A stretch of DNA of 64,000 bases, taken from Eledone cirrhosa (taxonomy: Eukaryota). The stretch spans positions 309,380,001 to 309,444,000 of the forward strand of contig OZ024740.1 of NCBI GenBank assembly GCA_964016885.1, in the 5' to 3' direction. Below are positions 1 through 64,000 of this stretch, piece by piece. The notes beneath the pieces were generated by a model. It did no database searches. It saw only the letters and a program-made list of their open reading frames with translations, and was not told the origin of the DNA. A program made the translations under genes and the position numbers. Each line of letters starts with the position of its first letter. The stretch's first letter is position 1.

Positions 1-43
<43 letters not shown>

Positions 44-249
44 CATACCTATATGTATATATATATATATATATATTTATATACATACCTATATATATAT
101 ATATATATATATACATACCTATATGTATATATATATATATATACATACCTATATGTATATATATATATATATATACATACCTATATGTATATATATATAT
201 ATATATACATACCTATATGTATGTATATATATATATATATATACATACC

Positions 250-281
<32 letters not shown>

Positions 282-287
282 CATACC

Positions 288-319
<32 letters not shown>

Positions 320-357
320 CATACCTATATGTATATATATATATATATATACATACC

Positions 358-411
<54 letters not shown>

Positions 412-413
412 CC

Positions 414-467
<54 letters not shown>

Positions 468-543
468 CCTATATGTATATATATATATATATATATATAC
501 ACATACCTATATGTATATATATATATATATATATATACATACC

Positions 544-585
<42 letters not shown>

Positions 586-717
586 CCTATATGTATATAT
601 ATATATATACATACCTATATGTGTATATATATATATATATACATACCTATATGTATATATATATATATACATACCTATATGTGTGTATATATATATATAT
701 ACATACCTATATCTATA

Positions 718-749
<32 letters not shown>

Positions 750-767
750 CATACCTATATCTATATA

Positions 768-837
<70 letters not shown>

Positions 838-843
838 CCTATA

Positions 844-879
<36 letters not shown>

Positions 880-882
880 CCT
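1..882. repeat. Compound (TA)n minisatellite punctuated by CATACCTATATGTA
   Basis: Over 20 recurrences of catacctatatgta/catacctatatcta between TA runs; the YI-rich ORFs here are artefacts. Confidence 0.95.
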
Positions 883-1005
883 GTTTTCCGTTAATTTTCA
901 CCGAAAAAATTTTTTGAATACATCTTCTCTTTTCATGATATTCAGATTACATTGAGTTCTTCATATGGATTGGACACTACCGTATATTTTGGTAGATTTA
1001 TCTAC

Positions 1006-1063
<58 letters not shown>

Positions 1064-1100
1064 TACAGAATAATCAAAACTATATTCAAATCATTTTATT

Positions 1101-1145
1101 GCTGACAATCGTTTCTTCCAAACCTTCGTTTGGAATCATCGGAGC
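1101..1145 (-). ncRNA. Minimal type I hammerhead ribozyme motif (inverted copy of 1752-1798)
   Basis: Reverse complement reads gct CCGATGA ttccaaac gaag gtttggaa GAAAC gatt GTC agc. Confidence 0.65.
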
Positions 1146-1662
1146 CGAGCACTTGCAAAGTTTAGACATATAAATAACCTCCTATTCCACTGAACAATTG
1201 TAAAGATACATAGATGTTAGTGTTGTCATTAACAGTGTCATATTTAGAGAGTGAAGATGATGTGGTCAGTATCAGTGGATGTGACAAAGATTATAAAAGA
1301 ATAATACAACAATTATAGAGGAATTAAAGAAAAAATTTACTCGCAAAATGAGGACATTAGCAGTCCATATGCAAGTGTATAGAAAGAGTGCAGATGTGTT
1401 AGGCATGTAGAGAATAACCAGGTAAGAAACAACCAAAGGTACTAAGCATATATATCACAGTATGGCAAAGCTATCACATAATACAGTACAGGTATAAAAG
1501 CTTATTAAGCAGATAGAGATGGTTGTGTATGAAAAGCAGTTTCTATGAAGCTTATGGTGGATGTAGTGTGATAATTCATACATACCTATATATATATATA
1601 TAGGTATCTATATATATATATGTTCATACATACCTATATATATATATATATGTTCATACATA

Positions 1663-1704
<42 letters not shown>

Positions 1705-1751
1705 CCTTCATAGAAACTGCTTTTCATACACAAATATAGGTATATTGCAGG

Positions 1752-1798
1752 TGCTCCGATGATTCCAAACGAAAGTTTGGAAGAAACGATTGTCAGCA
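1752..1798 (+). ncRNA. Minimal type I hammerhead ribozyme motif (U4C core variant)
   Basis: tgct CCGATGA ttccaaac-GAAA-gtttggaa GAAAC gatt GTC agca: 4-bp stem I, 8-bp stem II with GNRA loop, GUC site. Confidence 0.7.
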
Positions 1799-2245
1799 AT
1801 AAAATGTTTTGAACATAGTTTTGATTATTCTGTAATTTATATTCCGGCTCTGTAAAACATCTGATGTATTTACATTGAGCTATTTTTCCTACTGGTAATA
1901 AGGTAGTAATAAATTACTGACCTTTCCTGTTTATAATTATATATAGTGTATATATAAGTATAAATAATATTATTATTATTATATATATATAGGTATGTAT
2001 ATATATATATATAGGTATGTCTATTATTTCTCCCGAATGAAACAGTTCTAGTCCTGTAGAAGTCGTTTCTATATTAAATATATATATATATTTATATATA
2101 CATATACACATATGTATGTATGTATATCTGTATGTGGTTGACAACTGAAGGAATAGAGTTCTCAATACCGAAGTAGAGTTTTAATATTCATTTTATTAAG
2201 GCTAAATCAGGGTCATCAGGCAGATAACAGTTCTCAAAACATTTA

Positions 2246-2377
2246 ATACTTTACAATTGTTTCAACGCATAACTCAGTAGAATACAAAGGATAAACATAA
2301 TAGAAAAAAAAAATAGGAAAAATACGTATATATTAAACCTAGCATGTATAGCAAAAGATGTATCTCTTCAGAAATAT
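2246..2377 (-). ncRNA. Hammerhead ribozyme motif with about 100-nt domain II
   Basis: rc: atattt CTGAAGA gatacat...atgcgtt GAAAC aatt GTA aagtat; stem I 6 bp including one GU. Confidence 0.65.
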
Positions 2378-2815
2378 ACAAGTCAAATCAGCAAAAAGTC
2401 CACAAAAGCCCATACTCACATTTATTTGGGGGTTAACTTCAGTGAAATTTTAGGGGATCATTGGTTAGTATGACGTCAAAGACATTGCAGAGAATAATAG
2501 AAAATAACATACAAAGGGGGGTAACTTTCACTAAAATTTTGTAAAAGATTACACATTTGTATCATATGTATTTATCGATTTAAGATTTTAATAGAGATAC
2601 AAATAATTATTATTTAAATTATATACATGCATATCCATACTCCTACACACCCATGCATTCATATGATTACACACACATATACACATACAGAAAATGCACA
2701 CACTTAATAGTAAAATGCTAGTTGTACAAAGAAATACTCATATATATACACACAAACACACATACATATATATTTATATGTATATATATATATACACATA
2801 TAAATACACACATAC

Positions 2816-2850
<35 letters not shown>

Positions 2851-3336
2851 AATACACACATGATGGCTGCAAACTCTGCTAAGAGTATTGCAATTGCTTG
2901 TCAGATTACAGAAAATGGTGTACTTTTAGGCTACAGCCAGCCACTTGAACCAGTAACACAACTTGAACAAGCATACATATACAGGTATATATACACAGCT
3001 ACCTAAACATATATATGAGCATAAACATATACATATATGAGTATACATTCAAGTATAGACAGAATTATAATTGAGAAATACATAAAATTTAATAGCTTGG
3101 TATATAGGTACTCATATGGTTTAGAAATAACTATGAGTAAGGGAAAAATAAAATATAATGGATTGAGATAGTATTAGCAGGTAGAATGGTAAGAGATCAA
3201 AATGAATTTTAAACATAGATACTGGTCTAACAAACAAGTTGAATAAATTAAATAAATCAGTGTGGATCTTATCTCCTATTAAAAAAAAAAGTATGCTAAG
3301 TGATGTGGACATACTATAATCAGTTCATTTTTATGA

Positions 3337-3552
3337 GTTAACTCTTTAGCTTTAAACCGGCTGTATCTGGCCAGAATTCTCTCACCACTTTCTGTTCAAA
3401 CCGGCCTTAACTGGCCACTGATACTGATTTTAAGGTATTATTCACAAAATAAATAATATCAAAATCTCATAGATTCAATATTATGTGAGGTGAAGCCTTT
3501 TCCACCAAAATACAATAGTATACATAGAGTAATGTAAATGCTAAAAGACTAA
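3337..3552. mobile_element. Degenerate TTAA-flanked MITE-like element
   Basis: ttaactctttagc...gctaaaagactaa imperfect terminal inverted repeats; resembles 31201, 34632, 50276. Confidence 0.35.
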
Positions 3553-3699
3553 GAGTTTACATAGAAAAAAAATCCTCATTTGATTTGCTACACTGTGACA
3601 TATATTTATGTAATACAAGCTTTTACACATTGAAATAATAGTATCTTTATGGCCTATTTTTGTATCTTTGTTTGTATGTATACATATCTATATGTATAT

Positions 3700-4700
3700 A
3701 CAGAAATGGCTTCTTCGGGACTAGAACTGTTTCATTCGAATAAAACAGTTCTAGTCCTGTTAAAGCCATTTCTATATTAAATCTTGTATATACTCTACTA
3801 TATTTGTCTTTGTGTTTGACATTTGTATATGTGTCTTGTGTGTATATGTGTGGGTTTGTATATTGTACTGTTGTGTCTTCCTATGCTGCTTGATACTTAT
3901 GTGTCCTATTCTGTCTTCTGTTATTAGTTTGTGGTGTTAGGGTGTATATATTCCATTCGTGTTTTCTGTTGAGGTTCAGTCTATTTTCTATTATTTGTGT
4001 GGCCTTTGTAATTTGTCTGAGCATTGTGTTGGTTCTTTGTATGGATAAGATCTTTACTTCTATGTTATCTATTGATCCCCCATGTTATAGTTTGGCATGC
4101 TGGTATCACACTGACGAGCTTTTCTCCTCCTTGAGTTCTTACTAGAGTTCCTTTGTCCTCTCTATTCAATGGGCTGTTTCACCTACATATGTCATTGTTA
4201 TGTTTATGCACCAACCCTCTGTACACCTTATTCTGTAGACTACATCCCTAGTTTCGCAGTTTACCTGTGGGCTTACCCTACACACTATACAGTTTCAATC
4301 AGTAGAAAGAATTCTTTCAAAAGGATGTGTCCTACTAATCAGGAATTTTATGGGAGTTGTTGGCTTTTCTATCACCTTAATTCTTAAATTCAGTTTATCT
4401 AAGGCTTTTTTCTAAAACTATACACAATCCAAGGGTATCACAGGCAAGCATGAAGTTGACCATCCCTATCTGCCTCTTAGTTTTTTCTATACTTTTTTCT
4501 ATACTGTATAGTGGGCAAATCCCACTTGGGTCATTCTCTATGATGGTTTTGAATTTAGTCATGGCTTCTTTGTACACCCTAGTCTCTTTGGCTGTATCCA
4601 GAAAACTGCATGCAGTGGATGAAGTGCTGTAAATGTCTCTCTAATTTTATTGGGTCACACATGTAAGACATGGTTTTTATCACTGTTAATATTTTCATTG
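3700..4700 (-). mobile_element. Penelope-like element 3' remnant (GIY-YIG endonuclease pseudogene plus 3' region)
   Basis: Manual minus-strand translation gives CIVCRVSPQVNCETRDVVYRIRCTEGWC...YVGETA and LRQITKATQIIENRLNLNRKHEWN with stops and frameshifts; ends in a hairpin at 3700-3775. Confidence 0.75.
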
Positions 4701-6147
4701 TTGTTGTCATTGCTGGTAGTGGAGTTGATGTTACTGTATGTGCTGTTGTTAGTATTGTTTATGTTAACTTATGTTTTCCTGGTTGTCTGACTTGTTATTG
4801 CTTGTGTGATTCACATTTGTCTGTGTGTTGCTAGTGTTAATGTCTTCACATCATGAAACAAATGCATAATCGAATATATATGTTTGTGTGAGTGTGCCTG
4901 TGTATATATAGTATATATATGTATGTGTGTGTGTGTGTGTGTGTGTGTTTGTGTACATATATGTCTGTATATATGTTCATATATATGTGTATATATATAT
5001 ATGTATATATAAATATTTATATAATATATATATATAAAATATGTGTGACTCTCTGTCTCTGCTCCTGTTTGTATATATAGTTTCTTCTCTCATATGTAAT
5101 TTTATATATTTCATATATTTGCCTGGTAATTTTATATATTTCATATATTTGCCTGCATGTATCAAGAAAGGAAAATATTAATATTAAGATTTATATTGAT
5201 GATTTTAACAAGCATATATATATATATATACATATATATATGTATATGTATGTATGTGTGTATTATTTTGCTATGTATAAATGCAAATATGTTTGTGTTA
5301 AAACTTGGCTGTCTTTATATATTTTCTTTACATGCTTTTTAATGAAGAAAAAACAATCATAATAAATTTTGCAGTGCTGCTGGAGAGCTGGGCTCTCTTA
5401 ATATTTATATATATACACATATATTTTTTTTTTTGATTAAACTAATTCAAAAACATTTTAAAAAACATATCTAATAAATAATACAATCCCAGTAATTTTT
5501 TCATATTTAGAGGATGAATTCAAAATAAATAAGAAATAGATTGACCTATGAATATATCTTTTTTCCTTGATATTCATTTTGTATATCATTCTATTGGATT
5601 TCAAATTAATATGAATGACTAGCAAATATATTCTCCTTATGCTAGAATTTGATGTGTCTATATGACTGAATGTGTGTGTCTGGTTTGTAAAAAAAACTTG
5701 AAATTTCTTATCAAATCAACATTGTGACAACCAAATGATCTCCACTAACCTTTTCTGTCACATTGTTTATCCTTCATATAGTTTATAGTTTTACTTATGC
5801 AATTTTATTCTTTTCAATATCTCTCTGTATCTCTCACATACTCTCATACATAGACCCACATACATATATACAGTTATGAGTGTGTATGTATGAATATATA
5901 TATATACCCATACACACACACACGCATATATATATGCGTGTGTGTGTAAGTTTGTGTGTATATTTGTATGTATGTATTTTGTATATTTTATAAATGAATG
6001 TAAAGTGTGTGACTACAGTGTCATACATCATCATAACCAACTATACACAATGAATTTCCAGATATTACTGGGGATTAATAGTTGACTGAAAAACAGGATT
6101 TAAAAAAAATAGAAGTATCAGACCAAGATTATTATTAATTAAAAATC

Positions 6148-6530
6148 GGTGGATTGGCAATATCGGTAGAGGGTCGGACGCCATGCTTTGCAGCAAAAAG
6201 TTACGGCCCTTTATGGTCTAAGTTCAAATCCCGCCGAGGTTAACTTTGCCTTTCATCCTTACGGGGTCGATGAAATAAAGTACCAGTAATGCACTGGGAT
6301 AATTGCTGGCCTTGTGCCAAAAGTAGAAATAATTATCTGGGTGGTGGATTGGCAGTATCGGTAGAGATTCGGACACCATGCTTTGATGCATTGAGTTATG
6401 GCCCTTGCCATTCTGAGTTCTAATCCCGCTGAGGTTAACTTTGCCTTTCATCCTTATGGGGTTGATAAAATAAAGTACCAGTAATGTACTGGGTATTTGC
6501 TGGCCTTGTGCCAAATGTAGAAACAATTAT
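6148..6530 (+). mobile_element. Two tandem tRNA-derived SINE copies (Meta-like central domain)
   Basis: ggtggattggca..tcggtagag A-box-like, gttcaaatcc B-box-like, gcctttcatccttacggggtcgataaaataaagtaccagt core. Confidence 0.8.
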
Positions 6531-6639
6531 TAATTAAAAATCTGACTTATGCACACACAAGTATGATTGTATGTATGTATTTATGTATGTATGTATGTGT
6601 GTATATATATGTATATGTGTATGTATAATGTATATATGA

Positions 6640-6681
<42 letters not shown>

Positions 6682-6764
6682 TTACAGTTATGACGACGAT
6701 ATATATATATATATAGTAAAAGAATGAAGAATAACATGGTCGGCTGTACAATAGGGTTTATTTA

Positions 6765-6877
6765 CAGTATTAACAATTGTTTCTTTAATCAGGTGAGTCT
6801 AAAAGCTGCTGATCGTTAGAAATTACGTCACTCAACCTTAATTACAGTCCATACCTGATCAAATCGTCAGAATACTG
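6765..6877 (-). ncRNA. Hammerhead ribozyme motif, 80-nt domain II
   Basis: rc: cagtatt CTGACGA tttgatcaggt...acctgattaaa GAAAC aatt GTT aatactg; perfect 7-bp stem I, 11-bp stem II. Confidence 0.85.
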
Positions 6878-7129
6878 GAATATATATATATATATATATA
6901 TACAATAAATATATGAGAGTCTCTCTATCAAAAAATCAATTTTTTTATGAGGTGGGAAGAATTAATGCATGCTATGAAAAAATCAGGTGGCTTATTTGCT
7001 TTTGAAATAAGCTGAATATTTTCATGCTACCATGTATGAAATATTTGTTAGTTGGAATAATGTTTTCAAAATTAAAGATACTGCCGGTGTTATTATTATT
7101 ATTATTATTATTTCATTTATCTTGCTTTA

Positions 7130-7530
7130 TGTTCATACGAGTTATCACCAAGTCACAACCAGTGACCTCAAGAGACATCAAGGTCTGCCATGTTCAAGAA
7201 AGAACACATACACACATACATGTATCTTTAGTGTTTAGACTTGTGATGTATTTATATTGACAAAATCTTCCTTAGTATATGGGCAGTTCCCATTAGTACT
7301 ATCTTTTGTATTTCTTCTATACGCGGGTTTCCTGGGATTTGGGATAAGTAATCATTAGACACCTTAGGTATTATTCCTAGAACACCTACAACCACTGTTA
7401 TTGTTTTAGTTTTCAACTTCCACATTTTTCCAGCTTCTATCTCCAGGTCTTTATACTTGCTCAATTTTTCAAATGTTTTTATAGATACATTCTTGTCTAT
7501 TGGAACAGACATATCAATTAGCAAGCATAC
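7130..7530 (-). mobile_element. Non-LTR retrotransposon 3' end (restriction-like endonuclease domain, R4/NeSL-type)
   Basis: ORF 7252-7524 LIDMSVPIDKNV..KTFEKLSKYKDLEIE..MW..KT..I.VVVG.LG...IQKIVLMGTAHILRKIL is a typical RLE C-terminus. Confidence 0.8.
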
Positions 7531-7534
7531 CCTC

Positions 7535-7566
<32 letters not shown>

Positions 7567-7567
<1 letters not shown>

Positions 7568-8195
7568 GGGCGGTGGATTAGCAGTATCGGTAGAGGGTCA
7601 GACACCATGCTTTACGATCTGAGTTCAAATACCCCGCCGAGGTTGACTTTACCTTTCATCCTTACGGGGTTGATAAAATAAAATACCAGTAATGCACTGG
7701 GTAATTGCTGGCCTTGTGCCTAAAGTAGAAACAATTATTATTATTAATCAGTTCATTCGGTGGATTGGCACTATCGGTAGTGTTGTACAACAAGCTTTGT
7801 AGCATAGAGTTACAGCCTTTTATGTTTTGACTTCAAATCCCACCAAGGTTAGCTTTGCCTTTCATCCTTATGGGGTTGATAAAATAGTGCACCAGTAAGT
7901 ATTGGGTCTAACTTAATTGACTTTCCCTCCCCTTCAAATTACTGGCCTTGTGTCTAAAGTAGAAACAATTAATAATAATGGTTTCTTATATAGGCACAAG
8001 GCCAGCAATTTTGGGGGAGGGGAAAGTCGATTAAATCAACCCCAGTGTGTGACTGGTACTTTATTTATCGACCCCGTAAGGATGAAAGGCAAAGTTAACC
8101 TCGGTGGGATTTGAACTCAGATCATAAAGGGCCGTAACTGTTTGCTGCAAAGCAAGGCGTCTGACCCTCTACTGATACTGCCAATCCACCGCCCT
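7567..8195. mobile_element. Cluster of three tRNA-derived SINEs (two plus, one minus)
   Basis: Same head and core as 6148-6530; the copy at about 7983-8195 is inverted. Confidence 0.8.
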
Positions 8196-8499
8196 AATGA
8201 TAATAATAATAAGTAAGGTAAATATTTTAGAAATAAGGAGCAATGGTAGGCTATTCACTTTCATACATGTCTTTACATAGGTATGTGCTGTGATTACATG
8301 CATGTATACATGTGCAAAAATGTACAGCATAAAAATATATAACTGAAGATAAAGTTTGATTGATGTTAACCACTACATCATGGCATATATCATCTGCAAT
8401 AGTGTTGAGGTGTAGACTTATCTTATCCATTTGGATACAATGTTTTATTTATATAAGCAGAAATTCTCTCTGATTTAAAAAAAAAAAATACATCCATTG

Positions 8500-8795
8500 G
8501 TATAGACGATTTCCAAGGTACACTGTAAAGTGGACATGTAGGCGCCACGGAAAAAAGCACCCAGCCCATACTGTAAAGTGGACGTGTAGGCGCCACAAAA
8601 AAAGCACCCAGCACTCACTGTAAATGAGGTTGGTGATAGGAAGGGCATCCAGCTGTAGAAATCATGCCAAAATCAGTTCCTGTATGAGCAAGGCATGGTC
8701 AGCCGACCAGACACTGCCCACAACAGGACAACCCGTCTAACCCATGCTAGCATGGAAGAACGGACGTAAAATAGTGATGATAATGATGATGAATG
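8500..8795 (+). mobile_element. SINE 3' part with RTE-like tail ending in (ATG)n
   Basis: aaaaagcacccagcc..ctgtaaagtgg repeats, aggaagggcatccagctgtagaaa, cccatgctagcatggaa..ggacgtaaaa(tga)n. Confidence 0.65.
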
Positions 8796-9039
8796 ATCAA
8801 GGTCTTCTTTTTCTGTTGTAAGATCTAGTTTTAACTAGGATGTCCCAATGTAACCCATATGAGATGTTTTTGTTTTTTAAACTTTAGATATAGGCCAAAA
8901 GTAAAGTCATATTCCTTCTGAAAGGATTTCAAAATGAATGAGAGTGCATATATAAATACTGCTTGAATATATTGGCTGTTAACTCTAAGTAAGCCTTACT
9001 AGTTGAAGATGTTTATACATAAAATTACTTGATAGGCAT

Positions 9040-9885
9040 TTCCGGGTCTCCTTCTGGTTGGTTTTGCACGTAAAATTTGATCAGCAACTCATTCCTGAGA
9101 CATTCTAACCACATGTATCGGAGATGTGATCTCTCAATTTGGAAAAATAGTGGCACTACCTGTAGTGACTCTCTGATCTACATACTCTATTGAGTAACGT
9201 TACTCCATAGACCCTTCGGAGGAACTCCATTTTGGCCACTTGTATTTGCAATCATATTCTTTTGGTCATTACCCAAGATTCATGACTCTAGGTATGGACT
9301 AGTATAAATACTGAATTGAAAATAGCGAGTTTGGCTTTTATGTCTACCTCCCTTCTTTTGATTACTGAAATGCTGAAGCTGGTGCATTACTGCACCAGCT
9401 CCTGCAATTCTAGTAATTAATTCAGCCTCCTGCCTTCCATCACTTCTGAACACAGCCCCGAGATACTTGAACTTCTCCACCTGCTTCAGTGGAAATCCAT
9501 TCACATGTAGAGTGCACTGCACAAGCTTCCTTCAGAGGACAAGTGTCTCAGTTTCCACAGCAATGATTTTCATTCCAGTGATACAACACTCGGCATTAAA
9601 TCTATTGAATGCAAGTCAGAGATCACCTTCTGTTGAGTTTAGTAACACCATGCCATTTGCAAATTCCAGCCGAGTGATACCACTTCCAGCCTGGCCGCAC
9701 ATGTCAATTCTGTTCATGTAAATAATGAACAGGAGAGGTGACAGTATGCACCCCTGGCGGAGCGTGACTCCCACATTGAATGCCTTCGATTTAGCACTAC
9801 TTATACTCAGGCATTCATATAGAGACATCAGTACAGCAAGAAGTTGACCATTGATCTCATACTCCTGCACAGTATGACCTTGGTG
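9040..9885 (-). mobile_element. RTE-clade LINE reverse transcriptase fragment
   Basis: [16 protein letters not shown] and LKQVEKFKYLG motifs in ORFs 9616-10050 and 9280-9522. Confidence 0.85.
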
Positions 9886-9941
9886 TATGAATATATACAT
9901 ATATATATATATATACACACACATATATATATATATGTTGG

Positions 9942-9973
<32 letters not shown>

Positions 9974-10048
9974 CACACATATATATATACATATATATAT
10001 ATACACATATATATATACATATATATATATATATACATATATATATAC

Positions 10049-10079
<31 letters not shown>

Positions 10080-10172
10080 GGAACCAGTAAGACCCCGACA
10101 GCTGAGCTCAAGCCGTATATATGTATATATGCATATATACATATGCCTATATATATATATATATATACATAC

Positions 10173-10235
<63 letters not shown>

Positions 10236-10240
10236 CATAT

Positions 10241-10283
<43 letters not shown>

Positions 10284-10523
10284 TAATTCAGCGAGAATCG
10301 TATTTCGGCTGGTAGAAAAAGCGAAACAAAACGCAAAATCGTAGAAATGCTGGCAAGTGCTCAATAGTTAAAAAACCAGAGCTAAACAATATGTTAAAAC
10401 GCCATACAAACTGATATATATATATTTATAAAAGAGTGGGTGTGTATATGTTTCTATATATATACATACATATATATATATTTATAAAAGAGTGGGTGTG
10501 TATATGTTTATATATATATATTT

Positions 10524-10566
<43 letters not shown>

Positions 10567-10603
10567 CAAATACTTAGTCAGGGATTATGATTATTTAGAT
10601 GTT

Positions 10604-10677
10604 AACTTACATATGTTTTACTAGTCAAACAAGGTATGAAAGACTATTCATTCATGGAAGTCTAGCTCATCAGAGTT
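10604..10677 (-). ncRNA. Hammerhead motif, inverted partner of 10927-11000 (GAAA mutated to AAAA)
   Basis: rc: aact CTGATGA gctagac...gactagt AAAAC atat GTA agtt. Confidence 0.6.
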
Positions 10678-10926
10678 AAATGAAATAAAATAATATACCT
10701 TACATATTTGAATATAACAGTGTGAGAAATACGGATCGTTTTGACTCCCTAAGTTACATTTCCAAATATTAAATTCGAAATATTTTGATTACCGCTTTAA
10801 GCTTCTGTAATTTTAGCGTTTTATTTCATATATTTCTAAACGTAATTTATTCAGAACATCACCTAGGAAGACAAAACATCCCTCACTTTTTTCATTGGTA
10901 TAATGTTAGGAATGTTAATTTTAGAT

Positions 10927-11000
10927 GACTCTGATGAGCTAGGCTTCCAACATTGAACTGTCTTTCATTCCTTGTTTGACTAGTGAAACATATGTAATTC
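10927..11000 (+). ncRNA. Hammerhead ribozyme motif, 47-nt domain II
   Basis: gact CTGATGA gctag...ctagt GAAAC atat GTA attc; palindromic ATAT loop; one stem I mismatch. Confidence 0.75.
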
Positions 11001-12471
11001 AATTAATTGTTTTAATAAAAATAATTATTGATTTTACTCTCTATATATGCTCTGGGAAATTATAACATTATTGTGATCTGAATTTATACATTGGTATAAA
11101 TGTGGACTGTTTATTACCCTTCATATTGTTGACTATTAAATCATATTGAACTTCAAAATGTCTACACCATAAATACTGTTGTACCCTCAACTTATTTTAA
11201 TAGGTTGTGTTTATATATATATATATATAAAAGAGAAAACACAGGTAAGCATTAAGAAAAGGATTTTATCCAGGTATTTACGACCGTTTCATTGGTAACG
11301 TTGAAACTGTCCATGAAACTGGCTTTCTTAACCACGAACTGGATCACAATAAGCAATTTCCTGCTTCCCTAACTATATATGTATATATATATATATATAT
11401 AAAAGTATATATATATATATTTTTGTATAATTACATATATATATTTATTTATTCAGACATTATCTATCTATCTATCTATATTTATATGTTGTATATATTC
11501 ATTTATATATACATATACATATATACTGTATCAAGTGTTAAACCTATATCTTCACTTTACTTTGTTTGCTGTATTTTTCCTTTTACTTGTTGCATATATA
11601 TATATCTATACTTATTTAATGCATAAATATATACATTGTATGCATGTGAGTAGATAGTCTGACCCCTCATCTCTTCCACCTCCTATTCCTATGACCTTTA
11701 TACCTCTTCTTTTTCTACTCCACTCCTATCCATTAACCACTATTTCCCCCACCCACATTATTTCCTTCCCTTGATAGATATACCTATCATTCTTTGGGGT
11801 CCCCAGCACTCCTCCCCCATCCTCCCCTTTAGTGCAGTGCAAGATCTCCCAGCCAGCTTACCACTATGATGAATTTAACCATAGTACTACCAAGCCAGCA
11901 GTGACCTAATTTTCCACATCCTACATAAATTTTTCCCCTCAAAAATTCTTCTTAACTCTCTGTACACCCTCGTAAAGGCTTGGTGAACACAAGAAAAAGC
12001 TTGTTGGTGCTGCTGTCAGGTTTATAACTCTCTCTCTGTTGAACCCTCATATGTTGAATCGACAGGAGAGTCCATCATATATACATACATACATATACAT
12101 ATATTTAAGTTAACGAGGTATCGTTTAAGGCAATCCAAGAAGAGGTTTTGAGTACTCTGTATCGAGGATAGTTTTAACGTTCTGCGTTGTTTGACTCAAC
12201 AAGAAGTTTACTTAGTTGTGGTGTTCAGGTGGCCGATTCAATACAGTTCCTAGGTAAGTGGTTCCTGGAGTATTAATAATAAAAGAGTGAAGAATAACAC
12301 GAATCGGGTTATTCGAAGTATTAAAAATGTTTCATTAGTCCAGTGTGTCTAAAAACCGCTATTTGCAGTATGCTGTGGCACTTGATTTTAATTACAATTG
12401 ACACCCAACTAAATTTTCAAAATACTGATCAGTATTGTTATGCCGATCCGTATTATTCTTCACTCCTTTAT

Positions 12472-12777
<306 letters not shown>

Positions 12778-13704
12778 CAGGACCAGCTCTATAGTGGGGT
12801 GGATGCAAACATTTCTCCTGGCATCCTATCAGCTGAGAGCTCTATTGGCTGGAGTGCAGCCTAGTAAGATAGATGTCCTTGGGACTGCCAAAGGCATGCT
12901 CCCTGTTGGGCTTTATGATTTTATCTTTTAGACACACCAGACAATATTTTTAACAAGAAGTTCTTAATGTCATTCCTGTGGTCAAGTCATTGAAATGTCT
13001 CTACTTTAGAGACATGAAATTGTTACCAGAACAATATTTGATAAAAAAATACTTATGGCAATTCATCAAAATTTATCTACTTTAGCGACATCAGATGGTT
13101 GTTGTAGTAGGTAACTGATGTGATCGTCCAGTTTTATCGTATATCTGTGTATGTATGCATGTGTGTTTGGTTGTATTCATAAATGTATATATATGTTAGT
13201 ATGTGTGTGTTTTTAAGTACGTTTATGTGTGAAAAATGCACTTAAAAAGCAGGTCAGATTTCTTTCATTTAACATCTGTATATATAACTTGGCAATTCCA
13301 GTTACATACCCCAAGCTGACTTTTAAATGTAACCTTTAGCATGTTAGAAATGTTTATGAATTGCTTCCTTTGACACTACATTATGTATTAAGGGGAGATT
13401 GCTCTATCGCAGACTTAATGCACCCGAAGCGTCCAGGAGGTTACTATCCGAGGGCGATTTAACGCTATAGCTGACATAATTAAGATTTTCATTTAATTTA
13501 TGGTATAGATAGAAGAGGCCAGGATTGAGATTAATAAATGTATATATAATTATTATGTAATAACGCCCTATGTAATAAGTGATGCAAACAAGAAAATATC
13601 TGGGTGACTCCATATATCAGCTGCGCGGTAAAAAATCAAAACCGTAAGCCCACAAGCTATATATATGTATATGTGTATATATATATATATATGTATATAT
13701 ATGT

Positions 13705-13738
<34 letters not shown>

Positions 13739-13759
13739 ATATGTATATGTATATATATG

Positions 13760-13790
<31 letters not shown>

Positions 13791-13814
13791 GTATATATAT
13801 ATATATATATATAT

Positions 13815-14420
13815 GTCAGGTCACCAGTTGGTGCTATTGGTAACATGTATCCCAGTACAACCTGTCTCATGGTCGGGTCGTTGGCGACTAAACTGGCAAC
13901 CCCACTAAGGTTTCTTGGTGAGGAGGGTGGCTTTGGACATCCTGCAGGACTAAAAACAAAACCTGTCAAAAGGCAAAGGGGCTCTTAAGAGTCAATAGCC
14001 ATCCAAAATCACTGGGAGAGATGACCCCTTAGCCTTTGTCAAGGCAGAATTCTAGGAGAAGGAAAACTCTGATATAACACCTGCAACCCTGATGGTATCC
14101 AATGATGTTGAATTGTTCTTCTTTTTGGTAAATATCATCTTGGTTAAGAGAGTGGGACTGGCTTTGTGCAGTGCCTTTGCTCACTAGAAAAGCTTCACAG
14201 CACAGGCATTGCTTTATATCTGGAGATCTCTCTGCACTTGTCGTCACATGGTACCAAGGGCCCAGCACTATGTGTCAATAAATGTCACAAGTGTAGTGTT
14301 TGTACCAGAGTTTTCAAGTCGCTGGCTGGACTAAAAAGTAACACTCGTTCAGCGCATTGGTAGGGGTTCTCCTACATGGATATAAAGTAGTGGCCGTACT
14401 CGAAAACGAGTTGGCAGCCA

Positions 14421-14423
<3 letters not shown>
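13815..14423 (+). mobile_element. Non-autonomous bipartite RTE derivative (5' UTR plus 3' end), about 610 bp
   Basis: ctaggagaaggaaaactctgat RTE 5'UTR-like motif; 3' HKCSVCTRVFKSLAGLKS zinc-finger-like remnant; near-identical inverted copy at 18408-19015. Confidence 0.65.
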
Positions 14424-14495
<72 letters not shown>

Positions 14496-14514
14496 CATAC
14501 ATATATATATATAT

Positions 14515-15200
14515 TATAGCATTTATTTATGTTCATACACAAAACAAAAGCACTACCTAATGTTTCAAGGCCCAATATTGACCATTTCGCCAGAATATAA
14601 GAGGGATCAAAATTGTGACCTAATTTTCAGGTCCTTATACGAGTTTATAAGATATTGTTAAAAGTGAAGCATGCTTAAATCTAATTTATGAAAAACGTAT
14701 TATAACAAAACGAAATTTGGAATAGCAAATTTGTACACATTTTATTATTCGTGGGCTATAGCAGATGTATGATATTTTATGGTGGTATGTAATATAGAGA
14801 TGGTAATATTTATTAAGGTATGGAGTAGAGTAATATAGAAGGTGTACTGTATTATGTAAGTGTGAAAAGAGAAAGAGAATGTATATAAGTCAAATTATAA
14901 TGTGGTTGAAAATCAATTGAATTTCTTGAGTATTTCTATTTAGCAAGCAGTTTGCTTTTGGGATGGAAGCATCCTCTAAAAATTTCGCTCTTTTAGTTCA
15001 AATAATTATTGTTGAGAGACGACAAACTTTATAATATTCTAAATTTTTCACTAAGATAGAGACGACATCTCTTGGTACCATTGGTGTAAGGTTTTGATGA
15101 TCTTTCAAGTATATTCCAAATAATTTTGTGGGACTCCTTTTTCCTTTTATTGAGAATCAGTACAGCCCTGGCAAAAAAGTTTGGTAATTAAAAGAGAAAC
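14515..15200 (-). mobile_element. Penelope-like element 3' remnant with degenerate hammerhead
   Basis: Minus translation IIWNILERSSKPYTNGTKRCRLYLSEKFRI...LN*KSEIFRGCFHPKSKLL matches a PLE endonuclease C-terminus; 14549-14637 is homologous to the hammerhead at 35672. Confidence 0.75.
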
Positions 15201-15709
15201 ACTGGAGATACATTGGTTTGGTGCTTTAAGATTGATACAACCGGTTCCATTGCACATGGGACAATAACAAATAGACACAAGACAAGACAATTGGGCTTTT
15301 GACAATTTACAAATAAGATAAAATATGCTACAAACCAATGAGCTGCAATTTGAAAAGAAGAGATAGAGACAAGGCCCAATGTATCAATTAGCTACAAAGA
15401 AGAAGTGAAAGGAGAAGAGGGAAGAGATAGAGAATATATAAACATTAATAGAAAAAAAAACCTTTTTCCTTGTTTAGTCGTTAAATCCTAAATGAACAGA
15501 GAGAGAGAGAGAGAGTGAGTGGGGAAAGAAAGAGATGGGAGAACAAATATATATATCTTCTTCATCATCATCATCATTTAACGTCCACTCTCCCTGCTAG
15601 CAAGAGTTGGACCGATCTACATAGACCAAGCAAGAACTGAAACAAGGCCACTGATATCCCAGACAGGCTGAGGAGGTCTGTATCCTGCTTATGTATGGTC
15701 ATTATCAAA

Positions 15710-15900
15710 TGTGGATTGGCAGCATCGGTAGAGGGTCTGATGCCATGTTTGCAGCAAAGAGTTACAGCCCTTTATGATCTGAGTTCAAATCCCACCAAGG
15801 TTAACTTTGCCTTTCATCCTTACGGTGTTGATAAAATAAAGCAGCACTAATACACTGGGATAATTGCTGGCCTTGTGCCAAATGTAGAAATAATTATCAA
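15710..15900 (+). mobile_element. tRNA-derived SINE
   Basis: Same family as 6148-6530. Confidence 0.8.
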
Positions 15901-16689
15901 ATGCAGAAAAGTCACTGTCTTTTAATACAAACTGAAGGATCCTCCTAACTCCTTGTTTGGGAAGCTTTCTATGACAGGATGCCCTTCCTAACGCAAACCC
16001 CTTTACAGCATGTGCTGGGTGCTTTTATTGTGTAGATCTAGGGAGAATGTCAAGTACTTGATATAACTAAATGGTTCTCTCAACACTTTGTTTGGCAAGC
16101 TTTCTATGGCTGGATGCCCTTTCCATCACCAACAACTTCACAGCGTGTGGTGGGTGCATTTGTCATGTAGATCACCAACACTAGAGAGGTTGATGTGTCT
16201 TTGGCACAGCTGAAAGGTCCTCTCAACCCTTTTAGGCATGGTTTTTTACAGTGAGGTGTCCTTCCTGTCACCAACCACCCAAATGGAGTGTACTGGGTAC
16301 ATTTTTGTGGCATGATTACTAGAGAGGTTGTTGGTTATAGACCCAACAGTAGAGCCCTCACAGTTATGGGGAGAGAGATAGGTACTAAGTTCTAGGGGTT
16401 TGTGAGGATGTGTAGAGATGGCTGATTAGTGTATGGGGATGTAGTGGTGTGAGGGATGTGGTCAATATGATGGGGGTGGGAATGTGATGGGGTAAGGTGT
16501 ATCTGTAGCTGGTTAGTGGTGTGGGGAGAGGCGATTTAGTGGTGTGGGGGTGGGGGATGTGCTCAACAGTGGGGGTGAGTCGTAGTGGAAAGGGAGTAGT
16601 GAGGGGATAAGGGGGGGGGGGGTGAACAAGGGGTAGAGAGTGTAGCTACTAGGGTGCAATGGTGAGGATACCTCAAGTATTTAGAAAGG

Positions 16690-17680
16690 GTAGTAGTTAA
16701 GGAGCGCTTCTGGAGCAGGTATGGGTAGTGGGTGCAGTAGTAGTGAGGAGTTTAAAACTGGCATTCCGTGGGAGCTCTTATTTGCTGCTGACCTAGTCCT
16801 TATAGCTGAAGCCGTAGGAAAGTTAGAGATAAAATTTTAATCATTGAAGAAGAACCTAGAGTTGAAAAGCCTAAAACAAAATTAGCAAAGATGAAAGTGC
16901 TAATAAGTAGGAAAGAGGACAGAAGGGTGTCACCATCAGGAAATAGCCTTGTTTGAGATGTCAGAAAGGGGTGGACAGGAATTATATAAGGTGCACCGTA
17001 TGCAGTCTTTGGGCACACAAGAGATGTAGTGAGATTGCAAGCAGTGGAAAAGATAGACTTTGAATGTAGCAGATGCACAGGAGAAGTAAGCACTAAGAAC
17101 TCATGTGAAGTACATTCCTTCAGCAGCCAGAGAGGTTCCTTAGAAGTTGTCAACAACTTCTTTTACTTAGTCGATCAAATTAGCAGTGGGAGAGGATGCA
17201 CTGAATGTGTGATAGCCAGGATCAGAACAGGCTGGAAGAAGTTTAGAGATCTAATACTTCTGCTGACAACAAAGTGCTTCTCACTCAGAGTGAAGGGTAG
17301 ATTATATGATGCCTGCATTTGAACTGCAGAAGGCCTGTGAAGGCTGGAGAGAAATGAAGTAAGTAGGCACTGATGGATGTATAGTGTTAGTGGGCATGAA
17401 CAATATAGCAGAAGTGAACTGAGGGAAAAACTTGGCGTACGAGGAATTGGATGTAATGTGCAAGAGAGAAGATTGTGTTGGTATGGACATGTGATGCATA
17501 TGGGGGATAGCTGCAGCATAAAAAAATGCAGAGCAATCCCAGTGACTGAAACTCGAGGAAAAGCCAGACCCAGGAAAACATAAAATGAGGTAGTGAGGGT
17601 GACTTTAAGAAACTAAGCCTCACAACTAACATGAGAAAGGATCACTACACTGTGATATTGAAGATCCAACCAGAAGCATA
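16690..17680 (+). mobile_element. RTE-clade LINE 3' fragment (decayed)
   Basis: ELLFAADLVL, RIRTGWKKFRDL, ERRLCWYGHVM, RGKARPRKT. Confidence 0.85.
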
Positions 17681-18407
17681 CAATATAACCTGACCCATCC
17701 ATCTATTTGGCTTGTATGTTCTTCTGATTGGTAGGTAATCAGATGGCTGGCTGGTTTCTTAAAGTTTGTGTTACAGATTATTAAGTTGAGAGCATCACAG
17801 AACTACATACAAACATACATACATACATACATACATATATACATGCATACATACATGATGGCTGCCTCCTTGTTATCGAGTATGGCCATTGCACAATATA
17901 CCATTATTAATAATTATTAATTAATTCTATCATGCAATGCCTGTGCGTGAAGATATTTTTTAAAGTGAGGAAAGACTGTGCACTGAGCCAATCCCACTCT
18001 CTGAGCGGCAGTAGCTATAACCCGAAAAGAAGAAAAGATCAACATCATCGGTAACTACTGAACCGCAGGTTTTATATCAGAGTTATCCATCCTAGTTTCT
18101 TGAGTTGCCTTCTCCTAGAAGAATGCCCTGACAAAAGCTAGGGGGTCCTTCACTCCCAGTGTTTTAACCGCGTGATCGGGTGTCCAGCCCGACTATTTCT
18201 ATGTCCCCACGCATATACATACACATGCACCCATGTATATACACATATACATATACACACATATGTACATGTGTATATACATATTTACACACTTTTGGAT
18301 GGCCGTTGACGCTTATGAGTTCTTCCGCCCTTTGTCAGGTTTTATATTTGTCCTGCAGGGTGTCCTAAATCCCCTTCCTAACCAAGTAAACATACATACA
18401 TACATAC

Positions 18408-19015
18408 ATGGTGGCTGCCAACTCGTTTTCGAGTACGGCCACTACTTTATATCCATGTAGGAGAACCCCTACCAATGCGCTGAACGAGTGTGACTTTTTA
18501 GTCCAGCCAGCGACTTGAAAACTCTGGTACAAACACTACACTTGTGACAATTATTGACACATAGTGCTGGGCCCATGGTACCATGTGACGACAAGTGCAG
18601 AGAGATCTCCATATATAAAGCAATGCCTGTGCCATGAAGCTTTTATAGTGAGCAAAGGCACTGCACAAAGCCAGTCCCACTCTCTTAACCAAGATGATAT
18701 TTACCAAAAAGAAGAACAAGTCAACATCATTGGATACCATCAGGGTTGCAGGTGTTATATCAGAGTTTTCCTTCTCCTAGAATTCTGCCTTGACAAAGGC
18801 TAAGGGGTCATCTCTCCCGGTGATTTTGGATGGCCATTGACACTTAAGAGCTCCTTTGCCTTTTGACAGGTTTTGTTTTTAGTCCTGCAGGATGTCCAAA
18901 GTCACCCTCCTCACCAAGAAACCTTGGTGGGGTTGCCAGTTTAGTCGCCAACGACCCGACTATGACAGGTTGTACTGGGATACATGTTACCAGTAGCACC
19001 AACTGGTGACCTGAC
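18408..19015 (-). mobile_element. Second copy of the bipartite RTE derivative
   Basis: Reverse complement of 13815-14423 with few substitutions; flanked by (CATA)n. Confidence 0.7.
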
Positions 19016-19529
19016 ATACATACATACATACATACATACATACATACATACATACATACATACATACATACATACATACATACATACATACATACATACA
19101 TACATACATAGAGAGACAGACAGACATAATATATATAATATATCAAACCATATCAAAAGATGTATTATATATATAGTGTAATATGATATATGTATAATAT
19201 TGTTGACTGCTGTTGGACCATTGGCATCTTTGACATGTTCCACAGGTGATTTAATGAACAGAATTGCCTGCTTGTAAAATTTGCATGTAAGTGACAAAGC
19301 ATTCCACAGACATGCTCTCACAACACAGTTCTCAGGGAGATTCAGCAAGACACAATGTGTGTCAAAGCCAACTCCTTCAATTACAGGTACAACTCATTTT
19401 TGCCAGGTGAGTGGACTGAAGCAACATAAAATGTGACTTGCTCAAGGACAGCACAGAGGGACGGAACAATACTGCAAATCATTCTATCCAACATTTTAAA
19501 GACTCATGTATATATGCATATATATATAC

Positions 19530-19598
<69 letters not shown>

Positions 19599-19645
19599 CC
19601 TATATGTATATATATATATATATACATATACATATACATATATAC

Positions 19646-19692
<47 letters not shown>

Positions 19693-19695
<3 letters not shown>

Positions 19696-20082
19696 GAGGG
19701 TAATCCCAAAAGTAAGGTCTGCGATGGGGATGCAGAGAAACTGTTCGTACGGCTGTTGGCAACACTGTTGTGATTGGTGCTTCCTTCACTCCCAAACAAG
19801 CATGCGTCATGCGTGCACTTCGCTGGGATGCTCAATCTTGGCTTGGCAGCCATTGAGAATGGAGCTCCCATTGAATGCTACTGCTAAGTGTGAATTTCGC
19901 GCAGTTATTATATATGAGGGCAATCCCAAAAGTAAGGTCTCCTTCTGAGGAAAACATGCGTAAAGAAGATCGGCGGAGGATGCTCTCTGCATTTTGGTTC
20001 CTGAGGTTTGCCGAAGCACCATCCACAGGATTTTAACGGAAAAGTTGCAATATCGGGAGGAGACCTTACTTTTACGATTGCC

Positions 20083-20088
<6 letters not shown>
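19693..20088 (+). mobile_element. Mariner-derived internally deleted/nested element
   Basis: TIR tacgagggtaatcccaaaagtaaggtct at 19693, repeated at 19913, inverted at 20059-20088; [17 protein letters not shown] transposase N-terminus; TA flanks. Confidence 0.8.
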
Positions 20089-20145
<57 letters not shown>

Positions 20146-20303
20146 AGTTTCAGAAGATCCTGTTAAGGGTGAAAACAGCGATTCTTTGCTTAAAGTTTAA
20201 TCTGTTATTTTAATAAATATTTGCTCTACGGTTCATATATATTTGATATATATTTATCCTTATCAAGCCCTCTTTGGATTTTAGTCTTCAAATTTATTAT
20301 TAT

Positions 20304-20352
<49 letters not shown>

Positions 20353-20482
20353 ATGTATATATATATATATATAAGAAGAAATTAAAAGATGGTTAGAAAA
20401 GTTCCATGTATTTTATTATGCGCATCTCAAAAACAAATATCATCCAGGGACGATATTTGCGTTCTTATCAGATATGTCTCCC

Positions 20483-20553
20483 TATTTTATCTGATGAGAA
20501 CACAAATATCGTCTCTGGATGATATTTGTTTTTGAAATGCGCATAATAAAATA
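20483..20553 (+). ncRNA. Hammerhead ribozyme motif (AUA site, GCGC loop III)
   Basis: tattttat CTGATGA gaacacaaatatcgtc tctg gatgatatttgttttt GAAAT gcgc ATA ataaaata; 8-bp stem I, long stem II, U-A pair replaces C-G in stem III. Confidence 0.85.
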
Positions 20554-21728
20554 CATGGAACTTTTCTAACTATCTTTTAATTTCTTCTTATATATACTCC
20601 AGTCCAATAAACTGTTGAGTGCTACTTATCCAATATTTGCATTGCTTTATTGTGCTACAATAAAATTCACCTCCTACATATATATATATAGGAAAAGAGT
20701 CGGAACCGACTCTTTTCCTATTACCCACTCTACTACCCAAAGTATCGAGTACTCTGGTGTGTTATGGTCCACCTGGTTCCTTACCACACTTCCTTCGTTA
20801 TATATATATATAACCCATGTTAGCATGGAAAATGGATGTTAAACGATGATGATGATGATATATAATATATATATTAAAAAAAAAATGTATATATAATGTA
20901 TTATATATATATATATAATAGTAGTAGTAATAATATTATTAACTGGAGTATTAAAACTGCTTTACCGATTGCTTCAAAGCTCAATGCAATGGGGTTCATA
21001 AGTGCTGTTATATTAATTTCAAAAACACCTTGAATCTTCAGTGTTTTCAAAATTAATATATATATATATAACTGAACAAAAATGAAAAAACGAACACAGA
21101 CATATATATATATGTGTTCAAATTGTAATGGACCAAAATCGCTAAGGTGAAAAAAATACTAGTAGTTACCACAATACTGGTTTGTATTTATTTTTCTTAA
21201 TTTGTTCTTAAATTGAGCCCAGCAAACCCTATTGTCTGTAGTTAGTATTTTTTTCACCTTAGCGATTTTGGTCCATTACGATTTGAATACAATATATATA
21301 TGTGTCTGTGTTCGTTTTTTTCCTTTTTGTTCAGTTATATACGGCTCGGAAAAGCCTTTTTCCTAGAGCTAATTTACTGTAATGAGACTATTTTGAGTTT
21401 CTAACTCAATACAAGCTTTTGATATATATATATATATAGTAAAGTGGGTTAAACCAGTGTTCTAAATAGCTTGCCAAGTCATGCTGTCAGCATGACTTGG
21501 CAAGCTATTTAGAACACTGGTTTAACCGCTTTACTTCCCTCCGAAAAAGAGATATTATCTTGAAAATTAAGGACATTTAAAATAAATCTAAGGTAAAAGA
21601 CTAATTGTCAACAATATCTTTTGCATTTGCATTCTTTATTCTATGTCCATACCTGCATTGTCTTGGTTTTACAAATACAAACGTTTATTACCTCATTACA
21701 CAATGCTTCAAGTGAACTATAACTTCCT

Positions 21729-21761
<33 letters not shown>

Positions 21762-21837
21762 CGAAGGAAATGTGGTAAGGAACCAGGTGGACCATAATTT
21801 TAGTCCAGAATTAGTAGCCGTCGGGGTCCTACTTGTT

Positions 21838-22453
<616 letters not shown>

Positions 22454-22518
22454 ATGTATATATATATGTATATATATGTATATATATGTATATGTATATA
22501 TACATGTATATATATATG

Positions 22519-22551
<33 letters not shown>

Positions 22552-22648
22552 GTATATATATATGTATATATGTATGTAGTTATATATATGTATATATATA
22601 TATGTATATATATATATACAAATATATATATACATATATATATATATA

Positions 22649-23817
22649 TATGAGGTTGTCTCACATGAAATGTTGTATTTGAAATGGAAAGAATAAAATT
22701 GTTTTAAGTGTTTAATTTATTCAAAATATGATCGTTGTTTACATTTGACCTTCGCCCAACGTTCCTCTAAGGCATATATTCCATCTTCAAAGAATTTATC
22801 ATCTTTTGCACTGATAAACTTTCCGAATGCTTCAATTACCTCTTCTTTATTTAAGAATGTTTTATTGCGTATAAAAAGCTCATAAGTGATAATCAGTAGG
22901 AGAGATATCAGGAGAATAGGGAGGATGTTGCAAAATTTCATAATTCAGAATTTGCAACTTGTGGACCGTAGCTTGAGAGGTGTGAGGCCGTGCATTATCG
23001 TGAAGCAAAAATTGGGCCATCTCTATTCATTAGTCTGGGATGCTTCTTCTTCAATTTTTCATACATACGATCAATTTTCTGACAATATGATGTTGCTGTT
23101 ACAGTATTGCCTTGTTGCAAAAATGAATTTGCAGACCACCATACAGTGACCATCAACTTCTTATGGTGCAATGGTGGTTTCGGGTACTGTTATCGAAGAG
23201 TATCCATTTCTTATCGCACGTAATGAGTCGATGCAAAAATGGATCTCTTTCGAACCGAGAAACCATTGAGCACACTGTAAGACGCCTGTTTCTTTGAATC
23301 TCATTAAGAAGTTGATGTGGAACAAACCTGTCCATCTTTTGACTTTTCCAATTTTCTTCACGTGTCGAGAAACAGTTGAGCGAGATGTCTGGAGCTCAGA
23401 TGAGATTTTTCAAACCGTTGTTCTCGGATTTTGTTTAACCAAAGCATTCAATTCATCATGGCGAATTACTGATATGGGTCTCGCTTTTGGTTCATTTTTA
23501 AGGCTCTCATTTCCTGAACGAAATCTTTGAAACCATCTCTGGACAGTTCTGGTGTCGAATCGTTATCAAAAGCTCGCTTAATGTTTTGTAGGGCTTCTGA
23601 GGCCAAGTGACCCAGCTTGTATTCGTAAAAGAAAACCACTCGGTATTGTTCAGTTGTCAACATTGTCATAGGATTGTGGGTAGCAATTTTGAATGGTAAT
23701 ATTGTCTGGAATAAAAGATAGTTAAGATTAAACTCAAGCATACACATAATCGAGCTTATAAATGGCTGATAAAGAAACTTATTAAAAATACGACATTTCA
23801 TGTGAGACAACCTAATA
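22649..23817 (-). mobile_element. Mariner transposon with decayed transposase
   Basis: About 30-bp TIRs t(t/g)aggttgtctcacatgaaatgt, TA flanks; YRVVFFYEYKLGH, DRFVPHQL, LITCDKKWILFDN, FFEDGIYALEERW. Confidence 0.92.
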
Positions 23818-23956
23818 TATATATATATATATATATAAAGGTACTGGAAGGTAATATCCATAGTAGTAGAGCACTCAGTCCATGGGATGAGTTTGGTAGA
23901 AATAGTAACACAACAGTTAGTTCACCATACCGAGAACAAATGTTTCACCTTAGAGT

Positions 23957-23996
23957 CTGAGCTGAAGATCCGCTAAGGTGAAACATTTGTTCTCGG
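23957..23996 (+). ncRNA. Compact hammerhead ribozyme motif at the centre of a fold-back
   Basis: ctgag CTGAAGA tccgctaaggt GAAAC attt GTT ctcgg. Confidence 0.65.
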
Positions 23997-24579
23997 TATG
24001 GTGAACTAACTGTTGTGTTACTACTTATATATATACATTTGTAAATAAGACTGTTATTGTTCCAATCCGCCCACAAAACTCTCACTCTAAACCTAACACT
24101 AACCTGCACTCAGGACTCCTGCTAAACCAATCAATGATCCACTTCCCAAATTCAGCACACCAAACGCTGACCACCCACCTTTCAAACTTGGAAAACCGAT
24201 TACGGACTGCAACAGCCACCAAATGGGAAAAACAGACAATGTTAAGCTGCAACTGTGTTGATATAAATCAGTTCATTATTTAATTCAGAGAATTTTTTTT
24301 ATGGCAGGCATTTCAGTGTTGACAGACAAACAAATATTATATGCTATAATAGATTCTGCAGCAGTACAATAACAATGGTTAAAATGTATCAAATCTTAAC
24401 ATGCTGTATTATATACTTCTTTTCATATCGGAGAATATTGCATATAGCTACACTTCAACCCACAACCCTAAAGAATAAACCAGTAGTATGCACATCACAC
24501 TGTTTTTTTTTTATATTTATTTTTCTGGCAACTATCTTACAAATGATCTATGTAGTTTATCAGTTACTCTCAGGTCTCG

Positions 24580-24960
24580 AATAATCTTTCCCACCTGGCT
24601 TATCAATTTTTCAAATTTCTTCCAACTGCTCACTCTTATTCCACCACACCCCTCCCCCAGTTATTAAATTTTGCTAATCTCTCTCGGGCAAAATTTTATT
24701 TTAACTAGTAGCATTCCTGTGAAAATTAATTTTCTTTAGACATTAAAAAACATTATAGATGAGAAAAAAAATGTACATTACTAGAAATCCCATATGCTAC
24801 AAAATAAATAGGATAGGTTGGGGGGTCACAATATGTAAGCTAAATGACTAATTCTGGTTTTTAAAAAAATCAATGGCGACAACCTAGAAAAATTACAGGT
24901 TTTTCCAACACCTCCACCTGTTTACCCCCCCCCCCATTATGTAGGACCCATCCCCACTGA
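24580..24960 (+). repeat. Unclassified dispersed repeat (copies at about 32470-32780 plus and 51440-51670 minus)
   Basis: Shared gtagcattcctg..ttttctttagac..gtacatta.tagaaatcccata..aaaataaatag segments. Confidence 0.7.
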
Positions 24961-25450
24961 GAGTAATTTCTAATGAAGAATATACTTTATATATAATAGA
25001 ATATGGCGTTGATTTTGTTCCATAATTATTAGCATTACAAACATTGATGACAGCAAGATAATAATATAGGTGATAGAAATGGAACTAATGTTTTGAATGT
25101 TAACATTCATGAAGATATCCATGTTTATCTTGTTATCTGAGCAGTTGGCAAATATTTGTATGTATGTGTTAGAGTGCACACATACACACACTCACACACA
25201 CTCACACACACACACACACACACTCACACATATTTGTATAGTGCCCTTTCACCCCCGCTCTCTCTTTCTCTCACTCTTTGCCTGCTCTGTACATATACAC
25301 CTTCTTCAACCCCAATAATAATTCTTTCTCTCTTTCTTTCATTCTCTCATTATATGCTGTCAAATGTGACATGAGACCAATGAACCAACAGACCAACACA
25401 TTTAGAGTATTATTTATTAGTGATATTCATATGCATATATATATATGTAC

Positions 25451-25523
<73 letters not shown>

Positions 25524-25748
25524 TTATTCCGGGTTGAATCGGAGGTAACCACAGTAAGTAAGGAACTCAATACATAGCAGAGTATAAAAGTTTTAATATA
25601 TATATATATGTACATATGTATATATATATATATATATATAAACCCATGCTAGCGTGGAAGATAGACGTTAAACGATGATGATGATGACGATATATATGAC
25701 GATATACATATATATATATATATATATGTGTGTGTACATATATGTGTG

Positions 25749-25803
<55 letters not shown>

Positions 25804-26689
25804 CTGCGCATCCGTATATATGTGCATGTATGTATCTATATGTGTGTGTGTGTGTCTGTGGTTATGTCCCATAACTTAGTGATTCAATAAAAAAGGAGAA
25901 TGATAAAATAAGACTTGTAAAAATAAGTACTGGTGTCAATTTCAACTAAATAAAGGTGGTGGCTTAACATAGGTGTTATCTAATGACTGACTCAGTAAAA
26001 TAATTTGTGTTGACTGTACATGAGATAATAAAGGTATGCTGATATGGAAATGGCTTGAACATATTGGTTGTGTGACCTCCAGCTTGCTACTGAAAACATC
26101 TTTTTATTGTGTGTCACAAGGAAAGAGAAAACAGTATAAATCAAAAGCTGTTTGGTTCGAAAACAGAAATGAAGAACTGAAATGCATGGGAAGGATTTTT
26201 CAGACTTGTTAAAATGGTAAAGTGGAGATCATTTGAAATCACCCTATGTGGCAATAGGCATGGAGTAGACTAAATAATAAATAATTATATACACATATAT
26301 GTATGTTTCTTGTGTGTGAGTATGTATGTATGTATATATATCATCTAACTCGTGCTATCATGGAAAAATGGATGTTAAATGGTAATGATGTTGATATATA
26401 TATAGTGTATGTGATTCATTGAATTACTGGTGGTGGTATTAAAACAAGCACTCTATGTACAGGCAAAGTGTATATATTAGAAGAAATGAGGACATCTTGT
26501 TTACATGTATAAGATTTTTATTGCGTATCGTCCTGTTACATGTGTTTCTTAAAGGATTGGCTCATAGATACATACCCACTTATATATATGTATATATATA
26601 TATATATAATGTATCTTACATTGCCCATTGAGTGCGCTGTAATACAACTGGTACTGGCATTGATAAATATGCTGGGTCCGTCAACCCTT

Positions 26690-26767
<78 letters not shown>

Positions 26768-27603
26768 CTCTTCTATATGAGCGAGACATGGTCACTCAAC
26801 CCAACTTGCCTCTAAATGGGACAAACCCGTCTAACCCATACTAGCATGGAAGATAGACGTTAATCGATGATGATGATGAAGATGATGATGATATATATAT
26901 ATAAGTGGGTATTTTTAGGAAGCCATGAAAACAGGTAGTAATAAGTATTGAGGTAACAAAGTGGGATAAGAAAGGTGAGGATGAATGAAAGAAAGGAAAA
27001 AAAAGGGCCTGAAATATTAGTTATGCTCATATTTTAAAATTATATTTTCTTAATAATTCAAATGAAAAAAAGAGTAAATTATTTAGATGAATGTAATGCC
27101 ATGTAAGTAATAAAATTTAATGAGAAAAGTCTTAAAGTAACTAAAATCCACTAAAATCAAACCCTACTAAATCAAAAGTTGATGGGAAAAAGATGAAATG
27201 AAAAGTTAATACAATCCCAAAATCCCTACAAAATCAAAAATAAAACAAAATGAACATTCGATGAAATAAAAAATGAAATAAAAAACATAACAAAATCAAA
27301 AATTAAATGATCAAAGAAGAAATATAAATTTAGCAAAATAAAAAATTAAACCAAAAAAACTTAAATAAAAAAGAAACAAAATAAAAAAAAAGTACGAAAT
27401 AATAGATGAAATAAAAAATTGGTTTTGTTTTGTTGTTTTTTTATCAGTTGGAGCCAGCTGGCTAAACTGTCCAGCAGAATTTACAGTGGTCAGGTAGACA
27501 CACACACCATCATATTAACCCCCACTCCTATATATATAAGATTGGTTACTCTTGAACTGTGTATATTCCAAACCCATGCAAGCGTGGAAGATGGACGTTA
27601 AAC

Positions 27604-27636
<33 letters not shown>

Positions 27637-27729
27637 ATATATATATATATCATCATATATATATATATATATAATAAGAGGTTAACAGGACTACTACTTC
27701 TAGTGAGCCGTCTGAGCATTTGAAGAAAT

Positions 27730-28565
27730 CCATTTCTTGAGTTCTTTTCCTGTCCCCTACTCCTGCACACCTGTCACTTATGAAGTCTACCTTCTCTGTC
27801 AGCCCACCTGCATCTCTTGTGCATCCATTGTCCACACTATATGCATCATATGGTGTTTCTGCCAACAACATTTCCGTATATTGAGCATAGATATTTACCT
27901 GATGGTATTTGAGTCATATTCTCTTTCCTACTTACTAACACTTTAGTCTTTGCTAGGTTTACTTTGAGGTCATTTGATTCCAGATTTTCTTTCCATGTCT
28001 GGAGCTTCAACTGTTTCTGCTATAAGGGCTAGATCATTAGCATATTGGAACATCCAGTCTTGAATTTCTGTTATGACATGGTGGACTATAATAAACTGAT
28101 TCTTTGTGGACACCTACCCACACACTAAATTCATCATTGTTGTTATTGTTAACCTCCACCTTGTTTATTGTACCCCTGTACATTGTTGATAGCTCTCACA
28201 AGCTTGTCATCTATCATTAGCTTCCTAAGTTCCCACCAGGTTAGAAAGCATGGGAATCTGTCAAAGGAATTTTCCAGGTCAACAAATGCTAAATACTGGG
28301 ACTTATTCTTAACTAAATTCTTCTCATTCATTTGTCATCATTAGTGTTTCTCCCCAGACATAATACCTAACCGCATCTCATAAATGTTTCCCCTAATCAA
28401 CTTTGCTGTGAATCACTCTTTCTGTAACCTTCATAACCTGGTCTAATAATTTGATGCCCCTGTAATTGCCTCTCTCTAGTGTATCTCCTTTAACCTTGTA
28501 GCCTGTCAGTCATTGGGTATGATACCTTTCTGAACTACCTGGCTTATTATACAAATGACTAGTCT
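27730..28565 (-). mobile_element. RTE-clade LINE fragment
   Basis: YLAFVDLENSFDRFP..WWELRKL; related to the 38079-39312 family. Confidence 0.75.
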
Positions 28566-28961
28566 CTTCTGTCCTGCTCCAATTCACTCACACACATATA
28601 TGTTGTTCCTTTAAAACAAAGATATCCATAGTTTCTGCTATTTCATCATGATTTCATATTTCAAAAGTAAGATTTATTGCAGAGATTAATCAATCTTCAT
28701 TCATCAACTCTGTAGTTATAGGAGGGTGCTGTTGTTGTTTCCAAGATTTCACAAACCCACCTGCAGTACAGAAACTAACTAAAAAATTCACCAAAAAAAA
28801 AAAAAGGAATGGAGGTGGTGTTTAAAAAAATAAGTAGAGTGAAAAGAAAACAAAAACAAAAAATATTGTGCTAATGAAATCCCCTATAATTTTAAGACAA
28901 CAGAATTAGTCCTTATTTTTCTTTTTTCTGATTACAAATGAAATAAACTAGAAATAGTATT

Positions 28962-29032
<71 letters not shown>

Positions 29033-29169
29033 TTCATGTCCATTTTCCACTCTAGCATTGGTTAGATGAGCTGTCTCGTTATTAGACAAGCCAGGTTGGA
29101 TGACTGTATTTTGCTCACAAAGAACTGATTTTGGCTTGGTTTCTACCATTGGATGCCATTCCTAACACC

Positions 29170-29490
29170 AACCACTTTTTCAGTGACACTTACATGGCCA
29201 CATACAGTGTGGGCTGGGCGCTTTTTTGTTATGACACCTACACAACCACTTTACAGTGTGGACTTGGAATTTTATGTTGTGATACCTACACAACCACTTT
29301 ATAGTATAGAATGAGCACTTTTTGTTGTGATACCTACATGACCATTTTACAGTGTGGACTGAGTGCTTTTTGTCATGACACCTACACAACTACTTTACAG
29401 TGTGAACTTGGCAATTTTGTCTTGATACCCAGACGACGACTTTACAGTGTGGACTGGGTGTCTTTTGTAATGACACCTGCATGACCACAA
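29170..29490. repeat. About 48-bp minisatellite (about 6 units) derived from a SINE segment
   Basis: Repeats of acaaccactttacagtgtggact..ttttgt.atgacacctac; reverse complement of a segment seen at 8520-8620. Confidence 0.8.
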
Positions 29491-30484
29491 ACAAAAATTC
29501 ATAAACTCTGTTTTATCTAAGAGTATAATCATACTGGAAACTTTAATCATTCCACTCATATGTATTCGTTTCAGTATTATTATTATTTTTTAAAATTAGT
29601 GACTTGTGAATCAAACCTAGTGAGCAGTCAGTCAGCTGAACAACTATCCAACAATAAAAGAAACACGTTTTACTTGACCATTGTCTTAATTTGCAGCTGA
29701 TTGATGAATCTCTAATTAGATTGCAAAACTGTTTTAGTGCCAATGGTCAAATTCAGCTTCATATATGTAGCTACAGGCAGAACAAAATTATTTTTGATGA
29801 GGCAAAATCAAATTTACAGAAGAAAAACATTTTGATATGAATCAATGAATAAAAATGTTTTCATTTTAACTCTGTCTCGACCTCTTAAAACAATTTATTA
29901 TTTTTTTTTTGTTGAAATATGAAAGATTTTATAGAAGTTGCAGTTTTTTTTTTTTAGCTTTTTAATATTCCAGCTTCTTAATTTGACTAAAATGTTCTCT
30001 AAATTATAATCAAATAACTTATTGCTGATGAAAATTAATTAAAAACTTCAAATAGTTACTTTATACTGTATCATGTAGTTACACATTTATTAGATTAAAC
30101 ACTTGCAACTACTCCCGTATACATTAAACATAAAGCTACTCCTAACAATGAGAAACATGGCAACACAAAACACTTTGATGATAATAAATAATTGTATCTT
30201 TTCCTTAACTATAATAAATACGTTAAGCTGTAACTTAAACTTATTAACCCTTCTTTTTAATTAATTACCTTAATTAATGTTTCCTTATTTTTAACACTTG
30301 AAATGAAATAATTGTTTCTACTTTTGACACATAACCAGACTTGAAATGAAATAATAAACATTGTTTTCTTTTGAAATCTTTCATAGTTGTCTTAACATAG
30401 ATGATTATAGTAATAGATTATGACAATAACTATTAGATGAAAAAGTCAAAGAAAATACAGTTGAAGACAAAAAAAACAACAGAA

Positions 30485-30683
30485 GTACTTCTGAGAACTT
30501 GAACCATGTATCTCTTGGTTGACAGGTAAATGTGTTAAGCCATTACACAAAGGAATCTTTGACTACTGATTGCTGTGTTTTAGAATATTTGAAGATTGCA
30601 GCTTGAAGGGACTCCTTAGTGTAATAGCTTAATGCCTTTGTCTGGTATCCAAGAGATGTGGGGTTCGATTCCTCACAGGTACC
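30485..30683. pseudogene. Divergent pair of tRNA-like sequences (tRNA pseudogenes or SINE heads)
   Basis: Plus 30609-30683: tagtgtaatagc A-box, gtgggg-ttcgatt-cctcac T-arm; minus 30485-30558 is similar; anticodon stems imperfect. Confidence 0.5.
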
Positions 30684-31200
30684 TTTGTTCACTATTTTTT
30701 CTGTTACCCGGGGTATTTATCCACTTTTTAAAATTATTTATAGTGATCAACTATTATTATAGTCATTTGCTTAATGACAACTACATTTCAAATTTCAAAT
30801 TCTCTCAATGCTTCTGAAGTTGACCAGATATTATTTTCTTTCATTTAAAGGCAGTAGAGGATCAGACAAAAGGCTTTGTGGCATTTAATTCTGGCTCTTT
30901 ATGTTTTGAGTTCAAATCTTACCAAGGTCAACTTTACTGTTCATTCTTCCAAGATCAATGAAATAAAGTACCAGTCATTCACTATAATCGACGAAACTGA
31001 CTCTCCCTTCCCCACAAATTGTTGGCTTGTGTCTAAATTAAAAACCGATATATTCATTAATTCTCTTTCATTTTTATAGTCTTATTTATTTTTCCCTTTC
31101 ATCACATTCTGTTTTACATAAGAACATTATAAAATCCTGTTCAACTATTCTGGTAACAAAAAATAACTGGTCCAATACTTCCTTTGAGTATAAATAAACT

Positions 31201-31460
31201 TTAACCCTTTTGTTACCATATTTCTAATGAATTACACTGCAAATGTGTTTCAACGAATTTTGGAGATGATAAAAAATTTTGAGGAATTTTGTAAAATAAC
31301 TTTTTCATTAATAAGTTGATGTCTGGAACATTACTTAACAAAAATGTCTTATTTAAAATAATAAAGAGAGGTTTTAATATAAATATAAGCACTTTAAAAC
31401 AGGCAGCTTTATATAATAGAACATGGGCAGTTTCAGGCAGGATGGTATCAAAAGAGTTAA
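31201..31460. mobile_element. TTAA-CCC-terminated MITE-like element (piggyBac-like ends); relatives at 34632-34830 and 50276-50800
   Basis: ttaacccttttgttacc...ggtatcaaaagagttaa imperfect TIR. Confidence 0.5.
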
Positions 31461-33417
31461 ACAATCAAATCCATAAAAGAGTTATCACTTTTATTAGCAG
31501 CAGCAGCATTAATCATGGACACACTAGCTATGTGAATATGGCACCGAACAACCATAACTTTTAGAGAAAGTATGTTTTATATCTAACTGCAGAGACTGCC
31601 TGTCATCTCCGGCCATGACCCCTCACACTAATTGATAAGTTTTTTTGTGCTTACTGAAGATACCATCAGTTCATTATTATTATTATTATTTTTATTATTA
31701 TTATTTTTATTATTGTGTTAGACAAACTCTTAGCACTGTTTGTTCCAGCCATGGTCAACTTTGCCTTCCATCTTTCTGGGGTTAATAAAATAACTACTGG
31801 GGTTGATATAATCAATTTTCTTCTCCCCTCAATATACAGGCCTTGTGCCTCAACAGAAAATCATTATTATTGCCATTACTATCATTGTTATACAATCAAT
31901 TTGGCAAAGTAGTTAGATCATTCACTATTTGTTCTGAGTCTCTAAGTTCAAATGTCACTGAGGTTCACTTTGCTTTTCATCCATTTGAGGTCAATAAAAA
32001 AAGTACAAACATAGTGTTGATGAAGCTTTTACTCCTTCCAGTTGTTACAACCTGGATGTTTTGCTGGATCTGTGATTTTTGACTGCATGGACACCTAAAA
32101 TCTTTAGCGAAAGTATGGTACATACTTCCAAGTCATACTCAATTGTGAGTAAGGGCTGTTGTTTTTACTATCATTGTAATCATCATTTCATCATTTTTTT
32201 GTCCACAACAAAATTTCATTCATTTTATATTTTGTCCATTCATCCTTATCTGTATAAAATGATAGAATTACTAAAATCATGATCTGGTGACAATCTGTAT
32301 TGATATATTTATTATAAATAAGGAATATTTCCTCTGATTAGTCTAGCAATGGTTTGTTCATACCATAGTTGAAAAATTGCTCAATTTCAAATGATATAGT
32401 CCTAATGGCTTTTGGTAAAACATAATGCTATATAAGTTTTGTTGTCAATTTTGCTACTTACCCTTGGGTCTTGAATAATTGTCTCTCCTGCCTTATTAAT
32501 TTTTCAAATCTCCCACCGCTTATTAAATCTATCTCCGGCAAAATTTAATTTAATTGGTAGCATTCCTGCGATAATTAATTTTCTTTAGACTTTAAAAATC
32601 ATTATACATGACAAAAAATGTACATTAGTAGAAATCCCATACATTATAAAATAAATAGTATGGGTTGGTGTCTTAATATGTAAACTAAACAACTTAAAAA
32701 AAAAACAACGGAGACAACGTAGAAAAATTACCGATTTTCCAACACCTCTGCTTATACCACCCTATTATTTGGGACCCGAGAGTATATCTAAATGCAAGTT
32801 TTTACTTTATATACTTATTTTAAAAATAAAATATTCCTCTGCCAAAAATCAAAAAAGAAGAATCATCAAAATGTACTACATTTATCTTTTGTCCAAGTTT
32901 TTCATCCTCAACATTTTCACAAAATTGTCCATTCCTGAAGGAATAACATTTCTTATGTACCTTTTTTTTTTGATGCATTAACTAACAATTGTAAATATGG
33001 AATGGTAAAAGTAAATTTTATTTACTTGTCTCAAAATTGCTTTTATGATGGGAAACTCTTTGCTTGTCTCTTTCTCCTTCATCATCTAAAAAAATTAATT
33101 TAAAGAACCAAATATTAAATGACAACTTAACTCATTGTAAAATGTGTATATTTTGGATTTGTTAGCCTTAGGACAGCACAAAGCATTGACATATTCTTTT
33201 CAAATGGAATTGAAATTTTCCATCTCTCTATCACAAACTAACATTAATTAATTCTCAATGTTCTGTATCACATGAAACCACAATAGCAAGATCTTCAGTT
33301 TCAACAAATATGTGTTCATAAGATTTTACTGATCTCCTGGTTGGATCTAGCATCATGTGTCCATGAAAAATACACATATACACCAATTCCGTACACAAAG
33401 GAACCAAACTTCCACTG

Positions 33418-33565
33418 TCACTGTCTCTGTCTCTCCCACTCTTCCCATCTCTCACTATTATGAGCAAATGGGGACTCATGTACTGGCAGAATAGAGAAGC
33501 TGTTTTTCTGGAGGATGCTAAGGGAGACATGTTGGAAGAGCCATTCTAGGTCAGGCGGCTCACAC
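33418..33565 (-). CDS. Candidate terminal coding exon of an unidentified host gene
   Basis: Strong acceptor tactttttcctgcag; open frame CEPPDLEWLFQHVSLSILQKNSFSILPVHESPFAHNSERWEEWERQRQ-stop; non-repetitive; AATAAA near 33020. Confidence 0.35.
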
Positions 33566-34377
33566 CTGCAGGAAAAAGTATAAAACAGTAATATGACTGC
33601 AATGGATTAAAAATTAAAGTTTTGTTTTTAATACTTCATTTTACAATAATTTGCCTCCGAGTAAACATACTATAAAGATTTGAATTAACAAACCCGTTTT
33701 TAGATATTTTCTGCAAAATCATTACAGGATATTAAGAGTCAATTAAACAGGTTTGTTATGCAGTAAGATCAAATTTGGAAACCACACAACCATGCTTGTC
33801 CCCATGGTTAAATTCATTCAAGTTGTAACCATTTTAGTTGATCCCAGACACAATACACCTAAAACAACATTATTCAATGCATCCTTATTATTTTTTTTAT
33901 AATTCCCAAGATAGTAGTATGTACTTTGAGGAAAATTTTACCTAATTTTCCTACAATGATGATAGGGTCCTATACTTTAAGTAAAGCAAAATCTATAATT
34001 TAAAAAAAAAAGGTAAAATTTGATATATAAATTTAAAAGTAATTTTGCAAATATAGTTGCCACAGTGAAGATAATTAGAATAACTCCTAACATTGGTACA
34101 AGGCCAGAAATTTGGAAAGGGAAATCCTTGGTACTTAACTGGTACGTTATTTTATTAAACTTAGAAGGGTGAAAGGTAAAGTTGACCATACCAAGATTTG
34201 AACTCAGAATATAAAGGGCCAGAATTAAATGCTGCAAAGCATTTTGTTCAATACATTAATGATTCTGCCAATCCACCACCCTTTGTATAATTATAATAAT
34301 AGCTGATAACTATAAATAAATTGGGTAAAGCAATTCTGGAGATGGAAAAAATGTGAGCAGAGACAACTATTATTTAT

Positions 34378-34540
34378 AATGCATTACTGGTACTTTATTC
34401 TATCGACCCCGGAAGGATGAAAGGCAAAGTTAACCCACCGAGGTTAACTTTGCCTTTCATCCTCCCGGGGTCGATAGAATAAAGTACCAGTAATGCATTG
34501 GATAATTGCTGGCCTTGTGCCAAAAGTAGAAACAATTATT
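34378..34540. mobile_element. SINE core arranged as a palindrome
   Basis: About 59-bp arms of the SINE core, head-to-head around 34438. Confidence 0.8.
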
Positions 34541-35509
34541 TATAATTATCAACTATTATAGTTATCTGCATTATGGTGACTACATTTAAAATTACCAAAT
34601 GCTTCATGAGTTATCTAAATCTTGTGTTCATTTAACCCTTTCATGACCTCATTTCTAATGAAATACTCTCTATTTCAATTAATTAATGAACGATTTTGAG
34701 GGATTTCCTAAAATTATAAATTATTTCATTATCAAGATAGTAAGTAACTTACATTGGAAACCTTTAAAATGAGTGGTTTTATTTCATAGAACCAGAGCTG
34801 GTTTGGCTGGGTCAGTAACTAAAGGGTTAAAGGAGTTTTGACAGGATTAAAGATTGCTAATGAATTACCAGAAACATTTTTATTAAAACCAAAAAAAAAA
34901 ACTTCTTTACCCAGTAATCCACATCTTCTTAATAACCAATAATCAAAATTACCTTATTGCAATCTTTAGGTTCTTGGTTCGATCCTACTGTATGGCATCT
35001 TGGACAAGTATTATTTACAATGGTTTGCATTGTCTCATGACTTGAGAGTGAAATTTTGTAGACAGAGAATGTTTGCAAGCCTGTTGGATAGACTGTACCT
35101 GTTAATTCATAGGGCCAGTCATATCCCATGCAGTATCGCTCTGAATCTCCCTGAGAATAAAACTAAGGGTATGCATGTCTGTGGAATACTCATCCACTTA
35201 CACATTTATTTCATGAACAAGCTGTTCCATTGATTGGACATCTGGAACACCTGGAACAGTCATTGTTGAAAAAAAAACTGATCGAGGTCCATTGATCAGT
35301 TAATATTGATTATTATACCCAACCAGTACTGTAGTAAAAGAGATAAGTTCTAATGAAGCTGAATTTCCAATCTAATTTCCATTTCCTTTTGAAGTCATTT
35401 CACAAATGCTGTAAAGTACTTGGAAATGATACGAATATCACATCTCCATTTCTTTTCCACTAAATATCTGAGGCATGGTATCTAGTAAAAAATTATAATC
35501 AATACATAC

Positions 35510-35614
35510 CTTATTGAAATATAATATTTGAATAAAAATAAAGGCATGAACAAGTAAATATGTTGTTTGGGGAAAATCATTTCCATTTGTAAATATTCAC
35601 CCTTTTTTACATTT
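35510..35614 (-). CDS. Candidate 105-nt internal exon, phase-compatible with 33418-33565
   Basis: tttacag acceptor, AG|gtatgt donor; one open frame NVKKGEYLQMEMIFPKQHIYLFMPLFLFKYYISIR. Confidence 0.3.
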
Positions 35615-35671
35615 CTGTAAATATATATAATATTATATTATATTATTTATTTATGTTCATACATGGACCAA

Positions 35672-35762
35672 AAGCGCTACCTAAGGTTTCAAGGCCCAAT
35701 ATTGACAACCATATCTCCTGAATGTAAGAGGGATCAAAATTATGACCCATCTTCAGGCGCTT
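35672..35762 (-). ncRNA. Hammerhead ribozyme motif, 59-nt domain II
   Basis: rc: aagcgc CTGAAGA tgggtc...ggcctt GAAAC cttag GTA gcgctt; perfect 6-bp stem I; partial inverted copy at 36051-36083. Confidence 0.8.
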
Positions 35763-35989
35763 ATATGAGTATATATATATATATATATTTACACACACAT
35801 ATATATATGTATGTGTATATGTATATATATATATATATAAATTTATAAGGTATCTATTTTTAAAGTTCTAGTTAAACTTTAATTAGTTACCTACCTAGCT
35901 ATGTGTGCTTACACACTTTTACAAATTATTCCCTGTGATTGTTTCATATGTTTATTTTAGACATATATATATGTCAATCAATTTCTAGT

Positions 35990-36053
<64 letters not shown>

Positions 36054-37029
36054 GCATATAAGCACCTGAAGATAGGTCACAACAAGCAACAAATCAAATA
36101 CTACAGTACAATGAAGAAATATATTAGTTTAATGCTTGATATAGTTGAAAAGAGTCTTAATGTTTCCGACACTAGCCCTTCACCAAAAGATTGAATGAGA
36201 AATAAAAGAAGAAATAGAAACATAAAGTGAGAAGAGGATGAAATAGATAACAAATTGGGGGAGAAAATGGCTATTTGGGGGAAAATAAGTACCTAACACA
36301 CATATATATATATAGTATAAAAGAACGAAAAATCAGTGATGCATCTGGACTCAATTTATTGCGTGTTACAATTGTTTCACCGGCAGGTAGCTCGAGACAT
36401 GGTCACTGTATGACCCAGTGATAACATTTGCTCCGAACGAACTACCCGTATCTGAAGGAACCTGCAGCCATAGAATCAGCCAGATCCATACAGGGACCAT
36501 GTCTCGAGCTACCTGCCGGCAAAACAATTGTAACACACAATAAATTGAGTCCAGATGCATCACTGATTTTTTGTTCTTTTATACTATCCACACTCTACTC
36601 TGTTGAATATTGAGTGCTAATTTTGGCATACCGCCTATGGAAGCACCATAGCTACCATTATACACAAGTATATATATATATATGTAGGTATGTATACACA
36701 CACACACATACACACACATACATATACATATGTATATGTGCATGTGTGTGTACTTATATATTTTTTCTAGAATGCTCTCTCTTCTACATACACATACACA
36801 CACAATGGTTTTATCCCACTAAAATATTTTGACAAAGAAATTTGTATATAGTCAATAAATTTGTATTGAACATTTATAATATGTTCATAATGTATTTAAC
36901 ATTTTTGATGGGTGCATTGCTTTGAACAGGAGTTTGATTGCAGTTATCTTGTAAATAAATGTACATTTAAGAATATAATTTACCAATATAATTTATTATT
37001 ATCATTATTATTATTTTATTATTATTATT

Positions 37030-37375
37030 TTCAAATCCCGTCGAGGTTAACTTTGCCTTTCATCCTTACGGGGTGATAAAATAAAGTACCAGTAATGTAC
37101 TGGGTAATTACTGGCCTTGTGCCAAAAGTAGAAACAATTATTATTATTTTCAATGAGGATGGTGGTTTGGCAGATTTGTTAAAGTGCTGGACAAATGTTT
37201 TGCAATATTTGTTCTGGCTCTGTACCCTATGATTTCAAATCTCACCAAGGTCAACTTTGCCTTTGATTCTTCCAGAGTCGATAAAATAAAGTACCAGTCA
37301 AAGATTGGGGTCGATATAATCGACTTTCCCCTCCCTTCAAAAATTGCTGGCCTTGTGCCTAAATTAGAAATAATT
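37030..37375 (+). mobile_element. Two tRNA-derived SINE copies
   Basis: Same core as 6148-6530. Confidence 0.75.
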
Positions 37376-38078
37376 TTGTTTTTCTCTCAATGCTAAGATA
37401 TATTCGTGATTCAATATTCTTGCATTCAATACTCCAGCAATGTGTTCCATAACCAACTTTTGACTACAATTATCCTGGTATCAAGAATACAATAATTGTT
37501 GAGAACAATTAGATGTGACATCAGTTCATCAGATATTGTATATATATATAAAGAAAATTTCTAATCTGAGAACATTGTAATTATATGTTAGAGATTTCAT
37601 CACAGGCTATATATCTGTATTAATGAAAAATAAAAGAAATATAAATAAAATGTGTCAAACAATATGATATTGAATTTATTCATGTTTAATTAAACATTAT
37701 CATCATCATCAACGTTTTTATGTCTGTTTTTTGTCCCATACAGTCTTGTTTTGTTTTATTCGTAGTAACTGCTCTTCTACACAGAGTGTATCCTCATATC
37801 CCCAGGCAAATTATATATTCTGAATGACAGAACTCCTGTTAGGGCTACCAAACACATGTTATATGGAATCTTCATTGGTTATCCCCAGTGTCGTAGAAAT
37901 CTGCATGGTGAACTGCCATTGAGTATACCACTGTACTAGAAGGTGGTGGTAAGGAGGGGTTATGGTGGTGACAGCCATAGGGTTTGCCAGACATTTAATA
38001 GCTGACTGAAATGGAATAATACTACAATATTATGTACAGTAAGGTTTGGTTTACCTGTCATGCTTCCCTCCATATATA

Positions 38079-39312
38079 TATCATCATCATCATTTTATGT
38101 CCACTTTTCCCTGCTTGCAAGGGTTGGATGGGTCCTATTCAGTACAGCATCTCTCCACTTGTCACGGTCCTTCGTCATCTCCTCGGTGAGTTTCATCGAT
38201 CTGAGGTCTGCTCTCACCACCTCCGTCCATGTTTTACGTGGTCTATCTCCTCTGCGCCTTCCTTCTACTGGGATTTCTTGGCACTTCTTTACCCAGCAGT
38301 CATCTTCTATGTGCATCACATGTCCATACCATCTCAGCCTTCTCTCCTGCACACCACAACTTATCCCTCTTATACCCAGTTTCTTTCTCAACTCGTCCAT
38401 GCTTGGTCATTCACGCACATTGACATTGCACATCCATGAAACATACTTGCTTCCTTTCTCTCCAGCCGTCGCTTATCCTCTGCAGTTGCCGCCCATGTCT
38501 CACTACCATGCAGCATCGTGCATCTCACACAGGCATCATATAACCGTCCTTTCGTATGCAGGGAGAAACTCTTCTTTGTCAACAAAGGAAGCAGCTCCCT
38601 AAACTTCTTCCAACCTGTCCTTATTCTAGATACTATGGCCTCAGAACGCCCCCCCCCCATGTTAATCTGATCATCTAGGTACCGGAAGCTATCAACCACT
38701 TCTATAGAACCCACCTGCATTGGAAAAGTGTGTCTATCACTGCGATTAATACTGCCAACTTTCCCTGTACAGATACTGCATGTGGTTTTCCCTACCTGTT
38801 AGTTTGCCTGCTATCCCACTGCATCTCTTGTGTACATTTTATGGAATTTATGCCAGTTCCTTTCCTACATATTGAACATGGCATTTCCCTGATGGAATCA
38901 GAGTATTGTCCTCTCTTCTACTTATCAACACTTTTGTCTTAGCTATGTTCACTCTCAGTCCTTTTGATTCCAACTGTTGTTTCCATAGCCAGAATTTATT
39001 CTCTACCTCCTCTCCTGATTCTGATATAAGAACCAGATCATCAGCATAGAGAAGTTCCCATGGACATCCAGTCTTAAACTCCTCTGTTATGGCTTGGAGG
39101 ACTATAATGAACAAGAGTGGGCTGAGGACCGAACCCTGATGTACACATACTTATATCTGGAATTCCTCACTAAACTCCATACCTACTCTCATTTTACTGA
39201 CAGCACCCCTGTACATAGCTTCACTGCTCTCACAAGCCATTCCTCTACACCTAGTTTCCTTAGGGACCACCAGATGACAGATCGGGGTACCCTATCAAAG
39301 GCCTTCTCTAGG
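38079..39312 (-). mobile_element. RTE-clade LINE, 3' 1.2 kb, abutting a PLE
   Basis: PWELLYADDLVL, FRYL, RIRTGWKKFRELLP, RRLRWYGHV; (ATG)n tail at 38079-38092. Confidence 0.92.
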
Positions 39313-41230
39313 TCACCATACACCAGCACCTATCACTCTCTGAAGCTGAGCGCTCCCTCCTCGCCCGTGGTTTGCATTTTATACCAACCACATCAACACG
39401 TGCTGAGATTGAAGGGTTCTTCCGTCAACTAAGTCTCAAAGCTTTTTTTCACAACATGCCATCATCGACACAGATGGATGACTTCACTCGTCGCACTTGC
39501 TGGCAATCATATTGGATGCCGAGCTCTGGCCAGTTCAGCATCCTTGACTCCTTTGTTGATACTTCCCAACGTACTGTGAACCGGTTCCGTTTCCACCAGC
39601 ATTCTTGTCACTCTAACATTACGCGGGCTGAGCTCTCTGCTCTTCACAACCTATGGTGTCGCGATGACGTTGTCATCAAACTTGCTGACTAAGGTGGCAC
39701 TGTGGTGGTTTGGAGTGTTGACCTCTATAAGGCTGAGGCCCTCCGCCAACTTCACAATACCCTATTTTACCGCCCTTTATCCTCCGACATCACTCCTGGC
39801 TACCAACAACTCATGTCCTCCACCATTCACCAGCTCATCCCCTCCTCTCTCCTACCCCCCACAGCCACCAACCTTATAGTACGCACCCCTCACCCACCCA
39901 CTATCTACTTCCTCCCTAAAATATACAAACCAATTAATCACGGCCATCTTATCATTTCCACATCTCTGAATACTTAGATACCTTCCTTGCTCCGTTTATC
40001 GTCAACCTCCCCTTCCACATCCATGACACCAATCATGCCCTTAGACTCTTTAACTCCTTCTCATTCCCTCCTGGCCCCTCTTGTCTTCTCTTTACCCTGG
40101 ATATTACCTCTCTCTATACCATCATCCCTCATGATGATGGCCTCCACGCTCTCCGACACTTTTTACCACATTTAAGCGTGCCCGTAACCTCAGCGACCTC
40201 CTAGTACGCAGTTCCTTCTTGTCCTCTCCTACGACTCCACCTGGCTCTCATCCCCGCTACAACACTTGTCCATTCTTTCCCACCCTCACCACTCTCACAG
40301 GCCCCAACGGTTCATTTTGTATCCGCCACTCCTTCACCTGCACATCCACCCACGTTGTCATGTCCTTATACATCGGACAAACAGGACGCCGTTTGGCGGA
40401 CCGTTTTGCTAAACATTTGAGGGACATACGATTCGGTTTAGATACTCCAGTTGCCCGTCATTTCCCTTCCCCTGGTCACTCTTTCCTACATGTCTCAGTC
40501 TTGGGTGTCCTTTTACATCACGGATCACAGGCCTCGCGCACCAAGACTGAACAGCGTCTGATTTACCGCCTTGGGTCCTGTTTCCCTCATGGACTCAACT
40601 CCCCTCTCCAGTTTCTTTAATACCCCGTCTGTTATCACACACGCGCTTGTACATTCACCCCTAGATTCCCATGGCTCCTTATGGCCAGAAACATATAGTC
40701 TTACAGCTAATACAGACCAACAAAATAAGCACACTCCTCTTTTCTCTTCACTGCTCTGTATACACACACACCCTTATATTAACATACTTTTGCTCATAGC
40801 TTCGTACTTTCAAGCACACACACACACACACACACACTATTTTACTTACATATACACACACATATCCTCTTAGCTTCGTACGGAGGTATAACACACATAC
40901 TCACGCGCGCACATGCACACGCACAAGTATAGCTCTTTATACAAAACGGTTTTTTTTTTTCCATTTCAGGTAGACGCGCTTCATCATCCACTTTTCTAGA
41001 AAAGTATATCATACACAAAACGCCTGCATCAACAGTTTTCCAAGAGTTGGCAACATGAATGGACCTGTTATTTTTCTCTATCGTCCTTATCGTCCCTTCA
41101 ATCTTTCTAATTTCTCATTCTTACTTCTGATGAAGGACTAGCGTCCGTAACGTTAAAACCCTCTTCCTGCTATTTCAATTGTTGACCTAATATATTCCTT
41201 CCATATACTGTACCGATTGTGTTGTTATTT
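39313..41230 (+). mobile_element. Penelope-like element, internally deleted (RT and GIY-YIG remnants)
   Basis: VVIKLAD*GGTVVVW, IYFLPKIYKP, TLDITSLYTIIPH; FTCTSTHVV..LYIGQTGRRLADRFAKH..PVARHF..LIYRLGSCFPHGLN; degenerate ctgatga aggactagcgtcc gtaac at 41127. Confidence 0.9.
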
Positions 41231-41238
41231 CTGTTTAC

Positions 41239-41276
<38 letters not shown>

Positions 41277-41421
41277 TATGGAGAAAATATCGTTTTTCAC
41301 AAAACCAATATAAAAATTGGAAGATGTAGGTGGAGAAGTTAAAACAGCTCAAAATACAGTAATTTATTATAATAAATAATTTATATATATATATGTACGT
41401 ATATATATATATATGTATGTA

Positions 41422-41461
<40 letters not shown>

Positions 41462-42407
41462 CATATATATATATATATAGATATAATAAGGAGTTGACAG
41501 ACCCAGCATATTTATCAATGCCAGGACCGGTTGTATCTCAGCGTACTCAATAGGTAATGTAGGATACATTTCCAGAGTATACACATAGTTATTCGCTTCA
41601 ATACAACACACGTAAAACTTAATGCAGCAGTAGGGTGTACTGCACACTCTGTCTGCATATATTATGCAACTATGCATAATCGGCGTATGTGGCTTCATCA
41701 GCAGGTATCGCCTAATCAATAAGCAATCGATTGACAGAATCCAAACCCCAGCCCATGGCGGCTATGACTGTTTGTGATAACCGACACAGTAAAGTGATTA
41801 GCAACTGGAACCCGATACAACTCTGTTCCCCGACCAGCCACCGATTTACAAATTTCACGTGGTGGCGGGAGAATAGAAAACAAATCTTTTCGTTCCCGTC
41901 AAAAGCATTCAGCCAACGTGTCTCACACACAAATTAATAAGAAGTGAAAAGATGGTTATTATAAATAGCAGTCCCACATCGATGTATAATAGAATGGTAG
42001 CATTCGGCTCATGTCTCCAAGTCCCATGGCTAGAGGAAAGCGATAGTAACAATGGTAGTGCCAAGAACCTTTAACGGGCATTATATGCCAGTATCTATGC
42101 GGCAGCCGCGTGCGTAAACCAGTCTATTTCAGAACTTAAAAGAGTGAGAGATAAAATTAATAGCAGGAATTAGAGCGCATATCCAAACAAAACAATAAAA
42201 AAATGTGAAAAATTGTTTAACTTACACTCATTAATCCGCTAGTTGGGAAATAATATAATAAGGAGTTGGCGGACCCAGCATATTTATCAATGCCAGGACC
42301 GGTTGTATCTCAGCGTACTCAATAGGTAATGTAGGATACATTCCCAGAGTATACACATAGTTATTCGCTGTAATACAACGCACGTGAAACGGGTGCCTAT
42401 AATGGTT

Positions 42408-42518
42408 CCCGGACTCGAGTTTCGGCCACACTTAATGCAGCAGTAGGGTGTACTGCACACTCTGTCTGCATATATTATGCAACTATGCATAATCGGCGTA
42501 TGTGGCTTCATCAGCGGG
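42408..42518 (-). ncRNA. Hammerhead ribozyme motif (GUC site, UCGA loop III, 84-nt branched domain II)
   Basis: rc: cccg CTGATGA agccacat...gtgtggcc GAAAC tcga GTC cggg. Confidence 0.88.
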
Positions 42519-42688
42519 TATCGCCTAATCAATAACCAATCGATTGACAGAATCCAAACCCCAGCCATGGTGGCTATGACTGTTTGTGACGGCCGACACA
42601 GTAAAGTGATTAGCAACTGGAATCCGATACAATTCTGTCCCTCGACCAGCCACCGATTTACAAACTTTACGTGGTGGCGGGAGAATAG

Positions 42689-42992
42689 TGTGGTTAGAAA
42701 AAGCTATCTCACTTACCGCTTTTCACAGGCGCCGCTAAATTCCACTGCAGGTTACTCCTCTTCCACGTGCGACCAACTGCTTAACACCGGGAGCTGCCCA
42801 AAACTCGCGTCCACACCATTTGCTGGTCACCACTAGAGAGAGGCCCTCTGCTGGCCCTTCCGGTCGAGCATCCTTCCGGCCAAAAGACCCTTCCGGTCAA
42901 GCATTCCCCCGCCTCCGGCCACCGCACGCCACACACCCTTCCGGTCGAGTACTCCCCTGCCTCCGGCCACCGCACGCCACACCATACCCACA
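42689..42992 (-). repeat. 3' LTR (304 bp)
   Basis: Direct repeat of 46635-46938; about 9 differences by eye. Confidence 0.95.
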
Positions 42993-43005
42993 CGCTCCCC
43001 TGATC

Positions 43006-45290
43006 TCAAGGATCAATTTCCCCCTCGTCCCTCTGCATATGAAAGTCTGCTGTCCAGGTCGGTGGTCTACGACTTCGTTGCGATCTTCGTAGTATTGGGG
43101 CAGGGCTCTGGGTTTCCACCTCATCTTGGGTTTCCTCTTCCTCGGAGTCCGTCGACACAGTGATTCTTCTTACATCCAGGACATGACGTGGTACCCCGTC
43201 CACGGACACATTGTTCTTTGAATTTACGGCCGTCACCGTTCCCCTTCCCCATTGAGATGTGCAACGTGCATCTGGGGGCTTAACCCAGACTTCTTCGCCC
43301 ACCTGCACGAATGCACTCTCTCTCCCCACTGGCCGTTGTGGTGGTGTGCACGGGTGCCGCCACTCGTATTTGAATACTGCTCTGTGTGGCACCGATTCCT
43401 CGACCTGTCCAACCCGAGGGGACATATTGTACCAGAACACTGCCTCCATTGGTGAGATATGGCCCCGCTCCGCCATTGCCTTGATCGTCCGGTGGTGTCG
43501 CTCCACAATTCCATTCCCGCTCGGCCTGTGCGCCGCTCTGAAGAAACGGTCCACCTTCCATCCATCGAGCATCTCCCTCAGTGCCTCCGAGCGGAAGGCT
43601 GCGCTGTTGTCCATCAGCAGTTCGTCCACAGGGCCCCGCTCCAAGAACACCTCTCTCAACGTCCGCACGATTTCCTCGGCCGTTCCAGTCCTCATCTCCC
43701 TCCATATCGCCATTCGACCTGGTCCACAGTCGACCATCGAGAGGTACGTTCCCTGGCGGTAGTGCGTCACATCCACCGCTAATCGCTTCCAGTCGCGATC
43801 CACCGGGAGGCTTCCCGTTTCGTGTACACCCAGGGCGGGATCAATGGACTGACATCGGACGCAGCCTCTAACCACCCCCCGAACACTGTGTCTGCTAACG
43901 TCCGAGTCGATTATCCTGGCTAGGAACAGGCTCCTATCCACCCCCATGTGGTGCATGTCATGCAACCCCTTCAGGTCTAACTCGGTCAGCCGACACACGG
44001 CAGCTATCTCATCTTCTACCTCCTCCGGCGCTTCCATCCAGGCTTTCTTCACTCTAGTTAAGATGTCCGCCCTATTTTTCTCTGAGGGCACGAACACTAC
44101 GCTCAGCTTCAGGTCGAACTCGGTGGCCAGCTCTCCTAACGTTCCCAGGCGGCGCTTTATCAGCATCTCCGCCGCGCCTCTCGTTCGCACTCTCTTCTCA
44201 CTGGTGAGCACTGATCTTACCCATCCGAGTACAGTAGCCGAGTCGGTGCGTATCTCGATGGTGCGCAGCCCCCACCGCAGGGCGAGGTTCACCCCTCTCA
44301 ACACCGCGTCCAGCTCGGCCACATTGATGTGGCTGCAGTCGTCCTTCTTTCTAAGCCAGGCTGCATCGTCGACCTCAACACCTCCTATCTCCAACGTGAC
44401 ACCCAGCGCTATGCTGCTGGCATCGCACCATACGGTCCCGCTCTGTGATTTGGGAACGTACCAGCGTCCCCGCACTGGGTCGTCGGCCTTCACCCTCCCC
44501 ACGATCTCCTGCATCATGGCCACCGTCCTCTCTCCCACTCTGTCACTCCAAGTCACCCTTCCCGCTCGTCTCTTGACATAGCTGCATGCCGTCCGGAGCC
44601 ACCCAGCGATCGGGTAGTGACCCACCAGCTTTCCACACACCGAGAAAAGCTCCCGCCTATTCATACTTGGGCCCAGTTCCGGAACTTCGTTTCCCCTCTG
44701 GAACACCAAAACGCCCGTCTTGTCTCGCCGTAGCCTAAGTCCCAGCGCGGCTCCTCCCTCCAATGCTTCTGATGGCTTCGTAGTCAGTCCATACCTCCGC
44801 AAATGGCTCGTGACCTCCGCCGTCGACACCACCGACTCGTCCACTAGGATGTCGTCAATATAGGAGTTAGTAGCCCTCTTTATCTTGTCGGCTCTCCCCA
44901 GAGCGGTCTTGAGGACCGCCGCCATGATCTTCGGTGCGGAGCTCAGCCCGAAACCGAGCCTGGTCAGGCAATATGTCCGGCCCTTATACCTGACCAGCTG
45001 ATACCGCCAGAGCTTCTCATCTATATGCAGCTGCAAGTAAGCCGACTTTAGATCCACGATCGCTGAACCCCCCGTCATGCGTCTCCACTCACGCAGGGTT
45101 TCCCCACAGACATCCGTGACCTCGCCACCCGTGTGGCATGACACGTGCTCGTTCAGCTCCCGATAGTCCAGCACCGGCCTCACCTTGCTCTTCGTGGGTT
45201 GCACCAACGCCATCAACGGCAATACTCCGCACTTCACCTCCTCCTTCCAGGGCAGCAGTATGCCCTCTTCGATCCATCTCTCTACTTCTC
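43006..45290 (-). CDS. pol: Pol: reverse transcriptase, RNase H, integrase
   Basis: VDLKSAYLQ, LGFGLSSAP, YIDD; WCDAS, AELDA, TDS; HxxH..CVRC, VDVTH, MDN, NGIVER; frameshift near 45290 separates it from the protease. Confidence 0.92.
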
Positions 45291-45871
45291 GCGCCTAGCG
45301 TTTCCCTTCAATGTGTGTTGATAGCAGCCCACTTTGGTCTTCAGTGTTGGTGGTTCTCCCTTCCAGTACCACTCAACAACCCATCGCTGCCCATCAAACA
45401 CGGCCTTGAAGTCTTTGTCCTGTACGGTGTAAGCGGGGTATTCCTCCTCGTGGGCCTTCTGGTTCTCATGACGTGCACTCACAGCGCATACCGATGCAGC
45501 GGCGCCAAACGACACACCGACATTGTTCACCGTGACGCCCCCTAGACGGCCAATCGCGTCCATGCCCATAACCACGCCGATCCCATCCACCACACTGTCT
45601 ACCACGATGGCGGAAAGCCTTATCCTCCTTCCCCGTACCGCTATTTCCATCTCGCTGCGACCTCGGCACTCATTTTCCTGCCGTCGACTGCCCTTACGCT
45701 GCTCTTCCCTCCCCACCTCTGCGCCACCCCTGCGGTCACCAGTGTCGTCGTACAGCCCGTATCCACGAGGGCTCGCTGTGGCTTCCCCCTCACGAAGACT
45801 TCCACCACGGGCAGCGCCGCTACTCGTAAGGGGCAACTACCGGCGCAGTAGTTCCCCTTGGATCGTTTCCC
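45282..45871 (-). pseudogene. Aspartic protease region (frameshifted)
   Basis: ALVDTGCTTTLV in the -1 frame relative to gag, then a shift into the listed ORF containing VVMGMDAI. Confidence 0.8.
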
Positions 45872-46572
45872 TGGTCGCAGTTAGTAGCGATGTGGCCTGG
45901 TCGCTTACACCGGTAGCAAATTATCTCCGGCTTCGACTCTCTACAGTCTCTAGCCATGTGCGGGCCCTGGCACCGAAAACAGCGCCCTCTAAACGCACGC
46001 GGACGGCCGCGTGCCGAGGTTGCACTATTTCGCTGCCAGGTGTCCTGAGCCTCCGTAGTTGCTATCGCCGCAACACTCTTTTTGGCATCTTCCGCTATGA
46101 TCCGGGCTTGTTCCACCAGTGAACGCATTTCCATCTCTTTATAACCCGGGACTTGCTGCAGTTTCACCGCTATGTCGTCCGGAAATCCATTGATGCACGC
46201 CAACCGCACCGTGCGTTCACATTCCGCCTGGTAACCGGCCAACATAGCCAACCGCCGTATTTCCGCTGCGAAAATGTCGACGCGCTCACCATTCCACCTG
46301 ATTCTTGCCAGCTTAGCAAAAGCCGCCAACGGTCCCTCGGCGAATGCATCCATCAGACGCCTCTCAATCTTCTGCACATCTCTTTGGCTGTGCTCGTCCA
46401 ACTCAAGGAAGAGTACCAACGCGTCGCCCTCGAGGTACAATACCATGAGGCCGGCCACGTCCTCTATCTTCTGCAAGCTTGCGACCAACCGAACCTTCCG
46501 CAGCCAAGCGACAACATCACCTTCCCCGGTGAATGCCCTGATAGCTTCGTTCATCCGTAGTCTTGTCGCCAT
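45820..46572 (-). CDS. gag: Gag with two zinc knuckles
   Basis: FTGEGDVVAWL N-terminus; CFRCQGPHMARDC and CYRCKRPGHIATNC. Confidence 0.92.
   Translation of the reverse strand: MATRLRMNEAIRAFTGEGDVVAWLRKVRLVASLQKIEDVAGLMVLYLEGDALVLFLELDEHSQRDVQKIERRLMDAFAEGPLAAFAKLARIRWNGERVDIFAAEIRRLAMLAGYQAECERTVRLACINGFPDDIAVKLQQVPGYKEMEMRSLVEQARIIAEDAKKSVAAIATTEAQDTWQRNSATSARGRPRAFRGRCFRCQGPHMARDCRESKPEIICYRCKRPGHIATNCDQGNDPRGTTAPVVAPYE
45829..45871 (-). promoter_or_regulatory. Programmed -1 ribosomal frameshift signal
   Basis: G GGA AAC in the gag frame, 6-nt spacer, hairpin aggggaactac/gtagttgcccct; the -1 frame is open into the protease. Confidence 0.8.
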
Positions 46573-46634
46573 CTTCTGATCTGTCTTGCGGCAAGTGTTT
46601 TTTTTTGTTTTTTTTTTCAGTCGCCGAAATAGCT

Positions 46635-46938
46635 TGTGGTTAGAAAAAGCTATCTCACTTACCGCTTTTCACAGGCGCCGCTAAATTCCACTGCAGGTTA
46701 CTCCTCTTCCACGTGCGTCCAACTGCTTAACACCGGGAGCTGCCCAAAACTCGTGTCCACTCCGTTTGCTGGTCACCACTAGAGAGAGGCCCTCTGCTGG
46801 CCCTTCCGGTCGAGCATCCTTCCGGCCAAAAGACCCTTCCGGTCGAGCATTCCCCCGCCTCCGGCCACCGCACGTCACACACCCTTCCGGTCGAGCACTC
46901 CCCCGCTTCCGGCCACCGCACGCCACACCATACCCACA
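46635..46938 (-). repeat. 5' LTR (304 bp)
   Basis: Direct repeat of 42689-42992 with internal gctcgaccggaagg repeats. Confidence 0.95.
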
Positions 46939-46971
46939 AATAGAAAACAAATCTTTTCGTTTCCGTATATA

Positions 46972-47035
<64 letters not shown>

Positions 47036-47192
47036 GTATTAAGGATACTATTTATGGTTATGTATATACTAAAACCTTTTATAGTTATATATATATTATA
47101 CCCTAAATAGTGAAAGACAGTAATTTATTACTATCTTATTACCAGTAAGATAAATAGCTCAATGTAACAACATCAGTTGTTTTACAGAGCAG

Positions 47193-47257
<65 letters not shown>

Positions 47258-47362
47258 TAATGCGATGAAATACCAATGATGGTTGGCAAAATCACTGATG
47301 AGGGACTAATTTTATAATATGTAATCCATGTGCAACCATGCAGTATTCTTCTTCCCCTTGTT

Positions 47363-47408
<46 letters not shown>

Positions 47409-47469
47409 GACGATCGACTTTCGTCAAATCGGACCGAGGGAACAATGTTTCCGTTGGTCTTTCCAATTG

Positions 47470-47620
47470 CTAATACTATCTATCGGTCGCAACTCCAGGT
47501 AGAAGGAGCAACGTGAAATAAAGTGTCTTGCTCAAGGGCATAACGCATCGCCATAAGGAATCGAACTCACAACCTTACGATTGCGAATCCAATTCCCTAA
47601 CCACTCAGCCACACGCCTTC
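47470..47620 (-). mobile_element. CORE-like tRNA SINE fragment
   Basis: rc gtggctgagtggttaggg...gttcgattcc...cccttgagcaagacact. Confidence 0.7.
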
Positions 47621-48395
47621 ACATATATATATATATATATATAAAATTAAGAGATATATATATAAGGAGAGAGAGAGAGAGCGAGAGAGAGAGAGAGAGA
47701 GAGGGGAGGGATAGAGAGGGAGAGGGAGAGAGAGAGTGCCATATATCGTTTGATAAACAGTGTTTTGGACACACATAAAACATCATATTTAGGAAAAATA
47801 CGTACTTCAAGGTGGAAAAAGTTCTTCTTTCCTTATGGTACCATTTCCTGATTCAAAGACCATAACTAAAATCCATCAAAGTAATCAATTATCGATCACC
47901 AACTATCGATTTCGGTAAAGTTATGGTAGAAGCAAATCAATCATCAGAGGAATTTCATCTTTAAATAACGTCCCAATAGAGTATAAAGTACAAAATATTT
48001 TTATAGCTGTCAGAATCCAAGAGTTATGCCAACACCGTAGACAGCATGGTGTAATAACGTTTTAACTGTGGCAACACATATAAACAAGACTGGACATCAT
48101 ACCTGCTAGAAAGAGGTGTGCAATACTTGTCACAGTGTGAACAGTTCAATAAATAGAGAATTTGGAGCACCTCTTTCTAGTGGATGTGACATCCAATCTT
48201 ATTTATATCTTTCTGTGATGTTTGCATATGTGCTTTATGTGTGTACAAAAGGAGGGCTTTGTCTCTCTATATATACACATATATCTCTTAATTTGAATTA
48301 TTGATGCTCTGGACAAATGTCCATCCATTGAGCTTTTCTACTGAGAAACACAAGAATCATACATAGTATATATGTTGTTATACCTTAAATTAGTG

Positions 48396-48435
<40 letters not shown>

Positions 48436-49269
48436 AGGAAGGGGCTGTGTGGTTTCTTGATAAAGTGTATTTGGAAATAAAAGGAAAGCACAAACAAGGA
48501 ACAGGTCCCTTCTTCAGTTGTCGGCTGGGAGTCTCTAACATTTCAATGCATTAAAGACAATATGTCTATCCCCAGTGCATCAATAACTTTTGTAAGTTAT
48601 TGGGGAAGGAAAAAAGGTGAGAGAAAAAATAAATTAAGCAGAAGGGAAAAAAAGAGAAAAAAGGCACAGAAAACATACCAATAAAGGGAGGGAACACGAG
48701 GAGAAGCACATCTATGTAAGTAACTGGGGGAGAGAGAGAAGTCAAACTGGTGGCTGGACATAAGTCCAAGGCCTTATTGACAGCAAGATAGGGAGAGCGA
48801 AGAAAAACAAGTCTAAAGAGGCAGGACCTTATGATTGCAAAGCAAACGTCTTATCCATTCAACTATGCTACATCCATTGTGAAAAATACAATGATAATAA
48901 ATTGTATTGAATTCAAATTATTTAACTTTTTGTCAGGTTTCAAATAAACAAATAGCAATTATATCTTGGAAGGATATGTTTTACAAATACCTGTTGTTAA
49001 CATTTTTTTTATAGGTTAATGTGAGTAAAATTTATACTATAATAAGAGCCGTATCTGTCAGTCCATCCATCATGCTCTCTATATAGAGGGAGGGAAATAC
49101 TACTCCACCTTTCACCCAAACGAAAATGTGGAGTTTTTTGTTGCTTGTGTGTCTGTTTCTGTGTGTGTGTCTTCTATGTGCATGTTTCTATATGTGTGTT
49201 TCTATATGTCCATCAACAGACTTAAAAAAAAGAGATTCACTATAATGATAGGTTGTTATTGAGTGAAAA

Positions 49270-49331
<62 letters not shown>

Positions 49332-51689
49332 TGTGTGTGTAAAAGATAGATAGAATTAATATTTGTTTCAAGAAAATGAGAGAATGTTTGTGAAAGCTAA
49401 ACAGAGAAGTAGAGTGTTGTCACTTGAAAACAAGGAGAATCTTATGCGCAAGTCTGTCAACACATGTGTAAAATAAGTGTGTGTGTGTGTCTGTCTGTGT
49501 GTTTTTGTATGTCCTAATGAAGACTGGCCTACAACTAGTATGAATAAAGTTCAAACTTAGTTATTTTTTTCAAGTAGAACTACACTATTGTGATCAGTTT
49601 TACAATAAAGCTATGGATCTGGCCTGACTGAATGGCTAAGGAGTTCACTTCATAATTATTAGGTCCCTAGTTTGATCCTACTGCATGGGATCTTGGGCAA
49701 GTATCATTTACCATAGCATCAGATTAATTCATGGTTTGTGTGTGAAATCAGACAGACAGAAACTGTTTGGAAGCCTGTCTGATGTACATGTAATTCAAAG
49801 GGCCAGCTATGTCACACTGAATTTCCTTGAGAACAACATTAAAGGTACACGTGTCTGTGGAATGCTCAGCTACTTACACCTTAACAACTCATCATCAAAA
49901 CCAACAGAAGTTTATTTAATTTTTCACAACAAAGCTACACAGAATTATTGAAATTATGGATCTTTCTTTAAAATATATAAAATTTATAAGTTATCGTCTT
50001 TTTTTTCCACTTTTTATAAAAAAAAAAAAGGTCAGGAATATATTTTAATTTCAAAATGAGGAACTGATTAGCCATTGGAAGAATGGAACAGGACTAGAAC
50101 TATATAAAGCCTATGGACAAACTGAAACAGTATGTTTTATTTAAACAATTTTTTTTAGTGTTTCCTTCTCCTTCGAAGACCCCCTTTGGTCACGAATGAC
50201 CATGTGATTTGCACCTAGAAAGTTTTCCCTCTGAGGGACAAGTCCTTCCCCTTAATGTTTAACTATAAACCGCTCTTAACCTTTTGATACCAATCCACCC
50301 AAAACATCCTCTGATTCTATGAAGCAGAACCACTTATTTTAAAGGATTCCTATTTAGATTAAACTATTCCAACATAATTTGGTATGAGTACCTTTTGTTA
50401 AATTATGTTACAAATACTATTGTAATAATGATATAATTAATTTATAAGATGTAGGATTCTCAAGCACAGAAAATAACTACAATTACAGTTAAGTTGCTGT
50501 AAAATAACTTCTAAAAATTGAGTAAAGATCCTTAGAGATGGCCACTGGCAACATTTTCCCATCTCTAAGGGTCTTTACCTGATTTTTATAAGCTATTCTA
50601 TAGCAACTGACTGTAATTACAGTTATTTTCTGTGCTTGAGCATCCTACATTTTAAAAATTTATTTCCTCACTGCTCCTTTAGTTAAAAAATGTTAACGTC
50701 ACACACAATGTTCAATATAATTAATAATTTGGGTAAATTTCTTCAAATTCTTTATTAATTCATTCACAGGCAGTGTATTTCATGAGAAATGTGGTAATGA
50801 AATGGCTAAATACCTTATGATTTGAGAGATACCATTAAGAAAAGGATGATATTTACTGACAGGATATGCCTGTGTTACTTCTAATACCAACTAAACCACT
50901 TGATACAAAAGTTATTACCAGTTGCAATAACACATGAAATACTTAAACTGTTACACTCACAATCAATGCTTTCATTTCAGTCATTACTATCAAGCAAACA
51001 CACAACAATAGGTTTTTTCCTGCTCATAATCTTCAATCTTAACAAGATTGCAGTTCATTATATTTTTTCATCTGTTTTTCCATACTGCCATGTATTGCAT
51101 GTATTTTTTGAGGTAGTATTCTATAACTAGATTCTGTTTCTAATGCTAACCCATATTTCATTTATTTGTCTATTATTGTATGGTATTTTATTTCACTGGC
51201 CTGTGCTGAACAGAAGCATATAAACAAACAACATCGCTTACTTAAACAGTGTCATAAAGACATATGCAGAGACAGGCACTCACACATATAATAATCATAA
51301 TTGTTTTTATGTCCACCTTTCCATGCTGGCATTGTTTGGACAAGAGTTTTTGAAGCAGTTTTTTTTTGTGATTTAATGCCATTCCTGGTGCCAACCCATG
51401 CTTTATTTTATAAGTAATTTTTATACAGCTCATTTTTGATAGGGGGAATGGGGGTGGGTGGGTGGGGGTGTCGGTAAATTTTCTAGGTTGTCTTCATTTT
51501 TAAAAAAACCAAAATTAGTAATTTAGTTTACATATTGAGACCCCAACTCATCCTATTTATTTTATAATGTATGGTATTTCTAGTAATGTACTTTTTTTGT
51601 CATGTATAATGTTTTTTAATGTCTAAAGAAAATTGTCTCAGGAATGCTACCACTTAAAATAAAATTTGTTGTGATTTTATGACAACACA

Positions 51690-52225
51690 CGAAATTGTGG
51701 TGTTAATCATGATGGCATGCTTGATACGAACATTTAGGGCTTGAACTACTTCTGTATCAGCTTGTTATTCCCCTGATCAGTGATCAGTTTTCATGGCTCA
51801 CTAAAGAAGGTCACTCCATGACATGACTGACGATTCTCAGCTACTGGATCAACATAGCTTGATGTTATGCCATCTTTTTTCTCGTCACATCATACAGAAA
51901 AAATGTGAGACTCAGACTTCAACATGTTTCAGATATGGAGATCTAGTTGACAACAGGCATTTTGACTGGCCCAACTGAATGATAACCCCAATACAACTTC
52001 CCGCCTCAGGTGCTAACTTCTCTTGGAAGGAGTGGATGTCCCTGACTTAGCTCTGCACATATGTCAGCAGATTCAATGCAGCCATCCACCACTGGGGACT
52101 GCATCCATCAGCAGCTTGTCAATGTGGCTAATCAGAGCAGACTGCTGAATATATACAAAGTGAGAGCCCAGATCTCTGCTCACCTTGCAATGAGCTGGTT
52201 GCAGCACTTTGGGGATGTCATGTAA
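51690..52225 (+). mobile_element. LINE 3' fragment (Ingi/Vingi-like)
   Basis: Decayed translation GANFSWKEWMSL..FNAAIHHWGLHPSAACQCG*SEQTAEYI. Confidence 0.65.
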
Positions 52226-52789
52226 TTTTTGTCTCATGCAATAAAAAAAGTTTGAATATTTATTATGTTCAATAATATATTAATCCACCATATTAGTTCT
52301 GGAGGATTAACAAAGCAATTTAATTAGTAAATGGAGTCGGAAAAAATCAATAAACCAATTAAATATTGCTTTGTATATTTGCACACATCAGAATATTTAG
52401 TTTAAATTGCCATTCTGTCAGAGTTAAGGTTCCAGATGGCATTGAATCAAATTGACATTTAATATTAAACCACCAGGATGTTGCTAAAACAACTGATATT
52501 TGTTAAGGAAATATCTTATCAACAATATCCAGTTATCAGTTTCTATGAAACCAATACTTATAGATGTAATGACTTTTACCGAACTGAATTGTTTTATACA
52601 AATCAAAATGACTGTTCAGTAGTGTCAAAGACACAACAATTTCCTTAGTGTTGGTGATGTACATGATAAACACACAGAGTACACTCTGGAAATTGGTTGG
52701 TGATAGGAAAAGTATCAAACCATAGAAGGCTTGCCAAACAAAGGGTTGGGAGGAGCCTTCATTACAACCTTTCTAGTGTTCATGGTCTA

Positions 52790-54127
52790 CATCAAAGGTT
52801 CTCAACCCATTTAGGCCAAAATCACGAAACGCCCCCCCCCCCCCCCCCTTATTTTTCCATTTTTCAATATACTACTAATTTTGATATCAGTAGATTACTA
52901 AAAAATTGTTTAACGATATTCCAAAGATACCATTGCAGGCAGTTGAAAGTATAAATACATTCCTTGAAAGGAAGTATATAAATTTCAAAAAAAGGAACAT
53001 AAATGTTGTTTTTTATGAATAAGGACCAGTTGAATTTGTTATATTCCCACCAGGTGATACCAGCTATTTTGAACATTTATACAAGAGCAACTCTGTCTAT
53101 CCAAAGAGTGCTCTTATCTGGAAGAAAGTGGCAATTGTATTATTTCAAAGCTTTCCAATTTTCCCTTTAATGAAACAGATAGAATAAATGTTGATATCTA
53201 ACTTGATGTCCCCTCCGCTTTGTGAGCTTAGAGACCACGCAAGAGGGTTTTCATGACCACGTAAGAGGGTATATTCATTAGTAAACGGTAAAATATATAC
53301 AACAAATGAGTAAGTGAATTGTGGTAGATGGTTTCCAGTCCAGTCAGACTGCAACTAAAAATAAAAAATCGACTTACTTTGACCTCGTATCAATGGAACC
53401 CTTGAGCCTCATGGATTTTAGCTAACTCTTTGACGTCAGGCTGGATTTTCGTGAGCTGTAGCCGGAGATCTCCACGTGCAATCACATTGTAGCGGTTGCG
53501 AGCCTTACTATGCAGTCTGGAAACAACGCCAAACCCCCTCTCGACTAAGTATGAGCTAGGAAAAGGCAAAGCAAATCTCTTAGCCTCTGCATGTAGGAGT
53601 GGAAATCGACGCTGAATTTCCTCTTGCATCCAAAAAAGGGGTTCACCTATTTTGGAAAATTTAATTTTGATAATGTTATCTGTCTGAAGTTCAATTAATT
53701 CTTCCTGAAATTTAACGTCGAAATCGTCGACGTTAGCTGTGAAGGGATCTACTATCCACTTGGGATGTCCATCTAAAAAAGGTCGACAAACCGTTGTCTC
53801 ATGTTGTCTTGTAGTGCACGGAGGTGCGCGGTATAAATTTGTAGTTGGTCATCGCTCACAATGTTTTGAACATTGGCGACACTAGGAAAATTATAAAATT
53901 CCCGTCGACAAAGATTCCTTTCGATGGCTTTCAATTTGGCCAGGAATATTTTCACAGCATTCCTTCCTTTAAACAAGGTGATCTTCTCCTCCTGCAAAGC
54001 CATAATGAGGCTATTGCATTTGTCGAAGATATCGGCGAGGTAGGCACAGTCTTACCTCACATCGAGGTTTTTTTTATACAGTTCTGTGTTGTGTCCTCGA
54101 AGAAACTCAATGATAGAGTCGAACAGT
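52790..54127 (-). mobile_element. hAT (Charlie/Buster-type) transposon 3' remnant
   Basis: FPSSYLVERGFGVV..RNR..RGDLRLQLTKIQPD dimerisation domain; ca..ggttctcaacc terminus near 52792. Confidence 0.85.
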
Positions 54128-54598
54128 TCAAAGAAGCAACATGCTACCTAGATTGAACGTGGTACTTTGAAAAGATTTCTTCAATCCTTCAAGGAATTGA
54201 AGTAATGGAACTACAACGTGCAATCCAAGAACACATTGGTTCGGAGAGTGACACGTAAGAATAACATTAGCTCTGGATGCAATGTTGGTGCCAACCTCAT
54301 TTGTTGCCTCTTGTAAAGAAATAGGAACATCTGAATAATTGTCAAGAAGGGCTTTGACTGCAGAAAGTCGTGTTAGCCATCGAGTAGGGCACACAGGTGT
54401 TAAGGAGCGTGGTGACGATACTTCATTTTCTTCATCATGTTGTGATAAATACGCTTGCTTAAATATCCCTGATGTACTATATAGTTTCCGCAATTCATTC
54501 ACGTAATCTAGAACAGTTTTGATAAGTGAAGCTTGTTGTACGGACTTAGTTATAATAAGTTGAGAAATATGAATGCCGCAGTGCACGTAATGGGCCAA
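54128..54598 (-). mobile_element. Fragment of a second hAT transposase
   Basis: HYVHCGIHISQL (CxxH) and LTPVCPTRWLTRL motifs. Confidence 0.75.
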
Positions 54599-55184
54599 AT
54601 CAAGTTATGTTAGAATCTTTAAAAAGATCTTTAAAAAATACCCGTACGAATTAAATACAAAAAAGTTTCAGTCCAAAACAAAAGCAAACTATTTCAAATT
54701 ATATATTTTTGAAAAATAGACGTGAATGTTCTCAAAGACTTGATTTCATTCGAAAAAGCTTTTTTTAAAATTCTATATTTCACTGTTAGCTGTCGTAATA
54801 TTTTGATTGGATAAACAATTCTACAATTTAAACTGTAAAGTCAAAATAAAAAGTCAAAATAAAAAAGATGTAAAATATGAAGAATTTCTTACCTTTCTCT
54901 GAAATCACAAACTCAGGGGAAAAATAGTACCTTGCAAAATAAAATACCTCGTAGCAAAATAAAATACTTAGCAACGAATGAATTGAGAAGCTTGGAGACA
55001 GTGAGAAAGTAGTATTTGTATCCCTTATATATATATACATAGATAGATACACAGACACACACAAACACACATAGACGCGCACGCACACACACACACACAC
55101 ACATGTGCCTTGGTTTGGGTACAGAAAGAATTTTGTTTACAGTTCAAAGGCCACTGCTCTTTTCAACAACGCCAAATAACAACG

Positions 55185-55301
<117 letters not shown>

Positions 55302-55362
55302 AATGAAGAGAGAAAGAGGGAGGGACAGAGAGAGTAAGAAATGTGTGTGTGTTTGGTACACG

Positions 55363-55376
55363 TCTATCTATCTATC

Positions 55377-55407
<31 letters not shown>

Positions 55408-55450
55408 CTATCTACTATCTATCTACTATCTATCTATCTATCTCTCTATC
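55363..55450. repeat. (TATC)n microsatellite, 5' flank of the LINE
   Basis: Direct observation. Confidence 0.9.
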
Positions 55451-55764
55451 AGACGTGTGTAACTTCGCGGAGAAGTTTCCGTTAATTTATGTAAGAAAAA
55501 AAACGTGAGTTTTTAGTTAAATTTTATATTATTGTGTAACTTGACCCCCCCCGTCTGGACCTTCAGGTGGTGGGTCAACTCATTTTCGCCCCTACAGGAG
55601 CGAAATATCCGTTTGAAAAATTTTTTCTCCATCGAATCTTGGAAAAAATCTTGTAAAAGTTTGATTACGTTACGAACGCTGCGTCCAACGATAATGGTGG
55701 TGGAGAGGCGGTAAGACTACAAAGCTCGCAGTCAACATCGTCTTCTTCCCTAGATACTATAGAG

Positions 55765-57608
55765 ATGGAAAGACGAAATGAAAATGTAAAAACGAATTCA
55801 TATCCGAACAACACAAATGAGACCAAGCAGTTCAATGACAACAAAAATAACAGCAACACCAATAATGATGATAAAAGCAACAATGATAACAACAACAAAG
55901 AAAAAAATAAAGACAACACCAATAACACCAGCATCAAAGACAACAACAACACCAAGGAAAATACGAATAATATCAACATCGGTGACAACAAGAATAACAA
56001 CAGCAATAACAACAATAATGACAACACCACCAATACGGATAATTCCACAAAGAAACCAAAAATCTCCTTTGCAGAGACAGTTCAGAAAAGGGAGGAACTG
56101 ACATATCTCGACATAACAAATGTCGAACAACTTTTAAAGGACGCTAGGAGATACAGTATGTCACTTTCGAAAAAAATGGTGCTTTCAGCATCAATTCTCC
56201 GGTAGAAATTCGCTAGGAAACTGCTCTCAAAACGATAGTTTTTAGGACAGTTTCCAATTCTACCCGAAAACCAGTCCAATTGTCACAGAAAGAAATTGAA
56301 TGGTTTTCAAAAATTCAATGAATGATATTGCATTCATTCAAAGAAGCAAACTTTTTGGGAGTATTTCGGTACTCATGAAGGATCAATTGACGGCCCAAAA
56401 TTACTCTCTGTCGCCAATTGTATCCAACCTGTACACCTTTTTCCCTACATACATGGGAAAAAGGACACAAAAGATCAAAATCACGAGTGTCACACCAAAG
56501 GTGAACATATGGTGGATACTGTGCGGCTTCATCAATTTTGATGAAGACAGAATACTGTCAGTAGGAAAGTCCCCCAGAGATGTATTCAATGGGACTAGCA
56601 TTGAAGTTCTGGTGCAAATGAGCCCAGAGCGAATAGCTATGATCCCACAACATGTACTCCTGGACGGACTCACCTACATAAACTTTTCGGTTGAGGGTAG
56701 GCGGCCTTCATGTTACCATTGCTTTAGCAGGGGGTCACCTGAGGGTTCCTGTCCTAAATTAATGAATAAAAAAAGCTCTTCTGCCGACACCCATCAAAAC
56801 AACACAACCACCAACACCACCACAACAACAACAACACCAACACAACAACAACAACACCAACACACAAAAATAACCACAACACAGTCCCACCCAACCCCAC
56901 TCCACCTAAAACCACTGCAAAATCACATACAGACACAACAGCTCCCCAAGACATACCCCTCCCCAATCACACAGACGATACAACAGATGAGGCTATCTCG
57001 CCATCACCCAGTGAAGACAAGGGAGAACCCCATCGCTCGAAAAGAAAGAAAAGACACCACAAAAGCAAAAAACCAGCAAACACTACCACAAACATACAAC
57101 CACCAACACAAACAACAAAAACATCACAAACAAAACCCCACCTCCTGAAAACAAAATATCTACAACAAAACGAAAGCACACACAAGAACTACAGACAAAA
57201 ACAAACACAACACAAGAAAATTACACTTACACTTACATAAACACTGAAAACAAAACACTAATGGAGACCATCACGAACGACCCTTCGGTGAAAACCGAAG
57301 GGAAAACTTTCGCCCACTCTATTAAAAATAGCAAAAAACTGAACCTAAAACTGATTAGGGTCCCTATACAAACTTATAGGTCCCTAAAAGAAACATTTGA
57401 GAAGGATGTGGGGAATTCCTGCGTGAAACCACTCAACCGCGTCCTTCTCAAATGTCTCCCCACCCCAGGCACCCCCATCCCACCAGACCCCACCCCACCA
57501 AACATCTCCGTCCCCACCCCGCCGGAAACCAACACCCATCCAGACAACCCCTCCAACACCCCCATGGAAATCGTGCGGCCTGGTCCCCAGGAGACGAAGG
57601 GTGAGTGA
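55765..57608 (+). pseudogene. LINE ORF1 (disrupted)
   Basis: Asn-rich N-terminus, ISFAETV, VEGRRPSCYHC..CP knuckle-like motif, Thr/Gln/Pro-rich tail; split over several ORFs. Confidence 0.7.
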
Positions 57609-57641
57609 TCTCTTTTCCTCTTTTAACTTTTCAGCACCAAC

Positions 57642-60600
57642 ATGACCAATATAAGAGTTGGATGTGTGAACGTACGCGGCCTGGGGATGCCCTGGAAACA
57701 GGGCAAACTCTTAAACGACCTCAGGTCGCACAGTATGGATGTGGTAGCCATTTGCGAGTCCAGGATCCACAGCGAACGACAGCTGGCCCCCATCTTCGAT
57801 GACTTTGAGATTTACGCATCTCTCTGTCAACCGGGGGGTGGGGGCGGAGTTGCCGTTTTGCTGCGGAAACACCTGGGCCTCGTAACACAGACGGTACATC
57901 TGGACCCGGAGGGTCGACTGGTGGTCCTAGACGTTGACGATAGTGAAGGTCGAGCCTTCAGGCTGGTGGCCGCATATGCCCCATCCGGGACACCGCGGCC
58001 AGACTTCTTCAAACGTCTAGAGACTTTTCTGGGAACATCCCGCTCCTTGCTTTTAGTGGGGGACTGGAATGGAATCCTAGATGCACGTTGGGACTATGTG
58101 GGAGCATGTCCCGATAAAGGGGGGTGTAACAGCCTCAAACAGTTAATCGACCGATTTGACCTGGCCGATAGATATCGACTAGATTTTCCGACTGCGCCAC
58201 TGTGGACGTGGAGTAATCGTAGCGGAACATCTAGATCGTACCTAGATAGGGTTCTAGTTAGACATAAGGATAGGGACATGTTAAACTGTCCACAAATGTT
58301 CATGGTTGCCTATTCAGATCACAAACTAGTGACCTGCATGGCCAACCTTGATAGAACCCATAGACAAGGACCCGGCTACTGGAAGCTGAACTTGTCGTTA
58401 CCGACAAGCAAAGCCTACAGTAGACGGATTAGCACTTTAGTTAAACAGCACTTGACAGGGGCCATTGTCAACAACAGATGGTGGTACTCTCTCAAGAGGG
58501 CAGTTAGATTAGACTCGATAGTTTTTAGTAAAGAATTAGCGTTAGATAGAAATAGAACCGAGAAGGAACTGGTAGATAAAGTAGAAGAGGCAAATAGAAG
58601 TGGCAACGTAGCCAGCGTGCTACCAACGAGAACGGCCTTGGACCAGTTCTTCGACGCAAAGCACGAGGGCTGCGTTGTCAGAAGCAAAATACGTGCTCTG
58701 GGAAACGAGGGAGCCAAAGCTGTTAGCTGGGCCCGAGTGACGGAGGCAAAAAGTGGCAACAAGTCCACGATTCGGTCTTTGAAGGACCAAAACGGACGCG
58801 TGATACGTGAGCCGAAGCAGATGTGTGCGGCTTTTCAGCGGCACTTTGCTCAACTGTTCGGGAGAGGCAGCGCGCCGGGAGAGGCTATGGATTTCGGTCC
58901 ATATCTCGACGGCCTACCGCGACTCTCGGACAGCGAGGCAAAGTTCTGCGAAAAGCCGATTTCAGCCGCTGAGATAGGGGACGCGCTGAGCCAATGCGGC
59001 AAACGCAAATCTCCAGGTCTCGACGGTCTACCCTACGAATTTTACGTAGCAATGCCGGACTTATTCTCCGGTCTCCTGGAAGCGGTCTACTGCAACTGGC
59101 AACAGAACGGGAGAATTCCCAGTTCTGTAACCGGGGGCGTGGTCACACTAATCAGGAAGGACGAGAATAAGGGGGATGACATAGGCAACTTCCGGCCCAT
59201 AACTCTGCTAAACACAGAGTTACAGATTTTGGCCAAGGTGTTGGCAAAGAGGCTGGCGCTTGTCGTCGAGAACCTGGTGGGAGAAGCGCAGACATGCGCA
59301 ATCCCGACCAGGTCCATACACGACAACCTCCACCTCATGCGATACATCATAGAGAGGGTAGGGTGTAAACCCGGCTTCAGTGGGGCCCTGATCAACTTGG
59401 ATCAGTCTAAGGCTTTCGATAGGGTTGACCATCGTTACCTGGATGCGGTGCTCGAGGCGGCAGGCTTCGGACCCGTTTTCAGGGGCTGGATTGCTGCAAT
59501 GCACAACAGCAACATCTGCTCAAGGGTCAAGGTGAACGGCTACCTCTCGGAGCCGTTCCATATTACGCGATCCATTCGACAGGGATGCCCTCTCTCCTCC
59601 CTTCTGTACGTACTGAGTCTCGAGCCACTACTGTGGAAGCTGGAGCTATTGCAGGGCATCCCTCTGGAACCGGGACTGCGGAAAGCGACGTCGGCCTACG
59701 CCGACGACGTGACAGTAATGGTGTCGAGCGCCTCGCAAATCGAGGAAGTCGGCACCTTACTGAAGGAATACGAAAGTTTCACAGGAGCGAAGCTGAACCG
59801 GGACAAGTCCATCGGTTTGCAACTCGGATCGTGGAGAGGCAAACCGATGCCTTCCGATGGCGTCGTCGGACGCTGGACGGAAGGACCGGTAAAGCTGCTC
59901 GGGGTCTGGTTTGGTCCGGACCTCCAGGTGGAGAAGAACTGGAACGAAGTGACGGCCAAGGTGTTTGCACTCACCCAGAAGTGGGCCGAGTGCAAACTAT
60001 CCTTGAAAGGTCGAGCGGAGGTGGCGAACACTTTTATAGCGTCCGCCATCTACTACCGCTTGACCGTCGTGCCTTGTCCAGCCAAAACGCTCGCCAAAAT
60101 GGAGCGCGCGCTCTTCCGATTCCTTTGGAAGAGGCGGGCTCCTTTGGTGAGAAGATCCATCTGCTGCTAACACCCTTCTAACGGAGGGCTGGGGATGCCG
60201 TAGTTGACGATGCGCAAACACGCGCTCTGGCTGCGGCATCTCTACGTATTCCTCACCGGACAACCGGTGTGGGCCCCGTTCGTGAGGCGAGCCTTCCCAC
60301 GACTCGTCTCGCTGACCGAGTTGCAGTCCTGGGTCAAGCAAAGACCGAGGAAAATGGGCGACTTGCACATCGAATGTGCTCAGGCGCTCACAGCCCTCTG
60401 GCAGGCGGACCCGGCGATCAGTGGAGACTCCACTTCGTCATTCTATAGGGGGTTGATCCGCAGCAAGTGCGACGACGCGCTCGGTGAAACTCTAGGCGTA
60501 GAGGAAGATGAACTGGCCAGTCTGTTCGGTAGGACATTCCGCCCGGGACCGATGGACAACTTCCAAAAGTCCCTGGCCTGGCAGTGCTACCGAGGAGCTC

Positions 60601-61079
60601 TACCAGTTCGAGACAAGCTCTACAGACATTTTAGCCCGGGCAGGGACCCTGCAAAAAAGATCTGTCCGAGGTGCGTGCGAGACGAAGAAACCGTCGCGCA
60701 CGCATTCATACAGTGCCCGGGCGGCACTGACCTGTGGGGCTATGTAGAACGACTATTGTCGCGGGTGGAACCAATCCGGTTGACCACCGAGTTCATTGTC
60801 ATGATCAAACCGCCACCCTCCTTCAAAAACGAAGGAGAGGCGGTTTTCCTTTGTGTGATAACTATGGCGAAAGAGGTTGTATGGTGGACAAGGTTGAAAG
60901 GGCTGAGGTCAGACACCTTTCTCTCCGGCCAACAACTGATTCTTTTTTTCAAATACCACTTTGGAAGAAGAATCAGGATGGAGAGAGAGGTGCTGTACCC
61001 CAGCAAGTTTTATGAAAGGTGGGTGAAAGTGGCGAGAATGGCCCGAGTGAATGGGCCTTCTCTCTATATCAGCCTGTAG
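57642..61079 (+). pseudogene. LINE ORF2 (AP endonuclease, RT, zinc finger) with two in-frame stops
   Basis: NVRG, GDWN, SYLD, SDH; KSPGLDG, DQSKAFDRV, RQGCPLS, YADD; CPRC..ETVAHAFIQC; stops at 60168-60170 and 60201-60203 in the same frame. Confidence 0.93.
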
Positions 61080-61129
61080 GTTGAGGAAAAGGAGGAGGAG
61101 AGGAAAGGAGTACAAACTCTTCGTACTCC

Positions 61130-61740
61130 TGGAGATGAGGGTTGCACATTTTTTTCGGGGGTATGTGTTACCCATATAAACTGTCTCCCCTATTGGGGAA
61201 AATCGACTAACTTTTTAAATTGCATTTGTGATAACATTTTACACGTTTTTATTGTATGTAAACTTCCCCCTTTGTATTTGTCCCCTTCTTTTGTGCCCCT
61301 GTGGCTAATAAAGAAACATATCTATCTATTGGAGATGAGGGTTGCACATTTTTTCGGGGGTATGTGTTACCCATATGAACTGTCTCCCCCTATTGTGGAA
61401 AATCGACTAATTTTTAAATTGCATTTGTGATAATATTTTACACGTTTTTATTGTATGTAAACTTCCCCCTTTGTATTTGTCCCATTCTTTTGTGCTCCTG
61501 TGGCTAATAAAGAAACATATCTATCTATCTATCTATTGGAGATGATGGTTGCACATTTTTTCGGGGGTATGTGTTACCCATATGAACTGTCTCCCCCTAT
61601 TGGGGAAAATCGACTAATTTTTAAATTGCATTTGTGATATTTACACGTTTTTATTGTATGTAAACTTCCCCCTTTGTATTTGTCCCCTTCTTTTGTGCCC
61701 CTGTGGCTAATAAAGAAACATATCTATCTATCTATCTATT
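61130..61740 (+). repeat. Triplicated LINE 3' UTR (about 200-bp units)
   Basis: Units start at 61130, 61330 and 61537; each ends ctaataaagaaacata(tcta)n. Confidence 0.95.
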
Positions 61741-61837
61741 TATCTCCAACAGGGGGCTCACACATGCGGCCCGCGAACTACTTATCTGTGGCCCGTGGTA
61801 GAACCAATATTTTATATCGCATTATAACTGGTGAAAA

Positions 61838-62055
61838 TAAGGTGGCGAGCTGGTGGAATCGTTAGCACATCTGGCGAAATGCTTAACGGTACTTCTTCTG
61901 TTTTTACGTTCTGAGTTCAAATTCCGCCGATCTCAACTTTGCCTTACATCCTTTTGGGGTCGATGAATTAAGTACCAGTTGTGTATTAGGATCGATGCAA
62001 TCGATCCCTAAACCCCAAATTTCATGTCTTGTTCCTATAGTAGAAATGAGTATAA
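61838..62055 (+). mobile_element. tRNA-derived SINE with flanking direct repeat
   Basis: gttcaaattccgccga..gccttacatccttttggggtcgat core; tataactggtgaaaat on both sides (about 61823 and 62051). Confidence 0.75.
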
Positions 62056-62428
62056 CTGGTGAAAATTTTCACGCACCACCACGTTTGGCCCACTGTGCCT
62101 CTCCTCCAGGACGTAATAGCCCTTTTGTGTCCTTGAGCTTGAGACCCCTCTTCTACCCCACCCCACATATATATTTTACTTTTTTTCTGTCTCTGGACTA
62201 CGCCCATGCTGGAGCATCACCTTGGTAGGTTATAGGGACGTCAACAAACCAACAAGCATTGGTGGGAGGGCAAACACAAGCGCAAAGACACAGACAGACA
62301 TATATACATATATACGACGGGCTTCTTTTAGTTTCGATCTATCAAATCCACTCACAGGGCTTTGGTCGGCTCAGGCAGTGGGACTGAACCCGGAAATATG
62401 TGGTTGGGAAACAAGCTTCTTGTCACAC

Positions 62429-62478
<50 letters not shown>

Positions 62479-62679
62479 CGTGCGTGTGTGTATAATATAT
62501 ATATTATACACACACACACACATATATATATATATAACTTTACGCACTTAAATATAAATGCATGTATATATATACAAATGTATAAATGCATAGCTAGCTA
62601 TATACATACGTAAATGTATGTATGTATATATGTATGTATGTATGTAGATTTATATATATGTATGTATATATGTATGTAG

Positions 62680-62741
<62 letters not shown>

Positions 62742-63120
62742 GTTTACATATATATAAAGTCATAGATATATATGTGTTTTGCAGCGGGTCACGTTGTGGC
62801 TCAATGAAGAATTAATATATTAAATAATCAGAGCTATATATCATAAAACATGTCTATAGAATCACTAGATAAAATATATACCGTTTCCTCTCCCAATTAG
62901 CATAATTAACCATATTAAAAAATCAATTAGACCAAGCTCTAAGAATAAAGGCTTCTATGAAGAAATCTCCAACAAATAACCGAAAGCAGCCCCTTCGCGG
63001 CGGTTACGACGGAGTATTTATCGAACATTTCGACAGCATGTATAAATGGACCAGATATACAGTCAACTAAACATAATTAAGTGTAAAATAAACTTGGAAG
63101 AAATGTGTACATATTTATTT

Positions 63121-63198
63121 ACCTCTACTATGGTTTCGTCCGTATTTTAAGACATCCGATAACAGGGGACATCCAGAGCTTCAGATTCATCAGGAGTT
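63121..63198 (-). ncRNA. Hammerhead ribozyme motif, 49-nt domain II
   Basis: rc: aactc CTGATGA atctg...cggac GAAAC cata GTA gaggt. Confidence 0.7.
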
Positions 63199-63399
63199 AT
63201 CTCAAATTTAGACAATTAATTTTCCAAAGTGATCGCGCCAAGAATACATTCAAAAATGGCTAAGAATCGTGACGTGGCAGCGGTCAAGTTAGAAAGGATG
63301 TGATTAGTTGCTTACGGTTGGTAGGTTTATTGCTAGAAAGCGCAGCCCAATACAGGAAACGGTATATATTTTATCTAGTGATTCTATAGACATGTTTTA

Positions 63400-63464
<65 letters not shown>

Positions 63465-63562
63465 CGATATTAACAAATGGAAACTATATTTATAAAACCA
63501 TATTTATTCCATTATACATATTTCAAGGACACCAAGTTAAATTATGGTGTGCTTTAATCAGA

Positions 63563-64000
63563 TAAAATATAATATAGATCAGTTTTATAAATAAATATTG
63601 ACATACTCTTAAAAAATGCAACCATTACTGTTGGAAGCTCCCGGATAGTGGAATTGTAGCTTTAATTATATTATTAGTATTGGATATTTTTATTTTTAAA
63701 ATAAGCCGTTGGGTTACGGAGAAAGAGAAAGATAGAGAAGGAAAGAGAGAGAGAAAGACCAGAACAACAGAGAGAGAAATATATATAGAGAGAGAGGAGA
63801 CAGAGAAAAGGAGAGAGAACGAAAAACTCTAAGTTGAGTTAACTTGTTGAGTTAACTTAACAATTGAGATGAAATGAATAAATAAAATTAGAAATGTTAA
63901 TAAAGCTACAACTCCACTATCCGGGAGCTTCCAACAGTAATGGTTGCATTCTTTAAGGGTATGTCAATATTTATTTATAAAACTGATCTATATTATATTT
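63563..64000. repeat. Inverted repeat with about 100-bp arms
   Basis: 63563-63665 is the reverse complement of about 63899-64000; the right arm runs to the window edge. Confidence 0.9.

Follow-up and report, generated by a model that had tools for sequence, protein, structure and literature searches.

Between 20366 and 20690 of the window, as we call the whole 64-kb stretch of DNA analysed here, lies a mirror-image, non-coding insertion of approximately 300 bases which sits inside a (TA)n repeat (Table 1). Its two arms, 20366-20474 and 20488-20596, are identical at 104 of 109 positions and are separated by a spacer of 13 nt; the fold of the pair gives a z value of -28 relative to 100 shuffles. 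An earlier sequence-only reading had placed the inverted arms at 20370-20474 and 20488-20592, which are contained in this pair, and had noted two mutations in the hammerhead core of the left arm. These are located at 20466 and 20426, the G8 and A14 positions, respectively, and stem I of this arm also lacks the greater part of its 5' strand. The right arm had been called intact, which is correct for the hammerhead core but not at 20502, 20514 and 20571, where the majority letter of the family is that of the left arm. Lastly, the inverted arm does stop, as had been claimed, at a TA run before an RCUC hairpin; the run is of 8 nt (20589-20596), and its last A doubles as the R of the hairpin. In what follows this run is referred to as site 1 and the end of the tail as site 2.

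Table 1. Features of the insertion at 20366-20690 and of other modules in the window
Feature	Position	Strand	Remarks
Left (TA)n target	20307..20373		final 8 nt (20366-20373) readable as arm or target
Inverted copy, tail-less, 5'-truncated	20374..20474	-	hammerhead core altered at two positions; stem I incomplete
Spacer	20475..20487	+	direct-arm sense sequence, part of stem I 5' strand; also covered by other copies
Type I hammerhead motif	20483..20553	+	stem I 8 bp (20483-90/20546-53); core 20491-97 and 20534-37
Direct arm, pLTR-like	20488..20596	+	arm pairing
Internal TA run (site 1)	20589..20596	+	8 nt, alternating, same as target repeat
RCUC-stem-loop-stem-UU-GAGY hairpin	20596..20620	+	listed family variants confined to loop and bulge
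One-sided tail	20597..20677	+	81 nt; terminates at site 2
Right (TA)n target	20678..20690		common to this and next module
Neighbouring module, another family	20688..20798	+	16-bp arms; hairpin 20727; tail 77 nt; breakpoint 20721
Module	21065..21421	+	hairpin 21344; breakpoint 21341, 2 nt before hairpin; internal TA run crossed by arm
Module	36312..36668	+	hairpin 36592; breakpoint 36587, 4 nt before hairpin
Module	1056..1937	+	hairpin 1847; breakpoint 1842, 4 nt before hairpin; inter-arm gap 607 nt
Module	62738..63408	-	hairpin 62834; breakpoint 62835; hammerhead-like core at 63193
Module	23837..24030	-	hairpin 23892; breakpoint 23903; tail arm without TATA
Older module	12200..12474	-	hairpin 12271, 3' strand degenerate; breakpoint 12276
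Junction of antisense tail end with sense piece that stops at site 1	21761..21840		arms non-overlapping
Partial tandem, non-coding unit	41481..42688	-	hammerhead; hairpins 42350 and 41578; tail; TAT run at site 2

The hammerhead has a stem II of 15 bp and a loop III which consists of a 6-nt palindrome, and its cut site is predicted to fall after 20545. The core of the right arm is intact and obtained the top score among the four hammerheads which passed the scan of the 64-kb window. Rfam returned no hits at the gathering score, and the hammerhead is absent from its 26 weak hits; the weak miRNA hits were rejected, being explained as the DNA palindromes. Among the 40 variants listed of a total of 112, N7 (20495) is the sole core position to vary in the family, and the changes in stem II preserve pairing (A-U to G-U and the reverse). 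The base of this stem is G20498-U20533, which is A-U in variants, and no extra unpaired base precedes it. Of the traits of the minimal PLE hammerheads of Cervera and de la Pena the long helix II and the palindromic loop III are present, and the G10.1-C11.1 pair and the preceding extra base are absent. As a canonical hammerhead is found in the repeat, the locus differs from the Naiad clade, the repeats of which carry none; a Naiad protein may act in trans on these units.

The RCUC/GAGY hairpin and the breakpoints

A strict rule for the hairpin (RCUC, at least three inner pairs, a 2-nt bulge and a matched outer pair) recovered 13 examples in the window, as compared with a mean of 1.0 and a maximum of 4 in 50 block shuffles. 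The hairpin is common to about a dozen families which are unrelated in sequence, and the inner stems differ from family to family. In the 15 hairpins found in an element context the outer pair is A-T in eight (one with a degenerate 3' strand), G-C in six and A-A in one, and it is crossed in none; its covariation across families has a Fisher p of 0.002 when 11 hairpins are treated as independent. Since the strict rule found a single match in 80 Neptune-like loci (267 kb) of other samples, the hairpin is not general. No description of an RCUC-stem-UU-GAGY hairpin was found in the mainly open-access full texts which were searched.

The window contains 39 local inverted pairs, and in 11 of them one outer end, but not the other, abuts (TA)n. 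In eight of these 11 the hairpin lies within -1 to 10 nt of the break on the opposite arm, versus a background of 1.6% (p = 7e-13), and a non-random placement of the breakpoints, at a TA run next to the hairpin, is upheld within the window. The three pairs which miss are those at 19909 (a transposon-like terminal repeat), 21447 (an unclear module) and 22629 (a TA-rich pair). A recurrent breakpoint had been proposed near 1840, 21340 and 36587, and it was recovered in all three modules at the positions and distances given in Table 1; four others, at 20721 and, on the minus strand, at 62835, 23903 and 12276, go beyond those first noted. With the four of the sequence-only reading excluded, three of the seven remaining pairs match the strict motif (p = 3e-5) and four of the seven (p = 2e-6) a motif which was relaxed after 12276 had been seen. 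The breakpoint rule is real and is wider than was first stated.

The distances between break and hairpin in the eight modules are -1, 2, 4, 4, 0, 5, 4 and 4 nt and the TA runs measure, in the same order, 8, 6, 3, 5, 7, 3, 2 and 3 nt, the sample being one of eight modules from one 64-kb window on which the motif and the distances were both defined. The module with hairpin 23892 has a TA match of 2 nt or less, and its end falls at 4 nt or, ungapped, at 9-10 nt according to the treatment of two mismatches. All eight modules are compatible with one and the same site 5-6 nt upstream of the hairpin, or 5-7 nt if 23892 is left out. The TA run has its 5' edge 6-9 nt from the hairpin, with a variance of 0.84 as against 4.79 at the 3' edge; the one-sided, post hoc p for the 5' edge being the tighter is 0.018 (0.010 without 23892). 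In the modules with hairpins 21344 and 62834 the arms pass through internal TA runs of equal or greater length without stopping; the site is therefore fixed by the hairpin, and not by the TA run alone. Modules 10607 and 50435, which are too decayed for measurement, fall outside the (TA)n selection. The palindrome at 3698-3777 was considered as a counter-example and dropped: it lies behind a different endonuclease remnant, lacks the (TA)n arrangement used for selection and is not among the 11 pairs.

The proposal that an internal TATA acts as microhomology for priming stands in part. At the break a TA run directly precedes the hairpin, but a full TATA occurs in only five of the eight modules, and in none of five held-out hairpins (positions -12 to -1). 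A TAT or ATA at -9 to -5 is present in seven of the eight modules and in four of the five hairpins without an inverted arm, the background being 0.157 (p = 0.003). The fresh feature is the small conserved hairpin with a short TA run at a fixed distance of about 7 nt upstream, and it likely marks the start of copying into TA repeats.

Several copies depart from the symmetrical plan. The tail-less arm of module 23892 exceeds its tail arm by 19 nt and carries the 5' half of the hammerhead. A solo, tail-less relative of module 12271 is found at about 6717-6880 and ends at site 1. Arms which do not overlap, as at 21761-21840, also occur in one single-start joint of sequencing run X7. The partial tandem at 41481-42688 possesses one complete hammerhead, and its upstream unit reads through the tail end to reveal a TAT run at site 2, a feature seen in this, the single family with visible read-through sequence. 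Tails are 60-97 nt in length across the eight modules. Tail-only or nearly tail-only copies lie between (TA)n arrays at 47104-47190 (minus), 25583 (minus) and 26609-26689 (plus); the copy at 47190 begins at site 1 and that at 26609 inside the hairpin loop.

The window also holds other repeats. A Gypsy-like LTR element (42684-46938), with LTRs that share 96% identity and with long minus-strand frames for gag and pol, is inserted in the 5' end of the hammerhead-bearing partial tandem. An L1/Tx1-like LINE frame that is close to intact spans 57627-61079 (plus); motifs of an endonuclease and an RT were recognised by eye in its translation. A short element at 19692-20085, which we take to be Tc1/mariner-like, has 28-bp terminal inverted repeats in (TA)n and an extra internal copy of the repeat. 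At 21439-21730 there is a perfect 48-bp fold-back in (TA)n, the arm of which ends before a small CCUC/GAGA-like hairpin; it is of unclear family and counts among the three pairs which miss. One SINE-like repeat is present in many copies, some tandem or inverted (6146-8194, 15711-15900, 34131-34547 and 37030-37375). From the appearance of its SINEs the host may be a cephalopod.

Family size, class and related proteins

Four of nine sequencing runs (X1, X7, X4 and X5, from three organisms) were aligned to 20475-20799. The matching records number 12895 contigs in X1, 19770 reads in X7, 18 in X4 and 55 in X5, a share of which comes from the neighbouring family at 20706-20799. In all three organisms the family is present in high copy number. 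No listed record of these runs spans the insertion, and its right flank is itself a repeat. Loose ends into (TA)n were observed behind 20578 in 38 contigs of X1 and two of X4, and behind the end of the tail (20679-20690) in all four runs; a dip in depth at 20585-20606 was set aside, subfamily differences accounting for it no less well than breakpoints. Relative to the majority letters the right arm has three private changes and the left arm two, or approximately 2% per arm, and consequently this copy is not recent. Both arms have C at 20566, where 99.9% of the depth has T; this is as well explained if one arm was copied from the other as if the source copy was a rare one. A search of metagenome contigs with an exact 24-nt pattern of the family gave no matches.

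On the basis of its layout, hammerhead, one-sided tail and microsatellite target, the locus is very probably the truncated end of a Penelope-like retroelement. As described in PMC3846280 and PMC8557442, such elements consist of a pLTR, an adjoining inverted 5'-truncated copy and an optional one-ended tail. Traits of the EN+ Penelope-like group which are present here are a type I hammerhead, a head-to-head inverted 5'-truncated copy, a one-ended tail, and a dispersed repeat in AT-rich or microsatellite targets. In its overall form the module is already known, being most likely an ordinary dead, non-coding Penelope-like end. It differs from foldback elements and MITEs in that terminal inverted repeats are not found at both ends, the direct arm running on into the tail; from the L1 type of inversion in that the arms overlap fully (20366-20596); and from non-LTR retrozymes in that it comprises a monomer plus an inverted copy, with no head-to-tail units.

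A search with 124 proteins and a 28-sequence profile revealed no ORF of this family in the modules. Two decayed PLE-type frames, at 39309-40605 and 4282-3989, are present in the window and have no repeat in common with the module. The first (plus strand) is a decayed, Neptune-type Penelope-like frame in which the second half of the RT is deleted. Its identity derives from its best homologs (RT, CX4CxxC linker, GIY-YIG) and not from Pfam, which gave no RT or GIY-YIG hit on two window fragments of this 39.3-40.6 kb frame. A degenerate hammerhead core is located at 41127, some 500 nt downstream, and this copy ends in (CA)n. The second frame (minus strand) is another GIY-YIG remnant and is followed by a native-looking 80-nt hairpin (3698-3777), which partly recurs at 2034-2077; this hairpin belongs to a different family and has no RCUC hairpin as partner. 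The hammerhead and the (TA)n bias hint at the Neptune clade for the partner protein.

The 80 loci of related proteins gave 11 hammerhead hits in 10 loci; ten of the hits are sense-oriented or inverted-copy hammerheads and one is likely a chance match. In L025, an ORF-bearing relative, a head-to-head arm and hammerhead repeat stands directly before the RT-endonuclease frame, and the arms end at a TAT-rich run. L026 and L039 have recurring arm ends and a one-sided extension without (TA)n, and from this we conclude that the class as a whole is characterised by fixed ends and a tail. Long inverted arms which end at a shared AT-rich word, again with a one-sided extension and without (TA)n, are found in the Neptune-like loci L026, L039, L012 and L062. 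In viral contigs the Neptune profile gave five pattern hits and no relatives.

Origin of the inverted arm

We lean, with some reserve, towards dual priming which is placed by the hairpin, uses short TA pairing and occurs inside a Penelope-like RNA. The two cut ends of a TA repeat would each prime reverse transcription within the element RNA, one of them at the end of the tail (site 2). The start at site 1 would owe its position to the RCUC/GAGY hairpin: the primer would end 6-9 nt on the 5' side of it and be paired, presumably on the RNA, with a TA run of 2-8 nt. Both cDNAs would stop near the 5' side of the hammerhead and then, we suppose, be joined head to head, which would yield an inverted arm that lacks the tail, followed by a short spacer and by a direct arm that continues into the tail. 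The RT and endonuclease would probably be supplied in trans. Dual priming is supported by L025, since it has the same layout of arm and hammerhead ending at a TAT-rich run, and an independent start at site 1 by the solo copy near 6870, which ends at that site and has no inverted partner. Two independent starts also agree with the longer tail-less arm of module 23892, with the pieces joined without overlap at 21761-21840 and with the passage of arms through internal TA runs; in vitro, two internal starts were shown to bound the tail (PMC11167929). Dual priming is weakened by the three of 11 pairs which miss, by module 23892 with its match of 2 nt or less, by the rare C at 20566 in both arms and by the search for an ORF of this family, which found none. 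It is also weakened by the in vitro results of Frangieh et al. with PAc (Poseidon of Anolis carolinensis), the only in vitro system of this kind, in which the start site is not homologous to the cut DNA (PMC11167929).

A bolder version of dual priming, which we put forward tentatively and think rather unlikely, is that the hairpin and two TA runs, of which one lies 6-9 nt upstream of it and the other where the tail ends, constitute an undescribed RNA signal resembling the alignment region of telomerase RNA. If so, (TA)n targeting would be partly RNA-guided in an endonuclease-bearing clade, and a single RT dimer would prime both target ends to give the structure of inverted arm plus tail.

Priming at site 1 and endonuclease cutting of the element's own TA run would be expected to leave the same sequence pattern. 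Under the second reading a (TA)-preferring endonuclease of the element, positioned by the hairpin, would cut the DNA copy of the element at site 1 while this is being resolved, and the TA run would be retained as a cut site. This reading, too, predicts the clustering at the hairpin and the conservation of TAT/ATA, and the wobble count for the folding strand, five G-U versus three A-C, does not fix the strand of the hairpin. Craig et al. ascribe the tail to the endonuclease resolving an intermediate (PMC8557442), and the endonuclease of D. virilis needs the tail for recognition and cutting (as cited in PMC11167929). The tail was, however, later mapped in vitro between two RT starts (same source), and the non-overlapping arms at 21761-21840 and the solo copies ending at site 1 are simpler with two primings. 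We regard such cutting as unlikely, though by no means negligible.

Alternatively, a single cDNA begun at the tail end might fold back, copy itself and use TA microhomology to become joined to the opposite end of the target, in which case the TA run is where joining, and not priming, takes place. Self-priming was proposed from junction palindromes in PMC3846280, and the full overlap of the arms at this locus, a spacer derived from the tail arm and the rare C at 20566 in both arms all agree with it. Against it, arms cross equal or longer TA runs, stops cluster at the hairpin even where the match is 2-3 nt, and solo copies ending at site 1 exist. Simple fold-back is further disfavoured because the longer arm of module 23892 is the tail-less one, that is, on the wrong side, and because the arms at 21761-21840 do not overlap, although both of these could be later palindrome deletions. 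On balance we consider fold-back improbable.

Palindromes delete readily, and the window is TA-rich. These points, and the promoter-like TATATATA box noted in a rotifer pLTR (PMC3846280), favour a last reading, in which the TATA is either a promoter box or an accident of AT-rich sequence and the pattern stems from later palindrome rearrangement or a foldback DNA transposon; it is very unlikely and largely refuted, as the TATA is absent in three of eight modules and five of five held-out hairpins, the clustering is strong (p = 7e-13; held-out p = 3e-5), and one arm continues into the 81-nt tail, leaving no terminal inverted repeats at both ends.

The origin of Penelope-like inverted ends, of the tail and of the microsatellite bias is named as open in PMC8557442. 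A hairpin with a TA run at a fixed distance, located at the breakpoint, offers a precise substrate on which priming and endonuclease resolution can be set against each other.

Comparison with known systems

In the twin priming of L1 the second target end primes internally with short complementarity, which results in an inversion; its two segments are free of overlap, and the position of the internal site varies. By comparison, the arms described here usually overlap and the site is tied to the hairpin. The non-LTR retrozymes (bioRxiv 10.64898/2026.07.22.740005) are similar in that short, non-coding, non-autonomous derivatives are discussed there, but the present locus has no head-to-tail array.

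The minimal hammerheads of metazoan PLEs, as presented in PMC4209133, are of type I with a long helix II and a palindromic loop III, as here, and often occur singly or paired on opposite strands, 100-700 bp apart. They have a conserved G-C at the base of stem II, in contrast to the G-U and the lack of an extra unpaired base in the present motif. The Neptune clade likewise combines a hammerhead with a microsatellite bias (PMC8557442), and L025 has the same 5' layout; the difference is that no pLTR links the module to the decayed ORF of the window and that its strict hairpin is found once in the 80 loci.

The complex insertions of EN+ Penelope-like elements, as set out in PMC3846280 and PMC8557442, share with this locus the head-to-head inverted truncated copy, the hammerhead in the repeat, the one-ended tail, and a microsatellite target which masks any target duplication. 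The modules of the window differ from them in tail length (60-97 nt, versus 30-40 nt in the published elements), in having no coding sequence between the repeats, and in sharing the RCUC-stem-UU-GAGY hairpin. The closest experimental parallel in layout is with PAc, for which PMC11167929 reports that in vitro both strands are cut and extended and that two internal RT starts bound the tail. As in PAc, we find a tail bounded by two candidate starts, a stem-loop at the start region, an AT-rich target presumably cut on both strands, and a hammerhead upstream. In PAc, by contrast, the start is in a stem-loop rich in AC which forms part of the ORF; at the present locus the site is a target-like TA run and the tail is not recognisably coding.
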